Below, piece by piece: positions 1 through 64,000 of a DNA stretch of 64,000 nucleotides. The position numbers were made by a program, and so were the translations under genes. The notes below the pieces were generated by a model. That model had not been told where the DNA came from and made no database searches. It was given only the letters and a program-made list of their open reading frames with translations. Source of the DNA: Yuukianura sp. NJ FZ-2021 (taxonomy: Eukaryota); assembly GCA_046563655.1 (NCBI GenBank), contig CM102286.1, forward strand, positions 14,260,001 to 14,324,000, in the 5' to 3' direction. Within the stretch, counting starts at the first letter, position 1; each line of letters begins with the position of its first letter.

Positions 1-720
1 TTATCAAAAGTTATTTCTAATCTCACTTGAAACGATAACATTATTAATTAATCTTAATCCGATTACTTTGAAGCACCGGGATTCTCTCTAATCGTTTTGG
101 ATTTTCCAAGGTGATACAGATTTACGCCTCTTCTTGATAAATTCAAAAAATAGGTGTGGCAATTTGATATTTTTTTTGGAAACTTTATTTTTGATAAGTT
201 TAATTGATTTATTACTAATCCAATGATTACGTGATTTGACTCACAGGATTCAATCATCCAGGATGATTTTGATAGCTGAATTTGATCACGGTCGCACTAA
301 AACGAAATTTTTTGGGAAAAAAATGATAATTTTGATTTTTTTTTGTATGTAATGAAATTTTTATGATTGTAGCTTCAGTATGTCTTAATTGTAGGTTAAC
401 CTGTTTTATGATCTCATTGACTGACACTTCTCGTAAGGAAGTAGATTGCTGCCAACACAAATTTAAACGGATCACGCCAAACTAAAATTTATTGCAACTA
501 AAATCAAAGTCATAAAAAATTTGATTTTGGCAAGGAGTTATGCGTTGCATTTTTAGTTTGATTTGCAACTCATAAATCAATTTTAGTTTTCTGTTCTGTA
601 AGTTTGATGATAGAAAATTAAGATAAAATTTAAGGATTTGAATTACATAGAATTATTATAAATCAAGTTTGGATGAAGGCGGAGAAACAGAAGTCGATTT
701 CAAATTGTCTAAAACACTCC

Positions 721-1077
721 GGCAGCCCGCCATTTCTCCGAATGAAATTCGCCGAAGCGAATTCCTCCGAATGAATCGCAACGACATCATTTGCTCCAAA
801 AACTAAATTCCTCTTACAGAAAAGTTAGGTTACTTCGTTTGACCCAAAATTAAATAAACTTACATTAATGTGCTTAACGTCACGTAGGCTGAGTTACGAA
901 TCATCAATTTATGTTTTGTTAAGCTAACAATCATGAGACTAACGCTTGGCTGAATTATCTCACAAGGTTATGCTAGATTAGTGTACACCAATCTCACTTT
1001 CGGAGAATTGGTTTCATAGCATTTCCGTCGAAGGAATATGTTTCGGAGTAATTCATTCGAAAGAATGACATGGAACC
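721..1077. mobile_element. Non-autonomous foldback/MITE, family A
   Basis: Starts GGCAGCCCGCCATT and ends AATGACATGGAACC. Inverted sub-repeats (ttcNccgaa / ttcggag), central GTTAGGTT. Flanks aacactcc / aaaactcc (7/8 match). Termini shared with the 16410 element. Confidence 0.65.
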
Positions 1078-4000
1078 AAAACTCCAAAGTCAGGATTCGT
1101 TTAACAAGGATCAAGTAGAAGTTCGGGACTTTCGGATTTAGTTGTAATCTCCACTTTGAATACAATTTCAAAAGAATCCGATTTCAATTGTATTCTAAAT
1201 GTACAATTTATCTTGTTTTTTGCTTCAATCGGATCTTGAAAATGGAATAATTTCAAAGTGTTTAATTTTTTTTTAAACTTTATTAATGCATATGTTCTAT
1301 TCTTTGAATTCTATAAATATACTTTGCATGTTAATTTTAAGTACTCGAGGTCAAGTCTGTCTAAATAAATTTTTATATCATTGACCTTAAAACATCATTT
1401 GCACAGTTAGTTCATCTGCACTTTTCCTAATCAGGCTCCAGTCATACTCAACTTTTACACATGCAGTACTTAAAATCCATGCAATTCAACCAATGTGCTT
1501 AACAATTGTGCAGTTTCACAAATGTGCTTAAAAGCAGTGCAATTTTCTAACTTTCAAAAATAACCGCTGCACTGCAACTGCCTGCATACATTGATGCTAA
1601 ACTTTTTTTTTGATGATTGAAATTGCAATTGTCAAAAACTGAAAATTTCAATTTTTTTTCTTTTGAATTCTGCGAGTCCTCTTCCTCCGTGTTCTTTTTT
1701 CTCAAGAAAAGTAGTTTTTAATTACTCTCCCACCATGAACGCCCACTTTAAATCAAGTTGTAATTTAATTGCAAATTGTGTTACTCCCATTGTTAGATTG
1801 TTCTTGTCCAACACAGTTTTTCACCATTGTTTCAATTAATTAAGAAGATTTAGCTGAGACAGTAGCAAAATCAAAGTGTCTCTCTGATTCACATCTAAAT
1901 GACTTCCACTACCTTCCATTGTTTTTATTCCAAAAAAAAATGTGTAGGTCAAAGGTCACGTGACCTCTGAATTCACCACTTTTGAGCAAAACCGTTGCTG
2001 TTCATCACGCCATAAACCACAAAGAAGCATAAAGTTCTCACGCAACGATCGTGATAGTACATTGCATTGTTAAGGTTGAAACCAATCTACGCAGTCGCAA
2101 TGTCCACAAAGAAGCACTTCTGAGCAACCTCGCTTGTTTTCTACATAAAAAAAATTTCCACATTGAGCGATTGAATTTTTTGTTGAAAGTGAGAAATGAT
2201 TTCAAAGTTTAGCTTTTGTTAAAAAAACAACAACTTTAGTTAGAAAAAAAAGTTTTGTTGAAAGTGGCGAAAAATTGTTTTACGGCTGAAATCGAACTAA
2301 ATTGTTTTGGGTAGCAAAGGTTATCGACTAGTCATTTTCTTACTCTGCTTTTTTTTGAAAAAGTTTAATTCAAAATGTCACTGATCAATTAATCTTTCAA
2401 ATCAAGTTTCGGAATTTTAAACATTAAGAATGTACAGTAATCCGGAATTTGATACCAAAAGGAAAGCGACTCCGCCGACTTTTTTTTGAAGTATCGAAAT
2501 GCAAATGACTTTAAAGTTGAAATGGAAGAAAAAAAAGTTCGAAACGTTGAAACCATTTGAAATGCAAGTTAAAAAGAAAAAAAAAGTTCGAAATGTTGAA
2601 ATCGTTTGATGTGTGATTTTATTAATTATTTCTGGTTTGTTGGTTGAAAAGTCACGGAGTTGACATTAAATGTTGAATGAATTACGAGTTTAAGTCGTGC
2701 ACCTCCGTCTGTGTGTAGTTTTACTTCCTTTTGTTTCAGAAATTTGTACTCCAACTTCAACCAGAACTGGATTTCAGTTCCTGAATTAATTAATTAAAAC
2801 TTTAAAGTTCAGTGGCCGCTGCTTTTAATTAATTTAATTAATACTGAAGTCATTTTTCAAAAAAAAAGAGTTGAACTGTTAAAAATTAAACTTAAAACGT
2901 TACCGCTTTGAAAATTGCCGCGGGAAGATGACAGGGCAAGGAAAAATTTAAAGTAAAGTTGTAATTTAAAAATTCGTTTTTTGGCTTTTTATGAAAATTT
3001 TGAAGACCTTTTGACAGGCCCACCCAAAGTAAACGTTTTGAACTTTTTGGGAGATTTTAAATTAAGATTTTAAAGACTATGACAATTATGATATTAAAAA
3101 GCGAAGATTGTTGCAAATTTTACACAGCATGATCATGTTTTTGGACACACCTAAAACTTTTCATCTCTTAAATTTTTGACTAAAAATTATGAGCCTGAAA
3201 ATTTATGATAAAAACGAAAACAAACAAAACGCCAACTTCTTTCAACCATACATTATACGTGCAATTTTTTTAAATTTTTGCAAAATAAGTCAACACAAAC
3301 TTACAAACAACCTTTGTAGTTTATAATTTACGAAACTGTTTATGATCTCGGCGGGCCAAATTACTTTCAAAACCGTGCAGTTGAAAACTTTTTCAGAAAT
3401 TCTTGTCTAATTTTTGAATAATTTTTCAATTCTGTTCAAAAAAATTAAAAGAGGCTTGTCGGAAATGTTAAATTTAAAAATGCAGAAATTCAAAAAGGCA
3501 TTTTTTTTTAGTTTTTTTTTTCTTGTAAATTTTTTAAATTCCTACGTTTTGAAACTTGCGAGCTTTTGCTTTTGATCTTTGAACTAAAAGTTGCACTCCT
3601 TTTTAAACTGATAATGCACGTAACTTGAAAATTGTAATTTTGAAAAGTAATTGAACTAATCTGCAAGGTTGTTACGATTGATCAAGATAATTTTCATTTT
3701 GATCATGAACTAGTATGGAGGCTGATCAAAACCAAATCACTTCGTCACTTTTGAAAATGAAACTTTTTTTTTGTAATTTTCTTTTAAAGATCCGCCTCAT
3801 GCATTTAAATGATCGGGATTACCAGGTTTGGTCACTCTATTAATTTCTACCTTAAACCACTTTGATGATGTTCATGTTTGAGTTAAATGGACTCTTGAGG
3901 TTAAGGGCGGGAAAGTTTTTTTAAAAAAATCAAAATTTCTTGATTAAGTTGTAATTATAGAGTCTCCTCCTCATAGTTTCTGGAATCTGCACGACCTTGT

Positions 4001-5342
4001 TGTGTTAAAAACTATGGAGGGGAAAGACCTCCACCGATTTGCAATTTTGCAAAAAGTCTTTAACACCTTGAGTGGCCTACCAAATACCAAATGGCAACAA
4101 CAAGTTTTGATGGAAACAACTTTTCAAAATTCCTACCACTTTTTTTGTGATTTGTGTAGTTTTTGAAATAAAAAAGTTGTAAGATAATGCATACATCATG
4201 CTATCGGAATCCTCAGTTGATTAGATGTTGTTAAAATTTAAGTGGATTTGTATCACCTTTCGTCTTACGTTTCTTCTAATTATCAAAGTTGCTGCTTTAA
4301 GGAATTTGATTCCTTGTGACATGCGTTTTGACAAGCAAGAACGTTTTTTTTTATTTCAACATTTTTTGCATTTCATGAATTTTTCCATTTTTTTTGCTTT
4401 TGCCGAGAGTTTTTCGATCTGAAAGAAGTTTTTGGCGCAATTTGAATTAAAACTTTGCAAAACTGGGCCTAATTTGACTCCTGGGAAGCTTTTTAAATTT
4501 TACTGGTGACAAGAGTGGCTTGCGGCGGCGTAGAGGTGAAAAGTTTTAGCTTAATCCTTGTTAGCATGTGCAAAAAATTGCAAAAACTTTTTGCACAAAT
4601 TTTTTGCACAGCAGTTGTGTAGTAAAGGAGTGTTGTGTATATAATTAATCATGTCACTTCTGTTTCACTATGGTTGACATGCATTCATTACCGTGTCTCA
4701 CTTGGACGTAATTATGAAATTTTTCACGTTGTGTTCAATTGCTCAAAAAAATTTCAAACAAAAACTTCAGAACGTTTTTTGCCACTTTGTAATATTTGTA
4801 GCTTTTCAGGTACAGTTTCTGTCAATCTTCTTGTTAAAAAGGGCGCCAAAAAAGTTTGAAATGAAAAATTCAAATTAGCGCGCTTGAAGGACCGCGTGGG
4901 TTTTTTGTGGTATGTAAATTCAAAAAGTTAGGATAGGCTTAGATCCGGTTCCTTGTCAAAAGTGACAACATTTAAAAAGAAAGTGACAGTGTTGTGTTCC
5001 TTACCGGTTCATGACTTTTGGTTCAACAATAAACGTCAACCGATGTACTTAAGTAGCGAAAGGAGTGACAGACAGACAGACAAAGTCGATACATAAAGTA
5101 GTGACTTCCGTTACTTAAACACATTGTACCATACATGCATTATTTTGAAAATTTGAATCGCTTTTCAAATTCTGGCGCCAATTTCGTAGATTCCTTTTAC
5201 TATAACTTAAACATGTCAATGTGAAACATGACAGATGAAATTGAAATTGGAGTTTAAGAGAGTAGCGGAAATTTCGCTACGGATCGTTGGCTGACGTATT
5301 GCTTTTAGTTGATGCAAAATGTGGTTCATTTTTTTTTACTAC

Positions 5343-5415
5343 TGGTGGAAGCGGGATTCGAACGCAGGGAGCTTTTTTTTTTGTGGAAGCCGTAACTAAA
5401 GATGAGCTAAAATTG
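5343..5415 (-). pseudogene. Degenerate tRNA-like or SINE-head fragment
   Basis: Minus strand reads TAGCTCA (A-box-like)...GTTCGAATCCCGCTTCCACCA (B-box and 3' arm). The stems do not form a proper cloverleaf. Confidence 0.35.
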
Positions 5416-5883
5416 AAACCTATTAATTTTTGAAAACGGTGGTGACAGTGCGGCTGCACAGAACTCAGGAGATGGAAAATGATTTATTTCCGGATCAGAT
5501 TCCGTTTTTCACAGATAAAATACCGAAACAATCTTAATTTGTTCCGGGCACTTAATTATTCTAATTTGAATTGTTGAAAAAGTACTGTTACGGTGTAAAA
5601 CTTTCACGGAAATTGATTTTCAACATAACCTACTACTGAACTTTACACGCGGGAAAAACTTTTTGATTTGAAATTTTCTCCTACCGTTTCTTTTCAACAT
5701 TGACAAAAAAAATTACCTACAAGTTTTTTTTAAATAATAAGTTAGATAACTTTTGTACTTTGACTAGACTTCTCCGTCGCCATAAATAAAATTTTGGACA
5801 TTAAAATTTGTAAGTTTGAAATATCCTTAAATTTTTTAAAATTTTCTTAAATATTTGTGAATACTTTGATTTTTAAAATTGGG

Positions 5884-7737
5884 TTATGACCAAGCCCGAA
5901 CAGTTTTACGCCAAAGTCGTGCCATGTCTTCGTCGAATCTTGCGCCGCGTGGTACATGGACAAACATGTACGGAATTTTACGTAGTCGGTGTCTCGGACT
6001 TCTGTCGTCCAGCCAATTGTGATACTCCGATTCGTCATAAGAGTAACGCAGATTCAAATAGAACGGCTCTTTTCCCGCCAATTCTCGGATTACCCCAGTC
6101 ACAAACACGTCGTCAATCCACAGAAACCGTTTCACTTGATCTCCGACTCCACTTAACCGTCGAATTACATCCACCGTTGCCAAGTATCCAAGACCTCCGC
6201 AGTATTTTGGATAAACTTCAAACGGATACTCGTCTTGTGTGACGGTCCACTTCAATCCGTCCGGATTTTGAGCCGAGGAGTTCCGAACTGGTTTTGTCCC
6301 CTCGGGGTAAATGTTGCATAGGAGGATATCGGAGGGGTCAAGGCCGTAGTTCCTCTGTGCAAAATCAAAAACTTGAAAAATGTCGACAAAAGCGTCGTCG
6401 TCCGTTTTGATCACAAATTTGGCCGTGGGGCAGTGGCTTAACACCCATTTGTAGCCCATGAGGTGCTTGTATGTTAGGTTTCTATAGGTATCTTCAAAAT
6501 TCCCGGCGACAATGTCGCCATAAAGGTCGCTTTCGCCTAAAACTCCTTCTTGTACAATTGACCTCTCTTTGGGGTCAACCGGTTGACCTGGGAGTTGACC
6601 CAGCAGAAAAACGAGCCGAATTGACCAGTTCCGAAAAGATTTGACGGAGCCCCAAGATGCTCGAATGGCTTGACGTTCTAAAAAATGCGTCGGTGCAGAG
6701 TGGATGAGAATGATGAAATAAATTCCGCTCGAATTTGAACTGTTACAGAGCTGATAATTGTTAAGTGAGAAGTGGAGATTTGGAATGTCGAGGAGCGGGA
6801 GTTGTCCGGAATTTGAATTTGAATTTTTGGCGGGAAAAGGCCCGACTGCTTGAGTCCACTGCTGTAGAGCAGCTTTTATGCCGACTAATTCTGTTTCTTG
6901 ATGCATGACCTTGACCTCTTCAGTGTCATTTGAGGTCACGAGGTCATCCGGTTCTGGAACCATTATGGACGGGGTGACTAGTGTAACGATGCCCATCACA
7001 ATCAGCACAAGACTTGCAATCTGCCAAAAATTTGAAAAATTTTGATTTGAGAAAGCGCGGGAAAATTCATGAGCAGAGATGTGAAACATATGTTAACAAA
7101 AAAAAGTATTTCCAGAGTTTTTGTTGTTAAATACTTAGTTATTTGTCCGTGCCGTTAATGTTAAACAAGTAAATGTTTGGACAATTTTAAAACAATATTT
7201 TTTGTCAATATTTCGCGGGGTTTTAGCACATATTTTTGACAACCCTGTTCATAAGTAAAAGCAGTATGCAGAAACAACTGTAAAATACAAGGTTTTTGAG
7301 AATTCAGGTGATTAGTCACGACCACTTTTTTGAAATTTGGTAGCGGGAAAATATGTTAAGTGTCTGTAGCTAATCAATGGAAATGACTTTTTACCTGGAA
7401 GAGTCTGAAGACGAGTCTTCTCGTTAGAGACTGTGATTCTGCTCGTCCACTGCAATTACTTTGGGACTTTCCGCCATTAAAGCGCGAGATTTGGCCATTA
7501 TAGCGCGAGATTTGAATGTCAGGATCTTGACAATAATTTCCTCTCATGCCAGCTACTGAGTCTGAACTGATCTCACGCTCACGCTCTCTGGGTCGAATCC
7601 ACTTCTTAGGTTTCGAACAATGGGCTGATGAAAATGCCATGAAGTACGACTCATCATCATCTTCCTATAAATTTTCAAAAAAAAATTCAAAATTTTGAAG
7701 TTTTCAAATCAACTTCAATACTTACTAACTTTATCAT
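5884..7737 (-). CDS. Beta-1,3-galactosyltransferase family (GT31, Galactosyl_T), type II membrane protein
   Basis: Exons 7737-7726 (MIKL), 7664-7395 and 7020-5884, all phase-0 GT-AG joins. Transmembrane segment IASLVLIVMGIVTLV. Motifs RQAIRASWG, FEDTYRNLTYK, KTDDDAFV, YPKYCGGLGY, IDDVFVTG. Confidence 0.93.
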
Positions 7738-9410
7738 GACCAATTTCACAAAAAACAGACTAGAATGAAAAGATTTTTTTTAAAGAATCGTCAATTTTCC
7801 AGCTCCGTCGCGCCGTTACCAATTTTGGTGTCGCGTGATAACGTCAAAGTGGTTGTGTTTTTGTTTGAAAATGGTGATTGCAGTTGTTTGGCTCAATTTG
7901 AAAAAATTTGAATCCATTTTTGATTCCCGCTCGAGCGAAATGATCATCGTCTACATTTTCCGAATGGGATTCAGACAAAGGCGTCTCTTTCATTCTTCAG
8001 TCATTTCATGCTACAACCACGAGTTAAAAGGTGGTTGACACTTTGTGTTTCATTTCAAATTCAAATTTACGCGCCAATTTACGTCTCTCCAAATGACGCA
8101 GGAGGGAAAGCCTAGACGATTCGGCCGATTTTTGCAAATTCCAGGATCTGACATTTTTTCATAGTTCAAAAACAGTTTAGCTTTTTGCATCGTATCGGCT
8201 CCACTTTATCTATTGAAATCAAACACTTTTGATCAAAGATAAGCAAAATCATGGCCAGAGAGCGGCAAATTTGAAAAAAAATCCTGATTCACCTTTTAAA
8301 ACTGCAGTAAACAAGACGTCAAACAGTGTCTTTGTCCTGGAGTGAGAAATTTAACACTTTTGAAAAACAATAGTAATATTTATTACAAAAAGATAAAAAT
8401 GAACAGATCATTTTTCAAAAATTATTCGAAATTCTTCATTTTTTTTTTAAATTTTCCCGCCCACTGTCTATTGTCTCCGGGCGGCAGGAAGGAAAAACGT
8501 AACTGGAGGAAACGAAATTCAAAAAATCATTTCCATTGTTTCTTTTTTTTTAGACTATCAGAAAAACTAATCTGTGAGTTATTAAGTTCCCGCCCACTTT
8601 TGAATTTGGAAAAATACTTGGAACATGCTTCAAGCATTACTTTACCAATTTTCAAAATTTCCCTCCTGATAAAATTTTCATAATGTATGGACACAGGAGT
8701 TCACATTTAGGAGAGTGTTGAGCAATTATTCTGTCCCTCAAGCATGACCAAAGAAAATTTATTCCAACTAAAGTCTGCATCAGCAAAAAAACTAAACTTT
8801 TTTTTTTGAATTTTTGAATTAAAAACGCTGAACTTTGCAATTCCGAAGCCTAAGAAGATCATGACGACTTGGAATTCTATTTTTAAAACATTTCTGCTGA
8901 AACATGCTGTACAATCACTTTCGTCCTTCAAACTTTTTTTTCTTTTGATACAATTTTTTTTGAGTTACGAACTTTTTTGCTATGCATTTACGTAGAAGTG
9001 AAGAGGTGAAGAACCTCTTTTGAACAATTTAAATTTGAAATGCGAAAAGTTCTACTTTTAAGAGATAAATGCTCCTTTACAATTCCATTTTCAACTTGCT
9101 TCATGATTTTTCTCATCTAAATGCCGTAAGAACTTTTCAAAAGTACTAATTTTGTTCGTCTTTTTGTGTTATTACAAAACTGAAAAAGCTAAAAAAGTGA
9201 CAATTACTAAAAAGTTTCAAAGGATTTTGATTTGAAAAGAAGCAGAAAATGTAAAATGCAGAATCATTATTAGAGCGGGAGTGAGGAATCAAGAGTCATG
9301 ACTCATGAGTCAAAGAATCGACACATCCACAACAATGTGTAATTGTTACTACTAGATTTGAAAGCAATGTGAGTTGAATTGTTACACTTGTAACGTTACA
9401 AAATGACTAC

Positions 9411-10553
9411 TAATGTAAAATGACTCGTGTAATTTTGAAAAATTCAAAGGATTTCACACTTCAGGAAGAAAAAACCTCAACATTTTCGAAAAGAATTTTG
9501 TAAAGGCTAAAATTTAAAGTTGGTATACTCAAAAGTGCATTGTTTATTTGAACAATTTCTTGTACAAGAATGACAAGTGAATTGCGCATGTGCAGAAAAA
9601 AGTTCAAGAGTTGTACGCATACACGTGGGTTTTGACCTGCCTTTTTGATCTTTGAAGATCGCATTCCATCATGACATTTTGAAATTCAAAATGTTGATTT
9701 TGACACTCGAGATTTTAATTGTTGAACTTAAAGTTCATTTTGACATTCAAAATGAAAGCGGGATCTGTTTAAAAAGACATTTCAATCGTTTTTTATTTGA
9801 ACACATGACTTGGCGCTCTTATTTTTTGACACATGTCCGTTTGATTCTTGAGATTTCAAAAAATTGTTTTGAAAGGCGCCAAAGAACAAAAGGTGAAACA
9901 GTAACAATTAAGAGGACCTTGTGCTCAAAGTGCCAAGTACTGTAAACTTAAGTGTCTCAGATTTCAAAATTTCGACACAAAAAACTTTTTTTTTATAAAA
10001 AGTGGCAGTAGAAACCGGCAAAATCCAAAGTTACAAAGTTACGTCCAATTGCGCATGCTCACCACTGTAATTACAAAGTCAATTACTGTAATTTTCTAGT
10101 CGGATTTGAAAGAAAATGAGGATGAGGCATCGATTCCTTTCAAATCATTGTCTTATCTCAATTTTTTTGTATATTGAAGTGTGAAATTACTAAGTGTTGG
10201 TAATTACATTTTTTTTTCAAAATTTTGATTTTTTGTTTGTGAATATTGTCATGTGACCCCATGGGGGTGAGAGAAGGAATTCAACTGTGGGCAGGTCATT
10301 TTTTTCCGTGCGAAGATTTGCAATCTGACTGTCAAAATTCAAACTGCTTCTGCCTAGAAAATGCCAACTCATCTTCATTATCTTCTCATCTTTATTTGAT
10401 CTTCTACAGAGAGATCAATCATTTTCGCGCCAAAAATTTTGACATGCAGCGTCTTTCAAAAAGTAACGTTTTAATTTGACCGGTATACATTTTTCATTCT
10501 CAAAATTGCGGAATTTTGAATTCCTTCAAAGCAGAGCAAAGTCATGACATGTT
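9411..10553 (+). repeat. About 1.15-kb non-coding segment duplicated in direct orientation at 43551-44761
   Basis: Colinear high-identity match from taatgtaaaatga(c/g)tcgtgtaattttg to agagcaaagtcatgacatgtt. Confidence 0.93.
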
Positions 10554-13500
10554 CCGAGCAGCAGCAAAACGATTTTTGGCCCATCAGGAATTTCGATATT
10601 TCAAAAAAAAACTCACTAAAAGTGATGAGAAATTCCGGTGATGTCAAAATCGTTAGTTTTAAAGTTTGTAACAGAAACTTCAATAGAAATATTTAGATGA
10701 TCGTAGCTTTTTGAGATGCTGCAGGTTGGGAAAATTACTTTTAAATACTTTTAAGAATCTCAGAGGAAAATCAGTTTTTGTGTACAATTTTTTTTATTTG
10801 AAAATTTGTAAATTTTTGCAACGCACGCAATGTGCCACACCTCCTCATTGGCTGTTCATATCCGGTTCCTCTGTCTCCTTAGGATGGTTTACATGATTTA
10901 AGATACAATTTGAAAAAAAGAACACTTTCATTTTTATGTAATTTCAAAACATAATTTTTTGGGCGAGTTATGAAACAACGGAAGTTTCCGGAAAACATGC
11001 TCATGTTAAAGTTTCGCACGCATATTTGAACAACATGCTTTGCTTTTCTTTTGTACATGCGTTGCAAGGTAAGGTAACATCAAAACTTTCAAAAATTAAA
11101 AAGAAATACACTTTTTTAAAAATTTAGAAATTCTTTTTAACGAGAACATGCACTAAACTGGCTTATGTTTAAAACACTGCTATACTTTTAGTACACGGAA
11201 AACGTGTAAAAGCACGGAAGTGAAAAACGAAAAATTCAAGAATTTTCTGTATTTCTTATACTAATAATATCAGCCGTACTCTCGACATAAATTAGATCAA
11301 AATTTGAGAAACAGGAAACTTGAAAATGAAAGAAGAGGTTTAGTGTTTCTAATTTCTACTGTCATTATCTTCCAAAACTTTGAAACTTTGTTTCAAAAAT
11401 AGAAATTATGGATAACAAACCTATGGTTGAAATAAAATACAGTGTGATCCACATCTGAGGACAGTGCTAAATTTAGAAAACCGTAATTTTGAATACAAAA
11501 AGTATAATTATAGAAGAAATTTAATGCTTTTTCTGAAAAGTGAATCCTCACTTTTCAAAACTATTTAAATCACAGAAGCGGAAACAAAATACTTTTTTGT
11601 TCGTTAAGTTTACATTTGACGCTCAACTAAACACATTCCACTGCTGTCATCAGTATCATTTTACCATTTTCGTTTTTTCAAAAAAAAAAGAGAGAACTTT
11701 TCATCGCCCTTTGCGTGTTTTACGTTCCAATTTTTGAGAACCCGAAATTCTCATAAAACTTAAAATTTTTGTTAACTTCCTCGTTCCTCGAATTCGTTAG
11801 TTTTTTCTTCGGAATTTGCAACATGCCAATTCACAAATTGCAAAACTCAAAAAATGCATCTGCCCACCCTCATTACAAGGAAATAAAAAGTTTTTGCGGA
11901 AAGTGATTTTTAGTAGGAAATGGAACCAAATTGAACAAGAAAAAACAATATTCTTCGGTTTTTAAATTTTTATGATTTGATTTCACAATCGTTTCGGCTT
12001 AACTAAAAGCTTCTTCTTCCTAGTTGAATTTTTTGTGCTACTTACATAAACTTACACTAACTTTTTATCAAAACGTATTGCTTCAGACTTTAAGTTCCAA
12101 AAAACACTAGTCTTAGTTTTCCAAAACTGTTTTCAAAAATTTCCGGTCGTCCTGAGACAATCGTTTCAAAATTTTGGAAAGGAGCCTATTAACTTCTGTA
12201 GTTCTCGTTGCAGGCTAAACTCAGAAAAACTTGACTTCTGGACTTGAAATTTTTAATGCTTTTGACTTGTCCGCTTTTTATGCGAAGTTCATAATTTTTT
12301 TGTCAAAAGTGCAGTTTATGCTTATAAATTTCTGAGTAGTGTCTTTTTTGTTGAACAACTACAAAGATCAAGTTTCAGAGCCAAATTACATGTTTCAAAA
12401 ATGCCACCAACACACATAAATTTTTTCAGCAGTAAATCACATTTTGTCGGCTCATTTCAAAATTTCTGTTCTTTTATAAATATACTAAAATGTTACACTT
12501 TTATATTATTTATTACAGATTAATTATATATGTAAGCTAAAGCAGCAGGCGCCAAAACATGAATAATTCAACACTTTTCAAACATTTATCATTTTCATGT
12601 TTCAAAATCTGACCTCATGACCCCACTTTAAAAACAAAGTTTGCGTATTTCAACTTTTTGTTTTTAGTTACAGACAGCACAGTATGTGGTAAAGTGTGCA
12701 AAATTTTTGCAAATTAGTACTGCAAATAAAGTCACGTCCGTACAAATTTGCAAGTTAAGTTTAAATACTTTGAATCTTGGCGCTTTTTACTACTGCCACC
12801 ACAATCGTTAAAGTTGTCTTGGGAGACAAAGTTTTGAAACGAAAAACAGTAAAGTGAAGGCGGTAAACTTTGAAAAGTATTTTGATGGCGGGAATTAAGA
12901 AATTTAAAAATGTCTTGCGGTGAACTTTATGGTGGGAAACTCCAAACTGCACAAAGCTAAAGAACAATGGAATTTTTTTTTTGAAATTTTGAAGTGTAAA
13001 CCGCACGTACCGTCCCATCAAATTGCGGTTTTTTCAAAAATGGTTTTTGCAGTTAAAATTACTCTCGAAGGGAGACAAATGCTTTTATGTTGGGCGATGG
13101 ATGAAGCTGTACAAGCGCGACACATTGTCAACCTTGAGAATTGTTTTGCAGCAGAAAGCTCAACGCCTCCTCAATGTATTATTTACTCAACCTTCAGATT
13201 TTGCAAATTGCAAATTTTTTGCAAACGGCCTTGATTGCCAAATTGGATTTTTCAGAAGGGCTTCCTCCCATCTGTTGATGTTTTGTTTTGATTCAAAATT
13301 TAGCGGCGCGTGTCATCGGAAATGAAAATTTTCCTACCAATTTCCGCTATTCATTGCACTATGTTGTGTTGCATTGAAAGAAAATCTTGAAGGTTGCTCA
13401 AAAATCAGTTTTTTTTGTGTTCAAAATTTTGAAAATTTTCAAATTTTTCATTTTTACCGCTTGATTTGCTGTTAGTCTTTGTTCTGCTTGCAGAAATTCT

Positions 13501-14742
13501 GAACAACTTGCTCTTCTATCCATTTTTCTTGAGGAAATCGTTTCACATGGACCGACTAAATTTGAAATTCGACACTCATTTGTAAAATCTAAATCTGAAG
13601 AAAAACTTGGTGTGTCCTGGCTAAGTCTTGCAGTATTTTGAAATTTTGATTTCAAAATTCCTTTCAAAATTTTATCTCTGCTGATAATTGTCGAATTTCC
13701 TGAAATTCTAAGTTTTGGATCCACTTTTCTCTGGTTCGATTGCTGAGAAAACGCCATTTACTGTTTTCATTTTAGCAAATCCAGAAAATTCAAAAAATGT
13801 CGCACTAAAATCTTATCTTAAAAAGTTCACACTTTACTTAACGTTTTAAGCACTTAAAAAGTTGACACCTTAAAAGCAGTAAAGTAATTAGTCTTAACCA
13901 GGTGTAAATTAGTGTGCTAATGAACTTAGAAACTTAGTTATTGCTCCACTGGCAGCTTTCGGCTTACTGACTACGTAAGAAAAATTTCTGAAGCTAATCA
14001 TTGGAAACGTCCCTGTCAAGTCCATTGTTGGAGCTGGGTGGTTGTTGGAAGCTGTAAGAAACAAGTTCATCTTAACAATGGCAAAAAATGGGTATGGGAA
14101 CCTTTTTGCCGGTTACAACAATGGAATGCCTACAACAATGATGGACAGCATAAACAGAGTTGTGGAGAAGCGGGAATGGTTAAAACAATGTACAAATGTT
14201 GCATGTCTTGTCATCAATTGCATTGTTTTTTGTACTTTTTAGCTCAAAAACAGCAGAAAATGTGAGACGATTTTCCGTACTTTGCCCCAGATTGTTATGA
14301 AGGAAGTGTCGATTAATTAGAGACCATACTGTGTCATGCTGTCTACTTTTTTTTGAAAATAAGCGGGTCGAACTTCCTCGGAAAGATGCAAGCAGGTCAA
14401 TTTGAACTTCCCGCTGATGCTGATGCTGCTACTGGGCTTTTGGCTAGCCTTGACATCCGCCTGAGTTTCACAATGCCCCAGTTTCTTGACCTCCATTTTC
14501 CAGGACGAAGCAGAACGCGTGGACACCAAAGAAACATCAAAGCTTGGAAAAAAGATGATTTTTTGGTAAGTTAGTTATTTTCTGGTGAACAAAGACATAA
14601 TGACAGACACTTTTTCCAGAAAAGCTAAAAATTCTCTTCCAGAAATCCAGTCTTTTGTGCAAAGATCAAAACTCTCACTATTTCTTAAGAAGTTTGGTAT
14701 GGGGTTCAGAATAAATAAAATCATTATAAGCCAAGGCGGAGG

Positions 14743-14999
14743 CAAGGTTCTTTGACGACGAAAAGTTAATTTTCTTTAACTGGATGGGTATTACCTCGGT
14801 TGCTGACAAAAAAAAATTAGTACCGAATTAGTACCAATCCGAAATAGTGATACCAATTGGTATGCAAAATTCAAAAAAATTGGCTGCATTTTTATGACTA
14901 CGATGCACTGAATTGAAAAGATACTTTTTTTTTCCAAAATCGAAAAAACATAAGGTATTCCCCAACCTGTTAAAGAAAATCACAAGTCAACAAACCTTG
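14743..14999. mobile_element. MITE family B (CAAGGTT...AACCTTG)
   Basis: Terminal inverted repeats; colinear similarity to 58726-58989. Flanks ggcggagg / aacagagg (5/8, decayed target site duplication). Confidence 0.75.
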
Positions 15000-16409
15000 A
15001 ACAGAGGTGCGGATCAAACCCCGCGCCTTCGGCGCGTCTGGAAATCCAATAAGTTGTCACATACGTCATTTGGAGTTTGTCTCAGCTTGCCCCAATTTCA
15101 GACAATGAGAATTTACAAAAACAGGGGCCGAAAACAAACCAGTGCTTTGGAAATCTGGAGGAAATGTCAGTTGAAGAAAATTTGAATTAAAAGTTTCAAA
15201 ATTACTGCTTAAAAATTTCGAATGATGAATTTTAATAGGTTAATAAGGATAATGTTTTTGCATCAAGTATCAAGTTAGGGATAAAAAAAAACAGTTATAA
15301 CTTGAAATGGCTTAAAAACGGACTCTTGTGGTTGTAGTTTCTCAAAAAAGGCTTTTCAATTTTTTGACTTTTTTTAAACTTGCATTGTTCCCGCCCTCAC
15401 AATGGGTTTCGTTTATGTGTGACTTTGAGTTAACGTTATGGTTGTGTGGTGGCAGCTTAAGGAGGAATTAGTTATGGGACTTTTGTAGCATTTGGGTCAA
15501 AAGGATGAAGCAAATAAATTCCCATGTAATTTTACACACTAAAATGACTAAAAGTTGCAAAAAATGATAAAGAGTGTAGGTCAATGTGCCATTACAGTAC
15601 AGAAGCAGATTAAAAACCCGAGAAGCTTAGGCAGTTAAACTCTTTTTAAAAGCGGATTTTACGTTCTAAATTAAAAAGTCGTTTCCAATCGGATTTTGAA
15701 GTTTGGCGCCCTTTTCGCTTGAACTTTTGTAACATCTAGGCCACTTGAACCTAACACTTTAATGTAATTTTAATCACATCGTGCTCTTTTGAGTTTTCTT
15801 GGAGGACGTGGATGACGTTGCGAAAAGTTCAAGTCTTGACTTGATCTTTGAATCTTTTGAAAGTCTAAAGGTGTAAGGTGACGCTGTAGTATTGGTTTTT
15901 GGGACAGGAGATGAATTGAGTAAAAAAAACGTTTTTCGCAAAAAAAAAAGTTGCATTTCGTTGAAACACATTATGAATCAAAATTGACATTTCATCTTTA
16001 ACGGGAACTTGTTGAAATGAATAATTGAAAAAGAAACGGAAATGATTATGACAGGGCACGTAATGGGCCAAAAAAGTATGTTGCACGCCGCATCAGTAAT
16101 AACATGGTTACTCAGTAGGTCAATTTCTGTTGAAAAGTTTTATCCAAGGAATTATGCAAGTTGATATTGGAATTTGACTTCTTGGTTTAAAGTTGAAACG
16201 TGAGGACTGAACATGTTTCCTTACCAAAAATTTAAGATTTGTAACGCAATTGATTACAGTTTCACTGGAAATCGAGGTTTGATAAAAAGATTTCTGTTTC
16301 ATTTGGGGTGCTTTAAATATCTGTCAATAAAAACACTTACGTGTAAGTATTTTTGTTTATTCAAAATTTCGAAGAATAAATACAACTTTCTTGTGGCATA
16401 CTAAAATTA

Positions 16410-16678
16410 GGTTCCATGCCATTGTGTCAATTGAATTGTATCAACTGCCATTGCATCAACTGAATTGTGTCAATTTGAATTGGATCAACGCTCAATTGTG
16501 TCAACGGCTACTTGTATCAACCAACGTAACCAAACCTAACCTAAGCTAAATTACGTATTACACTCGTCGACACAATTAGTCGTTGATACAATTGACCAGT
16601 TGATACAATTCTAGTTGACACAATTCAGTTGATGCAATGGCAGTTGATACAATTCAATTGATACAATGGCGTGCTACC
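16410..16678. mobile_element. Foldback MITE, family A, perfect 9-bp target site duplication
   Basis: CTAAAATTA at 16401-16409 and 16679-16687. Long inverted arms built from about 15-bp aattgtatcaact units. Central AACCTAACCTAA. Confidence 0.9.
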
Positions 16679-18929
16679 CTAAAATTATACTTTTTCCCAG
16701 GAAGTACGCAGTTGAATTTTTCCATTCCAAAGTAATTTTCCAAGTTCTCAAATTCTACTAACCGCAATGTGTATCTAAATCTAAATATGTCAAAAGTTGC
16801 TCAATTGACAAAATTTCGCAGAGAACAAACTGATTTTCTCCCTAGTTGCACAGAGTTTTTACTAATTTCAACATTCCTTTCAACTTCGTGAAGGATTTTT
16901 CTTGTCGAAAACAACTTTTCAACAACCAAAATTTTATTTGAAAAGAGTCTTTTAATTTTGTTCTTCATTTCTATTTTTTTCTTTTTGCAGAAAATACCGG
17001 GAAAAAAAACTATGACTAGGAACAGCATTCTGGAATTACACTTTTGTTTAAAAAAAAATTGAAAAGTGACTTTTCAAAATTTCAATAATTTGAAAACGTG
17101 ATACGAATGATACCAACTCGTGACACGTTATCCGTGGATCAATCTATTCACAAAAGTTGATCAACATATCCAGTTAATTCCAAGTTTTGCTGTTTTTTAA
17201 ATTTTAATAACTTGGATTTCAATAGTGTAAAAAATGTAAATTTATTTGTCTGCGTCAGCGAATGGAATCTTTAAATAAGAAAACTTGGGGAGATGCATCT
17301 GCTGTGAGTGCTAAAAGGTTTTCCAGGAATTGAGGAAGACTTAGGTCAATCGCACCACCGTGACAAGAGGTCAACGTCATTTCTTGTAAGATGACATTGA
17401 AGACTCACTTCTGACGTCTCATATTCTGTCTCCCCATAACCAATTTGACACTCAAGGTGTCTAATTTTGCCAATTGTAGGGAGTGTTCTCCTCCAGAGAT
17501 GAAAAAATGGTAGGCGTAAGAAGCCTTTTCATGTTTTCTGGAGTCAGAGGAGGTCATTGACCCCGAAGTACTGTGTGTCCCAGTGGATAATGAATCATAT
17601 CCAGGGCAACAACTCTTGAATCTAGAAGTTACAGTTCCTATTGAGTTCATTGTTCCATTGGACTTGGACGTAAACAAGTGTCATTGACACGTAGAAAAAC
17701 AATTGACACCCAATAAGATATCCAAGAGTTAACACTTTGGCGCTGCAGAGTTCCTTGATTCCATTGTTTTCTCAAAAAACTTACTTTTCATGAGCACTTT
17801 GTATGCTTCACCAACGAAGTTCGAACTTTCTCTATTTTCTACAATCAGACAGTCAGACCTTCCACAAATATTTATTATTTTGTTGTTTTAAATATTATTC
17901 TTCTATTTAAAAAAATATATGAATTTTAGTAATACTTTCACCACATTGACTCCAAAATAACATGGTATATTTTCTTTGTTTGGTAAAAAAACAGTTTTGA
18001 AGTTCCCTTTACATTTTTAAATTGAAATTTTATTACTAGACGTTTTATTAATTTTGTGGTGTGTTTACAGAAAAAAATATTTGTGGCGTAACCTAACCTT
18101 TTTTCCCATTCGGCTTTCCAAGCTTTCATTCCATAAGAAAAGGTTTGAAATTCAGTTTAGACATTGGGTTAAATTTTATTGTGTTTTATTTTAATTTTTT
18201 TTTTTCACACTTAAAGAAAAAATATTTCTGGCATGTATGATTCTTTTTTTCAATTGAGTTTTGGATCCAGCAATTTTATACAGTTCAAACATAAGTTTTT
18301 TGAATAAACTGTTTTCCCGTTGAAATTTTGATTTTGGAAAAATAAGAAGCCTGGTTATGCACATAAATGAAAGTTTTTCAGCGCTTTTGTTTGATCCTTT
18401 CAAACTCAAATTGAATTTTCACCGGCACACACAAGGATGATTGAGTTCACAAATCTCAATTGTTTTTGCTCAAAAATAGAGATGATCGACCTCTAACTTA
18501 ATTTGGGGTTATTGATGTCTTTTTCCCGCGCAAAAACGTACGAGTTCAAAATACTTTTGAAAGATCACCAGGTTTTTAACCCTTGTCTTTTTTTACACTT
18601 TGTTACAAAACGAGAAAACTCACGTTTAGAGCCAAGTAGAGCACAAATTGATAGGGTCAACAGTCGTTCAAGTCCTCTGTCATCGCTGGTTTAAAATGTT
18701 TTAGATTTAGAGTGTAAACAAAAAGTGAAAATGTAAACAGTCGATGTAAACAAACATTCAAAAATAGCAGAAACAGAAGGTAATGAAAGTGATCTGTAGT
18801 TTGTGTTTTGTTGAGCCAAATGCGAAGCCGTTTTGCTAATTGAAGCGTGAGACATTCCATTCAATCTTCTCTTTTTGGTGTTAATTACATTTCACTTTCA
18901 CTTGCAGAGAAAAGAATTTTTTCCAAAGA

Positions 18930-19112
18930 AAGAAGTGGCGGGGGTAACTATTTTTTAAACAAATGAGGGGAGTGAGTAACTATTTATCAAACAAAAGAGG
19001 AGAGTGAGCTAACTATTTTTGAAAAGAAGTGGCGGGAGTAACTATTTCTTAAACACAAGAGTGTAGGGAGTAACTATTTTCAGACGGAAAAGTGGAGGGA
19101 GTAACTATTTTT
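18930..19112. repeat. Minisatellite, about 32-bp unit x6
   Basis: Repeated (g)agtaactattt core preceded by purine-rich aagtggcggg/gagg. Confidence 0.8.
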
Positions 19113-22100
19113 TGAGGCCAAATTAGTTTGTGAGGTCGTTGACTTGGACGGGTCTGATATATTGGTATTTTATGCTTAGAAATTAGTTTACTTCATAGCC
19201 AGTAGTGACGTTCGTGAACAAAATCAAAATCAAAAAAGTTTTTTAAAAAAAGTTTTTGAAAAACAAGTTTTTTTGAAGTCAACAAACGGTGGTGTAGGTG
19301 TGCAGATTATTCAAATAATCCAACTTTAAAAAAAAACTACTATAAACTTTTAAACACAACATAAATTTTTATAAATAGCAAAAAACTAAAAAGTTTTTTT
19401 TCCGTTTTCCGAACTACCGCAGCTCATGAAAAATTCAACAAAGTGTAATAGCGGAACTTTGAACTTTGGAAAAAAAAGTTCCGAATTTTGAAAAGTGACA
19501 CTACAATTCAAATTTATTTGTTGTTCTACTGTCCTACTTTTACTCAAAACTGCTAAAAAAAGTTTCGAGTGTCAAAACATTATTCGCACCATGTTTTCGT
19601 TTTCTTCCTCTTCCGTAGGCGTTGGCTTCTTTTGTTTCTGAAAATTCCGAATGAATAATTTTCGAAATTGAGGCCACGTTTCGAACTTTTTTGCGTCTGT
19701 TGCTGACATGCGATGAGCTCAAAGTGAAAAATGGTTTGTTTTAAGTTCCAGCATAAACATCAACAAAGAATTAATTAGTCCAGAATACTTTCCATTGTTT
19801 TCACCAGTTTCCATTTGGTCCACTCAACCATAAGTTGGCAAGAGTAGGTCATGGAGCTGCCTAAACCTCTGACTCAGCAGATTCTCCTGACGAGCCAAAT
19901 TCCTAAACGTTTCCACTTATTCACACAAGATGAATGGAAACACATCTGTGCTTTCACCTTAACTTTCTTTTCTTCTCTCAAAGGAATTTGGGCTACTTAA
20001 TTTTGTGTTCAAAAAACCGTTTTTTGAATCCATTTTGAACGTTTTTGGAAAACGAAGTGACCTGAATATTTTGAGGTCACGGAGGAAATGAATCGAAGTC
20101 GTCCATTCATTTGTTATTGTGTCTCTGCCATTCAAATTAATTGGAAATTTAGTTTGGTTGAAATAGACTAATTTCCAGTTTCTTTACAAAACAGGATTTC
20201 TCCGGAAGTTGCCAGAACATGAAACGAGGACACAAAAAAGTTTCAAAAAAACGAAAAACTTTCGCGCCCACAAATTTGTCGTCACTTCAACACCAGTTGA
20301 GCTTCCTCCAGAACAATTAGAACCAGAAAAAAATTGGTGCCAACAAACTGCTCTAGTTTGAACTAGTTTACTACTAATTTTTTGTTCTACTTTCTCTTTT
20401 CTTCTTGTACATTCCTAGCCTAACCGGAACAAAGTTTACCTTAATGTAAATACAATGAATTAACGTAGGTAGTGACCTGTCTTTGTTCTGTTTGATTCAA
20501 AAGTAGGTGTTTTGGGTTAGGTTATGCAGAATAGACTAAAGTAACCAAAAAACTGGGTCAAACCAAGACCTGCTGGTTGTATTCATCTTGGCATCAATAG
20601 AAAGCACTCACTTATACAACTGACACGGAGAAAGCATGAAGAGTTCAAAGGAAAAAGCGTCATGAGTTTTTTTTTAAAAGTGTTCTCAAAATTTCCCACT
20701 AAAAAGTGTTTGCTTTCTCCACTTACGATTAGTTTTCTCGCTCCAGGAAAATCTGGATTTTTGAAAAAAGCAAACTTAACCTAGTTTTGGTAAATCATGA
20801 GAAAGCTTTCACCGCATCCTACCTCAAGTGTTCTACTTCTTCCAAAGGATTAGGCTAGGCTTTACGTTGCATTAGGTTAGGCAGGTTAGGTTTTTGCATT
20901 CACGTTAGGTTTTGAGGAAAGTTGAGCTAGGTGAGAAAAAAGAAGGTTAATTGAACTCCAAGCCCTTAATGCCTTTCCGCCTGGTGGGGTTCCGGTTACT
21001 ATCCTAACGGTTAGGTTGCTAGCCTAACGCTTTTGGCATGAAGATGGAAGAAGTAGTAGTTAACCTAAAAAAGTTAATTGAGAAAATAAATTTGAAACGT
21101 TCCCGCCTTACTCTTTTGCTCTGGACACAAAAACTGATCAGGAGAAAGTTTTATGGCGAAAAAAGAGAAAGTAATCATTTCCTTTCTGATGCAATTTTCC
21201 CGCCAAGAATAGTTTTTATGTGAAACATGTGCCAAACATAACTGCTCAATTTTTTAACTTTGATTTTTGTAGTATCTCAAAAACTCACAAGTTTACAACT
21301 TTCTTTGAATTTTTAGCATTTTTGAGTAGCATAAATTTTAGGAAGACATTTTTTGTGAAGACGATGATTCAGAATAAATAAGGTTATGTTTACGTTAGGT
21401 GACTTTCTTTTTTCGTTTTTTGGATCCAATTTATTGAGGGTAATGCTCTCTGACTCAAAATTTTTTAAATTGCCGCCTTAGGACTCACCTGAAAGTGAGT
21501 GCCAAGTTGAGTCCATAAATTTTGATTTTGCCTCGTTTTTTTTTTGTCTGCTAAAAAGTTTTCAGTTTCCGGGAAACTTTTTCTTCTGGGACTGGCAGGA
21601 CTATAAGGACTTCGTAAGAAATCTCACTTAAGGGTATGTTATAACATACGCGAACGTACCACATAACGTAAACACACAGTTAGACGTCTGTTTACATTAG
21701 AGAAGTAGATACTCCGAATTTCAGTTTTTGGAAACACCATTTCCAATAAAATGTCATGAAAATTTTTGTTGTTTTGCGAAAGTGAAAGTGAAAGTCACGC
21801 GGCACTGACATGTGACTTTATAAGCGTGTGGTTTTTGAAAAGAAACTTGTTACGCACAAACTGCACGATTCAAATGAATGTTGAAACTATTTTGTTAGTT
21901 GAGGTGGTTAGGCTTAGGAGAAGTTAATTAACTGGAACTCAATTAACTTTTGTAGTTTGGTAAAATCGACGCCTACAACTCAAAATTCCAGTTTTCCCTC
22001 GAAACTGTTACAGAAATTAGCACCCAAATCGAAATTTCTAGAAGATAATCACTTTAGGAGGCCACGAGGCCAACCGGATTTTGAAATGACATGCGAAACA

Positions 22101-25100
22101 CATAGAATTTTTCAAAAAGTCACGTGTTTTAAATGTAAGCCACTTTTCAAAGTTTGATATGAAATATTTCGCATTTTGTTAACGTTGACCTACAACATAG
22201 TTTATGTCAAAACGATTCCACTTGAGTTGAATAATTTTTTTTCATCTCTAAATTTTATTTGAAATGGAAATTGAAGGAAAGAAATTGCGGAAGTAATTTT
22301 TTGGTTTTGAATTGTTAAAATCGTTTCCTAATACTACTGCTTTTGAAGTTGTTTTTCTGAAAACTTATTTCGCGACATTTCCGATTGCAAATCATTGTAT
22401 CAAAATTTTCTTGGAAAACCCGGAACTTTCAAAAAGTGGCAATTTTAAAAAGCTTAGTGGTACTAAAATAAGAAGAAATGTACTGTGTGCATATCGGAAG
22501 TGTGTGGTAAGGAGAAAGGTAAGTGATGTTGCATAATGGAGGAGATTAGTCTGTCGGATTCCGAGGATTTGTCTGCTCCTCAACGGAGATCCATCACTTT
22601 CACTTCCACCTTCCCGTGTTTTCTCCGAAATTGAGTAAATCTAAGTCTCTAGAAAATTCTACAACTCTTAAAAAAAGTTCCACGGAAATGTATTCTCCGT
22701 TTTTTTGTTAGGGCTTTTTGGATACTTGGAGAAGGCGGAATTCAATTGATTCGACAGACTAACAATTTCCTAAGGAAAATCTGAAAGAAACTGTTGATTT
22801 CTGCGTCCTAGATTCCTAACACTAACAAAAACGTAAGATAGCTGGAGGAAGACGAAAACAATGAAGACGGAGGAACAAGAGAAACAGTTATTTTTAGAAA
22901 AGTTTTTTTCTTTTTTCGAAAATAAACGTTTCCAAAAAAGAAAGTGTTTTCGATGTCTCATTTCTCGGAGGAGAACAAAACAAATCTAGGATTTGAGCAG
23001 AGCGAAGCGGAAATTTGTTCCAATTTTATTTAATTCTGCTCAAACACCATTCTTCTTTTGCTGTCACCCGAATAGTGGAGTGACTAATGTCAGCGTTTCA
23101 TCATGTCTTTTTCAGAAGCGCCAATTTTTCAAATTCAAAAAAAACGTCTATTTTTCAAATTCCAACAACCCAGTTTTTTCAAAAAAATAGATCTAGGACG
23201 ATAGACTGGCAGCTACAACTTTTTGGTTTTAGAAATCCGTTTTAGAACTGCTGGAGAAATTGCTGGATTTTTTGTCTTTTTTATTTTGCTCAACATCGTT
23301 TAGGTCAACACCAACTTTGTAAACGCAACAATTTAAGCAGCGTTTATAGATTCAGTGCCGTTTGAGATTTGCGTCATACCCATTCCGAATTTGTGTTAAT
23401 GTTGTTTTGTTCTTTGAGAATGTAAGAAAGAAAGCAGTTATAGACTTTCTTTTCATTATGTTTACATTAGGTTTGTTAGGTTTTTAGCCTAACAACCTAA
23501 CTTTTTAGTACAAGTGCGTGTTTAGCAGGTGGTAGCAAGTGTTAAGTTGATTTTTTCAATACTTTTTATTTGATGGTTAAGGATATTGCCCAAATCCAAA
23601 AAAATTTTTGCTGACGTAACTTCAGTTTGCTTTTGACATTAAAAAAAATCAAAAATTTAGAAAAGGTAAAAACTTTTTGTGATCAAAAAGCGTCGAAGTA
23701 CTTTGAAGTGCTTTTACAGAACGTTGCTTCTGAAAATCTATTTGAAAAGATGAAACGGCGACAAGTAGAACTTTTTCTAAAAAGGAAAATTTTCAAAAAA
23801 GTTTCTTACAATTTCAAAAGTTGAATGACCTCATGGTTCCAGTTCCTGGTTGATTCTGTTTCGCTTAGGTTACTAACCTAACTTTAACCTAATCCGCGGA
23901 AGGAGAAACTTATTGTTAATGCTTCGCTGTTTTCATTTGGGTTGTGGAGTCCATTAGGATTTAACCAACCGTATGACACGTCTGGTTCCTCACTGTTGTT
24001 CTGTGACCAACTTCCTTGTTAGGTTGGTTAGGTTTACGTTAGGCTAGTTGTGTTAGGTTAGTCCAAGTGGAGATTCAATTTGAATCCTAAGTAACTAGAC
24101 AAGGAAGAAGACGAAGGATGTGGAGATGACAAGCGAATTAAGGAGAGAAAGCAAATGGCTTTCTTCGTTTCCCGCCGGAAATTCAAAAGTAGGTTAACAA
24201 CACCACCACTCCCGCCATCACTTTTTCAGAAAAACACACAAAATGCTTTGAGAGACGTAAATCAGTTCTCTCCGTGCTCCAGTTCTCTCTTGCTGTGCTT
24301 GGGAAGCATCAAAGTGATGCTTGGATGCTTTCAGTTTCTCTTGGAACCTAAAAAAGTGGGGTAATAATGTGCATTAGGGGTTTCCATTTGGAAAAAAACA
24401 GAAACTCCACGTAAACATGTTTTTTGAAAAAAAGAATTCCTGACCTGGGTGAATTTGGAATGCTTTGATGTGTTCTGGAACTGAGTCACTTTCAAGTCGT
24501 TATGCTACGCAGACTGAGGAATTGAGGTCGTTAATCTACTTTCTCTTTGTGCTTTCACTTTTAGAACATTTTTTAGAACGCAGTTTTTTGGGACAAGAGA
24601 GATGTGGAGTGACATGACAAAGTAAATGGAGCCAATTGGACCTTAGAGGACAATAATCTTCAAAAAATAGTCTAATAGTACGAACGTGACCTTTTCAAAA
24701 TTCAGAGCTTTTTTCTCTTGACCCCGATTTCAGAATGGACTTAAATCACATTTTTCTTGCCTACGATTCAAAATTTCGCTGTGATTTTTGGAAAAAATTT
24801 CAGATCTGGGCAAAAATATGCACAATGTTAAAATCTAAGTTCAAAAAATCTTGTGGCTTAAAAAATTCCTGTTCCAGGATCATATTAGCATTGTATTTTT
24901 GAAGTCTTTACGGAAAGAAAAAAAGTTTTACTGTATTTGGTACTCAAAAGTTGATTGAAAATGAAATGAAATTTTGAAACTTTTGTAAGATTTAACAAAT
25001 TGGTGTTTTAACTTTATTGAATTTTGAAACAACGAAAATATGAAACTAGCATGGCGTGATGCCTGAGCGTTTTTTTTTGTCTTGCAGAAATATGTAATAA

Positions 25101-28100
25101 AAAGCAGAAGTTTTTTTTAGACGTTTTTTTTTCTAAAAGTCGTAAAAATGCCAAATGAAGGCATTTACATTTTAACTAAAGATTTGCATAACGGAATTGT
25201 TATACTATCGTGCAAATTTTCTCAGAAATTTTAGATTTTTGAAAAAAAAAAGAGAACTTGTTGCCAATTTACTTTTCCTGGCAAAGGCGAGTCCATTAAA
25301 TTTTTAATCCCGACCCGGACTGAACTTTGCACTTGGAACTTTCAGTGTCTCTGGTTTAGCTTTTTCAAAAAATTCGGAGAAATCCTCTCCCGCTTTGACT
25401 TCTTTTGAATTCTTTTTTTGAAAACGACAAAAAAAAATAGTTGCCGGATTGTCTGGCTGTTGCTAGGAAAAATTTAAGTTAATCCTGTGATTTACGCTTT
25501 TCTTTTTTTGTTTGCTAAAGTCGCAAGTGTCATTCGTTTTGCATGTGCAAAAATTTACTTTTTTGGCTAAGTACAGTGTAGGATGAAGTGTGATTTAAAC
25601 AGTTTAATATAAAAGGCGTTCCATTGCCAAAAGTTTATTTTATGGAATCGACTAAACCATAATTTTAATTCTTGAGCCAAATAAAAAAATCTGGTTTGAA
25701 GCTAAACTTTTTTGGTTTGAAGCGACATTTTGTCTAGTAGAGAAGATGTGTTGGTGGGTCACCATTTTGGCACGTTGTAAACAGCATTGCGACACCACAA
25801 AGCGATATCAGGTGGCGTGATATCCTAATTCGCAAAACATGCCAAAATAGGCGAACTGACGTGTTTTTGCAATTTGCAAAATTTTGTACACCCAAAATTG
25901 CGGGGTTTCAACTTTCTGGAACATTCGTTTCTATTTGCAAAAAAATCAGCCATGCAAGACTTTGAATATTGCTTTGTTTTCTGTTTTTTGAAGATTCTGC
26001 ATAACTCGTTATAGAACTTCAAATAAATTTTTGTTAAAAAATAGTTTCAAAATCCCGTTTTTCGGAATTTGTAAATTGTGACTTCCTTTGTCATAAAAAT
26101 CTCAGGATTTTTATCCTGAATTCTAGAAATGAATCAAACCGAAACTTCCGTGAAACGCTTGATTGACAGGAAATCATAAACCTAACTTTTTCAGTTTAGT
26201 CTAACTAACCATAAGCATAAGCCTAACCTAATCTGTTTTCAAGAACCTTGGACTATCAGGTTTCATGTATTCTAATGATGTCAGATTTCTTGGATTTTGT
26301 ATTGTTAAGAATCTCATAAAGAAAAAGTCACGTTGTTCTAGAAAACGTTTTTCTTTCGAAAGAGAAAAGAAATAAGAAAATGTGATGACAATTAACAAAG
26401 AAAAAGTCACGTTGTTAAAAAAAACTATTTTGAAAAAATATGATGACATGCAAATTGGAACACATTGACAAATCCCGACATTTTTTCTAATCTTGTCCAA
26501 GATTTCAAAATTCTAAAACACATTAAGATTCACATGGCTGTAAAACATGTTCTTGGTTATGCTACAGACATAACTTGTACTAAATTCGAAATTTTTAAAA
26601 AGAACAGTAGCTTAATCTAGAAAATTTTGAAAGTTCAAGTTTTGTCGTTAGAAGTAATTAACCTACAAAAACTAACTGTTATGTGAACGTTAGTCATAAA
26701 ACCAACTGTTGCTTTAAAAATCTGCCAGTGGCATTTTTTTGGTCGTTGAATGACAACTCGCAATTTGCGAAAGAAAAAAATTGCAAAAATTTATGGTAGC
26801 TTTAGTTGACATGCAAAAAGTTGCTAGTCCAGATTTGCAATTTTTTTTAACTATTTTACATTTGTGAACTTTAATTTTTGCACTTTTGGGCGTAATGGAG
26901 TGACGTGGACTTTGTCAAATCGGATGGGCTTGGTCACAACCTTGTCCGGAGTGACGCTCATCTTCAAATGGCGTACAAAATCAACATGTTTTTTACATTG
27001 GAACTTTTTATCAGTAACTTTTTAACTACTAAACCAAATACGCTCAACATGATGCACTTAAACTACTTCAAACTTAAAATTAATTGCTAATGGTTTAATT
27101 AATTTCAAATTCAGACAAGTTCAGCAGTTTAATCCAAAAATTGCTTGCGTTCGAGCCATTACGTAGTTGGCTGAGCACATTGCTTGTAGCACGTCGACAC
27201 AAAGCCGGTTATTACGCAAACTGTTTGGTAAACATGTCACACTAACAAGAACTTTACTTTTGTATTACTTTTGTACTTTTGTTGATTCCAATTTTATAAG
27301 AATTGGAATTTGCAAATTACAAAGAGAAATTTGTATTTTTAGATTGAAAAGAAGCGCGTGTGTAACGTTTCATAAAATCATTAGTTTATGTAAGGCGGCA
27401 AATTTTGAAAAAATGAAACCGAAATAAGTCCGATTCTAGAAAATTGTTTGTTGCAGCTTGGCTTTGTAATTTTCCTAGGTTTTGTCATTCATTTTCATGT
27501 AAATCTAAAAATTGTTGAAAGAAAAGCGATTTTTATTTTCAAAAATATGAGAAGACATGGAACTTTTTCTTTCCTGAAAAGATTCAAATCTTTGATTCAA
27601 CAAGAATCCATGAGAAAAATGGTTCCTGTTTTCCTTTTTTAGTAAAATTTGAATCACTTCGTCACTTATTTTGTCCTTTTCTGAAAAATACAGTAGAAAA
27701 GTAAACAAGCGTAATATAAAGTGAAGCAAGACGTAGAATTTTTTCGCTCCTGTTTTGGCTCTATTGCGAAAATAATTTTTTAAACTGGACTTTGGGTACA
27801 CACGGGAAATCATAAAAAAAAAACAGAAATTGAGAACTTTCTATGCATACGTCAATCCCATAATTTTTCCGTGAGAAAAGATGGCTCATTTTGATGTGTC
27901 TGCAACATGACTTTTTTCACGTCTACGTTTACGTCCACAGCGCATGACTCACTCTATTCTCATTGAACTTTCGAAAACAACAAAGAAAAAACAGAAGCCG
28001 CCAACATTTGACCTTCACATCAGAGTACCAACACACGTAAGGTCACAGGTCACGATAATTTAAAAAATTGTTTGATTATGAGAAATTCAGCATAAGGAAA

Positions 28101-29974
28101 AACTAAAAATTGTGTTTTTTTTGTTATTTTTTTTAGAGCAGTGAGTCAGCATTTACCCGGATCCAATTAACTAAATTCTTATGCGCACGTAGCTGTTTAT
28201 GTTGTTACTGCGCATGAATCATTTCAGCCCAGATCGAATGTTCTCATGGCAGGATTTTTTCAAAGGTTACGTGCGACCGCGATTCAAAATTTTAATTGGG
28301 ATTAACGTCATTTAATGTGAAGATTACAACACCAATTTTTACAACTAACTTTTAACATGATCACCAACCTACGCAAACACAACGTCTATTGTTTTCCTTG
28401 TGATTGTTACTTTGATATTGACGTACACACGTGAGTTTTTTTTCAAAATCAAACTTTAAAAAAAAATCAAAGTCTAAAGAAAAAAATTCTAAGCTTTTGG
28501 AACACCAAAAAAATTGAAATGAAATTTTTAAGCTGAGCGGAACAAAATATCTAAATGAAAAAAATGCCTTTTGCCAAAATTCGGATTTTTAACATAGGTG
28601 TTCGCGTGTAATTTTTGAAGTCATTGAGGTTTGGCGGTTTGGTGGAGCAAAATGGTGGGTCGGTGGGGCAATTCCGTTATAAACAAACCTTAAATTAGTG
28701 GTGGCACGGTGGCTCAATTCCTGGTGTGCCCGTCCTTATTCCTAGTTAGAAAGTGTTGACTTCAATGTCAACATTATTTAGTATGGACGTCTGAATGAAT
28801 TAAGACAAGATTGATGACGTTTGAAGTTGACTTCCTTTGTTTTCCAATTCCATTGTCGTAATTTTGTGCCCCACCATCGTTCCTGTGGTGGCTCGACGCC
28901 CCACCGACTCCACCATGTCAATACCCTTGTTTCTGTTGTCACTTTACTTTTGAAATTGAATTAAGTTTGCACGTAGTCACAAGAACTTCCGACCATAACA
29001 GGATTTGATGGATTATGACGACATGGCTTGAGAGAGTGAGGTGTCTTCGCAGTGTTTTACAGAAACACTGTGTTTTTTCAACAGTGTTTTTCATAACACT
29101 GTGTTTTTTTCTTCAGGACTTCGCTGCACGTGTAGCTAGTAGAAAACTAAGTTAATTGATTTATGTTCTCAAGAAAAACAGAAAGGCTAACCCATGTTAT
29201 GCTTTCCGTTTTCTAAAATTTTAAGGTGTTTTCACTAGTATTGTTTTGGTTTTTGAATTTTATGTTCTTTTTACGCTTGTGAAATACGTTTGTTATCTTA
29301 GGGAATCTTAAAAATATGTTATTGTAGACGTGTGTGTAAGGCAGGAAGTTAAATTTTAGCATACAACTCGTGACGCCAATATTTTTGTGTGTTTGTTCAA
29401 AATTAAACAGAACTTGTGAAATTGTGCGTTTTGCATACTTTTCAAAAGTGAAAAAGTTAACTCCATTGGTCCACTTTCAAATTAAAAAAAAAGTGTCGAA
29501 AATATTTTTTTGTCACTTTAGTGTCAAGTTCCTGTTTGAAATGCGACGGTGATATGCGACTTAAATTTTTCAGGAAATGAATCATTTTACTTTTTACATC
29601 CAAAAATGACCAACATATCTTCGTATTAAAATAGAAAATGAAGAACACGAAATGCCAAAAGCAAAAATTTTGACGCAAAACTTTGGAATATCTTGTTATA
29701 ATTTTATGCTAAATTGAAATCTAACTTTGTGGAGCTGGGTAATTGGATTCGGAAATGATGAGCGTAGCGTATGGTTTTCCGGATGAGAGCTTCCGTTCAA
29801 ATAGAACTGAACGCTGAAAAGAAGAAAAAAGCAAGCTCTGGAGTTCTAGTTCTAATTTTGAGATGATCAAAAACTAGAATCTAAAAATAGACTTGGAAGA
29901 TCTAAAAAGGATTTCATTTCCATTTGGACTTCTAACAATTTCACTATACACTCTCACGCCAGATGAAAACTTTC

Positions 29975-30045
29975 ACTGGAAAGGAGATTCGAACCAACGA
30001 CTTAACTAGAAGATGTAGAAACGTATACCGTTTGGCTAGAAAATT
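29975..30045 (-). pseudogene. tRNA-like Pol III-type fragment
   Basis: Minus strand has TAGCCAAACGG (A-box-like) and GGTTCGAATC (B-box) at tRNA-like spacing. No clean acceptor or anticodon stems. Confidence 0.35.
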
Positions 30046-30906
30046 TCACTAAAACTGTATTTATAGCTTTCCAAATTTTTTTTGTAATTAAGATTTCCAT
30101 GTCATTCACCTGAAATTCAGCAAAATTGGTTCGGAAGTTACGAAAATTAAACTTTCACGGAGATTTTGAAAGTCATGGGATGTACATTTACACGAACAAA
30201 GTTTCACAACTTTTCAAAAAACTCAGAATTTCAAAAAAGTTTTTCCATTTTCCGAAATCCGTGACCTACATTTTCAAAAACTTTACAAATTACTACATTT
30301 TAAGGTAGTTTTTTTTTGTCCATTTTGGCTACATTTGAAGCATAGCAGAGGTTTTTGGGTTCGTTTTTTATAGTGTTGAGGTGAATTTTTGTGTTAGTTT
30401 GAGGGTGAGCCACCCTCAACATTTTCGCAAATTGCAAATTCTTGAGCAAGCGCTTAGTAGTGCAAAAATTTTGCAAAAAACAATGTGTTGCTCTGACCGG
30501 CGAAAGTGGAAGGAAATAAGAAGGAGCTCCGCTGTTCCTCTGGCCATCAGTTTGCATCTTCCTCTCGATTCGCAAGCGTCATTCACTTTGCAAAAAAAGT
30601 TGCAAAAAAATTGCGTTCCGTCACTCGTCCAGATCAGACCAAACGCAAAACCATTAACTTCATCTCTTACTGAGGAGCACATAAACTCCTGTGTGCACTC
30701 ATCCAGGAATCAGTTCCACTCTGACTTCAGACCAGAACACATCGCTCAGTCTCTCATTGGCTGAAATCTTAGTCCAATCACAACACACGTCATTGTTCCA
30801 AAGTGACAAATCATAAATTTTATTGTTTTGAAAAAGTTGATTCAACTTTTTAACAACGGCTACTAAACTACTATCACCAATTCACAACAACCACGCAAAA
30901 TCAACA

Positions 30907-32170
30907 ATGGTTGTGCCAAATACTTGCAGCGACGACGCTGCTGACCTCAGAGCCAAAGCGCTTGGAGTTGATTCTCTTGGCCTTACAATCATCAGCGCCA
31001 ATTTCAATCCAAATTCAAAAGTTAGCAATTCCGATGTTGACGAAGTACCTCAATCCAAAAGTTCCTTCAAACAGTTCTTTCGAAGGTAAGCTTCAAAAGA
31101 AAAACTTGATTTTTGACGTAGACAAACTTTTTGACGTAGATAACCTGTTTGCCATTAGCAAATTTCTTGAAACCAAGCCATTTCTGCTAAGCTCCGCCCC
31201 TTTTTGACAAATTTTGAATTTAGCTTAGGAGTTGGAGCTACTGCAGCAGAAAATTTAACGACAGCGGAATGTTTTAAATTTCGAAAAGCTAGAAAAAATT
31301 TTTAAGGTTTTTCAAGTTTTGACGCCAAGGAAAAGCTAGTTGTGACTAAAATGACTGCAGGGAGCGATATTTTTTTTGAAAAAAATTAACAGATTTTCAA
31401 AAAACTTCTTTTTTTTACTTTCAGAGGAACCGATATGAAATTTCGTCTTGGATTTTTGAAACGAAGACACACGGAAGGAACGTTCGCACAAACCAATTCC
31501 TCCGTTCGGCCATCTCCAGAAGAAGCTCGGAAATGGGCCAACTCGTTTAATGACCTCATGGCCTCAAAATGTAAGTGTCAATGACCTTTCAACCAAAATT
31601 TTGCTTTAATTTAAAAAAAAATTTCAAAATTTTTAATTTTTGAATTTTATGAAATTCCAGATGGACAAACTCTGTTCCGGGCTTTTCTCCGCCGTGAATT
31701 TAGTCACGAAAATATTGAATTTTGGATTGCAATTGAAGAATATCGAAAGTTGAGACAAAGGAAACTGAATGCCAAGGCACAGAAGATTATTAGTGAATTC
31801 GTTTTGAGTCATTCGCCACGTGAGGTAAGCTAAAACTCAGATAAATCAGAAATCCGGAAATCGGAGAGTATTAGTCACGTGGTATCTCTTGTTTCAATTG
31901 CTAATTAGTTATTTTTTTCTTCAGGTGAACTTGGATTTGCCAACGAAAGACAACTTAATTGCAATTACAACTCTTTCACAACCTGATTACAACACATTTG
32001 ACCAGGCACAGAAACGAATTCAAGGAATCCTCGAGGCAGACGCCTACGTTCGATTTCTCCAATCAGATCTCTACTTAGAATTAGTCCACCCCCAAGAGTA
32101 CTCTGTGACCTCTGTGACCTCTTCAGAGTCTAAATCCACATCACTCTCACCAAGACATCACAAGTCATAA
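30907..32170 (+). CDS. Regulator of G-protein signalling (small RGS-domain protein)
   Basis: Exons 30907-31085, 31425-31570, 31661-31824 and 31925-32170 join in frame. Motifs SPEEARKWANSFNDLM, FRAFLRREFSHENIEFW, EVNLD, FDQAQKRI...DAYVRFLQSDLY. Further upstream first exons cannot be excluded. Confidence 0.95.
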
Positions 32171-33943
32171 ACTTGTTTCAGCCCTTGAGGAATTTTGAAA
32201 CAGTTTTCAAAATTTTGGATTTTGGAAAATTTTGAAACGGATCCTTAAATCGACTCGTCACTTCAAGTACCTCCGAAGAAGCCTCAAAAACAGTTTTTAC
32301 GAAACCAGTATTTGACTGTTCCTGCTTTCTAAACAAGAGCAAAGATTTTGGAATCGGTATGGACCAAAGGAATCATGCGCCTGCGTGGGCTAAGATTTTG
32401 AAAAATCAAGTTTTTATACTCTCAGTGTTAAAAGTTTAGAAAAAATGGACTTTGGTTTCCATTTAATTGAAAAGAACTAATAAGTTAGTAGTATAATGCA
32501 TATAATTATAAGAAATCGAGATTTGAAAAAGATAGATTTTTGGAAAGTAGGAGTTATAAACTTTACAAAAACCTGTTAGAACGTTTCCTACTTTTTTGAA
32601 TTTTGTTTCAACTAAAAACAGACGTTTGTAGTTTTTAGTATTTTTAATAATTTATTTATTTATTTGTCTAATACAAAAGGGCTTTGTTTATTTGTAATTT
32701 CAAAATTTGGAAAAATTCGTTTTTAGTTTTCTTACGTTTCATCTTTTTTGAAAAAATTGAAGAACGAATTGTACATAATAGATTTGAGATTTACGTCATT
32801 TCAAATTGCATTTAAGCTGACTAACCTTAAAAAAACAGATTAGTCAACGCCACTTGACAAAATGAGTCTGATCTCATTTTCTAACTCCATTCAAATGAAA
32901 ATAATAAACAAAAATTATAAAACTAATTCACTTTTTCAATTACTTTTAATTGCAATTAACTTTTTATAACTCTTGAAGCTAAGCTTTAGTTAGCTTAACT
33001 TCTTTCAAGGAAAATTGCAACCTAATGACACTCTAATTTCATCATCGGCCACTTACCTCTTCAACCTTGAACCAAATTGAACTTGTTCGTTTTCTTTGTT
33101 CTCGAGAATAATTTTTTTTTGTAGTTCGCGGTAAAATTTGATTTGAAATTGGCTTTATTTGAGCCCTAGATTGCCGCTCTATTACAAAAACCAGGAAAGA
33201 TGAAACCAATTCCAGCCAATATCAACAAAAAAAGGAAGCCGATTTGTCCAATTTTCATGTTACATCGTACAACTTTTTACAGAAAGTTGAAGGTTGACCT
33301 CTGCGAGAGGTCAACTTGCTCGAGGTCATCGCGTGTCACTTCTACCTTGATTATCTACCGAAAGTCTAACTAAAAAAGTCTGTCAACAACAAAATTAACA
33401 AAAGGGTGGAACACACGTTAGTACGGAAAAAGCTATTTTTTGTAATTCGCATTATGAAGAAAACACATTGACTTTGGCATTATATGGCCTCCACCCCTGT
33501 GTAGTATCTAATCAGCGAAATGTTTTTGCAAGGTTTCAGCAAAGCCGGTTCTATTTGCGAACTTTTCAACAAAAATAGGCTTTTTTGTGTTTTTAACATT
33601 TCAAAGTCTATTAATGAGAGTCACACTTGCTACACCCTGAAAAAAACTTATTTGTTCAAATAAAATAAATTTTGCGTTTTTTTTTTTACAAATGTACCGC
33701 GCAACATGTTTCTCCTTTTTAATTCCATTTGACAAAGTAAGGTGTGCTATACTATATAACAAGGTCAATTAGCTAAGGTGTGATCTTGAGGTCATCCGAG
33801 GTCAAATGCCCAATCGCAGGGTCTATTTGAACTGCCAAACAAAAGTTGAGTTACAAAAACTTAATGACAAAGGAGCGTTTCATGATATTTAAAAATGAGT
33901 TATAAACATGTTTTTGTTAGATTCTAAATTATACTGTTTAATC

Positions 33944-34328
33944 CGAAGCAGACCAATTCCTAAACACAGTCAATTCGTAAGCATGGACAATTTGTAAGCA
34001 GAAAATTCGTAAGCATGGCAAATTCGTAAGAAAGGTCAATTTGTAAGCATGCTCCATTCGTAAGCAAATCTTTCCGAATGGTTGTGTTTCCGTTCTGTAA
34101 GGTTAGGTTTTTAAGCTTTCAATTAAATTTAGATTATGCTGTTAGGTTAGGTTAGGCTATTTTTTCTTCAAAATTTTGAAATTGAAATAGGTTTAACAAG
34201 GCTTATGAAAGCACTGCTTACGAATTGGGCTGCTTACGAATTGACTGTGCTTACGAATTGTCGGCTTACGAAATTGAGCTTACGAATTGACTGTTTACGA
34301 ATTTGAGCTTACGAATTGACCTGGAACC
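33944..34328. mobile_element. Foldback MITE, family A
   Basis: Left arm of aattcgtaagca units, right arm of gcttacgaattg units, central (TTAGG)3, ends GGAACC. GTTTAATC flanks both sides (33936-33943, 34329-34336). Confidence 0.85.
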
Positions 34329-34374
34329 GTTTAATCGGACTGGATTTTTCGAGTAGTAATTTCTTTTACCTTTT

Positions 34375-34605
34375 CTACATTTCTAATATAATTTCTCTAA
34401 AATAGCATAAGTGCATTGCACAATCGGTTAACAATAGATGTGTCATTTTTAATTCGTATACAGGTTTGTCTGCTTCCTCAAATTCCCTAATTTGACGCTC
34501 AAAATCAAAGTGCGCATGGACCAATTTGTATGTAACATTTGTCAAATCCCTCAATTCAGGCGACAAACTCACTAGTGATACTTGTGAACCTCTGAAAAAC
34601 TTCAT
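34375..34605 (-). CDS. Small orphan protein, MKFFRGS family copy 1 (76 aa)
   Basis: Intact ATG-to-stop ORF sharing its start and helical pattern with the 34999 ORF. Confidence 0.5.
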   Translation of the reverse strand: MKFFRGSQVSLVSLSPELRDLTNVTYKLVHAHFDFERQIREFEEADKPVYELKMTHLLLTDCAMHLCYFREIILEM

Positions 34606-34998
34606 TTCACTAAGTTTTAGAACAAAGTTTAAAAAAATATTAGAGAGATACTTGTCTTATTGTTTTTAGTCGACGTGTTCAAAGATTCTAGAGAAAACAG
34701 AACTTTGGAAAAGCTACTTTGGGAATGAGAGGTGAAAAAGTTGAAGTCCAATTTTCAACAATAGAAAACCCCTTTCTTCGCTGTTCCGTTTTAGACAAGG
34801 CTTAAAAATTTTGAAAATTGGTTTAAACCAAGGATTTGTGAAAATAAAAATTCATGCTGCTTCAGTGTAAAAATGGCGTCAAATAATTTTTAGTACGATT
34901 CCGAGCTCAGTTTTTCTTTGTAGAGATTTTGAAAAAAACTTTAAATACGAGCTAAATAAGTGTTTATATAAAAATTTTAAACTTTGTGATTAAGTTTT

Positions 34999-35223
34999 CT
35001 ACATAATTTTTCTAAACCTACGTAGCAGATAGTGAAGGCGTATAAAAATCTGCCAAAGTTCTTCTTCCTTTTGATCCAATTCGGCAGTGTCTTCCTTCGT
35101 CTGCTTTTGAACTATAATTTGTCTATCCAGTTCTACATATGCTTTGAACAACACAATTTCAAAGTCTTCCAATTCGTAGAATTTCTTCAACAAATCGGTT
35201 GCTGAACCTCTGAAAAACTTCAT
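34999..35223 (-). CDS. Small orphan protein, MKFFRGS family copy 2 (74 aa from ATG)
   Basis: Intact ORF MKFFRGSATDLLKKF...KAYVELDRQI...ELWQIFIRLHY. Confidence 0.5.
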   Translation of the reverse strand: MKFFRGSATDLLKKFYELEDFEIVLFKAYVELDRQIIVQKQTKEDTAELDQKEEELWQIFIRLHYLLRRFRKIM

Positions 35224-36144
35224 TTCAACTTGTGGACGTTCTTCGAAACTAGTTTTCAAAAAAAAGTTAAAAAGCGGTGTGTTAAATAAGAAGAGGAAAT
35301 GGTTATGCTTCTGTTCTCTTGAAATGTCTAAGGAGCTGCAATGGATTTAAAATTTCAAACATTTAAAACAGAAACTAAAGTAAAAAAGGGACAATTTGAA
35401 GTACAGGAATGAAAATCCTTTCAAAAATTTTAAAAATAACATTACAAAAATACCAAACAATGTCGAATTGCTCGTTTCTCTGTTTTAGCCTTAGGAAACG
35501 GTTTAAAAATTGTTTAAGACCGAGGTTGACCTATTTTTGTCTAAAGTTTTGGAAACGTTCACATTTTTTTAAATTGTGGATACAAATAATTTTTTTTGGA
35601 ATTTAATAGCTGTATTTACTATAGTATTATTCTAACATAGTATTAATATAGTATTAATAGTATTTCTAAATATAAAGTATTAATAGTATTTCTAATCTAA
35701 CACAACTTAATTACATTTAATGGCCCCAAATTTGCTCAAAATCAGTTTTTTTTCAAAACATATCGAAAAGTTTGTTCAAAATTTACCCCAAGGAGTCGCT
35801 TGTTCTAAAAATTTATAAGAGGTATGAATTTCACATGATGCGTCTTAATATATAGTTGTTTCAGGAACCCTATTTGAAAGTGAATAGACCAAAAGCTATT
35901 TTAGGTGTTTATTAAACGAATAACTTGAAAGAAATTATATTTGCTAAGAGAAATGTCATATTTACAAATTGGCACGATTCCTTGCCAGGAATAAAATATG
36001 GTAGATAAAAATGACGTACCTTTCAGTTAGTGTGACTTTTAATTTATCCCGCTACTACGGGTAAAAAATTACACTATAAATTAAACAAATTTTTTCAGCC
36101 TTAGAAGAGGTTCAAATCGTGATTAATATTTTTGAAATTTCTTG

Positions 36145-36590
36145 TTACCAATCTTCTTCAATATGCCTCAGTCGAATGTATATTTTCCAGAGCTCATCAA
36201 AGTGGAGGATGAGGTCAGTTGTACCTCTGCCTGTATTACCGACATTCAAAATTTTGTTATGAAGTGCGGTGTATGCTTTACCCATATCCCTAACCAAATT
36301 GCACAGGTTGTTGAGTTCAGCTACTCGTATTTGCTTCTTCATTACTCGCTCAACAATATTCACCAGACCTCAATTCTAAAGCGTTCGTTCAAGTTTTTCT
36401 TACTATAAGCTACTCAAAATTGAGGCTCATTTCCCAAACAAGAACCCATTTCAAAAATAGTTTTCGAGGCAATTATTTATGGACCATGCTAAACTCCCTA
36501 AGTTTTGAAACTGTTTCAAAATGCTTAACCACCAAACCCAACAATTTCTTCAACAAGTCGGTAGGTTGTCAAACCTCTGAAAAACTTCAT
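36145..36590 (-). pseudogene. MKFFRG family copy 3, 5' part frameshifted
   Basis: ATGAAGTTTTTCAGAGGT start, then a 4-nt insertion relative to copy 2 and stops. The 3' module KAYTALHNKI...ELWKIYIRLRH is open. Confidence 0.5.
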
Positions 36591-37068
36591 TTCAGCCTGT
36601 GGATTTTCAAAACTAATTTTCAACATATGACAGGAGTCTTTTATTATTTTTAAAAATGAGTTTAAAAACGTTGTTAACTCTTAACTTTAGTGCAAAAATT
36701 TTTAAACCCGAAACTCGGTAAAAAGGCTTTTAATATGTTTTATTCATTCCTATGCAGTGTGATAGTTCCACGACCATCCTTCAATTGTTTTTGAGAAAGT
36801 TTTAATCGTTATTTGCGGCTGCTTGGACTTTATGGAAACAATATAAAAATACGTCATATTTTGAAATTGACACAATTTCTTGCCAGGAATAAAATTTGGT
36901 GGATAAAAATGACTTACCGTTCAGTTAGCGTGACTTTCAACTTTTTTCGCTAATACGGATTAAGAAATTCCCTACAAATTAAAAAGAATTTTTTAGTCTT
37001 GGAGGAGCTTCAACCTGTTTAATTAATATTAATATTTAATATTATTAAAATAATATTTTTGAAACTTG

Positions 37069-37456
37069 TTACCAGTCTAGTACCATATGCCACAGCCGAA
37101 AGTATATGTCCCAGACCTCATCCAATATTAATTTGAGGTCAGTTTTGCCTCTTCCTGTTTCACCGACATCCCGAAATTTGTTACGAAGTACAGTGTATAT
37201 TTTACCCACATCAGTACACAAATCGAACATGTTTTCTAGTTCAGCTACTGTTAGTTGGTTGTCCATTACTTCGTACAACAATAGTCACCAGACCTAAATT
37301 GAGTTCGAAGGCGTTCCTTAAAGTTTTTCTTACTGAGCTATTCAAAACAGGTTTAAGGACCCATTTCAAAAATAGCTTTGCAGCCAATGGTTTAGGGACC
37401 ACGTTAAGTCCACATGATACTTTTTCAAAATATGTAACCACCCAACCAAGACGCAT
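37069..37456 (-). pseudogene. Family copy 4, diverged tandem duplicate of copy 3
   Basis: DNA similarity between about 35950-36545 and 36850-37450 including flanks. Module VAELENM...GRGKTDL...EVWDIYFRLWH. Split reading frames. Confidence 0.5.
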
Positions 37457-38825
37457 TGCTTAAAAGTGTATATGGTTATCGAAAATTTAAGGTACGGCAT
37501 GGGAGTGTTTTATTATTTTCCTTTTGCTTCTGCGCACTTTGGAACTGATGCTAGAACTTCGAAATTAAAAATCAATCTGTTCAAGGTGGGTATAACAACA
37601 ATCAAATTGTTTATTCTACACAAGGTTGTCCAGTTTTAATAGGAATTGGAGGAAAAAATTGTTTTCTTCCAAAAATATGAAGTAGTGAGGTACTGGACAA
37701 ATACAATCAGTTGCTATAGCAACCTTGAATCTATTGGTACTGTTCATTTTTTTTACTGTGCAGTTGTTGATAGTAATTTTTCGGGTGTCGTTCTTAGAAA
37801 CTGCTTAGGTTGAAGTGATTCAACCAGATCCACATGTATCCAGAAATTCAACTATTACGCGTATATTTCTTTTTAGTATTTCAAGCAGAAATTGAGAAGG
37901 CAATGATTTTAGCCTGCAGCTGAATCTGAAGAGGTAGCGCTATCGCTATTCGACTCTGAACCGTCTTCCCCTAGGGGAATTATAATCGGATTGACAGGAT
38001 TGTGAACAAACGTTTCGGCTAATTTTTCGAGCTCAAAAATCTTTTCTTCAAGTTCTTGGACATGTCTGCAACACTGAATCCACAACTGATGAATGCGTTC
38101 GGTTTGCAGCATTTCTCGAACAAGAATTAGGACGTGTTTAATCTTGGATGTAGTATTACGTCGTCATACTTCTGCTGAAAATATCAGCTAATTTAATAAT
38201 TACCAACCTCTAAACAAAAATGTCTCGAGACGGATTCGTTTCGTTTTCTTGTCGCATCATTTTCTCAACTTGCATTTCCGGTACAACAGCATTCTTTTTT
38301 CCAAGGACTCTGAGTTCTGCGACAGTCATCTCCCAGAACGACTCTTCGTCGGCTGGTATCGGCACATTTTTCTCGCAGAAGCAGTTCATTCAGCCACATT
38401 ATCGTAATCCACAGGAACTGCAGATGGATCTAAATGCTCCGGGGCGACTTGTCGTTTAAACTGTCGCTCTTCATTTACATTTTCAAGGTTAACAATCATT
38501 TTCTTTTCATCTGAAATCTTAGGTTTCCCCATTTTGCCAATCAAATTACTCCGAAAATAAAATCGCATTTTAAGAAAGAAGAATTTTCTAAAGTTTAAAA
38601 ATATTTTGATGATAACTTTTCCTTAACTCAACCTAATACGTTTCTATGAGTGACGCTTGAAAAATTACAATCAACAACTGCACAGTAAAAAAAAAATGAA
38701 CAGTAGTCGATCATTTTCACCATCTGTGTACCAACAAGTTTAAATAACAAGTGTAAATCTGGATGTAAAAAAACTAATACAACAACATGTTTAAAAAACA
38801 AGTTAAACCAAAAAAAAAAAAGGTT

Positions 38826-38895
38826 AACGCCTTTCCGACCCTGTAGCAATTTGTACTCAGGGTAGACTTCATGCTTAACCAACAGTCGGAAAGAA
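38826..38895 (+). pseudogene. Isolated decayed copy of oxidoreductase exon 4
   Basis: aacgcctttccgaccctgtagcaatttgtactca...catgcttaaccaacagtcgg matches about 41800-41865. Confidence 0.8.
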
Positions 38896-39769
38896 GATGC
38901 CAACGTATTACTTCATTTTTAGGTTTTTTAGGAATTAAAAAAAATTATTTATTTTTAAACTTTTTCGTTGTATTTTTAGCCTACAGCGTTCCCACGGAGC
39001 AACCGTTGTTTATGTTTGACCTGGCGTTTGTGACGTCACACGTCGAAAAAAAATTCAAAATCGACAAAATCTGAATTCATATTTGTGAACCCAAGTCCTC
39101 ATAATTCATTATCAATCAATTAACTTGATGATAGTGAGGTTATTATTGAGTCCCGCGTGACACGTACGTTTTCGTATTGTAATGAAGTTCGTCCGTTTCT
39201 CAACTTCCAAGTATCGTCACAATTTACATTTTCCTTTTGTGCTAATTCGCACATCAACTCATATTGATTGTCCTTTTTACATTATGTAAGTTTGGGCCGC
39301 TTATGGACCCAAACCAGGCAAAACTGGTTTATTCTCCTTTTTGTTACCAAATAGATTATGAGGAGTAACTTATTACTCCTGACTTCCGGTTTAGCGTTTG
39401 TCCCTGACCGTATAAATACGGCCAGAAGCCAGCCCAGTACAATCATTCAACTTCTTGCCTCTGCTCCGCTTGGAACAGAGTGACCTTTACTACTCGACAG
39501 TTTGACCTCTGCGAGGTCAAACTGCCTTTTCATTTTCTTTGAACTTTTAATAAAAAGTTATAGTTTTACCTTCCAACAAGGAAGGAAACAAAACTTGTAG
39601 TGTTGACCTTTGACCTTTATTTTATTTTAAGGCCATTTTCACTACAGTATTATTGGATTGCATTTGACAGTGTGTTTGTATGAGCTATGGGTTCACTCTT
39701 TTACATTAACGTACCTACATGAGAGTATGAAGTCATTCTGAGACAGAGGGCCCTTCAAATCAAAGGCAA

Positions 39770-40688
39770 ACCGTTGCGCAAGTTGTACAATCAGTTCAAG
39801 CCAATGCAATAATCACTTTTGACTAAATTTTGCTCCTGTGTATCGCCGGAACCATGCAGCTCTTGGTCTACTGGAGAACAGTTCAGTCAACATAGTCGCA
39901 AGCATTTTAATCTGACTTCTCACGGGACAAATCATGGCTGGTTGTTTCGGAGCAGTCGTTCGGGTCAACAAGTTAGTGAAAACTGGAGTCGTGAGTAAGC
40001 TGATTGGGCTGACAATTTGCTTGTTAATTGGCTTCATATTTGGAGTCTGCGTTACTTCTGCGCTGTTTGCTGGTCCATGGGCTTCTCTGAAACATTGGCC
40101 AACTGATAAAATGCTGGGACGAGGAGGATCAGAAGTAATGCTGTTGGTGCTTTTGTGGCAATTTCTTCGGGTACTGGGGTCACTCTGTCTATTTTGGCTG
40201 GAAATGCTGCATCGGTTGTGGGAGTGGCCATTTCAGCGTCTCTTCTTCCTCCTGCAGTCAACTGTGATATGTTCCTGGGAATGAGTGCCCAGATTACCGT
40301 AAAATTCCAATTGGCTGGCTACAACCCTTATGCGACTCCTTGTGACAGTTACGTTGGAGACGGGAACCAATCAGATCATCTCTTCCGACGCGCACGCGTG
40401 AAGGCTACGACGTTCTGGATTTTTACTGCAAAAATGTCGTCATGGAGTACGGCCTTCTCGGAATCGTCAGTTTAGGTCATCATCGTCAAAATTATACTCA
40501 TTCTCATCAGTGTATTTCTCATTTTGAAACTCAAGGAAGTTGCGCCTCACACAACACGACAGAACGTAAATCGATTTTGGAAGGAAGATCTCAAGGTCAT
40601 GCGAGAGTACAACAAGACTCACGGCAGTTTCAATAAGCAAGCAATTCTTGCTGAATTGGCGGTACACATAATGCTGCTGAAATTTTAG
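39770..40688 (+). pseudogene. DUF389-family membrane protein pseudogene
   Basis: Across frames: TVAQVVQSV...TFD*, ALGLLENSSVNIVASILI*, GLTICLLIGFIFG, WPTDKMLGRG, GNAASVVGVAISASLLPPAVN, LKLKEVAP...FWKEDLK. Stops at 39824 and 39913 plus several frameshifts. Confidence 0.85.
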
Positions 40689-41351
40689 ACTCTCCTCTAT
40701 TAAACTTATTGTATACTCATTAATTAAGAAATTCGTTTTTTTTTCGATTTGTGACGTCATTTCCACAAAGTTAATGGCTTAGCAACCAAGCAACCGCGGA
40801 AAGCGTCACCTCTAATATTCCAAGGTAACTAAACAAAATGACACACCGCATTACTGAGGTACCGCTCGGTATAATTCCATTTTCCAGTTCTAAAACCGAT
40901 ATAAACTACAGGATGGATGACTGCGTACAATGGGTGGTTGAATGAATTTACTTTGTACTCCAACCGAACGAAAACGTTTGCACAGAAAAGTTAAAAACAA
41001 ACAATCCACCCCACTATATACTTACGCAAAAAAAAACTATGATTTATGATTTTAATTAAAATTAAAATCATTAAAATCATTAAAAATTATGATTTCTTAC
41101 ATAATTAACTAACGTAGTTAAGTTTTTTAGCCTTACGAAAACTAAGGATAAAGAGTAGGTGTCGAAGTTGACCTCAAGTAAAAACTGAAGTTACTTGTTA
41201 CCACGGTCACACTCTTCTAAATAACAAAGGTCACGGAAGGTCACGAGATTGCGACCAGTGTCAAGTGTTTTGTGTATTTGTTTAATGATATTCACACAGT
41301 AGTTAACTTGTTCTTTTCAGGATTGGTCGAAAAGTTTACTAAACGTTGAAA

Positions 41352-42506
41352 ATGTTGGACAAACCGCCTGAACCGAAGAAACCCATAACAATTTCAATTG
41401 TTGGAGCAGGAGAGCGGTAAAGTTCAAACTCTTTGGTGTGACCTTTGATTTATAATTCCAATCTAAACTGAATAATTGTACTTGTCAGAGGCCAGATTTA
41501 TGCTAGCTATGCCACTTTCTTTCCAAAATGGCTCAAGGTCGTTGCAGTCGCTGAAATCCATGAGGGCAAGAGACAGAAAATGGCACAAGTAAATCTTGAA
41601 AAACAAAATTCAAAAATAGTGGGCAAGTTTTAGAATTTAAACTTGTGGATTCTTTGTCAGGCATACAACATTCCTCCAGAGAATGTCTTCGGAGATTGGA
41701 AAGAGGTGACTTTACAGATAGTATTTGAATTTGTATCACAATTTGGATACACTTTTTGATGACCTTTGACCTTTTAAATTTTTCAGCTGGCTGCGCGAGA
41801 ACGCCTTTCCGACGCTGTAGCAATTTGCACTCATGATAAGCTTCATGCTGAGCCAACAGTCGGTTAGAACATGGCGGCTTTTACTTGATTCAATTTTTTG
41901 AAAAAGTTTCGAAAAACTTTTTTTTTGAATTGGCAGCATTTGCAAACCTAAAGTACAACATTTTGTTGGAGAAGCCAATGGCTGTGAGCTTAGAAGACTG
42001 TAGAAGAATAGTAGAAGCGATTGAATCCAACGGAGTGTTGTTTACCGTTGGTCATGTGCTGCGATACACCAAGTACATGAGCGTGGTCATGGACATTATT
42101 CAGTCCAAGGTCATTGGTGACATTGTCAACATCCAGCAACTGGAACCAATTGGATTCAAACACTTTGCTCATTCCGTACTGTCTTTTTTCTCAAAATTTT
42201 GAAATTCTAACATTTTCAGTGATTTTTGTTTCAAAAGTTTGTTCGAGGAAACTGGAACAACGAAGCAAAGTCGACGTTTGCTCTCATGTCAAAAACTTGT
42301 CACGATTTGGACTTGATTCGGTACATGATGGGGTCAAAGTGCATGGTCAGTCTGGAATTGACAAATTTTGAAAATTTCGAACAAAATTTGAACAATTTCG
42401 AAGAAAAACTTGTGTAATTTCAACTTCCATTTTAGAAAGTGTCGTCGTTCGGGACTTTGAAACACTTTCGGAAAGAAAACAAGCCGAGTGCAGCCGAAAG
42501 TGCTGT
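41352..42506 (+). pseudogene. 3'-truncated inverted duplicate of the Gfo/Idh/MocA oxidoreductase (first 7 coding exons)
   Basis: 41080-42559 is the near-identical reverse complement of about 51687-53154, including the upstream region. Frame and splice sites look intact but the last four exons are absent. Confidence 0.9.
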
Positions 42507-42601
42507 GTAAATTCAAAAAAATGCTAAATTTTCCAAAAATCCACAAGTTTTACAGAAATAATAATAATTTCATTTTCATAATTTCATACATAAAATAAAA
42601 T

Positions 42602-42678
42602 AATTTCATTTTCAGTAGAATAATAATAATAATAATAATAATTATTATTATTATTATTATTCTACTGAAAATGAAATT
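42602..42678. repeat. Near-perfect 77-bp palindrome with (TAA)7/(TTA)6 core
   Basis: aatttcattttcagtagaa(taa)7(tta)6ttctactgaaaatgaaatt. Confidence 0.95.
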
Positions 42679-43182
42679 CAGAATCTGATGATTCTTGGAT
42701 TCAATTTCTGAATTTTGGTGAATAAGTGCAGGTTCAATTTACTCACAACAACAAAAAATTTGTTCGGATGAGAAATTAATTGTGGAATTAATTACGATTT
42801 GTTAAGTTAATTATATTAACAAAATTAGTTGAGTAGAATAACTGAGTTAATATAACATTCCAGGATTGGAAAATTTAACAAGCTTAGGGTATGGATGCAA
42901 TCAAGTTTTTGAACTTTTACCGTAAGGCAGAAACAAATTTCAGAAAGGGGTTGAAACTTATTTTTGTAAGACTTGTATTAATAATTTAGTAAATTAATTG
43001 TAGTTGTCTTAAGTTAGTTAATTAAGTTTAATTAATTAAGTTAGTTTAATTAATTGAAGTGACTAACTGAGGCCCAACAGTCGTTGTGAGGTGTCCAATA
43101 CTTGAGTATCTTCCTTATTCCGAATGCCGTTCGTGAGTTCCTGTAGACATGTGCAGTGACATTGGGTTTGAATGGGCAGTAT
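42660..43182 (-). pseudogene. Inverted copy of the nanos terminal codons and 3'UTR
   Basis: Reverse complement of about 48361-48910. Encodes YCPFKPNVTAHVYRNSRTAFGIRKILKY with the stop TGA changed to TGG. Confidence 0.93.
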
Positions 43183-43331
43183 ACAGTTACAGTCTGCTTA
43201 TACGTAAATCATGCTGTCCTTCAATATGATTTAGTGTCACAAAAAAAATGGATGATCTTCAACTATATACAATTCAATAATGAGACGATAATTCCGTAAC
43301 TGTGATTTGATTGGAAGATGGAGCTACAAAC

Positions 43332-44908
43332 TCAAAATGCCAGGATTGCATTTTGCAGGTTGGTGATCATTCCCGTCAGAGTCTGAGCATCTTGTACAAG
43401 TTGAGCATAATCTTGCACCAAAACTCTTCGTATCGCGATTTCTGTGTTAATTCCAGATAGTGCTTCTCTTAAGGCGTCAAGCAAACTTTGCAGTTCTGCC
43501 AACACGCCATTTCTAATAATCGGATCCGGACTTCGCTGAAAAATTAAAAATAATGTAAAATGAGTCGTGTAATTTTGGAAAAAAAAATCAAAAGATTTCA
43601 CACTTCAGGGAAAAAAACCTCAAGAATTCATCAAGATTTTCAAAAGGGAATTGACCAAAACTTTAAGTTTGAAGTTGGTACTCAAAAGTGCATTGTCTAT
43701 TTGAACAAGAATGACAAGAGTAGGATCAGAGAGCTATGCTTATGCAACTGCGTTGTGCTCATGCGCATAGAAAAATCGAGAGTTGTGCTCATACACTGTG
43801 CAAAACAACGTGGATTTTGACCTGCCTTTTTGATTTTTGAAAATCGCATTCCATCATAACATTTTCAAATTCAAAGTGCTGATTTTGACACTCGAGATTT
43901 CAATTATGTTGAACTTAAAGTTCATTTTGTCATGAAAGCGGGATCTGTTTAAAAACGACATTTCAATCCTTTTATTCATTTAAACACATGACTTGGCGCT
44001 CTTATTTTTTGACACATGGCCGCTTGATTCTTGAGATTTCAAAAAAACTGTTTTGAAAGGCGTCAAGAAAAAAACAAAAGGTGAAACAGTAACAATTAAG
44101 AAGACCTTGTGCTCAAAGTGCCACGTACTGTAAACTTAAGTTTCTCAAATTTCAAAACAAGAAAACCCTTAAAAAAAATTTTTTTTAATAAAAAGTGGAA
44201 GTAGAAACCGGCGAAATCCAAAGTTACAAAGTTACGTCCAATTGCGCATGCTCACCACTGTAATTACAAAGTCAATTACTGTAATTTTCTAGTCGAATTT
44301 AAAAGAAAATGAGGATGAGGCATCGATTCCTTTCAAATCATTGTCTTATCTCATTTTTTTGGGGGGTTTTGAAGTGTGAAATTACTAAGTGTTAGTAATT
44401 ACCTTCTTTTTTTTCATAGTTTTGAATTTTTTTTGTGAATGTTGTCATGGGGTAGTAAAATGACCCCATGCGGGGGTGAGAGAAGGAATTCAAATGTGGA
44501 CAGGTCATTTTTGTTCCGTGCAAAGATTTGCAATCTGACTGTCAAAATTCAAACTGCTTCTGCGCAGAACATGCCAACTCATCCTCATTATCTTCTCATC
44601 TTTATTTGATCTTCTACGCAGAGATCAATCATTATGGCCTTAAAAATTTTGACACGAGGCGTCTTTAAAAACGTAACGTTTTCATTTGACCGCTAAATAT
44701 TTCGTTCTCAAAATTGCGGAATTTCAAAATCCCGCAAAATAGAGCAAAGTCATGACATGTTTGCGGAAGATATGAAATCTAGAAAAATTCTAACGTCCAA
44801 AACGAAATTCCTTACCATCAGCGATATGTGGAGGTCCATCTCCGATTGCTTCAAAAATCCACGATCAACAATTTCTTGGAGAACAGCTCGCAAATAGTTG
44901 AGTGCCAT
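43332..44908 (-). CDS. Two-exon orphan protein, 98 aa, predicted helical/coiled-coil
   Basis: Exon 1 44908-44816 (MALNYLRAVLQEIVDRGFLKQSEMDLHISLM, donor GTAAGG). Exon 2 43535-43332 (acceptor TTTTTCAG; RSPDPIIRNG...NAILAF*). Phase-0 join, AAAATG start context. Confidence 0.65.
43551..44761 (+). repeat. Copy of 9411-10553 inside the intron of the 98-aa orphan gene
   Basis: Direct colinear match with small indels. Confidence 0.93.
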
Positions 44909-45764
44909 TTTGTAGTAAGTTGTGTAAAGTAGTAGTTTACTAGGGCAAATCAATTGATGCTGAATGGGACCTGTCGACTTGGAATATGGATCAGAAATGG
45001 GGAGCAAACGCCTTTTCCAGTCACTAGTCCAGTGAACTAGTCAAGGTCATGTCCAAATAGTCTAGTCACAGACATTTCATGTAAAAATTTTATTACTATT
45101 TCAAAGTTAAGAAGCAACAGAAGTCAAATTGAATATTACCTGAAGCATTAACTTTGATAATTGGAAATGATTTGTCCGTGTGTTTCACGAACAACTCATT
45201 TCCATTTATCAAAGCCGTTGATAAACTAAAATTTTCCAAAGTTTCCAGAAAAAAAATGGAGCGATTCATTTGGTTTGACATGTAGAGTAGATTCATAGTT
45301 GTGCAGTGTAGTTAAAAGTAAAAAATATAATTGAATTTTCAAAAGTGTACAAACTTCCCGTCGTACATACAATTCTTGGACACGAACGATGGAATACCTT
45401 CAACATTTGATTTTCCCTCTAGCATGTGCTTCTTTTCCAGTTCCTGCTGAATCCATGCTAATCCAAGAAAAACAAAAGCCCAACTGAGGGTAAACAGAAA
45501 TAAAACCATTGTCATGAGGTGAAGAAATTGATTTTAAATTGCATGCAATTGGCATGGCAACACAGCGTAACATTTACGTAAGTTGTTAGTTACTTTGGTT
45601 GTTGAACTCTGAAAGTGGAGAAAAAGCAACAGCCGAGCTTTCAAAGTTCATTTTTAACTTTGAGTTGCAACTCCACATCACGCAGGAGCAAGGTCAGCCT
45701 TAGGTCATCGCCAATTTCTGACATTTTGGAAATTCCTTTCGACTTTTCGTAAAACCAAACCAAA

Positions 45765-46721
45765 ATGCCGGTCACCGTTGGCCTCAACCCGCTTCCTTTT
45801 CCAAATTTGGCCAACAATGAGCACTGTCAGGAAATGTGTGACGTAAGTGACTCAAAAAATGGAAAAGCAAAAGTCAAGATCAAAATTTTGACTTTTCTCT
45901 TCTGTTTTCAGGTGCCAGCGGAGATGCTGCGTTTGCGATGCGATCCGTTCATCCGACTCGTTTCGGTAACATGGTTTATTTTTGAAAAGAAAAATGTACA
46001 TGAAGTTTGAAATTTCAAATTTTTTGAATTTTCCCGCCAAATCAGATCCCGACCAAGAGCTACTTGTTCAAAAGTTGTGTCAATCCGTGTGCTCCGCAAG
46101 ACTCTCTGGATCGTGCCTTGACTGCTTGCTACGACCATCATCGGTGAGTTGCTCAAAAAATCCAAAATTTTTAACAATTTTACACTGCGCATGTGCAAAA
46201 ATGTATTTTTTTTTAACTTTCAGTCAATTTTGGGTTCCGAAACCTGGAGTTGTGATGCAGTGTGAGACGTATCGTCTCTTTCCTTTTGGACGGTGAGTTG
46301 ACGCAACCAAAATTTTGAAGTTACTGCGACATTTTTTGAGGTAATTGATTTTGGTTTCAGTGCACAAGCTCGTTTGTGTCGCCTGCAGTGTCTCCCCGAC
46401 TGTCCGCTGACTCAACCATGTCGTAAGACTAAACACTATGTAGTTTTTTTGTTTTAAAATTTTGAATTTGCTTTGTCATTTTGAACATGACTATACATTT
46501 TACTTTCAGCGACACAAACTCAAGTGTGCGTCAACAGTGAACCGTACCGCAACGACAGCAATCACATGAACTGCAGCATTGGCGGACCACACATCTCCAA
46601 CAGCGGTAAAATTCAAAATTCAACACTTTTGCTTTCAAAATTTGATTGTAAATTTAAATTTTCAAAATTTTCAGCTCGTGGTTATTCTCGTTCTTACGCC
46701 GGATCGTTCTACAATTGCTAA
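45765..46721 (+). CDS. CFAP276: CFAP276/C1orf194-like (DUF3695) ciliary/flagellar protein, 167 aa
   Basis: Seven exons (45765-45842, 45912-45965, 46046-46143, 46224-46292, 46361-46422, 46510-46605, 46675-46721) splice in frame to 504 nt. Motifs DPFIRLVSIPT, PCAPQDSLDRALTACYDHH and C-terminal SIGGPH...GYSRSYAGSFY resemble C1orf194 as I recall it. Confidence 0.8.
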
Positions 46722-47021
46722 ATTCTGGAACCACAAGACGACAAAATCATTTCAAGTAAACTCAACCAAAATTCCAAAACTTTTCTTTCAAAATTGTTGG
46801 AGCGAAACAAGAAATTTTAAGGGAGAATATCATACTACTAAAACGTTAACTCACAAAATATTTTTGAACAAGAAATAAACTTTCAACATCAGTACAAAAG
46901 AGTTTGTCGTTGACTTTTAAGTAAAAGATTTTTTTTTGAAAATCTGAACGCCATCTATTGGCAGTTTTTGAAAATTTGTGTTGCGAGTGGCGTCCAACTT
47001 TGAATTTGCCGCTATAGCGAA

Positions 47022-47184
47022 GAACAAAGAAGAGCGTCTCTGATTGGTCCGCTGAGAACAAAGAAGGCCTTCTCTGATTGGTTCACTGGGAACAAAGAAG
47101 ACCTTCTCTGATTGGTTCACTGGGAACAAAGAAGACGTTCTCTGATTGGTCAGGTAAGAACAAAGAAGAGCCTCTCTGATTGGT
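47022..47184. promoter_or_regulatory. Five 34-bp tandem units, each AACAAAG plus CTGATTGGT (inverted CCAAT box), upstream of nanos
   Basis: Units start at 47022, 47056, 47090, 47124 and 47158. Inr-like TCAGTT at 47245; ATG at 47354. The repeat is certain, the regulatory role is inferred. Confidence 0.7.
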
Positions 47185-47353
47185 CTATTTTTTCTTTGTC
47201 TGAAATTTTCAACATTCCTTTGTTCTTTTGACTCGAGGGCTTCGTCAGTTCCATTTCAGCCGTCAACCAGAGCACATCTAAACTTTTTCAAGGTTTTTCA
47301 AAATTTTGAAAAGTGGTTTCTAAACCGATTTTTTTTTTTAAAAACTACCAACC

Positions 47354-48448
47354 ATGGACCCCATTGCCATCATTGATCTGCCAAAGGAACTACTCCAGTC
47401 TGCCATGAAAGTGTATCCAGGGATACTCCGTCTGTCTCTAACTGTATCAGATTCTGCTTCCGAAAAATCCTGTCATCGCAAGGTAAGCGCGGGAAATTCA
47501 CTCCGATTACAAAATTATTCCAAATTTTTTAGAAATTGCCAAAAACTAAAATCGTTTTTTTGAAATTAAGTCACTCTAATTGTTTTTTTTTCAGGAAGTG
47601 ACCCTGGAGCAGTTCGGACTGAAAAACAAAGACGAGTCAACTCCTGGAGTTTCTGGACAAAGGCCAACCCACCTAAACATGGACAAAGGTCAACCAGCAA
47701 ATGAAGGCTTGAGGTCAAGGTCAACCGGAATCGGAATGGACTTGCGTCTTGGCCAACTCAGCCACATCATCCGTCAACTGCTCGGTGTGACATCGCAAGA
47801 CGGTACTCCGGATCGGTTCATCGGATCGGAATTCGGCTGGAACCAGGACGAAACCGGTAAGTTCGAAATGAAATATGTAATTAGGCTAAATCTTAGTCAC
47901 GAAGATGTCACGAGGTCATGTGTCAACTCGGCAACTAACAAAATTCTTTGTGTTTTTTTTCAGAATCGTGGATTTACTGCGATGGAAAAGGCAGCAAGGA
48001 TGACACTTTTCCGCAATTTGGCGGTAAGTTTGAATTTCAACTCTGGAAGTTTTTTTAAATTGTAATTTTTTGAATATGTGTTTGATTTTTTTGTTGTGTT
48101 TGAACAGGAGCGGACTACTACGGAGGATGGACCACCCACTACCGTGGCACCAACTTGGACCGAGATGGCAGTTGCAGAAGTTCCGGAACTCGTCGACGAG
48201 GCCGACGGACGGAGTGCACTTACTGCAGGAGCAACCGAGAAACCATCCAGTTCCAGCGGTCACACTCACTCTACCGGTTTGGTCGTGTCGAATGTCCGAT
48301 TCTGCGCAAATACATCTGTACCGTCTGCGGAGCTACTGGAGACTTCGCACATACGCTCAAATACTGCCCATTCAAACCCAAGGCCACTGCACATGTCTAC
48401 AGGAACTCACGAACGGCATTCGGAATAAGGAAGATACTCAAGTATTGA
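47354..48448 (+). CDS. nanos: Nanos-family CCHC zinc-finger RNA-binding protein, 263 aa
   Basis: Exons 47354-47482, 47595-47856, 47964-48023 and 48108-48448 join in frame (792 nt). CTYC-x12-H-x9-CPILRKYICTVCGATGDFAHTLKYCP. Confidence 0.92.
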
Positions 48449-48904
48449 ACACCTCACAACGACTCATCGGCATAAGTTAGTCACCTCAATTAATTTAATC
48501 ACTAACTCAATTAATTAATTATACTTAACTAATTAACTTAAGACAACTAATTAATTTAGTAAGATATTAATACTAGTCTTACAAAAATAAGTTTCAACAC
48601 TCTTCTGAAATTAGTTTATGACTTACCGTAAAAGTTCAAAACCTTTATTTGTATCCATACCCTAAGCTAAGCTTGTTAAAACTTTTCAATCCTGGAATGT
48701 TAGCTTAATTTAGTTCTCTTAATTTAGTTTAGTCTACTCAATTCATTTTGTTAATTTAGGTTAATAAAATTAATTAATTAATTTCTCATAAAACAAATTT
48801 TTTTGTTGTGAATAAATTGAACCGGTTTGTATACACCAAAATTAAGAAATTGAATCCAAAAATCATTCCAAAATCATCAGATTCAGAATTTCATTTTAAG
48901 TAGA

Positions 48905-49370
48905 ATAATTGTCAATGTAAAATTTTGTTTCTTTGTTTTTTGAGCTTTTGACTGATTTAATTTTAAGTTTAAAGATTAATTTGGAAGTTCTTGCTGTTAT
49001 TTGAATTTGGAAACTGTGAGGACCTTGTTTGTTTTTCTGGAACTCTCGGCGCCAAAAACGTAGATGTGTGAATCTTTAAGAAAAAGTTAAAGTTAATTAC
49101 TAATTAGCTTAACAATTAAGTGAATTCAGACACACCAAATACTTCCTGCGGACAAGTGAGGATATTATCTTTGTTTCCAGTTCCACGTTCCAAAAATTCG
49201 GATCCAAAATTCAGATTTTGAAAAAACTGCTTTCAAAAACAAAATTTGGTTTTCAAAAAAGTTTTTTAAAAATGGAGTCAAGTGAAGCAGAGAGGCTTTT
49301 AACGACTGTTGTTTCAGCATGAAGTTTATTCTGAGTACTTTCTGCAGCGTCAGAACAACGTTCTCACTCA
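48905..49370 (-). pseudogene. Third, deleted and diverged oxidoreductase copy
   Basis: Direct match to about 50710-50978, then 51155-51200 (internal deletion), then an exon 4 fragment at about 49300-49370 matching about 52365-52435. Confidence 0.88.
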
Positions 49371-49399
49371 GTCATCCATCCAAAAAAAAACGTCATAGG

Positions 49400-49803
49400 C
49401 AGTTTTTCCGAAACCAGTATTTGACCATTCCTGCTTGTTTTTTCGTTTATTTTTAGAAATTTAAACAAGAACAAGAATTTTTGAATCGAGATGGCCCACA
49501 GGAATTTAAAAAAAAAGAAAATTCAAGTTGAAAAATAGTTAAATTAATAGCATAAAGCTATTACAATAGTATTATACATATATAATTATAAAATTATTTG
49601 AAAAAAGTAGATTTTTAAAGTTATAGGAGAGTGAGTAGTCGAACCGGAAGAAATTTATTAAACTTTTCCTACTCCTTTGGACTTTGTTTCAACTGAAAAC
49701 AGATCTGACATTTTTTTTGGTATTTTTAATTATTTATTTATTTGTGTTATGCAAATAGTCCTCTGTTTATTTGTGCAGTATTTCAAAATTTCAGGAAATT
49801 CGT
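49400..49803 (+). repeat. Diverged copy of RGS 3' flank/UTR (about 32291-32720)
   Basis: Shared blocks cagttttt(a/c)cgaaaccagtatttgac, aaacaaga, tttgtttcaact, tatttatttatttgt in the same order. Confidence 0.8.
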
Positions 49804-50769
49804 GATCGCCATTTCTTTTTGCGATGTCAGAACTCATCCAGCACTTTTTGCATTTGGAGTGCATTGTTGTTCAAAATGATTGTTTGATTAATCGATTGAA
49901 GGTAGTCTGCATCCTTGTCTAAGTGCTCACAATTGCCTATAGTTCGGCATGCCCTATTTGGCCAAAAGTAAAATGGCCAAAAAGTGAAAAGCTCAGAAAT
50001 TAAATGGTCAAATAGTAAAACGGGTGTTGACCAATTCACCTGGAACGTTGTCTACACCTTTCATTGCATAGCTTGATGATAGCTGTACGCAAATGCTGTC
50101 GTAGCGTACGTAGAGTCTTCATTTCTTCTGACCGCATCAATCCCTGATTTCCTTCCTAAAAACAAATTTTAAAATTCCTCATTTAAAATTTTGGGTGCCA
50201 GAGTGGTAGAATGCAACTTTTGTATAAATCAAAATCCAAATTTTAAGAGTTACGTCAGGCTTGGTTATTTAGGCACAGGAAATTTTTTTTTTCTAAGAAC
50301 ATATTAAGGTTAGGATGAAAACAAATTGAATTCAATGTCTTTACCAGCAACATCAGCGTTGATTGTAATGAATCGTTTGTGTATTTCTCCGTTTGAAACT
50401 GTCCAAGAAGTTGATAAAACTAAAATTTTCTGAACTCGAGAGACAAAATTTGTGTTTGGAAACTTGGGAAAGTTTATAAAAAATCCAAGGTGACCCCTTT
50501 AAGTACCCCTTAAGTAAGTCCCTCAAATTTCAAAAATAGCACTTCAAAAATATCAAGGTTCAACTCTCCTTCTCCTATTCAACCAAAATTCCAAACTTTA
50601 TTTTTCTCAAAATTCTTGGACTGAAACAAGGCATTTCAACGGACATGCAGTGATCGCCAGCTAAAAGAATTACACCCAAAAATCACTAACTTTGTTTAAA
50701 TTTGAATTACAATAATTCTCAATGCAAAATCATTTTTTTGTTCTTTTTTTTTAAATTTTGGTTTAAAGA

Positions 50770-52876
50770 TTAATTTGGAAGTCCTTGCTGTTGTTTGAAC
50801 TCTGAAATTGTGATGACCTTGTTTGTTCTCCTGGAACTCTCGGCGGCAAAAACGTAGATGTGCGAATCTTAAAAAAAATCAAGGTTAATTACTGACTAAC
50901 TTAACAATTAAGTGAATTCAGGCATACCAAGTGCTTCCTGTGCACCAGTGAGGATATACTCCTTGTTTCCAGTTGCGCATGCGTAGATGAAACTCCGCAT
51001 GAGGGCATGGTCACCTCCAAAATGCCCGCTTTGTGGCAGGTCGGCGTAAAAGTCGTTTGGAATTTGGCGAATGTCAATGACTTTGCGTTGATTTGTGAGA
51101 AAATCAAAGTGAATAAGTTCTTGTGACCCCAAATCACAAGTCAGTTCTCCCAGCGTTCCAAAAATTCGGATCTAAAATTCAAATTTTGAAAAAACTACTT
51201 AAACAAGGTAGGGCGATGCTCAAGGGTTGAGCATTGGTCTTCTAAAAAAATTGAACAAATTTTTAGCAGTAGTTGATTCATTACTTGTCTGTCGCATTGA
51301 AGTTGAGTGAAGGCCACCATGCTGAAACTAGCTGTGGCGCCATTTTCAAATTCAAAATTCACAACCTGGTTGTCACAGACATCATTCTCTGCTTCATAGA
51401 CGCATTTCCCATAGTCTCCTACCTCCAACGCATGTGTCAAGTTTTCAATGTCTGAAACAAGGTCAAAGGTCAAATTTTTTCAGCCAAAATTTAAAGTGAT
51501 CGGAATTGCTGTCATACCGATAGTCCCAGAAGGTACGACGACACTGATTGGCCAGCCAGTCACTCCTTGTTCCACAAATCGTTCCAGATAAATTTTCTTC
51601 GCAGAGTAACAGCATGATCGTTCATAGTCACAGTGAAGACAGTTTCTAAAAAGTGTCAAAAAGTTGAAATTAAAGAAATTTCAAAATTTCTGTAAAATTT
51701 TGAATTTTTTGACTTTACACAGCAGTTCCGGCTGCACTCGGCTTGTTTTCTTTCCGAAAGTGTTTCAAAGTCCCGAACGACGATACTTTCTAAAAACAAA
51801 CGTTGAAATTATCCAAGTTTTTTTTTTTAAATTGTTGAAATTTTGTTTGAAATTTTCAAAATTTGTCAATTCCAGACTGACCTTGCACTTTGACCCCATC
51901 ATGTACCGAATCAAGTCCAAATCATGACAAGTTTTTGACATGAGAGCAAACGTTGACTTGGCTTCGTTGTTCCAGTTTCCTCGAACAAACTTTTGAAACA
52001 AAAATCACTGAAAATGTTTGAATTTCAAAATTTTGAGAAAAAAGAAATTACGGAATGAGCAAAATGCTTGAATCCAACTGGTTCCAGTTGCTGGATGTTG
52101 ACAATGTCACCAATGACCTTGGACCGAATGATGTCCATGACAACATTCATGTACTTGGTGTATCGCAGGACATGACCAACGGTAAACAATACCCCGTTGG
52201 ATTCAATCGCTTCTACTATTCTTCTACAGTCTTCTAAGCTCACAGCCATTGGCTTCTCCAACAAAATGTTGTACTTTAGGTTTGCAAATGCTGCCAATTC
52301 AAAAAAAAAGTTTTTCGAAACTTTTTCAAAAAATTGAATCAAGTAAAACCTGGCATGTTCTAACCGACTGTTGGCTCAGCATGAAGTTTATCATGAGTGC
52401 AAATTGCTACAGCGTCGGAGAGACGTTCTCGCGCAGCCAGCTAAAAAATTTAAAAGGTCAAAGGTCATCGAAAAGTGAACCAAATTGTGATACAAATTCA
52501 AATAATAAAGTCACCTCTTTCCAATCTCCGAAGACATTCTCTGGAGGAATGTTGTACGCCTGACAAAGAATCCACAAGTTTAAATTCAAAAAACTAGGCT
52601 ACCTTTTTTGAATTTTGTTTTTCAAGATTTACTTGTGTCATTTTCTGTCTCTTGCCCTCATGGATTTCAGCGACTGCAACGACCTTGAGCCATTTTGGAA
52701 AGAAAGTGGCATAGCTAGCATAAATCTGGCCTCTGACAAGTACAATTATTCAGTTTAGATTGAAATTATAAATCAAAGGTCAAAGGTTAAACCAAGAAAT
52801 TTGAACTTTACCGCTCTCCTGCTCCAACAATTGAAATTGTTATGGGTTTCTTCGGTTCAGGCGGTTTGTCCAACAT
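50770..52876 (-). CDS. Gfo/Idh/MocA-family NAD(P)-dependent oxidoreductase (YteT-like), complete multi-exon copy
   Basis: Rossmann [44 protein letters not shown]...[15 protein letters not shown]. About 11 short exons ending ...QQQGLPN*. Confidence 0.92.
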
Positions 52877-53792
52877 TTTCAACTTTTAGTAAACTTTTCG
52901 ACCAATCCTAAAAAGAACAAGTTAATATTAACTACTATGCGAATATCATTAAACAAATACACAAAACACTTGACACTGGTCGCAATCTCGTGACCTTCCG
53001 TGACCTTTGTTATCTAGAAGAGTGTGATCGTGGTAACAACTAGCTTCAGTTTTTACTTGAGGTCAACTTCGCCTCCAACTCTTTCATCCTTAGTTTTAGT
53101 AAGGCTAAAAAACTTAACTGCGTTAGTTAATTAATTAAGTAATCATAATTTTTAAACTTAACTTTAAAAAAATCTTAAATTTTTACTGTAAATTTCGTTT
53201 AGATAACGGCGACACGCAAAGTGACCCTACCGGATTTAAAAATGGCGCGAAACTAAAAAATTTGAAATTGCACGAGATAATGGTGAAAAAAAAGAAGGAA
53301 GGGCAAAGGAGAAACTTTGCACTTGTTGGAATTCGCACTTTCTCTTTCTCTCTCTTCTCCGAGTGAGAACATTGATTAAACAGATTGTTTAATTTTAATT
53401 AATAATCTAAACTGTAAGTTATCTGTCGTTATCTAATTCTTATCTCGATTTTTTATGTTACAGTAAATCTACACTATAAATCAAAACCGTATCAACAGCG
53501 TTCTAGGTACTGTTAAGCTGATTTTCCACAATTTCTTTGAAATCACTTTAAAAAGCTTACTTTCTGTCCCAACGAATGAGCCTGAATCTAAAATGCAAAA
53601 CAATTGAGTTGATTACTTCTTTGTTATTTTGTTTACAGCACTGGCGGTAGAAGCTTAACTGTGAATCCGGATTTGGGTGTTAGCCAATTTGTCACATTCC
53701 TGATTTTTTGCAATACCAGGTCACCTTCTACAGACCAGTTTGAGCAACCGCTGGGCATCCTGATTCTACGGAACAATTCATTAACAACGGAA

Positions 53793-55688
53793 ATGGAACC
53801 AGAAGAGATCCTTTCGGAGGTAAAACGTTTCGAACAGTAATCGATTGTGACGATTTTGGTCAAAGGAAAAGCGTTACTGTTTTTGTTATGACGAACAGCT
53901 GTTGCCTGAAATCCTGTGTTATTTGGAGCCTCATGATCTTCTGAGCTGCCGTCTTGTCAACCAAGAATGGAACCATGTAGCATGCAAATATCTTAAACCC
54001 CGATGTGAATCAATTCAGCTCCTGTCGGAAACCAATCTGCATGACTTCATCTCTACAGTTGCGGAGATCACTGGCCCCGATTTCCCATTTTCAGGGTTCC
54101 ACTTGGCCGTGTCCAGCTTTAAACGGGAAGATGTGGAGTCGTTTGCGACTACATTCGGATATCACGTGAGAGAGTACGACTTGGATCTGGACTTTACTGG
54201 ATCCACTTCCTGCTTAACTTACTATCAAGCGGTGGAAAAAGTTGGGATTTTGCTCAAAAGTTCACCCAATCTCGAAATTCTGAGAATCAAGGACGAGAAT
54301 ATTGAGATGGACTTTACAAAATTCAAGTTCCAAGATCACTTTCCAGTTGTGCTGCCGCATCTACATGTACTTGAAATCCAAGTGGACCAACTGCTGCGTC
54401 AAAGTCTTGGAACTAAAGTACATTTTGGCCTACTGCATCAATTAGTTCAAATTACTCCGGCCCTCCAGCATTTTGTGATTCATTTTATTGGAAACGGATT
54501 CTGGAATAGCCAGTTGTCCAACTTACTCATTGCTATGCAACATGTACCGAGGATTAGTCTAGTCAACTTATCCATTCGTACAGGTAATCACTAATCCACT
54601 GAATCGCCGATTCCTCAGAATTGAGTCACTAATTCTTGGATTTTTACCTAACAGATGACGTTCGAAGAGGAAATATGCAGAGTCTCGTAGCAATCAAATG
54701 TCAAATCCAAGAATTGAGTCTCGTCATCATGAATTCTACGTGCAATCCTCAAGTGCTGTTTCGTCTGCTCTACGATTGGTTAGAAGTTGATGGTCAAACA
54801 CTCGTAAAACTTCAACTCAAAACGGACAATGTTGGATTCTGTATTCCGTTTCTCAAAAGTTTGCAAACGCTGGAACTAAATCTTTCAAAGAAATTGGACA
54901 TTCAAGAAAACGTTTTCTTGCAACGATTCCTTCCAGAACAATTTCCAAAACTTGAAGAAGTTTGTCTCTGCAGCTACTCCGAAGTCACAGACTACTTTTC
55001 ATGTGGAGTTTTTCCCAAAGTGACTACACTTACGCTGGACTCTTACCAGGATGAAATCATCAAGGAACCTTGGAATCAAATTTTTCCAAATCTGAAGAAA
55101 TTGAAACTTCTAAGCGCTCTTCCATCTCATCTTTCGTTTGTACTTATTCATCTTCCATATCTCCGCAATTTGATTGTTGAGTTTAATACAGAAAAAGCAC
55201 CGGATTCAGATGTGGCTCGAGTCCTCGGTGGATCCATCGGTGGAACAACGGGAGTCAATGGATTTTATTACCTTCCTTCGCTAGCAAACATGCAACGTAA
55301 GTGTCAAAGTCCAAAAATGAATTTAAAAAAAAAAAAAAAAAAAGTTGCAAAATTTTGATTTTTTTTTAAATTTTGATCGTTTTTTTTTTGTTTCAGGTCT
55401 TCAGCGCTTAGAATTACGAAACTGCGGCCCTGACACTGTGAATACTCTTTTGTCCATGTCTTCCACCGGCCAATTCCATCGCGTCTCTACACTGAAGTGT
55501 CACCTCAAGGGGCTACAGCATGTTAGTCAATCTTATTTATTAAAATATGTTGTAATTAATAAGACATTTTTATTAAAATATTAGTAATATTTTATTGAAA
55601 TATTTTGTATTCTCAACAGGATTTGATCAACATTCACGCTCAACTGGAACCATTTCATGACCGTGTTGTAATCAGGGCCGAAAAATAA
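53793..55688 (+). CDS. F-box protein with LRR-like C-terminal region
   Basis: Exons 53793-53819, 53899-54583, 54655-55296, 55397-55521 and 55620-55688 join in frame. F-box LLPEILCYLEPHDLLSCRLVNQEW; repeated FPxLxxLxL motifs. Confidence 0.88.
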
Positions 55689-57139
55689 TTCAGGGCCTAC
55701 TCGATCATCCATCTGAGGCTATTCCGTTAATTCCAATTTGTCTTAACAGTAATTACTTATCGTAACTAACGTCCGAATTTCACGCAGCGTCTAATTTCCA
55801 GAACTATTTCAATGCTTTTAAGTTACCATGGCTGACCAAGCTCAATTTCATCCGCCCCTTAATTTGGAAATTACAAATTGTAATGGATTAATCCCTGCAG
55901 AATTCTTTTGTTCTCTGCAAAATTTCATGTGCTAGTGCTATCCTCATTTGATATGTTAAGAAGGAAGAAAGTGGCTCTCCTGAGCATAATTTAGTTCCCT
56001 CTAAAAATTTTTTTTCAAAAATTTTAAATTTTCCTCAATATTGCTTCCTCCTATTTGGTAAAAAGCAGTGATTTTATAAAAAGCGAATTTTATTTCCTCT
56101 CAACTTGAATATTTTTTACCGTCATGATTCTGGATGAAAAATTATTCAATTTTGGAAAAAAATTATGCAAAAACAATCACTCCAAAAAAAATTCGATAAT
56201 CGTTCGAAGTTTCCCGCCTCTTAAACGAAAATTTGTGAGAAGATTTTGACTTATGTCTTTGTCATTTTTGTTATTTGTTTGACGTGTTTTGCGTGTTCTT
56301 TCTTTTGCAGGTTTTGAGACTAGGATTTCTTTGACAGTTTTGACTTTTTTTTTCAGGGTTTCACTTTTGTTCTCAAATTTTCCGTTGTATTTTTTTTTGT
56401 TGGATCTTAATCCATTGTTTTATGGCTCTTCTTTTCCCACTTGTAGGAATAATTGGGATGTTCAATTTTTTTTTTCTTTTTTGAAAACTTTGTTCTTCAT
56501 CTTCCGTGGACTTAAGGAGGAGAAGACAAGAGAAAGTTCATGTTTCCTCCCGAGGCTTGACGTCAACTCACGTAATCCCTACGCTAACCAATACTCCTCA
56601 ACATGACTTTCACCAACCAACAAATCCCTCTTTCACCTCACCCAAAGTACAAGGAAATATGAAACGGAGTAACCATGGCAACCAATCCTCAGGTTAGTTT
56701 TGTAGCCCAAGAGACGCCTTCTTCAGTTCTCCTATTTTTAAAATAAGTCCATTCAAATGCTTTCTCTTGCAGGATACACTGAAAGTGAAAGTACGACAAC
56801 CACAAGGGCACTTCAACAATGGGCACATCTATGGCTGGGAAAGTGCCACTTTAAAAAAAGAATGCCCACGTGATAAGAAATTGCTAGTATTGGACACGGC
56901 GGGAGGTTTCAAGTTTTTGAAACTTTTTATTTTTGAAATATGAGAAGTTTTTAAGAAAACGCCGCCAAATTCCCAAGTCGCGCTTGATCTTTCTGAAAAA
57001 GTCGCTTTTCTTTGGATAAAATTTTAACAAAAAGTTGAATTCACAAAAATTTGAATTGTATAAAAGTTTGCATTTACAAAAATTCGCAATTTTTTAACGA
57101 GAAAGTTTTAAATTTTGGGGGCTCTAACCACGGCTCAGG

Positions 57140-57330
57140 TTTTTTTTCTAGAAATTTTTTCTCTTGGAAAAAGAATTCTTGAAATCTCTGGAAATTTTTC
57201 TTTGAAAAAAAAATTCGCGACATCTCTGTAAATTTTCCCTTTTGGAACAAAAATCTTAAAATCTCTTAAAATATTTTCTCTTCGAAAAGAAAATGTTGTC
57301 GAAATCTCTCGAATTTTTTTCTTTCCAAAC
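57140..57330. repeat. Degenerate minisatellite, about 40-bp unit x5
   Basis: Repeated gaaatctct..aatttttt(c)tct...gaaaa units. Confidence 0.65.
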
Positions 57331-58451
57331 GGAATTGAATCCAATCAAGATGAAATCTTAAAAAAAAACTCTTTTTTCCGCTTTTCTTCCAGGAAACGAA
57401 CATGAAGAAGAGGCTGAAAAGTGAAATTGAATTCGGAAACGACTAAAAAAGCAAGAAAAGGAAATTAAATGGAAGGCGAGCGGAAATCATTTAGGTTCAA
57501 ATCTTTTTACAATTGGCTCCAAGCTTACCACGTCCATTCCACTACTAAGCCTAACCTAACAAAAAGCCTAAAACCTAACCTTAGAACCATCTTTTGTGCA
57601 ACTTTCCAGTTTTTTGCAATGTTTCATGAAGCATAAATGTGTGACCTATTTATATTCCCATGTTCTGTTGGCAATTATCCTTGAACTACTAAAAGACTAA
57701 ATTTCCTTTAGTCTATTTAGTGTATCATGGGAATTAGGATCGAGAGAGACTAAAAACAGTTTTAGTCTTTCAGTCCTAGGACTAAATTGTCATCTCCTAA
57801 TTTATGTATTTTGTATTGGTAGATCCCATTGTCATGATCAGGCATGTCAAAAATATTTATTCTCCGTATTTGAAATTATCAAAGAATTATTCATCAGATT
57901 CATAAAAAACCCAAATACTAATAATAAATATTTATTTATTAAATTTCTTTATTATTATTTGTTTATTTAGTAAATATTTATTCATTTGCCTATGTTCTTA
58001 ATGTTAAATCGGTAAATATTTGGGTGATTTTTAGAAGAAACAACGTATTTTGTGTCAATATTTCGTGCTTTTTTAGCGCATATTTTTGACAGGGCTGATC
58101 ATGACGGATGACATTGAGATTAGATTGGATCCAATTGGACAGATTAGGACATACTGGAAGCTCTGGAGTTCTGGAAGGCTTCTGGCTTCTATAACAAAGT
58201 TAACTTTTGTCAGGAATACGTGCCAACTGCTGGCGTATCTTGTGGAGAATCTTGCAATGAATTGTTCATTAGAACATCAGAGATGTTTGGAGTGCTGGAG
58301 CTGTAACATTTCCTGGATGGATGCCCATATACATGCTTCTTGGTCGATTAAGTTCTGTCCCTGTGGAGCTCAATCGAGCGACTGACACTTTTCAGTCTCA
58401 CAGAGATCGTCCACAAAAAGAATCCGACTGGGGAGTTGGGAGGTCAGCCGT

Positions 58452-58510
58452 GGTTCCAGAAAAACTTTCTCCAAAAAAAATATTTTTGGAGAAAGTTTTT
58501 CCCAGGGACC
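58452..58510. repeat. 59-bp hairpin with GGTTCCA/GGGACC ends, possible minimal family A element
   Basis: ggttccagaaaaactttctccaaaaa...tttttggagaaagtttttcccagggacc. Confidence 0.55.
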
Positions 58511-58725
58511 TTCTGCTGTAGAACCAACTTTCTCCCGGATTCGGACTTTCTCGGCGAATCTCCCCGAATTCAGTTCCGCTCCGCCTTAACAACGGTATAT
58601 CCGGACCGAGAATGTGGGAGGGAAAACATATGCCTTGTTTCTGGGATGTTTTAGACCGAAGTCTATGCTTAGACTAAACTAACCGACCAACTACTAGCCT
58701 AACTTATTTCAGGAGTGGAAATAAT

Positions 58726-58989
58726 CAAGGTTCCTTGACAACGAAAAGTGAATTTTCTTTAACAGGTTGCATACTACCTCCCTAGTTGACAAAAAATTAA
58801 AAAATAAAAAGAAAAAATAGTAGCAATCCAAAAAAAACTAGTGCCAAATTATATGCAAAACTTAAAAGATTCGGCTGTATTGTTATGACTCACGATGCTC
58901 TGAAATGGAAAGAAATTTTTTCTTGTAAAATCAGAAAAACATGAGGTATTAGGCAACCTGTTAAAGAAAATCAAAGTCAAAAAACCTTG
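58726..58989. mobile_element. MITE family B
   Basis: CAAGGTT...AACCTTG with inner aacaggttg/caacctgtt. Flanks gaaataat / gaaataac (7/8). Confidence 0.85.
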
Positions 58990-59484
58990 GAAATAACAGT
59001 CCCGTAGAACGGGAATACTCAAATGTAAAATTCAGCAGGATGATGTCAGGAATGCTATGGTGCAAAGACTATTATACGTAGTTTATAGTACTCGGAGAGA
59101 GCACCCAAGCCTAAAACTTTTTTTGCACTGTGTAAACTGTATACTGTGGGCATAGGGTGTGTCTACAAGTTGGTCTCCCAGAAGTCCCGGTCACCCACTC
59201 CTCAACCATAACCCAACAAACTGGAACAAGTCAAAGTAGTTTGTAGGCGAGCGGAGATGAGAGAGGTTGGTTGGGTTAGTGTTATAACAGTGTCCGGAGT
59301 GGTGGTGGTTCGGTCGGTGGGTTTGGGACAGAACCACCCGTCTACCTTATCATTACAAACATTACAGTTACGATAGACCAGTAGTTATATCCAGCACAGC
59401 TAAAACTTAACTTAGTTTGTAAAGGTAACTATCCTGATAAGGAGTTAATCGATTAATTGATGAAAAGTGGAAGTTAGTGTAAAC

Positions 59485-59585
59485 ATGAGCAGTCGTTTGG
59501 GTGGGGAGAATGGCGGGGGTGGGAGTGCTACAGGTGGTGGGAGTGTTGGTGGCTCCTCTGGAACGGGAATGATTTACCAATGGAG
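59485..59585 (+). CDS. Candidate Gly/Ser-rich upstream first coding exon of PKC
   Basis: AAACATG context; MSSRLGGENGGGGSATGGGSVGGSSGTGMIYQW; donor AG|GTAAG in phase 2. In frame with the acceptor at 62825 leading into ATG 62838. Confidence 0.55.
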
Positions 59586-61561
59586 GTAAGAAGTCAATTA
59601 ATTAACTTAACTTAATTAATTAATGCTCCCTGTCTTCTGAATAAACACTTTTCAACAGGTATTATGCAATTCCGTGTTGCGTGGGTTCGGCTAAAGCCTG
59701 TCGCACACTCAACATGCGAATTTCAAAAGTGTAAAAAAAGCGGTTCTCTTTTAACTTTTAAATATTCCGAGTAAATTTTGAATTTAAAAAAAATTTTTTT
59801 ACTCCATAAAGTTTTCTGAATTGCGCCATCATTTTTTATCGTCGCATCAAGAAAACAAAGGGTTTAGGATCCGTGAATTTTTGAAATTTGGCAGACTTTG
59901 GCTCAAATTTTTGAAAAGCGTGTAAAAAATTTGTCTGTTTTTCCTCACTGTCTGCCAACTGTCAAAAATAAACTTAGAAGTTCATGTGTAGTTGACCTTT
60001 GAGAAATGTCTTGTTATGTTAATGTCGCAATTTGCTAATTGCAAATGACGTAACTTTTAACTAAAGTTAGTAGGTTTGTTTGTTAACTAAAGTTAAATTA
60101 AGTTAAAGTTAATTAGGTTTCGCGTGTAAATGTAAATTACCTGGTTAAACACAACGTAAAAACTACGAGAACAACTACTACACAGCTCTGAAGTTCATAA
60201 AACTTTTACTACAATTTCATTTTTTTTTTCAATTTTTTTTTCTTTTTCAAAAACGCGGATTTTTTGAGTTATTGCGTTTTCTAACAAGTTCAGAAGTGTT
60301 GCAGGGGCTTAAATTTTTAAAAAGTGAAAGTGAAACATGCACTAGTCTGTCAGTTCATTTTTTTCTTGTTCAATTTCTTTTTTGATTTGTTCAATTTCAC
60401 TTTTTCCTTTTTTGAAAATTTCTTTTTGAACTTTCATTTCCTTTTGGTTGTTCAGAAGGAAGGAAGTTTGATTTGCTGGAGTTTCTGGCATTTTTGAAAG
60501 AAAGGCAGAGCATGTTAGTTTTTTTGAACCATAACTGTAAAAGTGAAGGGCGGCAATATTTATTTTGAGTGTCTGGGCGAGGCGGGTATTTTTGAAAAAG
60601 AAGATTTCGCACGTTCGACATTTCAAAAGACGTTCACGTCCATCTCTGTCTTCTTTCTCCAACTTTCTCCTGTCAAAAGTCCATAAGAGATGAAAAATTC
60701 TGCAAATTTTTTTGGGAGAAGTGGAGGCATTCTTTTAATCAAGTGAAGGAGCAGAGTGGTCTATGTGTCTGTACTTGTTGATTGAAATATGGGAATGACG
60801 CAGCATCATTTCTTAAAAGAGGTCACTTGACCTTGGTGACATCAGAGGTCAAGTGACCAATTTCCTGGAAGCCATTACTTAAATGTCTTCTATCACAAAG
60901 ATTATGTTACAGGGTCAACATAAGGTCAAAGATGTAAAAAGAAAGTAAAGATGCTGAGGACGGCGATTTTGAAGTTTTTTGCAACCTCATGACATTTAAT
61001 GACATTGAAAACATATTGTCATTCTAATCGTCTTTGGCTTGAAAACTGCATAAGTTTTTCAAATTCGAAAAACTAATACTTTTTTGGTTGAATTTTTAAG
61101 AATTTCATCATTCCAACGACCACCAAAACTTTTTTTCATTTTTCGAAATTTCGTTTTTGGAATGAAGTAGAGGCTGTTTTAGTTTTTTTTGAAGTTGTAA
61201 AAAATATTTTATATTTTTAAGAAACAAAAGCTTTTTAGAAAAGTTGTGGAAATTGTTCCACCTGCTGCTGTTCTCCCCAAAGTCTTAAAAAATAAAACTA
61301 ACTCTAAAAAAAATTTTTTTTATTAACTTTTCTCCAACTTCTCGATTTTCGAACTTCACAAACAAGTTGTTTTCAAAAAGTAATTTTTTTTTCAAAAAGT
61401 AAGTGAAAGGCCCTACAAGTGCCAATTTTTTCCAAATCCCAATAGACCTTAGCAAGTTACGTGCTGTTTTGTTACTTAACTTTCAACTTTAGGTTGCCTA
61501 ACACGTAACTTAACACTTCAATGATCACGGACTCAATAAATATCGAAACTACCCGCTTCTC

Positions 61562-61800
61562 CAAGGTTCCTTGACAACTGAATTGTATCCCTTCAACAGG
61601 TTGTCCAATTACTCGGGATTTTCAAAAATCTCGAAAAAATAATTTTTTACTCCAATTTGCCAAATGGATTAGCAACATGTAAATAATTCCATAAAAGCTG
61701 CAGGAGAAAATTTTTTACGAATTTTTTAACAATTCTTAAAACATTGAGTTATTGGACAACCTGGTGTAGAAAAAACTTTTTTCTCTGTTTACGAACCTTG
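61562..61800. mobile_element. MITE family B, diverged subfamily
   Basis: CAAGGTTCCTTGACAAC...GAACCTTG, inner caggttgtccaat/attggacaacctg. Flanks cgcttctc / cccttctc (7/8). Confidence 0.8.
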
Positions 61801-62837
61801 CCCTTCTCCGATTTCCACTTTCAACGTCTATTGTATTATTTTAGTCTTTTTAGTACTTTGTAGACAATCATCGCTCAATTGGAAACAAAAATAAAACTAC
61901 AAATCCTACCAAAACAACCGTTTTTTATATCTCCCAAGCTTCCAATTTTCAAAAAACTTACAGAAAAAAGATTTTTTTATCCCCAAGTTTCCAGTTTCTG
62001 AAAAAAAGTACAAGAAAAAAATTTTTTTTTGTTAGAAAATCTACCCAGTTGGATTTGAAACCTTAGTACTAAAAGATAGGTATTTTCTTAACCTTAACCA
62101 CTTTTCTATGGTTTCACTTTTTTTTCTCACAGTTTTTGTGACGAACGAAACTAAACTTGAAAAAAAAAGAAGAAGAAAAGAAGTTCTCCTTGCCATTTTT
62201 TGCTAAAAAGTAGAGGTTTTGCGTAAACTATAAAATTCAATGTATATTTTCATACTAACAAGGCAGAGAGTATAGCAGCTTAAAGCTGGTTGCTAAATTG
62301 AAAAAAAAAATTCTACCAGTTCACATCTGTCGTTCGTCACAATCACAATGGAAATCTGCAACTATTAAAATTTTATAACTTCTTTTTTAGTTTTTCGCAA
62401 TTGTAGTGATTACCGATTGACGCAAGCAAAAGCTAGAATGTAGATGTTCGATTCGACTAAAGCGAAATTTTGGTTAGCAATTTCGACTAAAGTGAAATTT
62501 TCTAAGCAGTTTTCGTCGACTAAAAAGTGAAATTTTGTCTAACGGGTTTGAAAGGAATGATTTTTAGAGACGTTTTTAGATTAATGGTTAGTTTTCGAAA
62601 AAGTGCAATTTTTTCAGTTAATCGTTGGTTGGGAGTAAAAAGTGGAATTTTTCCGTTTCATCCGACTTTTTTGTAAGAGGAGAAGAAAATGGCGAAATTG
62701 CTTTTTCCGGGGAAAGTGAAAAAGTGAATAATTGATTTATTGGCTTCGTTACTTTTTAGATGTTGATTCAACAAGACTAACTTTAGCTTAACTTTAACGT
62801 GTAATTTCCGTTTGTAATTGACAGTAACCAACCGAGT

Positions 62838-63807
62838 ATGATGGGCGGAGGGAGTGGGAGTGGCGGAGATGATCATCGATCATCTTCGTCGGATTTGGAT
62901 TCCTCATTTCGAATTGGATTCAAAAGAGCACGGAAAGGAGCACTCAAGAAAAAAAATATCTACGAAATCAAAAATCACAAGTTTATTCCACGCTTCTTCA
63001 AGCAACCTACGTTTTGTTCACATTGCAAGGATTTTATTTGGTAAGTTTAACTTTTTAGTAAGTTACTAAAAAAAAGTAAGTTTTATAGCCTAACCTAATG
63101 TTGAACTAACGTCAAAATGTAAAGTTAAACATTGGTGGCGGGTGATCGATTCCCCAGGAGAGAAGGCGGTTGACACTTAACAGTTCAATTTACTCAAGGT
63201 GTGGTGACACGCGTCATTGTAGAAACCAGTTTTCAAAAAACAGAAGTTTTTAGAAGAAAAAAATTGATGAAAAAAAACCAACAATTTCGCAGATCCAAGT
63301 TTTGCTTGCTTAAAAAAATTTCATGAATTTAAAATTTTTCGAAACACAAAAATAAAAATTTTCCTTTTTGTATTTTTTTAGGGGCTTTGGAAAACAGGGT
63401 TACCAATGTCAAGGTGAGGCAACTTGTTGCTTTTTACTAAAAAATTAGCACTAATGTTAAAATTTTAAGTTGAAATTTGTAATTGTGTTGTTAATTAAGT
63501 GTTAATTGTAATTAAGTTTGTTAATTTTATGTTTTGCAGTTTGTAGCTTTGTGGTTCACAAGCGCTGTCATGAATTTGTGTCGTTCAACTGTCCTGGTGC
63601 TGACAAAGGAGCTGATTCAGATGTAAGTCAATATTTTTTAAATTTTAAAAATGAAAATCAAAATTTTGAATACTTTTATGTTTTTGATGTTTTAGGATTC
63701 ACGTACTAAACACAAGTTCAAGTCTCATACGTACTCCAGTCCCACATTTTGTGATCACTGTGGCTCCTTACTCTATGGCGTCCTTCACCAAGGACAAAAG
63801 TGTACAG
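62838..63807 (+). CDS. Pkc53E: Classical protein kinase C (PKC-alpha/Pkc53E-like), 5' part; continues beyond the window
   Basis: Exons 62838-63040, 63382-63413, 63540-63622 and 63696-63807. Pseudosubstrate [10 protein letters not shown]1[36 protein letters not shown]1[24 protein letters not shown]. Confidence 0.95.
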
Positions 63808-64000
63808 GTTAGCTGAATCTCAATTTTTCAAAAAAATGTGAAAATTTTTCACTTGTTTTTAGCCTTGCTTTTACTCTGCGTCACTCTTTTTCAAAAAGTC
63901 CAAAAATTCCCATCAGTTAAAATCCAGACTTTTTTTAACGGCGAGAACTTTTAGCAAGTGCAAGACGTAAAATTTGCTTGCGTTTCTTTCATTTTTTTCA

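Follow-up and report, generated by a model that had tools for sequence, protein, structure and literature searches.

In Drosophila yakuba, partial and chimeric gene duplicates can change expression and are mostly lost; the duplication-deletion constructs described there are tandem and segregating and come with RNA-seq data (PMC5460883). In Lymnaea, antiNOS-1 and antiNOS-2 form two validated antisense pairs at 80% identity, and an antiNOS transcript blocks the translation of nNOS (PMC2528163). The hpRNA loci of Drosophila, among them hp-ODox1, are young loci made from gene fragments in inverted repeat and able to target their parent; as reported, both arms lie within one transcript and yield Dcr-2-dependent siRNAs (PMC10317233). 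For the springtail Folsomia candida, 11 palindromes have been reported, collinear blocks of several whole genes that represent inverted intrachromosomal gene duplications (PMC5490193). At broken DNA ends, snap-back synthesis in the SD-MMEJ pathway leaves short templated copies (PMC5728401). Our literature search, with most subscription papers outside its reach, yielded nothing on an antisense copy of nanos in springtails.

Here we describe a locus in a 64,000-nt stretch of Yuukianura sp. NJ FZ-2021 DNA (the window, to which all coordinates refer), in which part of an oxidoreductase gene and the 3′ end of a nanos paralog stand as an inverted copy next to a third gene. It resembles the D. yakuba constructs in being local, in ignoring gene boundaries, in leaving fragments and in placing the sequence of one gene behind the open reading frame of another, but its copy is inverted and has diverged by about 10% at neutral sites, and its evidence is genomic sequence (PMC5460883). 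With the palindromic blocks of F. candida it shares the inverted intrachromosomal duplication of genes in a springtail, whereas what is left here is a 2-kb remnant with a truncated gene (PMC5490193). The initial annotation of the window had proposed a duplication-born antisense regulator of nanos. We think it reasonably probable that the layout instead records a duplication history, with a duplicate gene that once worked and a nanos tail carried along as a passenger. The duplication involves the following features:

48361..53155, no strand: putative source of the inverted duplication, 4795 nt, under a single-event model (self-BLAST, alignment)
50770..52876, minus strand: copy B, full oxidoreductase gene, 11 exons, 446 aa (gene model)
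48893..49399, minus strand: copy C, a decayed and older remnant of the oxidoreductase gene whose tail faces that of nanos (72 of 448 nt mismatched against the parent)
38826..38917, plus strand: copy D, a 92-nt piece left of oxidoreductase exon 4, with 82% identity
47354..48448, plus strand: nanos-family gene, 4 exons (47354-47482, 47595-47856, 47964-48023, 48108-48448), 263 aa
41061..41085, no strand: left junction, 9-nt unit ATTAAAATC repeated 2.8 times (Tandem Repeats Finder); homology to the source begins at 41080
42656..43182, minus strand: copied nanos 3′ end with 88 coding nt, 3′UTR and 3′ flank (self-BLAST; the one other genome copy is nanos itself)

Self-BLAST of the window matched 41080-42540 in inverted orientation to 53155-51686 (93.2% identity over 1478 columns, E=0), and in the alignment this arm grows to 42560/51687 if a 20-nt gap in intron 7 is allowed. 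The second arm, 42656-43182, is an inverted match of 48909-48361 (80.6% over 567 columns, E=8e-148). The first contains 272 nt 5′ of the ATG and exons 1-7 of an 11-exon Gfo/Idh/MocA gene for 446 aa, the second the final 28 codons and stop (88 nt), the 3′UTR and the 3′ flank of a 263-aa zf-nanos gene. Both mirrors had been seen in the initial annotation, which paired an upstream region plus seven oxidoreductase exons with 51687-53154 and the last nanos codons plus 3′UTR with 48361-48910, and both were recovered here. Between the arms, 2777 nt of the source segment (48910-51686) have no counterpart in the copy. Genome searches placed the nanos tail at these two sites plus one 46-nt AT-rich match, and exon 5 of the oxidoreductase at 2 places. 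Within 15 kb there are four oxidoreductase copies or remnants and one orphan-gene remnant. The control DNA, three 200-kb blocks (600 kb, partly satellite), contained 4 inverted pairs of at least 300 nt within 20 kb, 2 of them without remote copies in the sample (359 and 487 nt, smaller than the pair studied here); this recurrence was counted in favour of the duplication history, the small size of those two against it.

The truncated oxidoreductase, copy A, is composed as follows:

41080..41351, plus strand: copied upstream region and 5′ leader, putative core promoter (16 mismatches in 272 aligned nt against 53155-52877)
41352..42506, plus strand: copy A, exons 1-7 of the Gfo/Idh/MocA gene, 234 codons, open (dN/dS, splice sites)
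41352-41416, 41489-41588, 41661-41705, 41787-41862, 41937-42175, 42238-42345 and 42436-42506, plus strand: exons of copy A
42507..42560, plus strand: remnant of intron 7 up to the deletion breakpoint, with a cryptic acceptor AG at 42554-42555

Copy A retains all splice sites of its seven exons as GT/AG (7 of 7 donors, 6 of 6 acceptors) and has no stop and no frameshift. Against copy B, 23 of 704 nt differ in exons, 35 of 477 in introns and 16 of 272 upstream, and runs of 155 and 124 nt are identical. The coding differences comprise 16 synonymous changes at 153 sites and 7 non-synonymous changes at 549 sites (dN/dS 0.11, Fisher P=8e-7). Had A been neutral from birth, about 29 replacements would be expected on its branch, against 7 seen on both branches (P=1e-6); a conditional test of this deficit gave P=0.001. 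Polarised by both springtail outgroups, three of the seven replacements are derived in A, one looks derived in B and three are uninformative. These counts suggest that selection constrained copy A over most of its existence, with a neutral phase that the point estimate puts at no more than about a quarter of it, and that the gene probably worked until a late truncation. The constraint would not follow if the differences were allelic variation already present before the event. The low dN/dS could alternatively reflect differences between two working alleles older than a younger duplication, or selection on the truncated product.

Both A and B carry the N-terminal Rossmann domain PF01408 (31.6-31.7 bits against a cut-off of 24). 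Copy B is about 60% identical to proteins of Allacma fusca and F. candida, and springtails provide its best named relatives. The initial annotation rightly described a truncated gene without its terminal exons, as exons 8-11 are absent from A. About 210 of 446 residues are missing, including the C-terminal domain present in full-length relatives (PF02894); complete proteins of this kind have about 420-480 aa in total, and copy A would pass after codon 234 into 14 or 24 filler residues. The "intact promoter copy" of the same annotation is better called a putative promoter, the copied upstream DNA being only 272 nt. A YY1-site-like word lies 372 nt above the ATG of copy B, outside the copied DNA. 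Three GGTCAC words, which we take to resemble a fly housekeeping motif, occur 114-148 nt 5′ of the ATG of copy A, and two in the parent.

The divergence of the nanos copy permits a comparison of ages. It differs from nanos at 44 of 420 UTR sites, with 17 gaps, and at 3 of 88 coding sites. The UTR value equals the synonymous divergence of A and B (16 of 153; Fisher P=1.0), so that the 93% and the 81% arm can be of one age, and the UTR copy appears to drift at the neutral rate. Copy C, which sits inside the source segment, is older than the split of A and B (72/448 against 67/902, P=2e-6), as the single-duplication model needs. A two-event origin read directly from 93% versus 81% identity was set aside because half of the first arm is coding. 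Two events, or later gene conversion of the kind that the identical runs of 155 and 124 nt would fit, are nevertheless possible, as the non-coding divergence of A and B (51/749) is lower than that of the UTR copy (P=0.03) and the latter has 17 gaps.

At the deletion, the two arms are separated by an unusual junction:

42561..42655, no strand: junction filler, 95 nt, 8% GC, with reverse-complement patches of the nanos-copy end and AAT/ATT runs
42602..42678, no strand: perfect palindrome, 77 nt, 38-bp arms (z -12.7), predicted to form a 36-37-bp RNA stem on either strand

The patches are 13- and 20-nt reverse complements and carry the C allele of the copy, not the A of nanos, as snap-back synthesis at a break predicts. 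As in SD-MMEJ products, sequence lying within about 30 nt of the break has been copied into the deletion junction in short stretches, both direct and inverted, with signs of several rounds; unlike the described cases, the filler is 95 nt long with expanded AAT/ATT runs, and one junction can do no more than suggest the pathway (PMC5728401). Palindromes with a stem of at least 25 were absent from the 600 kb of control DNA. The 77-nt palindrome, which was missing from the initial annotation, consists almost entirely of AAT/ATT and matches nanos only beyond the nanos poly(A) signal. On the plus strand the filler contains an in-frame TAA (42596-42598) and AATAAA (42594-42599). This signal, noted before near 42594, does stand ahead of the nanos piece, but at chance level, as it arises in 77% of shuffles; termination of a copy A transcript there is plausible. 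Use of the cryptic acceptor would remove a 49-nt intron and start an exon at 42556, giving a predicted 248-aa product whose stop, TAA 42596-42598, lies inside AATAAA 42594. A second acceptor at 42616 gives a predicted 258 aa ending at 42686. Of 97 candidates in a protein search with exon 5 of A, 81 passed, and none was a spliced product of the copy A locus.

From the observed homologies, divergences, dN/dS and make-up of the junction we infer a single event, the order of events, the repair pathway and the transcript ends. The oxidoreductase gene and this nanos paralog would at the start have stood tail to tail, with an earlier tandem copy giving the C/B pair. One inverted duplication of 48361-53155, carrying the nanos tail, copy C and the whole oxidoreductase gene with 272 nt upstream, would then have been set 150 nt behind the stop of the orphan gene. 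Purifying selection may have kept the new oxidoreductase copy functional beside the first, and the nanos tail would have drifted neutrally in its 3′ flank. A late break would have taken out 2.8 kb, comprising exons 8-11 and everything beyond them as far as the nanos flank; repeated fold-back synthesis from the nanos-copy end would have sealed it, which could account for the AT-rich filler and the 77-nt palindrome. If transcribed today, copy A would most likely be spliced to 42556, stop at 42596 and be polyadenylated near 42620; its product would be a 248-aa fragment lacking the C-terminal half, as expected of a young pseudogene, and any antisense RNA over the nanos piece would be leakage. On this explanation the locus presents an ordinary but well-dated life history of a duplicate gene, from inverted birth through purifying selection to death by deletion with a templated scar.

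The nanos piece can also be viewed from its other side, where it adjoins the orphan gene:

43332..45515, minus strand: orphan gene model, 4 exons (45515-45355, 45225-45140, 45036-44816, 43535-43332), 223 aa
44920..44953, no strand: 34-nt stretch of orphan exon 3, missing in the contigs of 3 of 4 runs (X1, X2, X4)

Here the reads matter. The stretch is present in five DNA runs, with no RNA run on record among them, which speaks neither for nor against expression, and the contigs of four (X1-X4) were compared; X1-X3 come from one sample, which may be the source of the assembly, and X4 from another study, about 3-7% divergent along the locus. Joints with a side shorter than 30 nt were ignored as repeat artefacts.

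Minus-strand transcription past the orphan stop at 43332 would enter the nanos piece in sense 150 nt on, at 43182, so that an intact frame is followed by the 3′ end of another gene, a point absent from the initial annotation. It is unlikely, though conceivable, that the insertion parted the orphan gene from its own poly(A) region and that the nanos copy now serves as its 3′UTR with some effect. The two lie on the same strand, and the intervening 150 nt contain neither AATAAA nor ATTAAA, just ACTAAA at 43235. Beyond the insert, the minus strand has ATTAAA and a T/GT-rich tract, a plausible original end of the orphan gene; candidate present ends are ATTAAA at 43050/43032 or AGTAAA at 42743. The junction itself is bridged in the sample of the other study (X4 record 26, 42853-43460, with 330 and 278 nt on the two sides) and has thus persisted in DNA about 5% divergent, a point that weighs against the duplication history set out above. 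In mouse, the Nanos3 3′UTR limits a foreign open reading frame to germ cells, as reported in PMC2823788. If nanos control elements survive in the copy, the orphan gene could gain germ-line-type post-transcriptional control or compete for proteins that bind the nanos UTR. Against such an effect, the copy has kept neither of the two nanos AATAAA signals (48763 and 48811, downstream of the nanos gene), ATTAAA appears by chance in 70% of shuffles and the UTR copy drifts neutrally. The orphan gene, moreover, has no credible relatives, and its model derives from splice signals and frame. Its predicted product has a hydrophobic N-terminus, none of 319 candidates proved a relative of its exon 4, the Atlas search gave no usable match, and searches of its own genome returned the gene itself only; two weak matches of exon 3, to a bacterial repeat protein and a reverse-transcriptase fragment, were rejected as chance. 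The 34-nt deletion, seen also in the independent sample X4, would shorten the frame to 132 aa, so the gene appears weakened by a frameshift allele and may be dispensable. That an orphan transcript, if expressed, physically includes nanos-derived sequence has about even chances and is likelier than its mattering.

Quite unlikely, in our view, is that the truncated oxidoreductase has been kept for a function of its mRNA or of its 248-aa protein (the NAD(P)-binding domain with some of the second domain), with arms stemming from two events. The dN/dS of 0.11 with open frame and splice sites intact would suit it, and so would a junction that supplies acceptor, stop and AATAAA in order. In addition, an A-like contig of the other study (X4 record 25) shows only 6 differences from A in 437 nt; DNA nearby is 3-7% divergent, and over the same stretch 24 sites and 24 gap columns separate A from B. 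However, that contig stops at 42562 and by itself does not demonstrate the truncation there, a recent truncation gives equal dN/dS, and the loss of some 210 residues with the PF02894 domain weighs against a working product.

The reading that gave rise to this analysis has truncated copy A driving plus-strand RNA through the filler and the nanos piece, with translational block or siRNAs tuning this nanos paralog, by pairing in trans with its mRNA or in cis with the converging orphan RNA. We regard it as distinctly improbable. Its direction and geometry stand. Copy A and the minus-strand orphan gene converge as had been stated, their predicted stops 736 nt apart, the upstream DNA and splice sites of A are intact, and the nanos piece is reverse-complementary to a target mRNA at another locus with 80.6% identity over 567 columns. 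The orientation and match of the proposed read-through complement of about 520 nt thus hold, but only about 450 of the 527 nt would pair if nanos is cleaved after AATAAA 48811, as seems probable, and 47 mismatches and 17 gaps would interrupt the pairing. The poly(A) signal at 42594 (AATAAA) is at chance level and abuts a strong predicted hairpin, which would favour read-through; against it stand the cryptic acceptor, the in-frame stop and the signal itself, all ahead of the antisense part. Exact pairing blocks with nanos mRNA number one of 63 nt, one of 24 and one of 21; exact 21-mers are just 48 of 507, of which 44 fall in the 88 coding nt. The predicted duplex, which counts in favour of the reading, reaches -592 kcal/mol against -909 for a perfect complement. 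The longest block is this one:

43096..43158, minus strand: 63 nt fully matching nanos 48385-48447; a further allele probably has 80 nt (43079-43158)

This perfect block of 63-80 nt spans the last codons and stop of the paralog and fits no other nanos locus, the longest exact match of its 63 nt at 4 other nanos loci being 10-13 nt. It shows no excess conservation (3 coding differences seen against about 5.6 expected under neutrality, P=0.19, a test of low power), and constraint acting just on nanos would by itself keep the coding tail less diverged. The gene itself has two CCHC zinc fingers near its C-terminus (PF05741, E=6e-20, 71.6 bits against a cut-off of 27). With 12 candidates scored, the genome gave 6 zf-nanos matches at 5 loci, i.e. 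at least five loci, and a search for relatives of this gene gave 4 distant matches only. It is a divergent paralog, the closest-looking one lying 0.77 Mb off on the same contig and the others appearing more canonical by eye, and not a sole germ-line determinant; a "regulator of nanos" would therefore be a regulator of one paralog among at least five.

Two known systems invite comparison. As in Lymnaea, duplication plus inversion has produced a unit antisense to its parent gene at about 80% identity, a level at which the antiNOS pairs work (PMC2528163). In contrast to the demonstrated antiNOS transcript, any transcript here is hypothetical; a neighbouring gene supplies its putative promoter, and a poly(A) signal stands ahead of the antisense part (PMC2528163). 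Like the hpRNA loci, the locus is made of gene fragments in inverted repeat and could target its parent; unlike them, its arms lie 5.2 kb and 9.1 kb apart with genes between, outside one short transcript, and two further gene models lie within the 5.2 kb (PMC10317233). The locus lacks the hpRNA layout, its sole local inverted repeat being the 77-nt AT palindrome. The inversion that formed antiNOS is said to have occurred inside a copy of the target gene. Before the late deletion, the nanos piece would have sat 2.8 kb behind A's own end, and its presence is accounted for by its position at that time, in the 3′ flank of a duplicate gene that still had its full length; taken together, the evidence leans against an evolved antisense regulator.

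Very unlikely is a combination in which the nanos tail is read both ways, in sense as the orphan 3′UTR and in antisense from copy A, so that the resulting dsRNA, through its perfect block of 63-80 nt, would silence one lineage-specific nanos paralog and spare the others. In a hexapod of an early-branching lineage, duplication would then have created a switch that acts on a single paralog of a germ-line regulator. Either RNA reading alone, if true, would be an instance from nature in which the 3′ end of nanos has been transferred to a new gene or set against its parent.

An assembly artefact (fold-back chimera) can be practically dismissed: the joint that the antisense idea needs, 42562-42689, is crossed by none of the listed contigs, a repeat having been skipped there, and X3 contigs run unbroken across shared blocks, but the arms differ by 7% and 19% with many gaps, unlike a chimera, and there are contigs specific to the nanos copy, to A and across the orphan junction, which largely refutes the caveat of an artefactual duplication attached to the initial annotation. 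Over 42689-43020, X1 record 1 matches the nanos copy at every one of 332 nt, and its length would put its end at 42649, where a 31-letter graph must break at the palindrome. An exact 22-nt pattern from a shared block had no matches in metagenome contigs. A haplotype without the copy, hinted at by missing X3 cover at listed sites in 43523-45151 and by the unbroken X3 contigs, was not counted, because contigs can attest only to presence and because runs identical in A and B are crossed by an X2 contig as well.

The assembly has TGG in place of TGA at 43095 in the nanos copy. This variant, proposed earlier as a marker of the copy, is indeed present there but is probably polymorphic. On nanos, the contigs of X1 and X2 end at 48414 and 48435, as they would if an 80-nt block (48385-48464) occurred twice, but not if the block had 63 nt; this points to two copies in the reads and to a copy allele with TGA.

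The contigs assembled from two DNA read runs, X3 and X4, were placed on the window. Those of X3 (47107-51228) ran without a break across the shared blocks, and they exited the window at 45170. In X4, which stems from another study and diverges by about 3-7% along the locus, a contig resembling the truncated oxidoreductase copy A differed from the assembly at 6 of 437 positions (42126-42562) and was far nearer to it than the X4 contig on the full-length copy B, with 34 differences in 352 positions (51740-52101). A presence/absence or reciprocal-loss polymorphism is a possible reading of these X3 and X4 patterns. The DUF389 gene remnant directly to the left of the duplication (39916-40685, forward strand), which comprises several frames and no evident introns, differed at many positions from the contigs placed on it, which also had small gaps there.

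Very high-copy short elements were observed at 51201-51243, 40821-40861 and 49960-50010, with summed contig depth up to ~100-fold over the flanks. Intron 9 of copy B harbours the first of these, and a contig skip across it (51195-51281) suggests that this element is polymorphic. Following two springtail proteins, the named matches of the copy B oxidoreductase (50770-52876) were bacterial or archaeal, within a small candidate set of 97.

At least five zf-nanos loci were found in the 99-Mb genome:

zf-nanos loci of this animal's genome
Window 48215-48370, zf-nanos match of the window gene
C1:7775982, zf-nanos locus L006
C4:13531452, zf-nanos locus L007
C8:2878060, zf-nanos locus L009
C5:10244510, zf-nanos locus L010/L011

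Among these, L007 and the window nanos gene look like a divergent pair. A 34-nt unit repeated 4.9 times (47016-47185) precedes the start codon of nanos by 170 nt, and each unit contains a CCAAT word in reverse orientation (GATTGG).

The orphan gene's intron 3 is filled by a 1.2-kb low-copy element (43540-44761), of which a second, 83% identical copy exists in the window (9400-10553) and two partial pieces on contig C3. A remnant with similarity to exon 2 of the orphan and to the DNA flanking that exon is located between oxidoreductase copies B and C (50449-50269, reverse strand; 125 of 200 columns, score 81 versus a shuffle maximum of 43). Between the orphan and nanos lies a small cysteine-rich multi-exon gene (~45780-46760, forward strand), divergent from the orphan.

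Elsewhere in the window, related short orphan frames form a tandem family of 3-4 units (34378-37459, reverse strand), and a 259-nt imperfect repeat (16415-16673) is self-inverted at 82%. A 58-kb satellite array of ~127-nt units is located on contig C1 (5088505-5146841), within a control block.

Follow-up and report, generated by a model that had tools for sequence, protein, structure and literature searches.

A small orphan gene probably lies on the minus strand of a 64,000-nt stretch of DNA (the window, in whose coordinates positions are given). The best explanation of the locus, to which we give an even chance, is that the gene is real, that its 3' end may come from duplication debris and that it is not under nanos-type control. 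Directly visible in the sequence are the ORF with its splice motifs, the duplication and its scar, and the lost signals; transcription, splicing and the 3' end, like the sequence of events, the pathway of repair and the function of the protein, are inferred. On this model, a resident orphan gene of small size, whose product has a short helical region and a coiled-coil-like helix, would sit in unique spacer between the arms of an inverted duplication. This would have copied the end of a nanos gene, together with a neighbouring oxidoreductase gene, to a point 149 nt behind the orphan stop, and an end-joining event, now marked by a scar with a fold-back palindrome, would have cost about 2.8 kb. 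If the orphan is transcribed, its message would end within the 149 nt that belong to it or, with greater likelihood, at an ATTAAA at 43050 or 43032; in the latter case the nanos-derived DNA would act as a generic terminator and not as a nanos control cassette.

Gene model and coding signal

The gene model and the segment overlapping its intron are as follows.

44908-44816, minus strand: orphan coding exon 1, 31 codons, start ATG within CAAAATG, donor GTAAG
43536-44815, minus strand: proposed intron, 1,280 nt, predicted, with the coding signal falling at both ends
43535-43332, minus strand: orphan coding exon 2, 67 codons plus TGA, acceptor TTTTCAG
43509-44761: low-copy duplicated segment, found in three places only, covering almost the entire orphan intron

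The exons join in phase 0 to give 98 codons and a stop. A sequence-only reading of this DNA had described a two-exon, 98-aa minus-strand ORF stopping at 43332, and this was borne out: start, stop, canonical donor and acceptor and matching phase are all present, the start context is good and the splice motifs are strong.

Coding signal was scored using a codon-position model for which 66 long ORFs of the same genome, taken from 38 stretches of 10 kb, served as training set. The proposed frame ranked top of six for both exons, and its scores were reached by 7 of 300 stop-free shuffles for exon 1 and 9 of 300 for exon 2. Exon 2 scored above 77% of 217 held-out coding windows; the model is weak, because 7% of 1,133 mixed ORF tails scored above exon 2. 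Sliding windows gave an in-frame signal that rose near the ATG, fell at the donor, came back at the acceptor and faded across the final ~20 codons. By shuffles and sliding windows, frame-specific coding statistics were limited to the orphan exons, as far as a weak model can tell. Simulated DNA (1,140 kb) yielded two comparable ORFs, neither with a similar coding score; this chance rate is a lower bound because the thresholds and splice patterns were fitted to the orphan ORF after it had been seen. Judged by its sequence, the orphan ORF is probably a real gene. The coding tests show coding origin and not present use, and a recently dead gene would score alike.

Copies of the intron segment were found at 9400-10553 of the window (83%) and on another contig, C3 (76-88%), where the copy runs through the acceptor and 27 nt into exon 2; two of the three changes in the nine codons in common are silent, too few for significance. 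A high-copy transposon was rejected as the nature of the intron, since the segment occurs in three places only; nearby repeats, unlike it, gave dozens of copies in the same search. A 189-nt core of this repeat (44172-44360 versus 9979-10167) is 96% identical against 83% for the whole, contains GCGCATGC and CCAAT-like words, and may either act as a regulatory element or mark a conversion tract.

Orphan protein and relatives

The structure predicted from the single sequence of the exon 2 product is one long helix (residues 5-66, pLDDT 95.8), in agreement with the sequence-only reading, which had called the protein helical and proposed a structure prediction. Its heptad hydrophobic moment, at one of three angles tried, was equalled by 3 of 2,000 shuffles, and the predicted helix looks coiled-coil-like; the likeliest role would be that of a small coiled-coil binding partner.

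Homologues were searched for using each exon as a separate query. Neither exon had a homologue in its own genome, where both are single-copy, and the search there for paralogues lacking the nanos UTR, also proposed earlier, returned none. For exon 2, there was no relative among 1.84 billion protein representatives, none among near or longer proteins, none in viral contigs, no usable Atlas match and no Foldseek match, and the only Pfam hit was Laminin_II, below threshold (E 0.084). Two contig matches of exon 2 (L060 and L077), short and bacterial and lying around the seed word, were dismissed as chance among the matches listed. Exon 1 with intron read-through gave no Pfam match and Atlas values of 0.90-0.91, weak by the Atlas calibration.

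A serious though lesser possibility is that the ORF is a dead relic, untranscribed or recently silenced in a dump of duplicated fragments, with the nanos tail behind it by accident. The setting fits this, with 3,562 of the 4,446 bases of 41080-45525 falling within identified duplicated pieces and the neighbours broken. No TATA or Inr match was found by a simple motif scan within 250 nt of the ATG, and the ESM recognition values of 1408 and 1747 compare with a mark of 2300, which by the tool's own account is not decisive on reality. What stands against a relic is the frame, intact in both exons and phase-matched between strong splice motifs behind a good start context, and the failure to find a parent copy of either exon in the genome; the adjoining fragments have parents elsewhere in the genome and the orphan exons have no copies elsewhere. 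Expression of the orphan as modelled is held to be slightly better than a coin toss.

Inverted duplication and putative repair scar

The segments of the duplication and the spacer that separates it from the orphan are listed below.

47354-48448, plus strand: parent nanos, intact, four exons, 264 aa, AATAAA at 48763 and 48811
48361-53155: source arm, nanos tail followed by the full oxidoreductase gene on the minus strand
41080-42540, plus strand: truncated GFO/IDH/MocA oxidoreductase (PF01408), 5' part and upstream region, cut inside an intron
42541-42601: patch of short local repeat pieces in place of ~2.8 kb present in the source arm, with an AATAAA on the plus strand at 42594
42602-42678: perfect palindrome of 38 bp where nanos and oxidoreductase sequence meet, none in the window being longer
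42656-43094, minus strand: decayed nanos 3'UTR and flank, with ATTAAA at 43050 and 43032, AATATA at 42817 and AGTAAA at 42743
43095-43182, minus strand: copied nanos coding tail, the final 88 coding bases, starting at the codon for the last zinc-ligand Cys
43183-43331, minus strand: unique spacer, 149 nt, with a Pumilio/Nanos-type element and a weak ACTAAA at 43235

The nanos copy is only part of a larger arm, 41080-43182, which is inverted relative to 48361-53155. Identity is 93% between 41080-42540 and 53155-51686, and 80.6% between the nanos copy (43182-42656, minus strand) and 48361-48909; the divergences, 0.03-0.10 per site, do not settle the order of events. More oxidoreductase gene fragments at 38826-38917 and 49217-49399 indicate repeated local duplication.

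Taken as one stretch, 42541-42655 is self-templating to an extent matched by none of 150 random stretches. The palindrome is perfect although the surrounding DNA is ~10% diverged from its source, and it is either young or kept by repair. Palindrome and patch together would be a fold-back scar at an end-joined break. Fold-back templated inverted duplications at double-strand breaks are described for yeast (PMC11724301); in both, a short piece of the break flank is repeated perfectly in inverse orientation (38 bp at this locus, mostly 5-34 bp in yeast), whereas the pathway proposed here is deduced from sequence and the stem is partly a simple AAT repeat.

The junction might alternatively be a source of regulatory RNA. 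The truncated oxidoreductase copy could be read on the plus strand through the palindrome into antisense nanos, or the orphan message could run into the hairpin, and the resulting double-stranded RNA could tune nanos. The oxidoreductase upstream region and 5' exons are kept at the identity given above, the hairpin fold has z = -10 and the antisense matches the nanos tail at 88 of 91 bases, but the plus-strand AATAAA at 42594 comes before the palindrome, and the stem is half AAT repeat, matching nanos only past its last AATAAA. Fold-back repair alone would yield a perfect palindrome, and Rfam gave no match across 41000-50000. Either route is thought highly improbable.

Parent nanos and decay of its copy

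That the parent is a genuine nanos is shown by its matches to zf-nanos (E 6e-20) and to fly Nanos in PDB (E 5e-17); a word-index search with it returned nothing at E 1e-8. The genome has six zf-nanos matches at five loci, on contigs C1, C4 (two), C5 and C8. The N-terminal exon of the window nanos is shared with L007 and has no Pfam match; this lineage-specific N-terminus is common only to L007 among the five paralogues, and its identification as an F-box was rejected for want of a Pfam match. Tandem 34-bp repeats lie upstream of the window nanos (window 47022-47191), each with AACAAAG and a reversed CCAAT box, which we take to be sites for the factors Sox/TCF and NF-Y, respectively. The same repeat type lies upstream of L007 (205-275), 0.78 Mb away, at 81-86% identity, and the repeats are likely a conserved promoter module. 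UAGU, presumably a Musashi-type motif, is enriched in the 3'UTRs of both the window nanos (7 versus 2 expected) and L006; in DNA comparison, the UTR of the window nanos had no similarity to the UTRs of the other nanos loci.

In the copied coding tail, there are three changes, all protein-altering, and the stop has gone from TGA to TGG, leaving the tail stop-free as far as 43053; no Pfam match remains. Of the UTR positions, 326 of 399 (82%) are identical in the copy. Neither of the two parental AATAAA signals is intact, five of ten TTAATT motifs are, and one of the seven UAGU is kept (6% of circular shifts are as low). The consensus of the Smaug recognition element is CNGG in a hairpin loop. 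Of the two CNGG in the parent and the one in the copy, none lies in a predicted loop.

The copy keeps 1 of 9 UAG (nominal p 0.005); selective removal was considered and not accepted as the cause; UAG was the lowest of 30 trimers, and the motif had been chosen because it was enriched in the parent. In six control duplicate pairs in the window, 74 of 136 TAG trimers were kept versus 95 expected (counts that are not independent), perhaps a TA-dinucleotide effect. Because TAG is poorly kept in all control duplicates, the loss of UAGU is no proof of selection.

The orphan might also derive from the N-terminal half of a complete nanos duplicate, having diverged and being spliced or fused to the copied tail. 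By eye, a handful of short words resemble the sequence near the nanos start, and the tail is open to 43053. Alignments of the orphan to both nanos paralogues were, however, at shuffle level, with 156 to 270 of 300 shuffles as good, the exon-1 protein search matched the true paralogue only, and the orphan has its own stop and no zinc finger. A decayed nanos 5' half was rejected on the local alignments, which were no better than shuffles, and this origin of the orphan is regarded as scarcely credible.

Expected 3' end of the message

The sequence-only reading had placed a co-oriented nanos segment about 150 bp past the ORF stop with no AATAAA between them. The gap is 149 nt on the same strand, and the minus strand is free of AATAAA from 43332 to 41000. 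The AATATA and AGTAAA reported in the copy are present; the statement that it retains only such variants did not hold, since the ATTAAA at 43050 and 43032 had been overlooked. Both lie upstream of AATATA and AGTAAA, and ACTAAA lies in the gap at 43235.

The first AATAAA or ATTAAA, an ATTAAA, is 281 nt past the orphan stop, inside the nanos copy. In seven reference genes with analyst-chosen stops, the first such signal was 62, 194, 311, 335, 395 and 732 nt past the stop, and one gene had none; it was thus more than 150 nt away or absent in six of the seven. A stretch of 149 nt with no signal is therefore normal, and it is reasonable to assume by default that the gene, if expressed, reads through into the copy. 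Fly poly(A) signals are ranked AAUAAA > AUUAAA > AAUAUA, with AAUAUA at ~10% of ends (PMC5707805). U-rich downstream stretches single out no site, so shorter and longer message forms are possible; none is strong behind either ATTAAA, which, with the use of AAUAUA in flies, allows for longer forms. An end near 43030-43010 would put 88 nt of dead coding tail and ~65-85 nt of UTR into the message, which would stop after about one-fifth of the nanos UTR. A displaced native poly(A) site is possible at 41056, beside a repeat end, with no support for it as templated or original. From the signals present, the orphan 3' end, if the gene is transcribed, may well lie in nanos-derived DNA; given expression as modelled, an end inside the nanos copy is favoured, at close to two-thirds.

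The spacer element TGTATATA starts at 43271 with AT before it and makes up a full Pumilio octamer with an upstream AUU. We take it to be of Pumilio/Nanos type from the full consensus. The background rate of the octamer is ~0.008 per 149 nt, and the match is only suggestive because it was one of ten motifs scanned; it fits a spacer that is a true 3'UTR. A UGUA core for Pumilio and Nanos contacts at -3 to -1 upstream are given in PMC11981137.

According to the sequence-only reading, the arrangement is a naturally assembled cassette that delivers the orphan protein to the germ line. The message would run to AATATA or AGTAAA, carry most of the nanos UTR and be germ-line localised or translationally gated, which we consider very unlikely; added repression through the Pumilio/Nanos-type spacer element is given just as small a chance. 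Several observations accord with a cassette: the segments are co-oriented, there is no AATAAA or ATTAAA in the first 280 nt, the copy keeps 82% of UTR positions and half of the TTAATT motifs, the spacer has a full Pumilio octamer with its upstream AUU, and AAUAUA is functional in flies (PMC5707805). Springtails, if the animal is one, have early germ-cell granules (PMC13120685). Comparison with the parent points away from a cassette: both canonical signals are gone, two ATTAAA come earlier, six of seven UAGU are lost and no Smaug-type loop is present. The parent, moreover, is only one of five nanos loci and need not be the germ-line one, and no DNA similarity was found between its UTR and those of the others. 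In the silkmoth, one of four nanos homologues is named in a review as inherited by germ cells (PMC13120685).

The premise that nanos 3'UTRs confer germ-line localisation and translational control comes from model species. A nos 3'UTR swapped between fly species already lowers granule nos by ~70%, and sister-species UTRs cluster much less (PMC10414811). The Drosophila nanos 3'UTR has Smaug recognition elements and mediates germ-granule clustering (PMC10164591, PMC10414811). The copied DNA resembles it in being the 3' end of a real zf-nanos gene and differs in having no CNGG in a predicted loop and in having lost its poly(A) signals and most UAGU. Overall, a long form with working germ-line control has little to recommend it.

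Surrounding fragments

Further fragments and repeats lie on both sides.

45259-45525, minus strand: broken membrane-protein gene fragment from contig C3, ~350 nt deleted, no Pfam match
39700-40684: DUF389 copy, intron-less, with a multi-exon parent on C3 (gaps of 56-98 nt)
37738-38705, about 39230-39650 and 40820-41040: multi-copy repeats beside the fragments

The fragment at 45259-45525, upstream of the orphan, is presumably chemoreceptor-like. Beyond the duplicated arm comes the end of a high-copy repeat and then the DUF389 copy, whose lack of introns marks it as RNA-derived; it may be a processed fragment that travelled with a mobile element. A second DUF389 copy is present on contig C2 (90%), and the window copy is flanked by multi-copy repeats. 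The multi-copy element at 37738-38705 has ~76-bp terminal inverted repeats and is probably a non-autonomous DNA transposon. In 34999-37463 there are decayed copies in tandem (35955-36538 and 36853-37447, 73%) with minus-strand helical ORFs; 34999-35346 gave no Pfam match.

Comparison with known systems

Partial duplications in Drosophila yakuba produce chimeric genes, shuffled UTRs and recruited stretches of non-coding sequence, as reported in PMC5460883. The present locus is alike in having a partial duplicate that ignores gene limits and lies beside a co-oriented gene, with a potential new UTR. The D. yakuba cases (same source) are tandem and backed by RNA-seq, with 24 of 76 chimeras up-regulated, whereas the duplication here is inverted, involves a 3' end only and is described at the sequence level.

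The locus also looks like the 'tinkering loci' of Drosophila, as described in bioRxiv 10.64898/2026.08.09.743762, and would be a candidate fragment-collecting locus outside flies. Both have fragments of unrelated genes clustered at the kilobase scale, some of them derived from other contigs, with transposon-like repeats adjoining and a lineage-restricted gene at the centre. Tinkering loci are defined by genome-wide spacing, long-read RNA and species turnover, whereas the likeness here is one of sequence layout. DNA-level recombination is dominant in them, and the DUF389 piece here is RNA-derived; the nanos and oxidoreductase pieces are local, unlike tinkering-locus fragments.

The boldest form of the cassette would be a natural nanos-3'UTR fusion, in which an orphan coiled-coil gene acquired its 3' end from nanos, a long isoform with its end near 42800-42720 is germ-line routed or gated, the Pumilio/Nanos element of the spacer brings the gene under the control of the neighbouring Nanos protein and the whole lies in a fragment-collecting locus outside Drosophila. 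It is an outside chance. No such natural fusion was found in the literature covered, which takes in few of the subscription journals and was seen in part. If true, the cassette would be the natural counterpart of a standard laboratory construct and an entry into the germ line by gain of a 3'UTR, not of a promoter. On the likelier reading, the locus would be another orphan gene beside duplication debris, and it would be a useful case in which to test how frequently partial duplicates provide new 3' ends.
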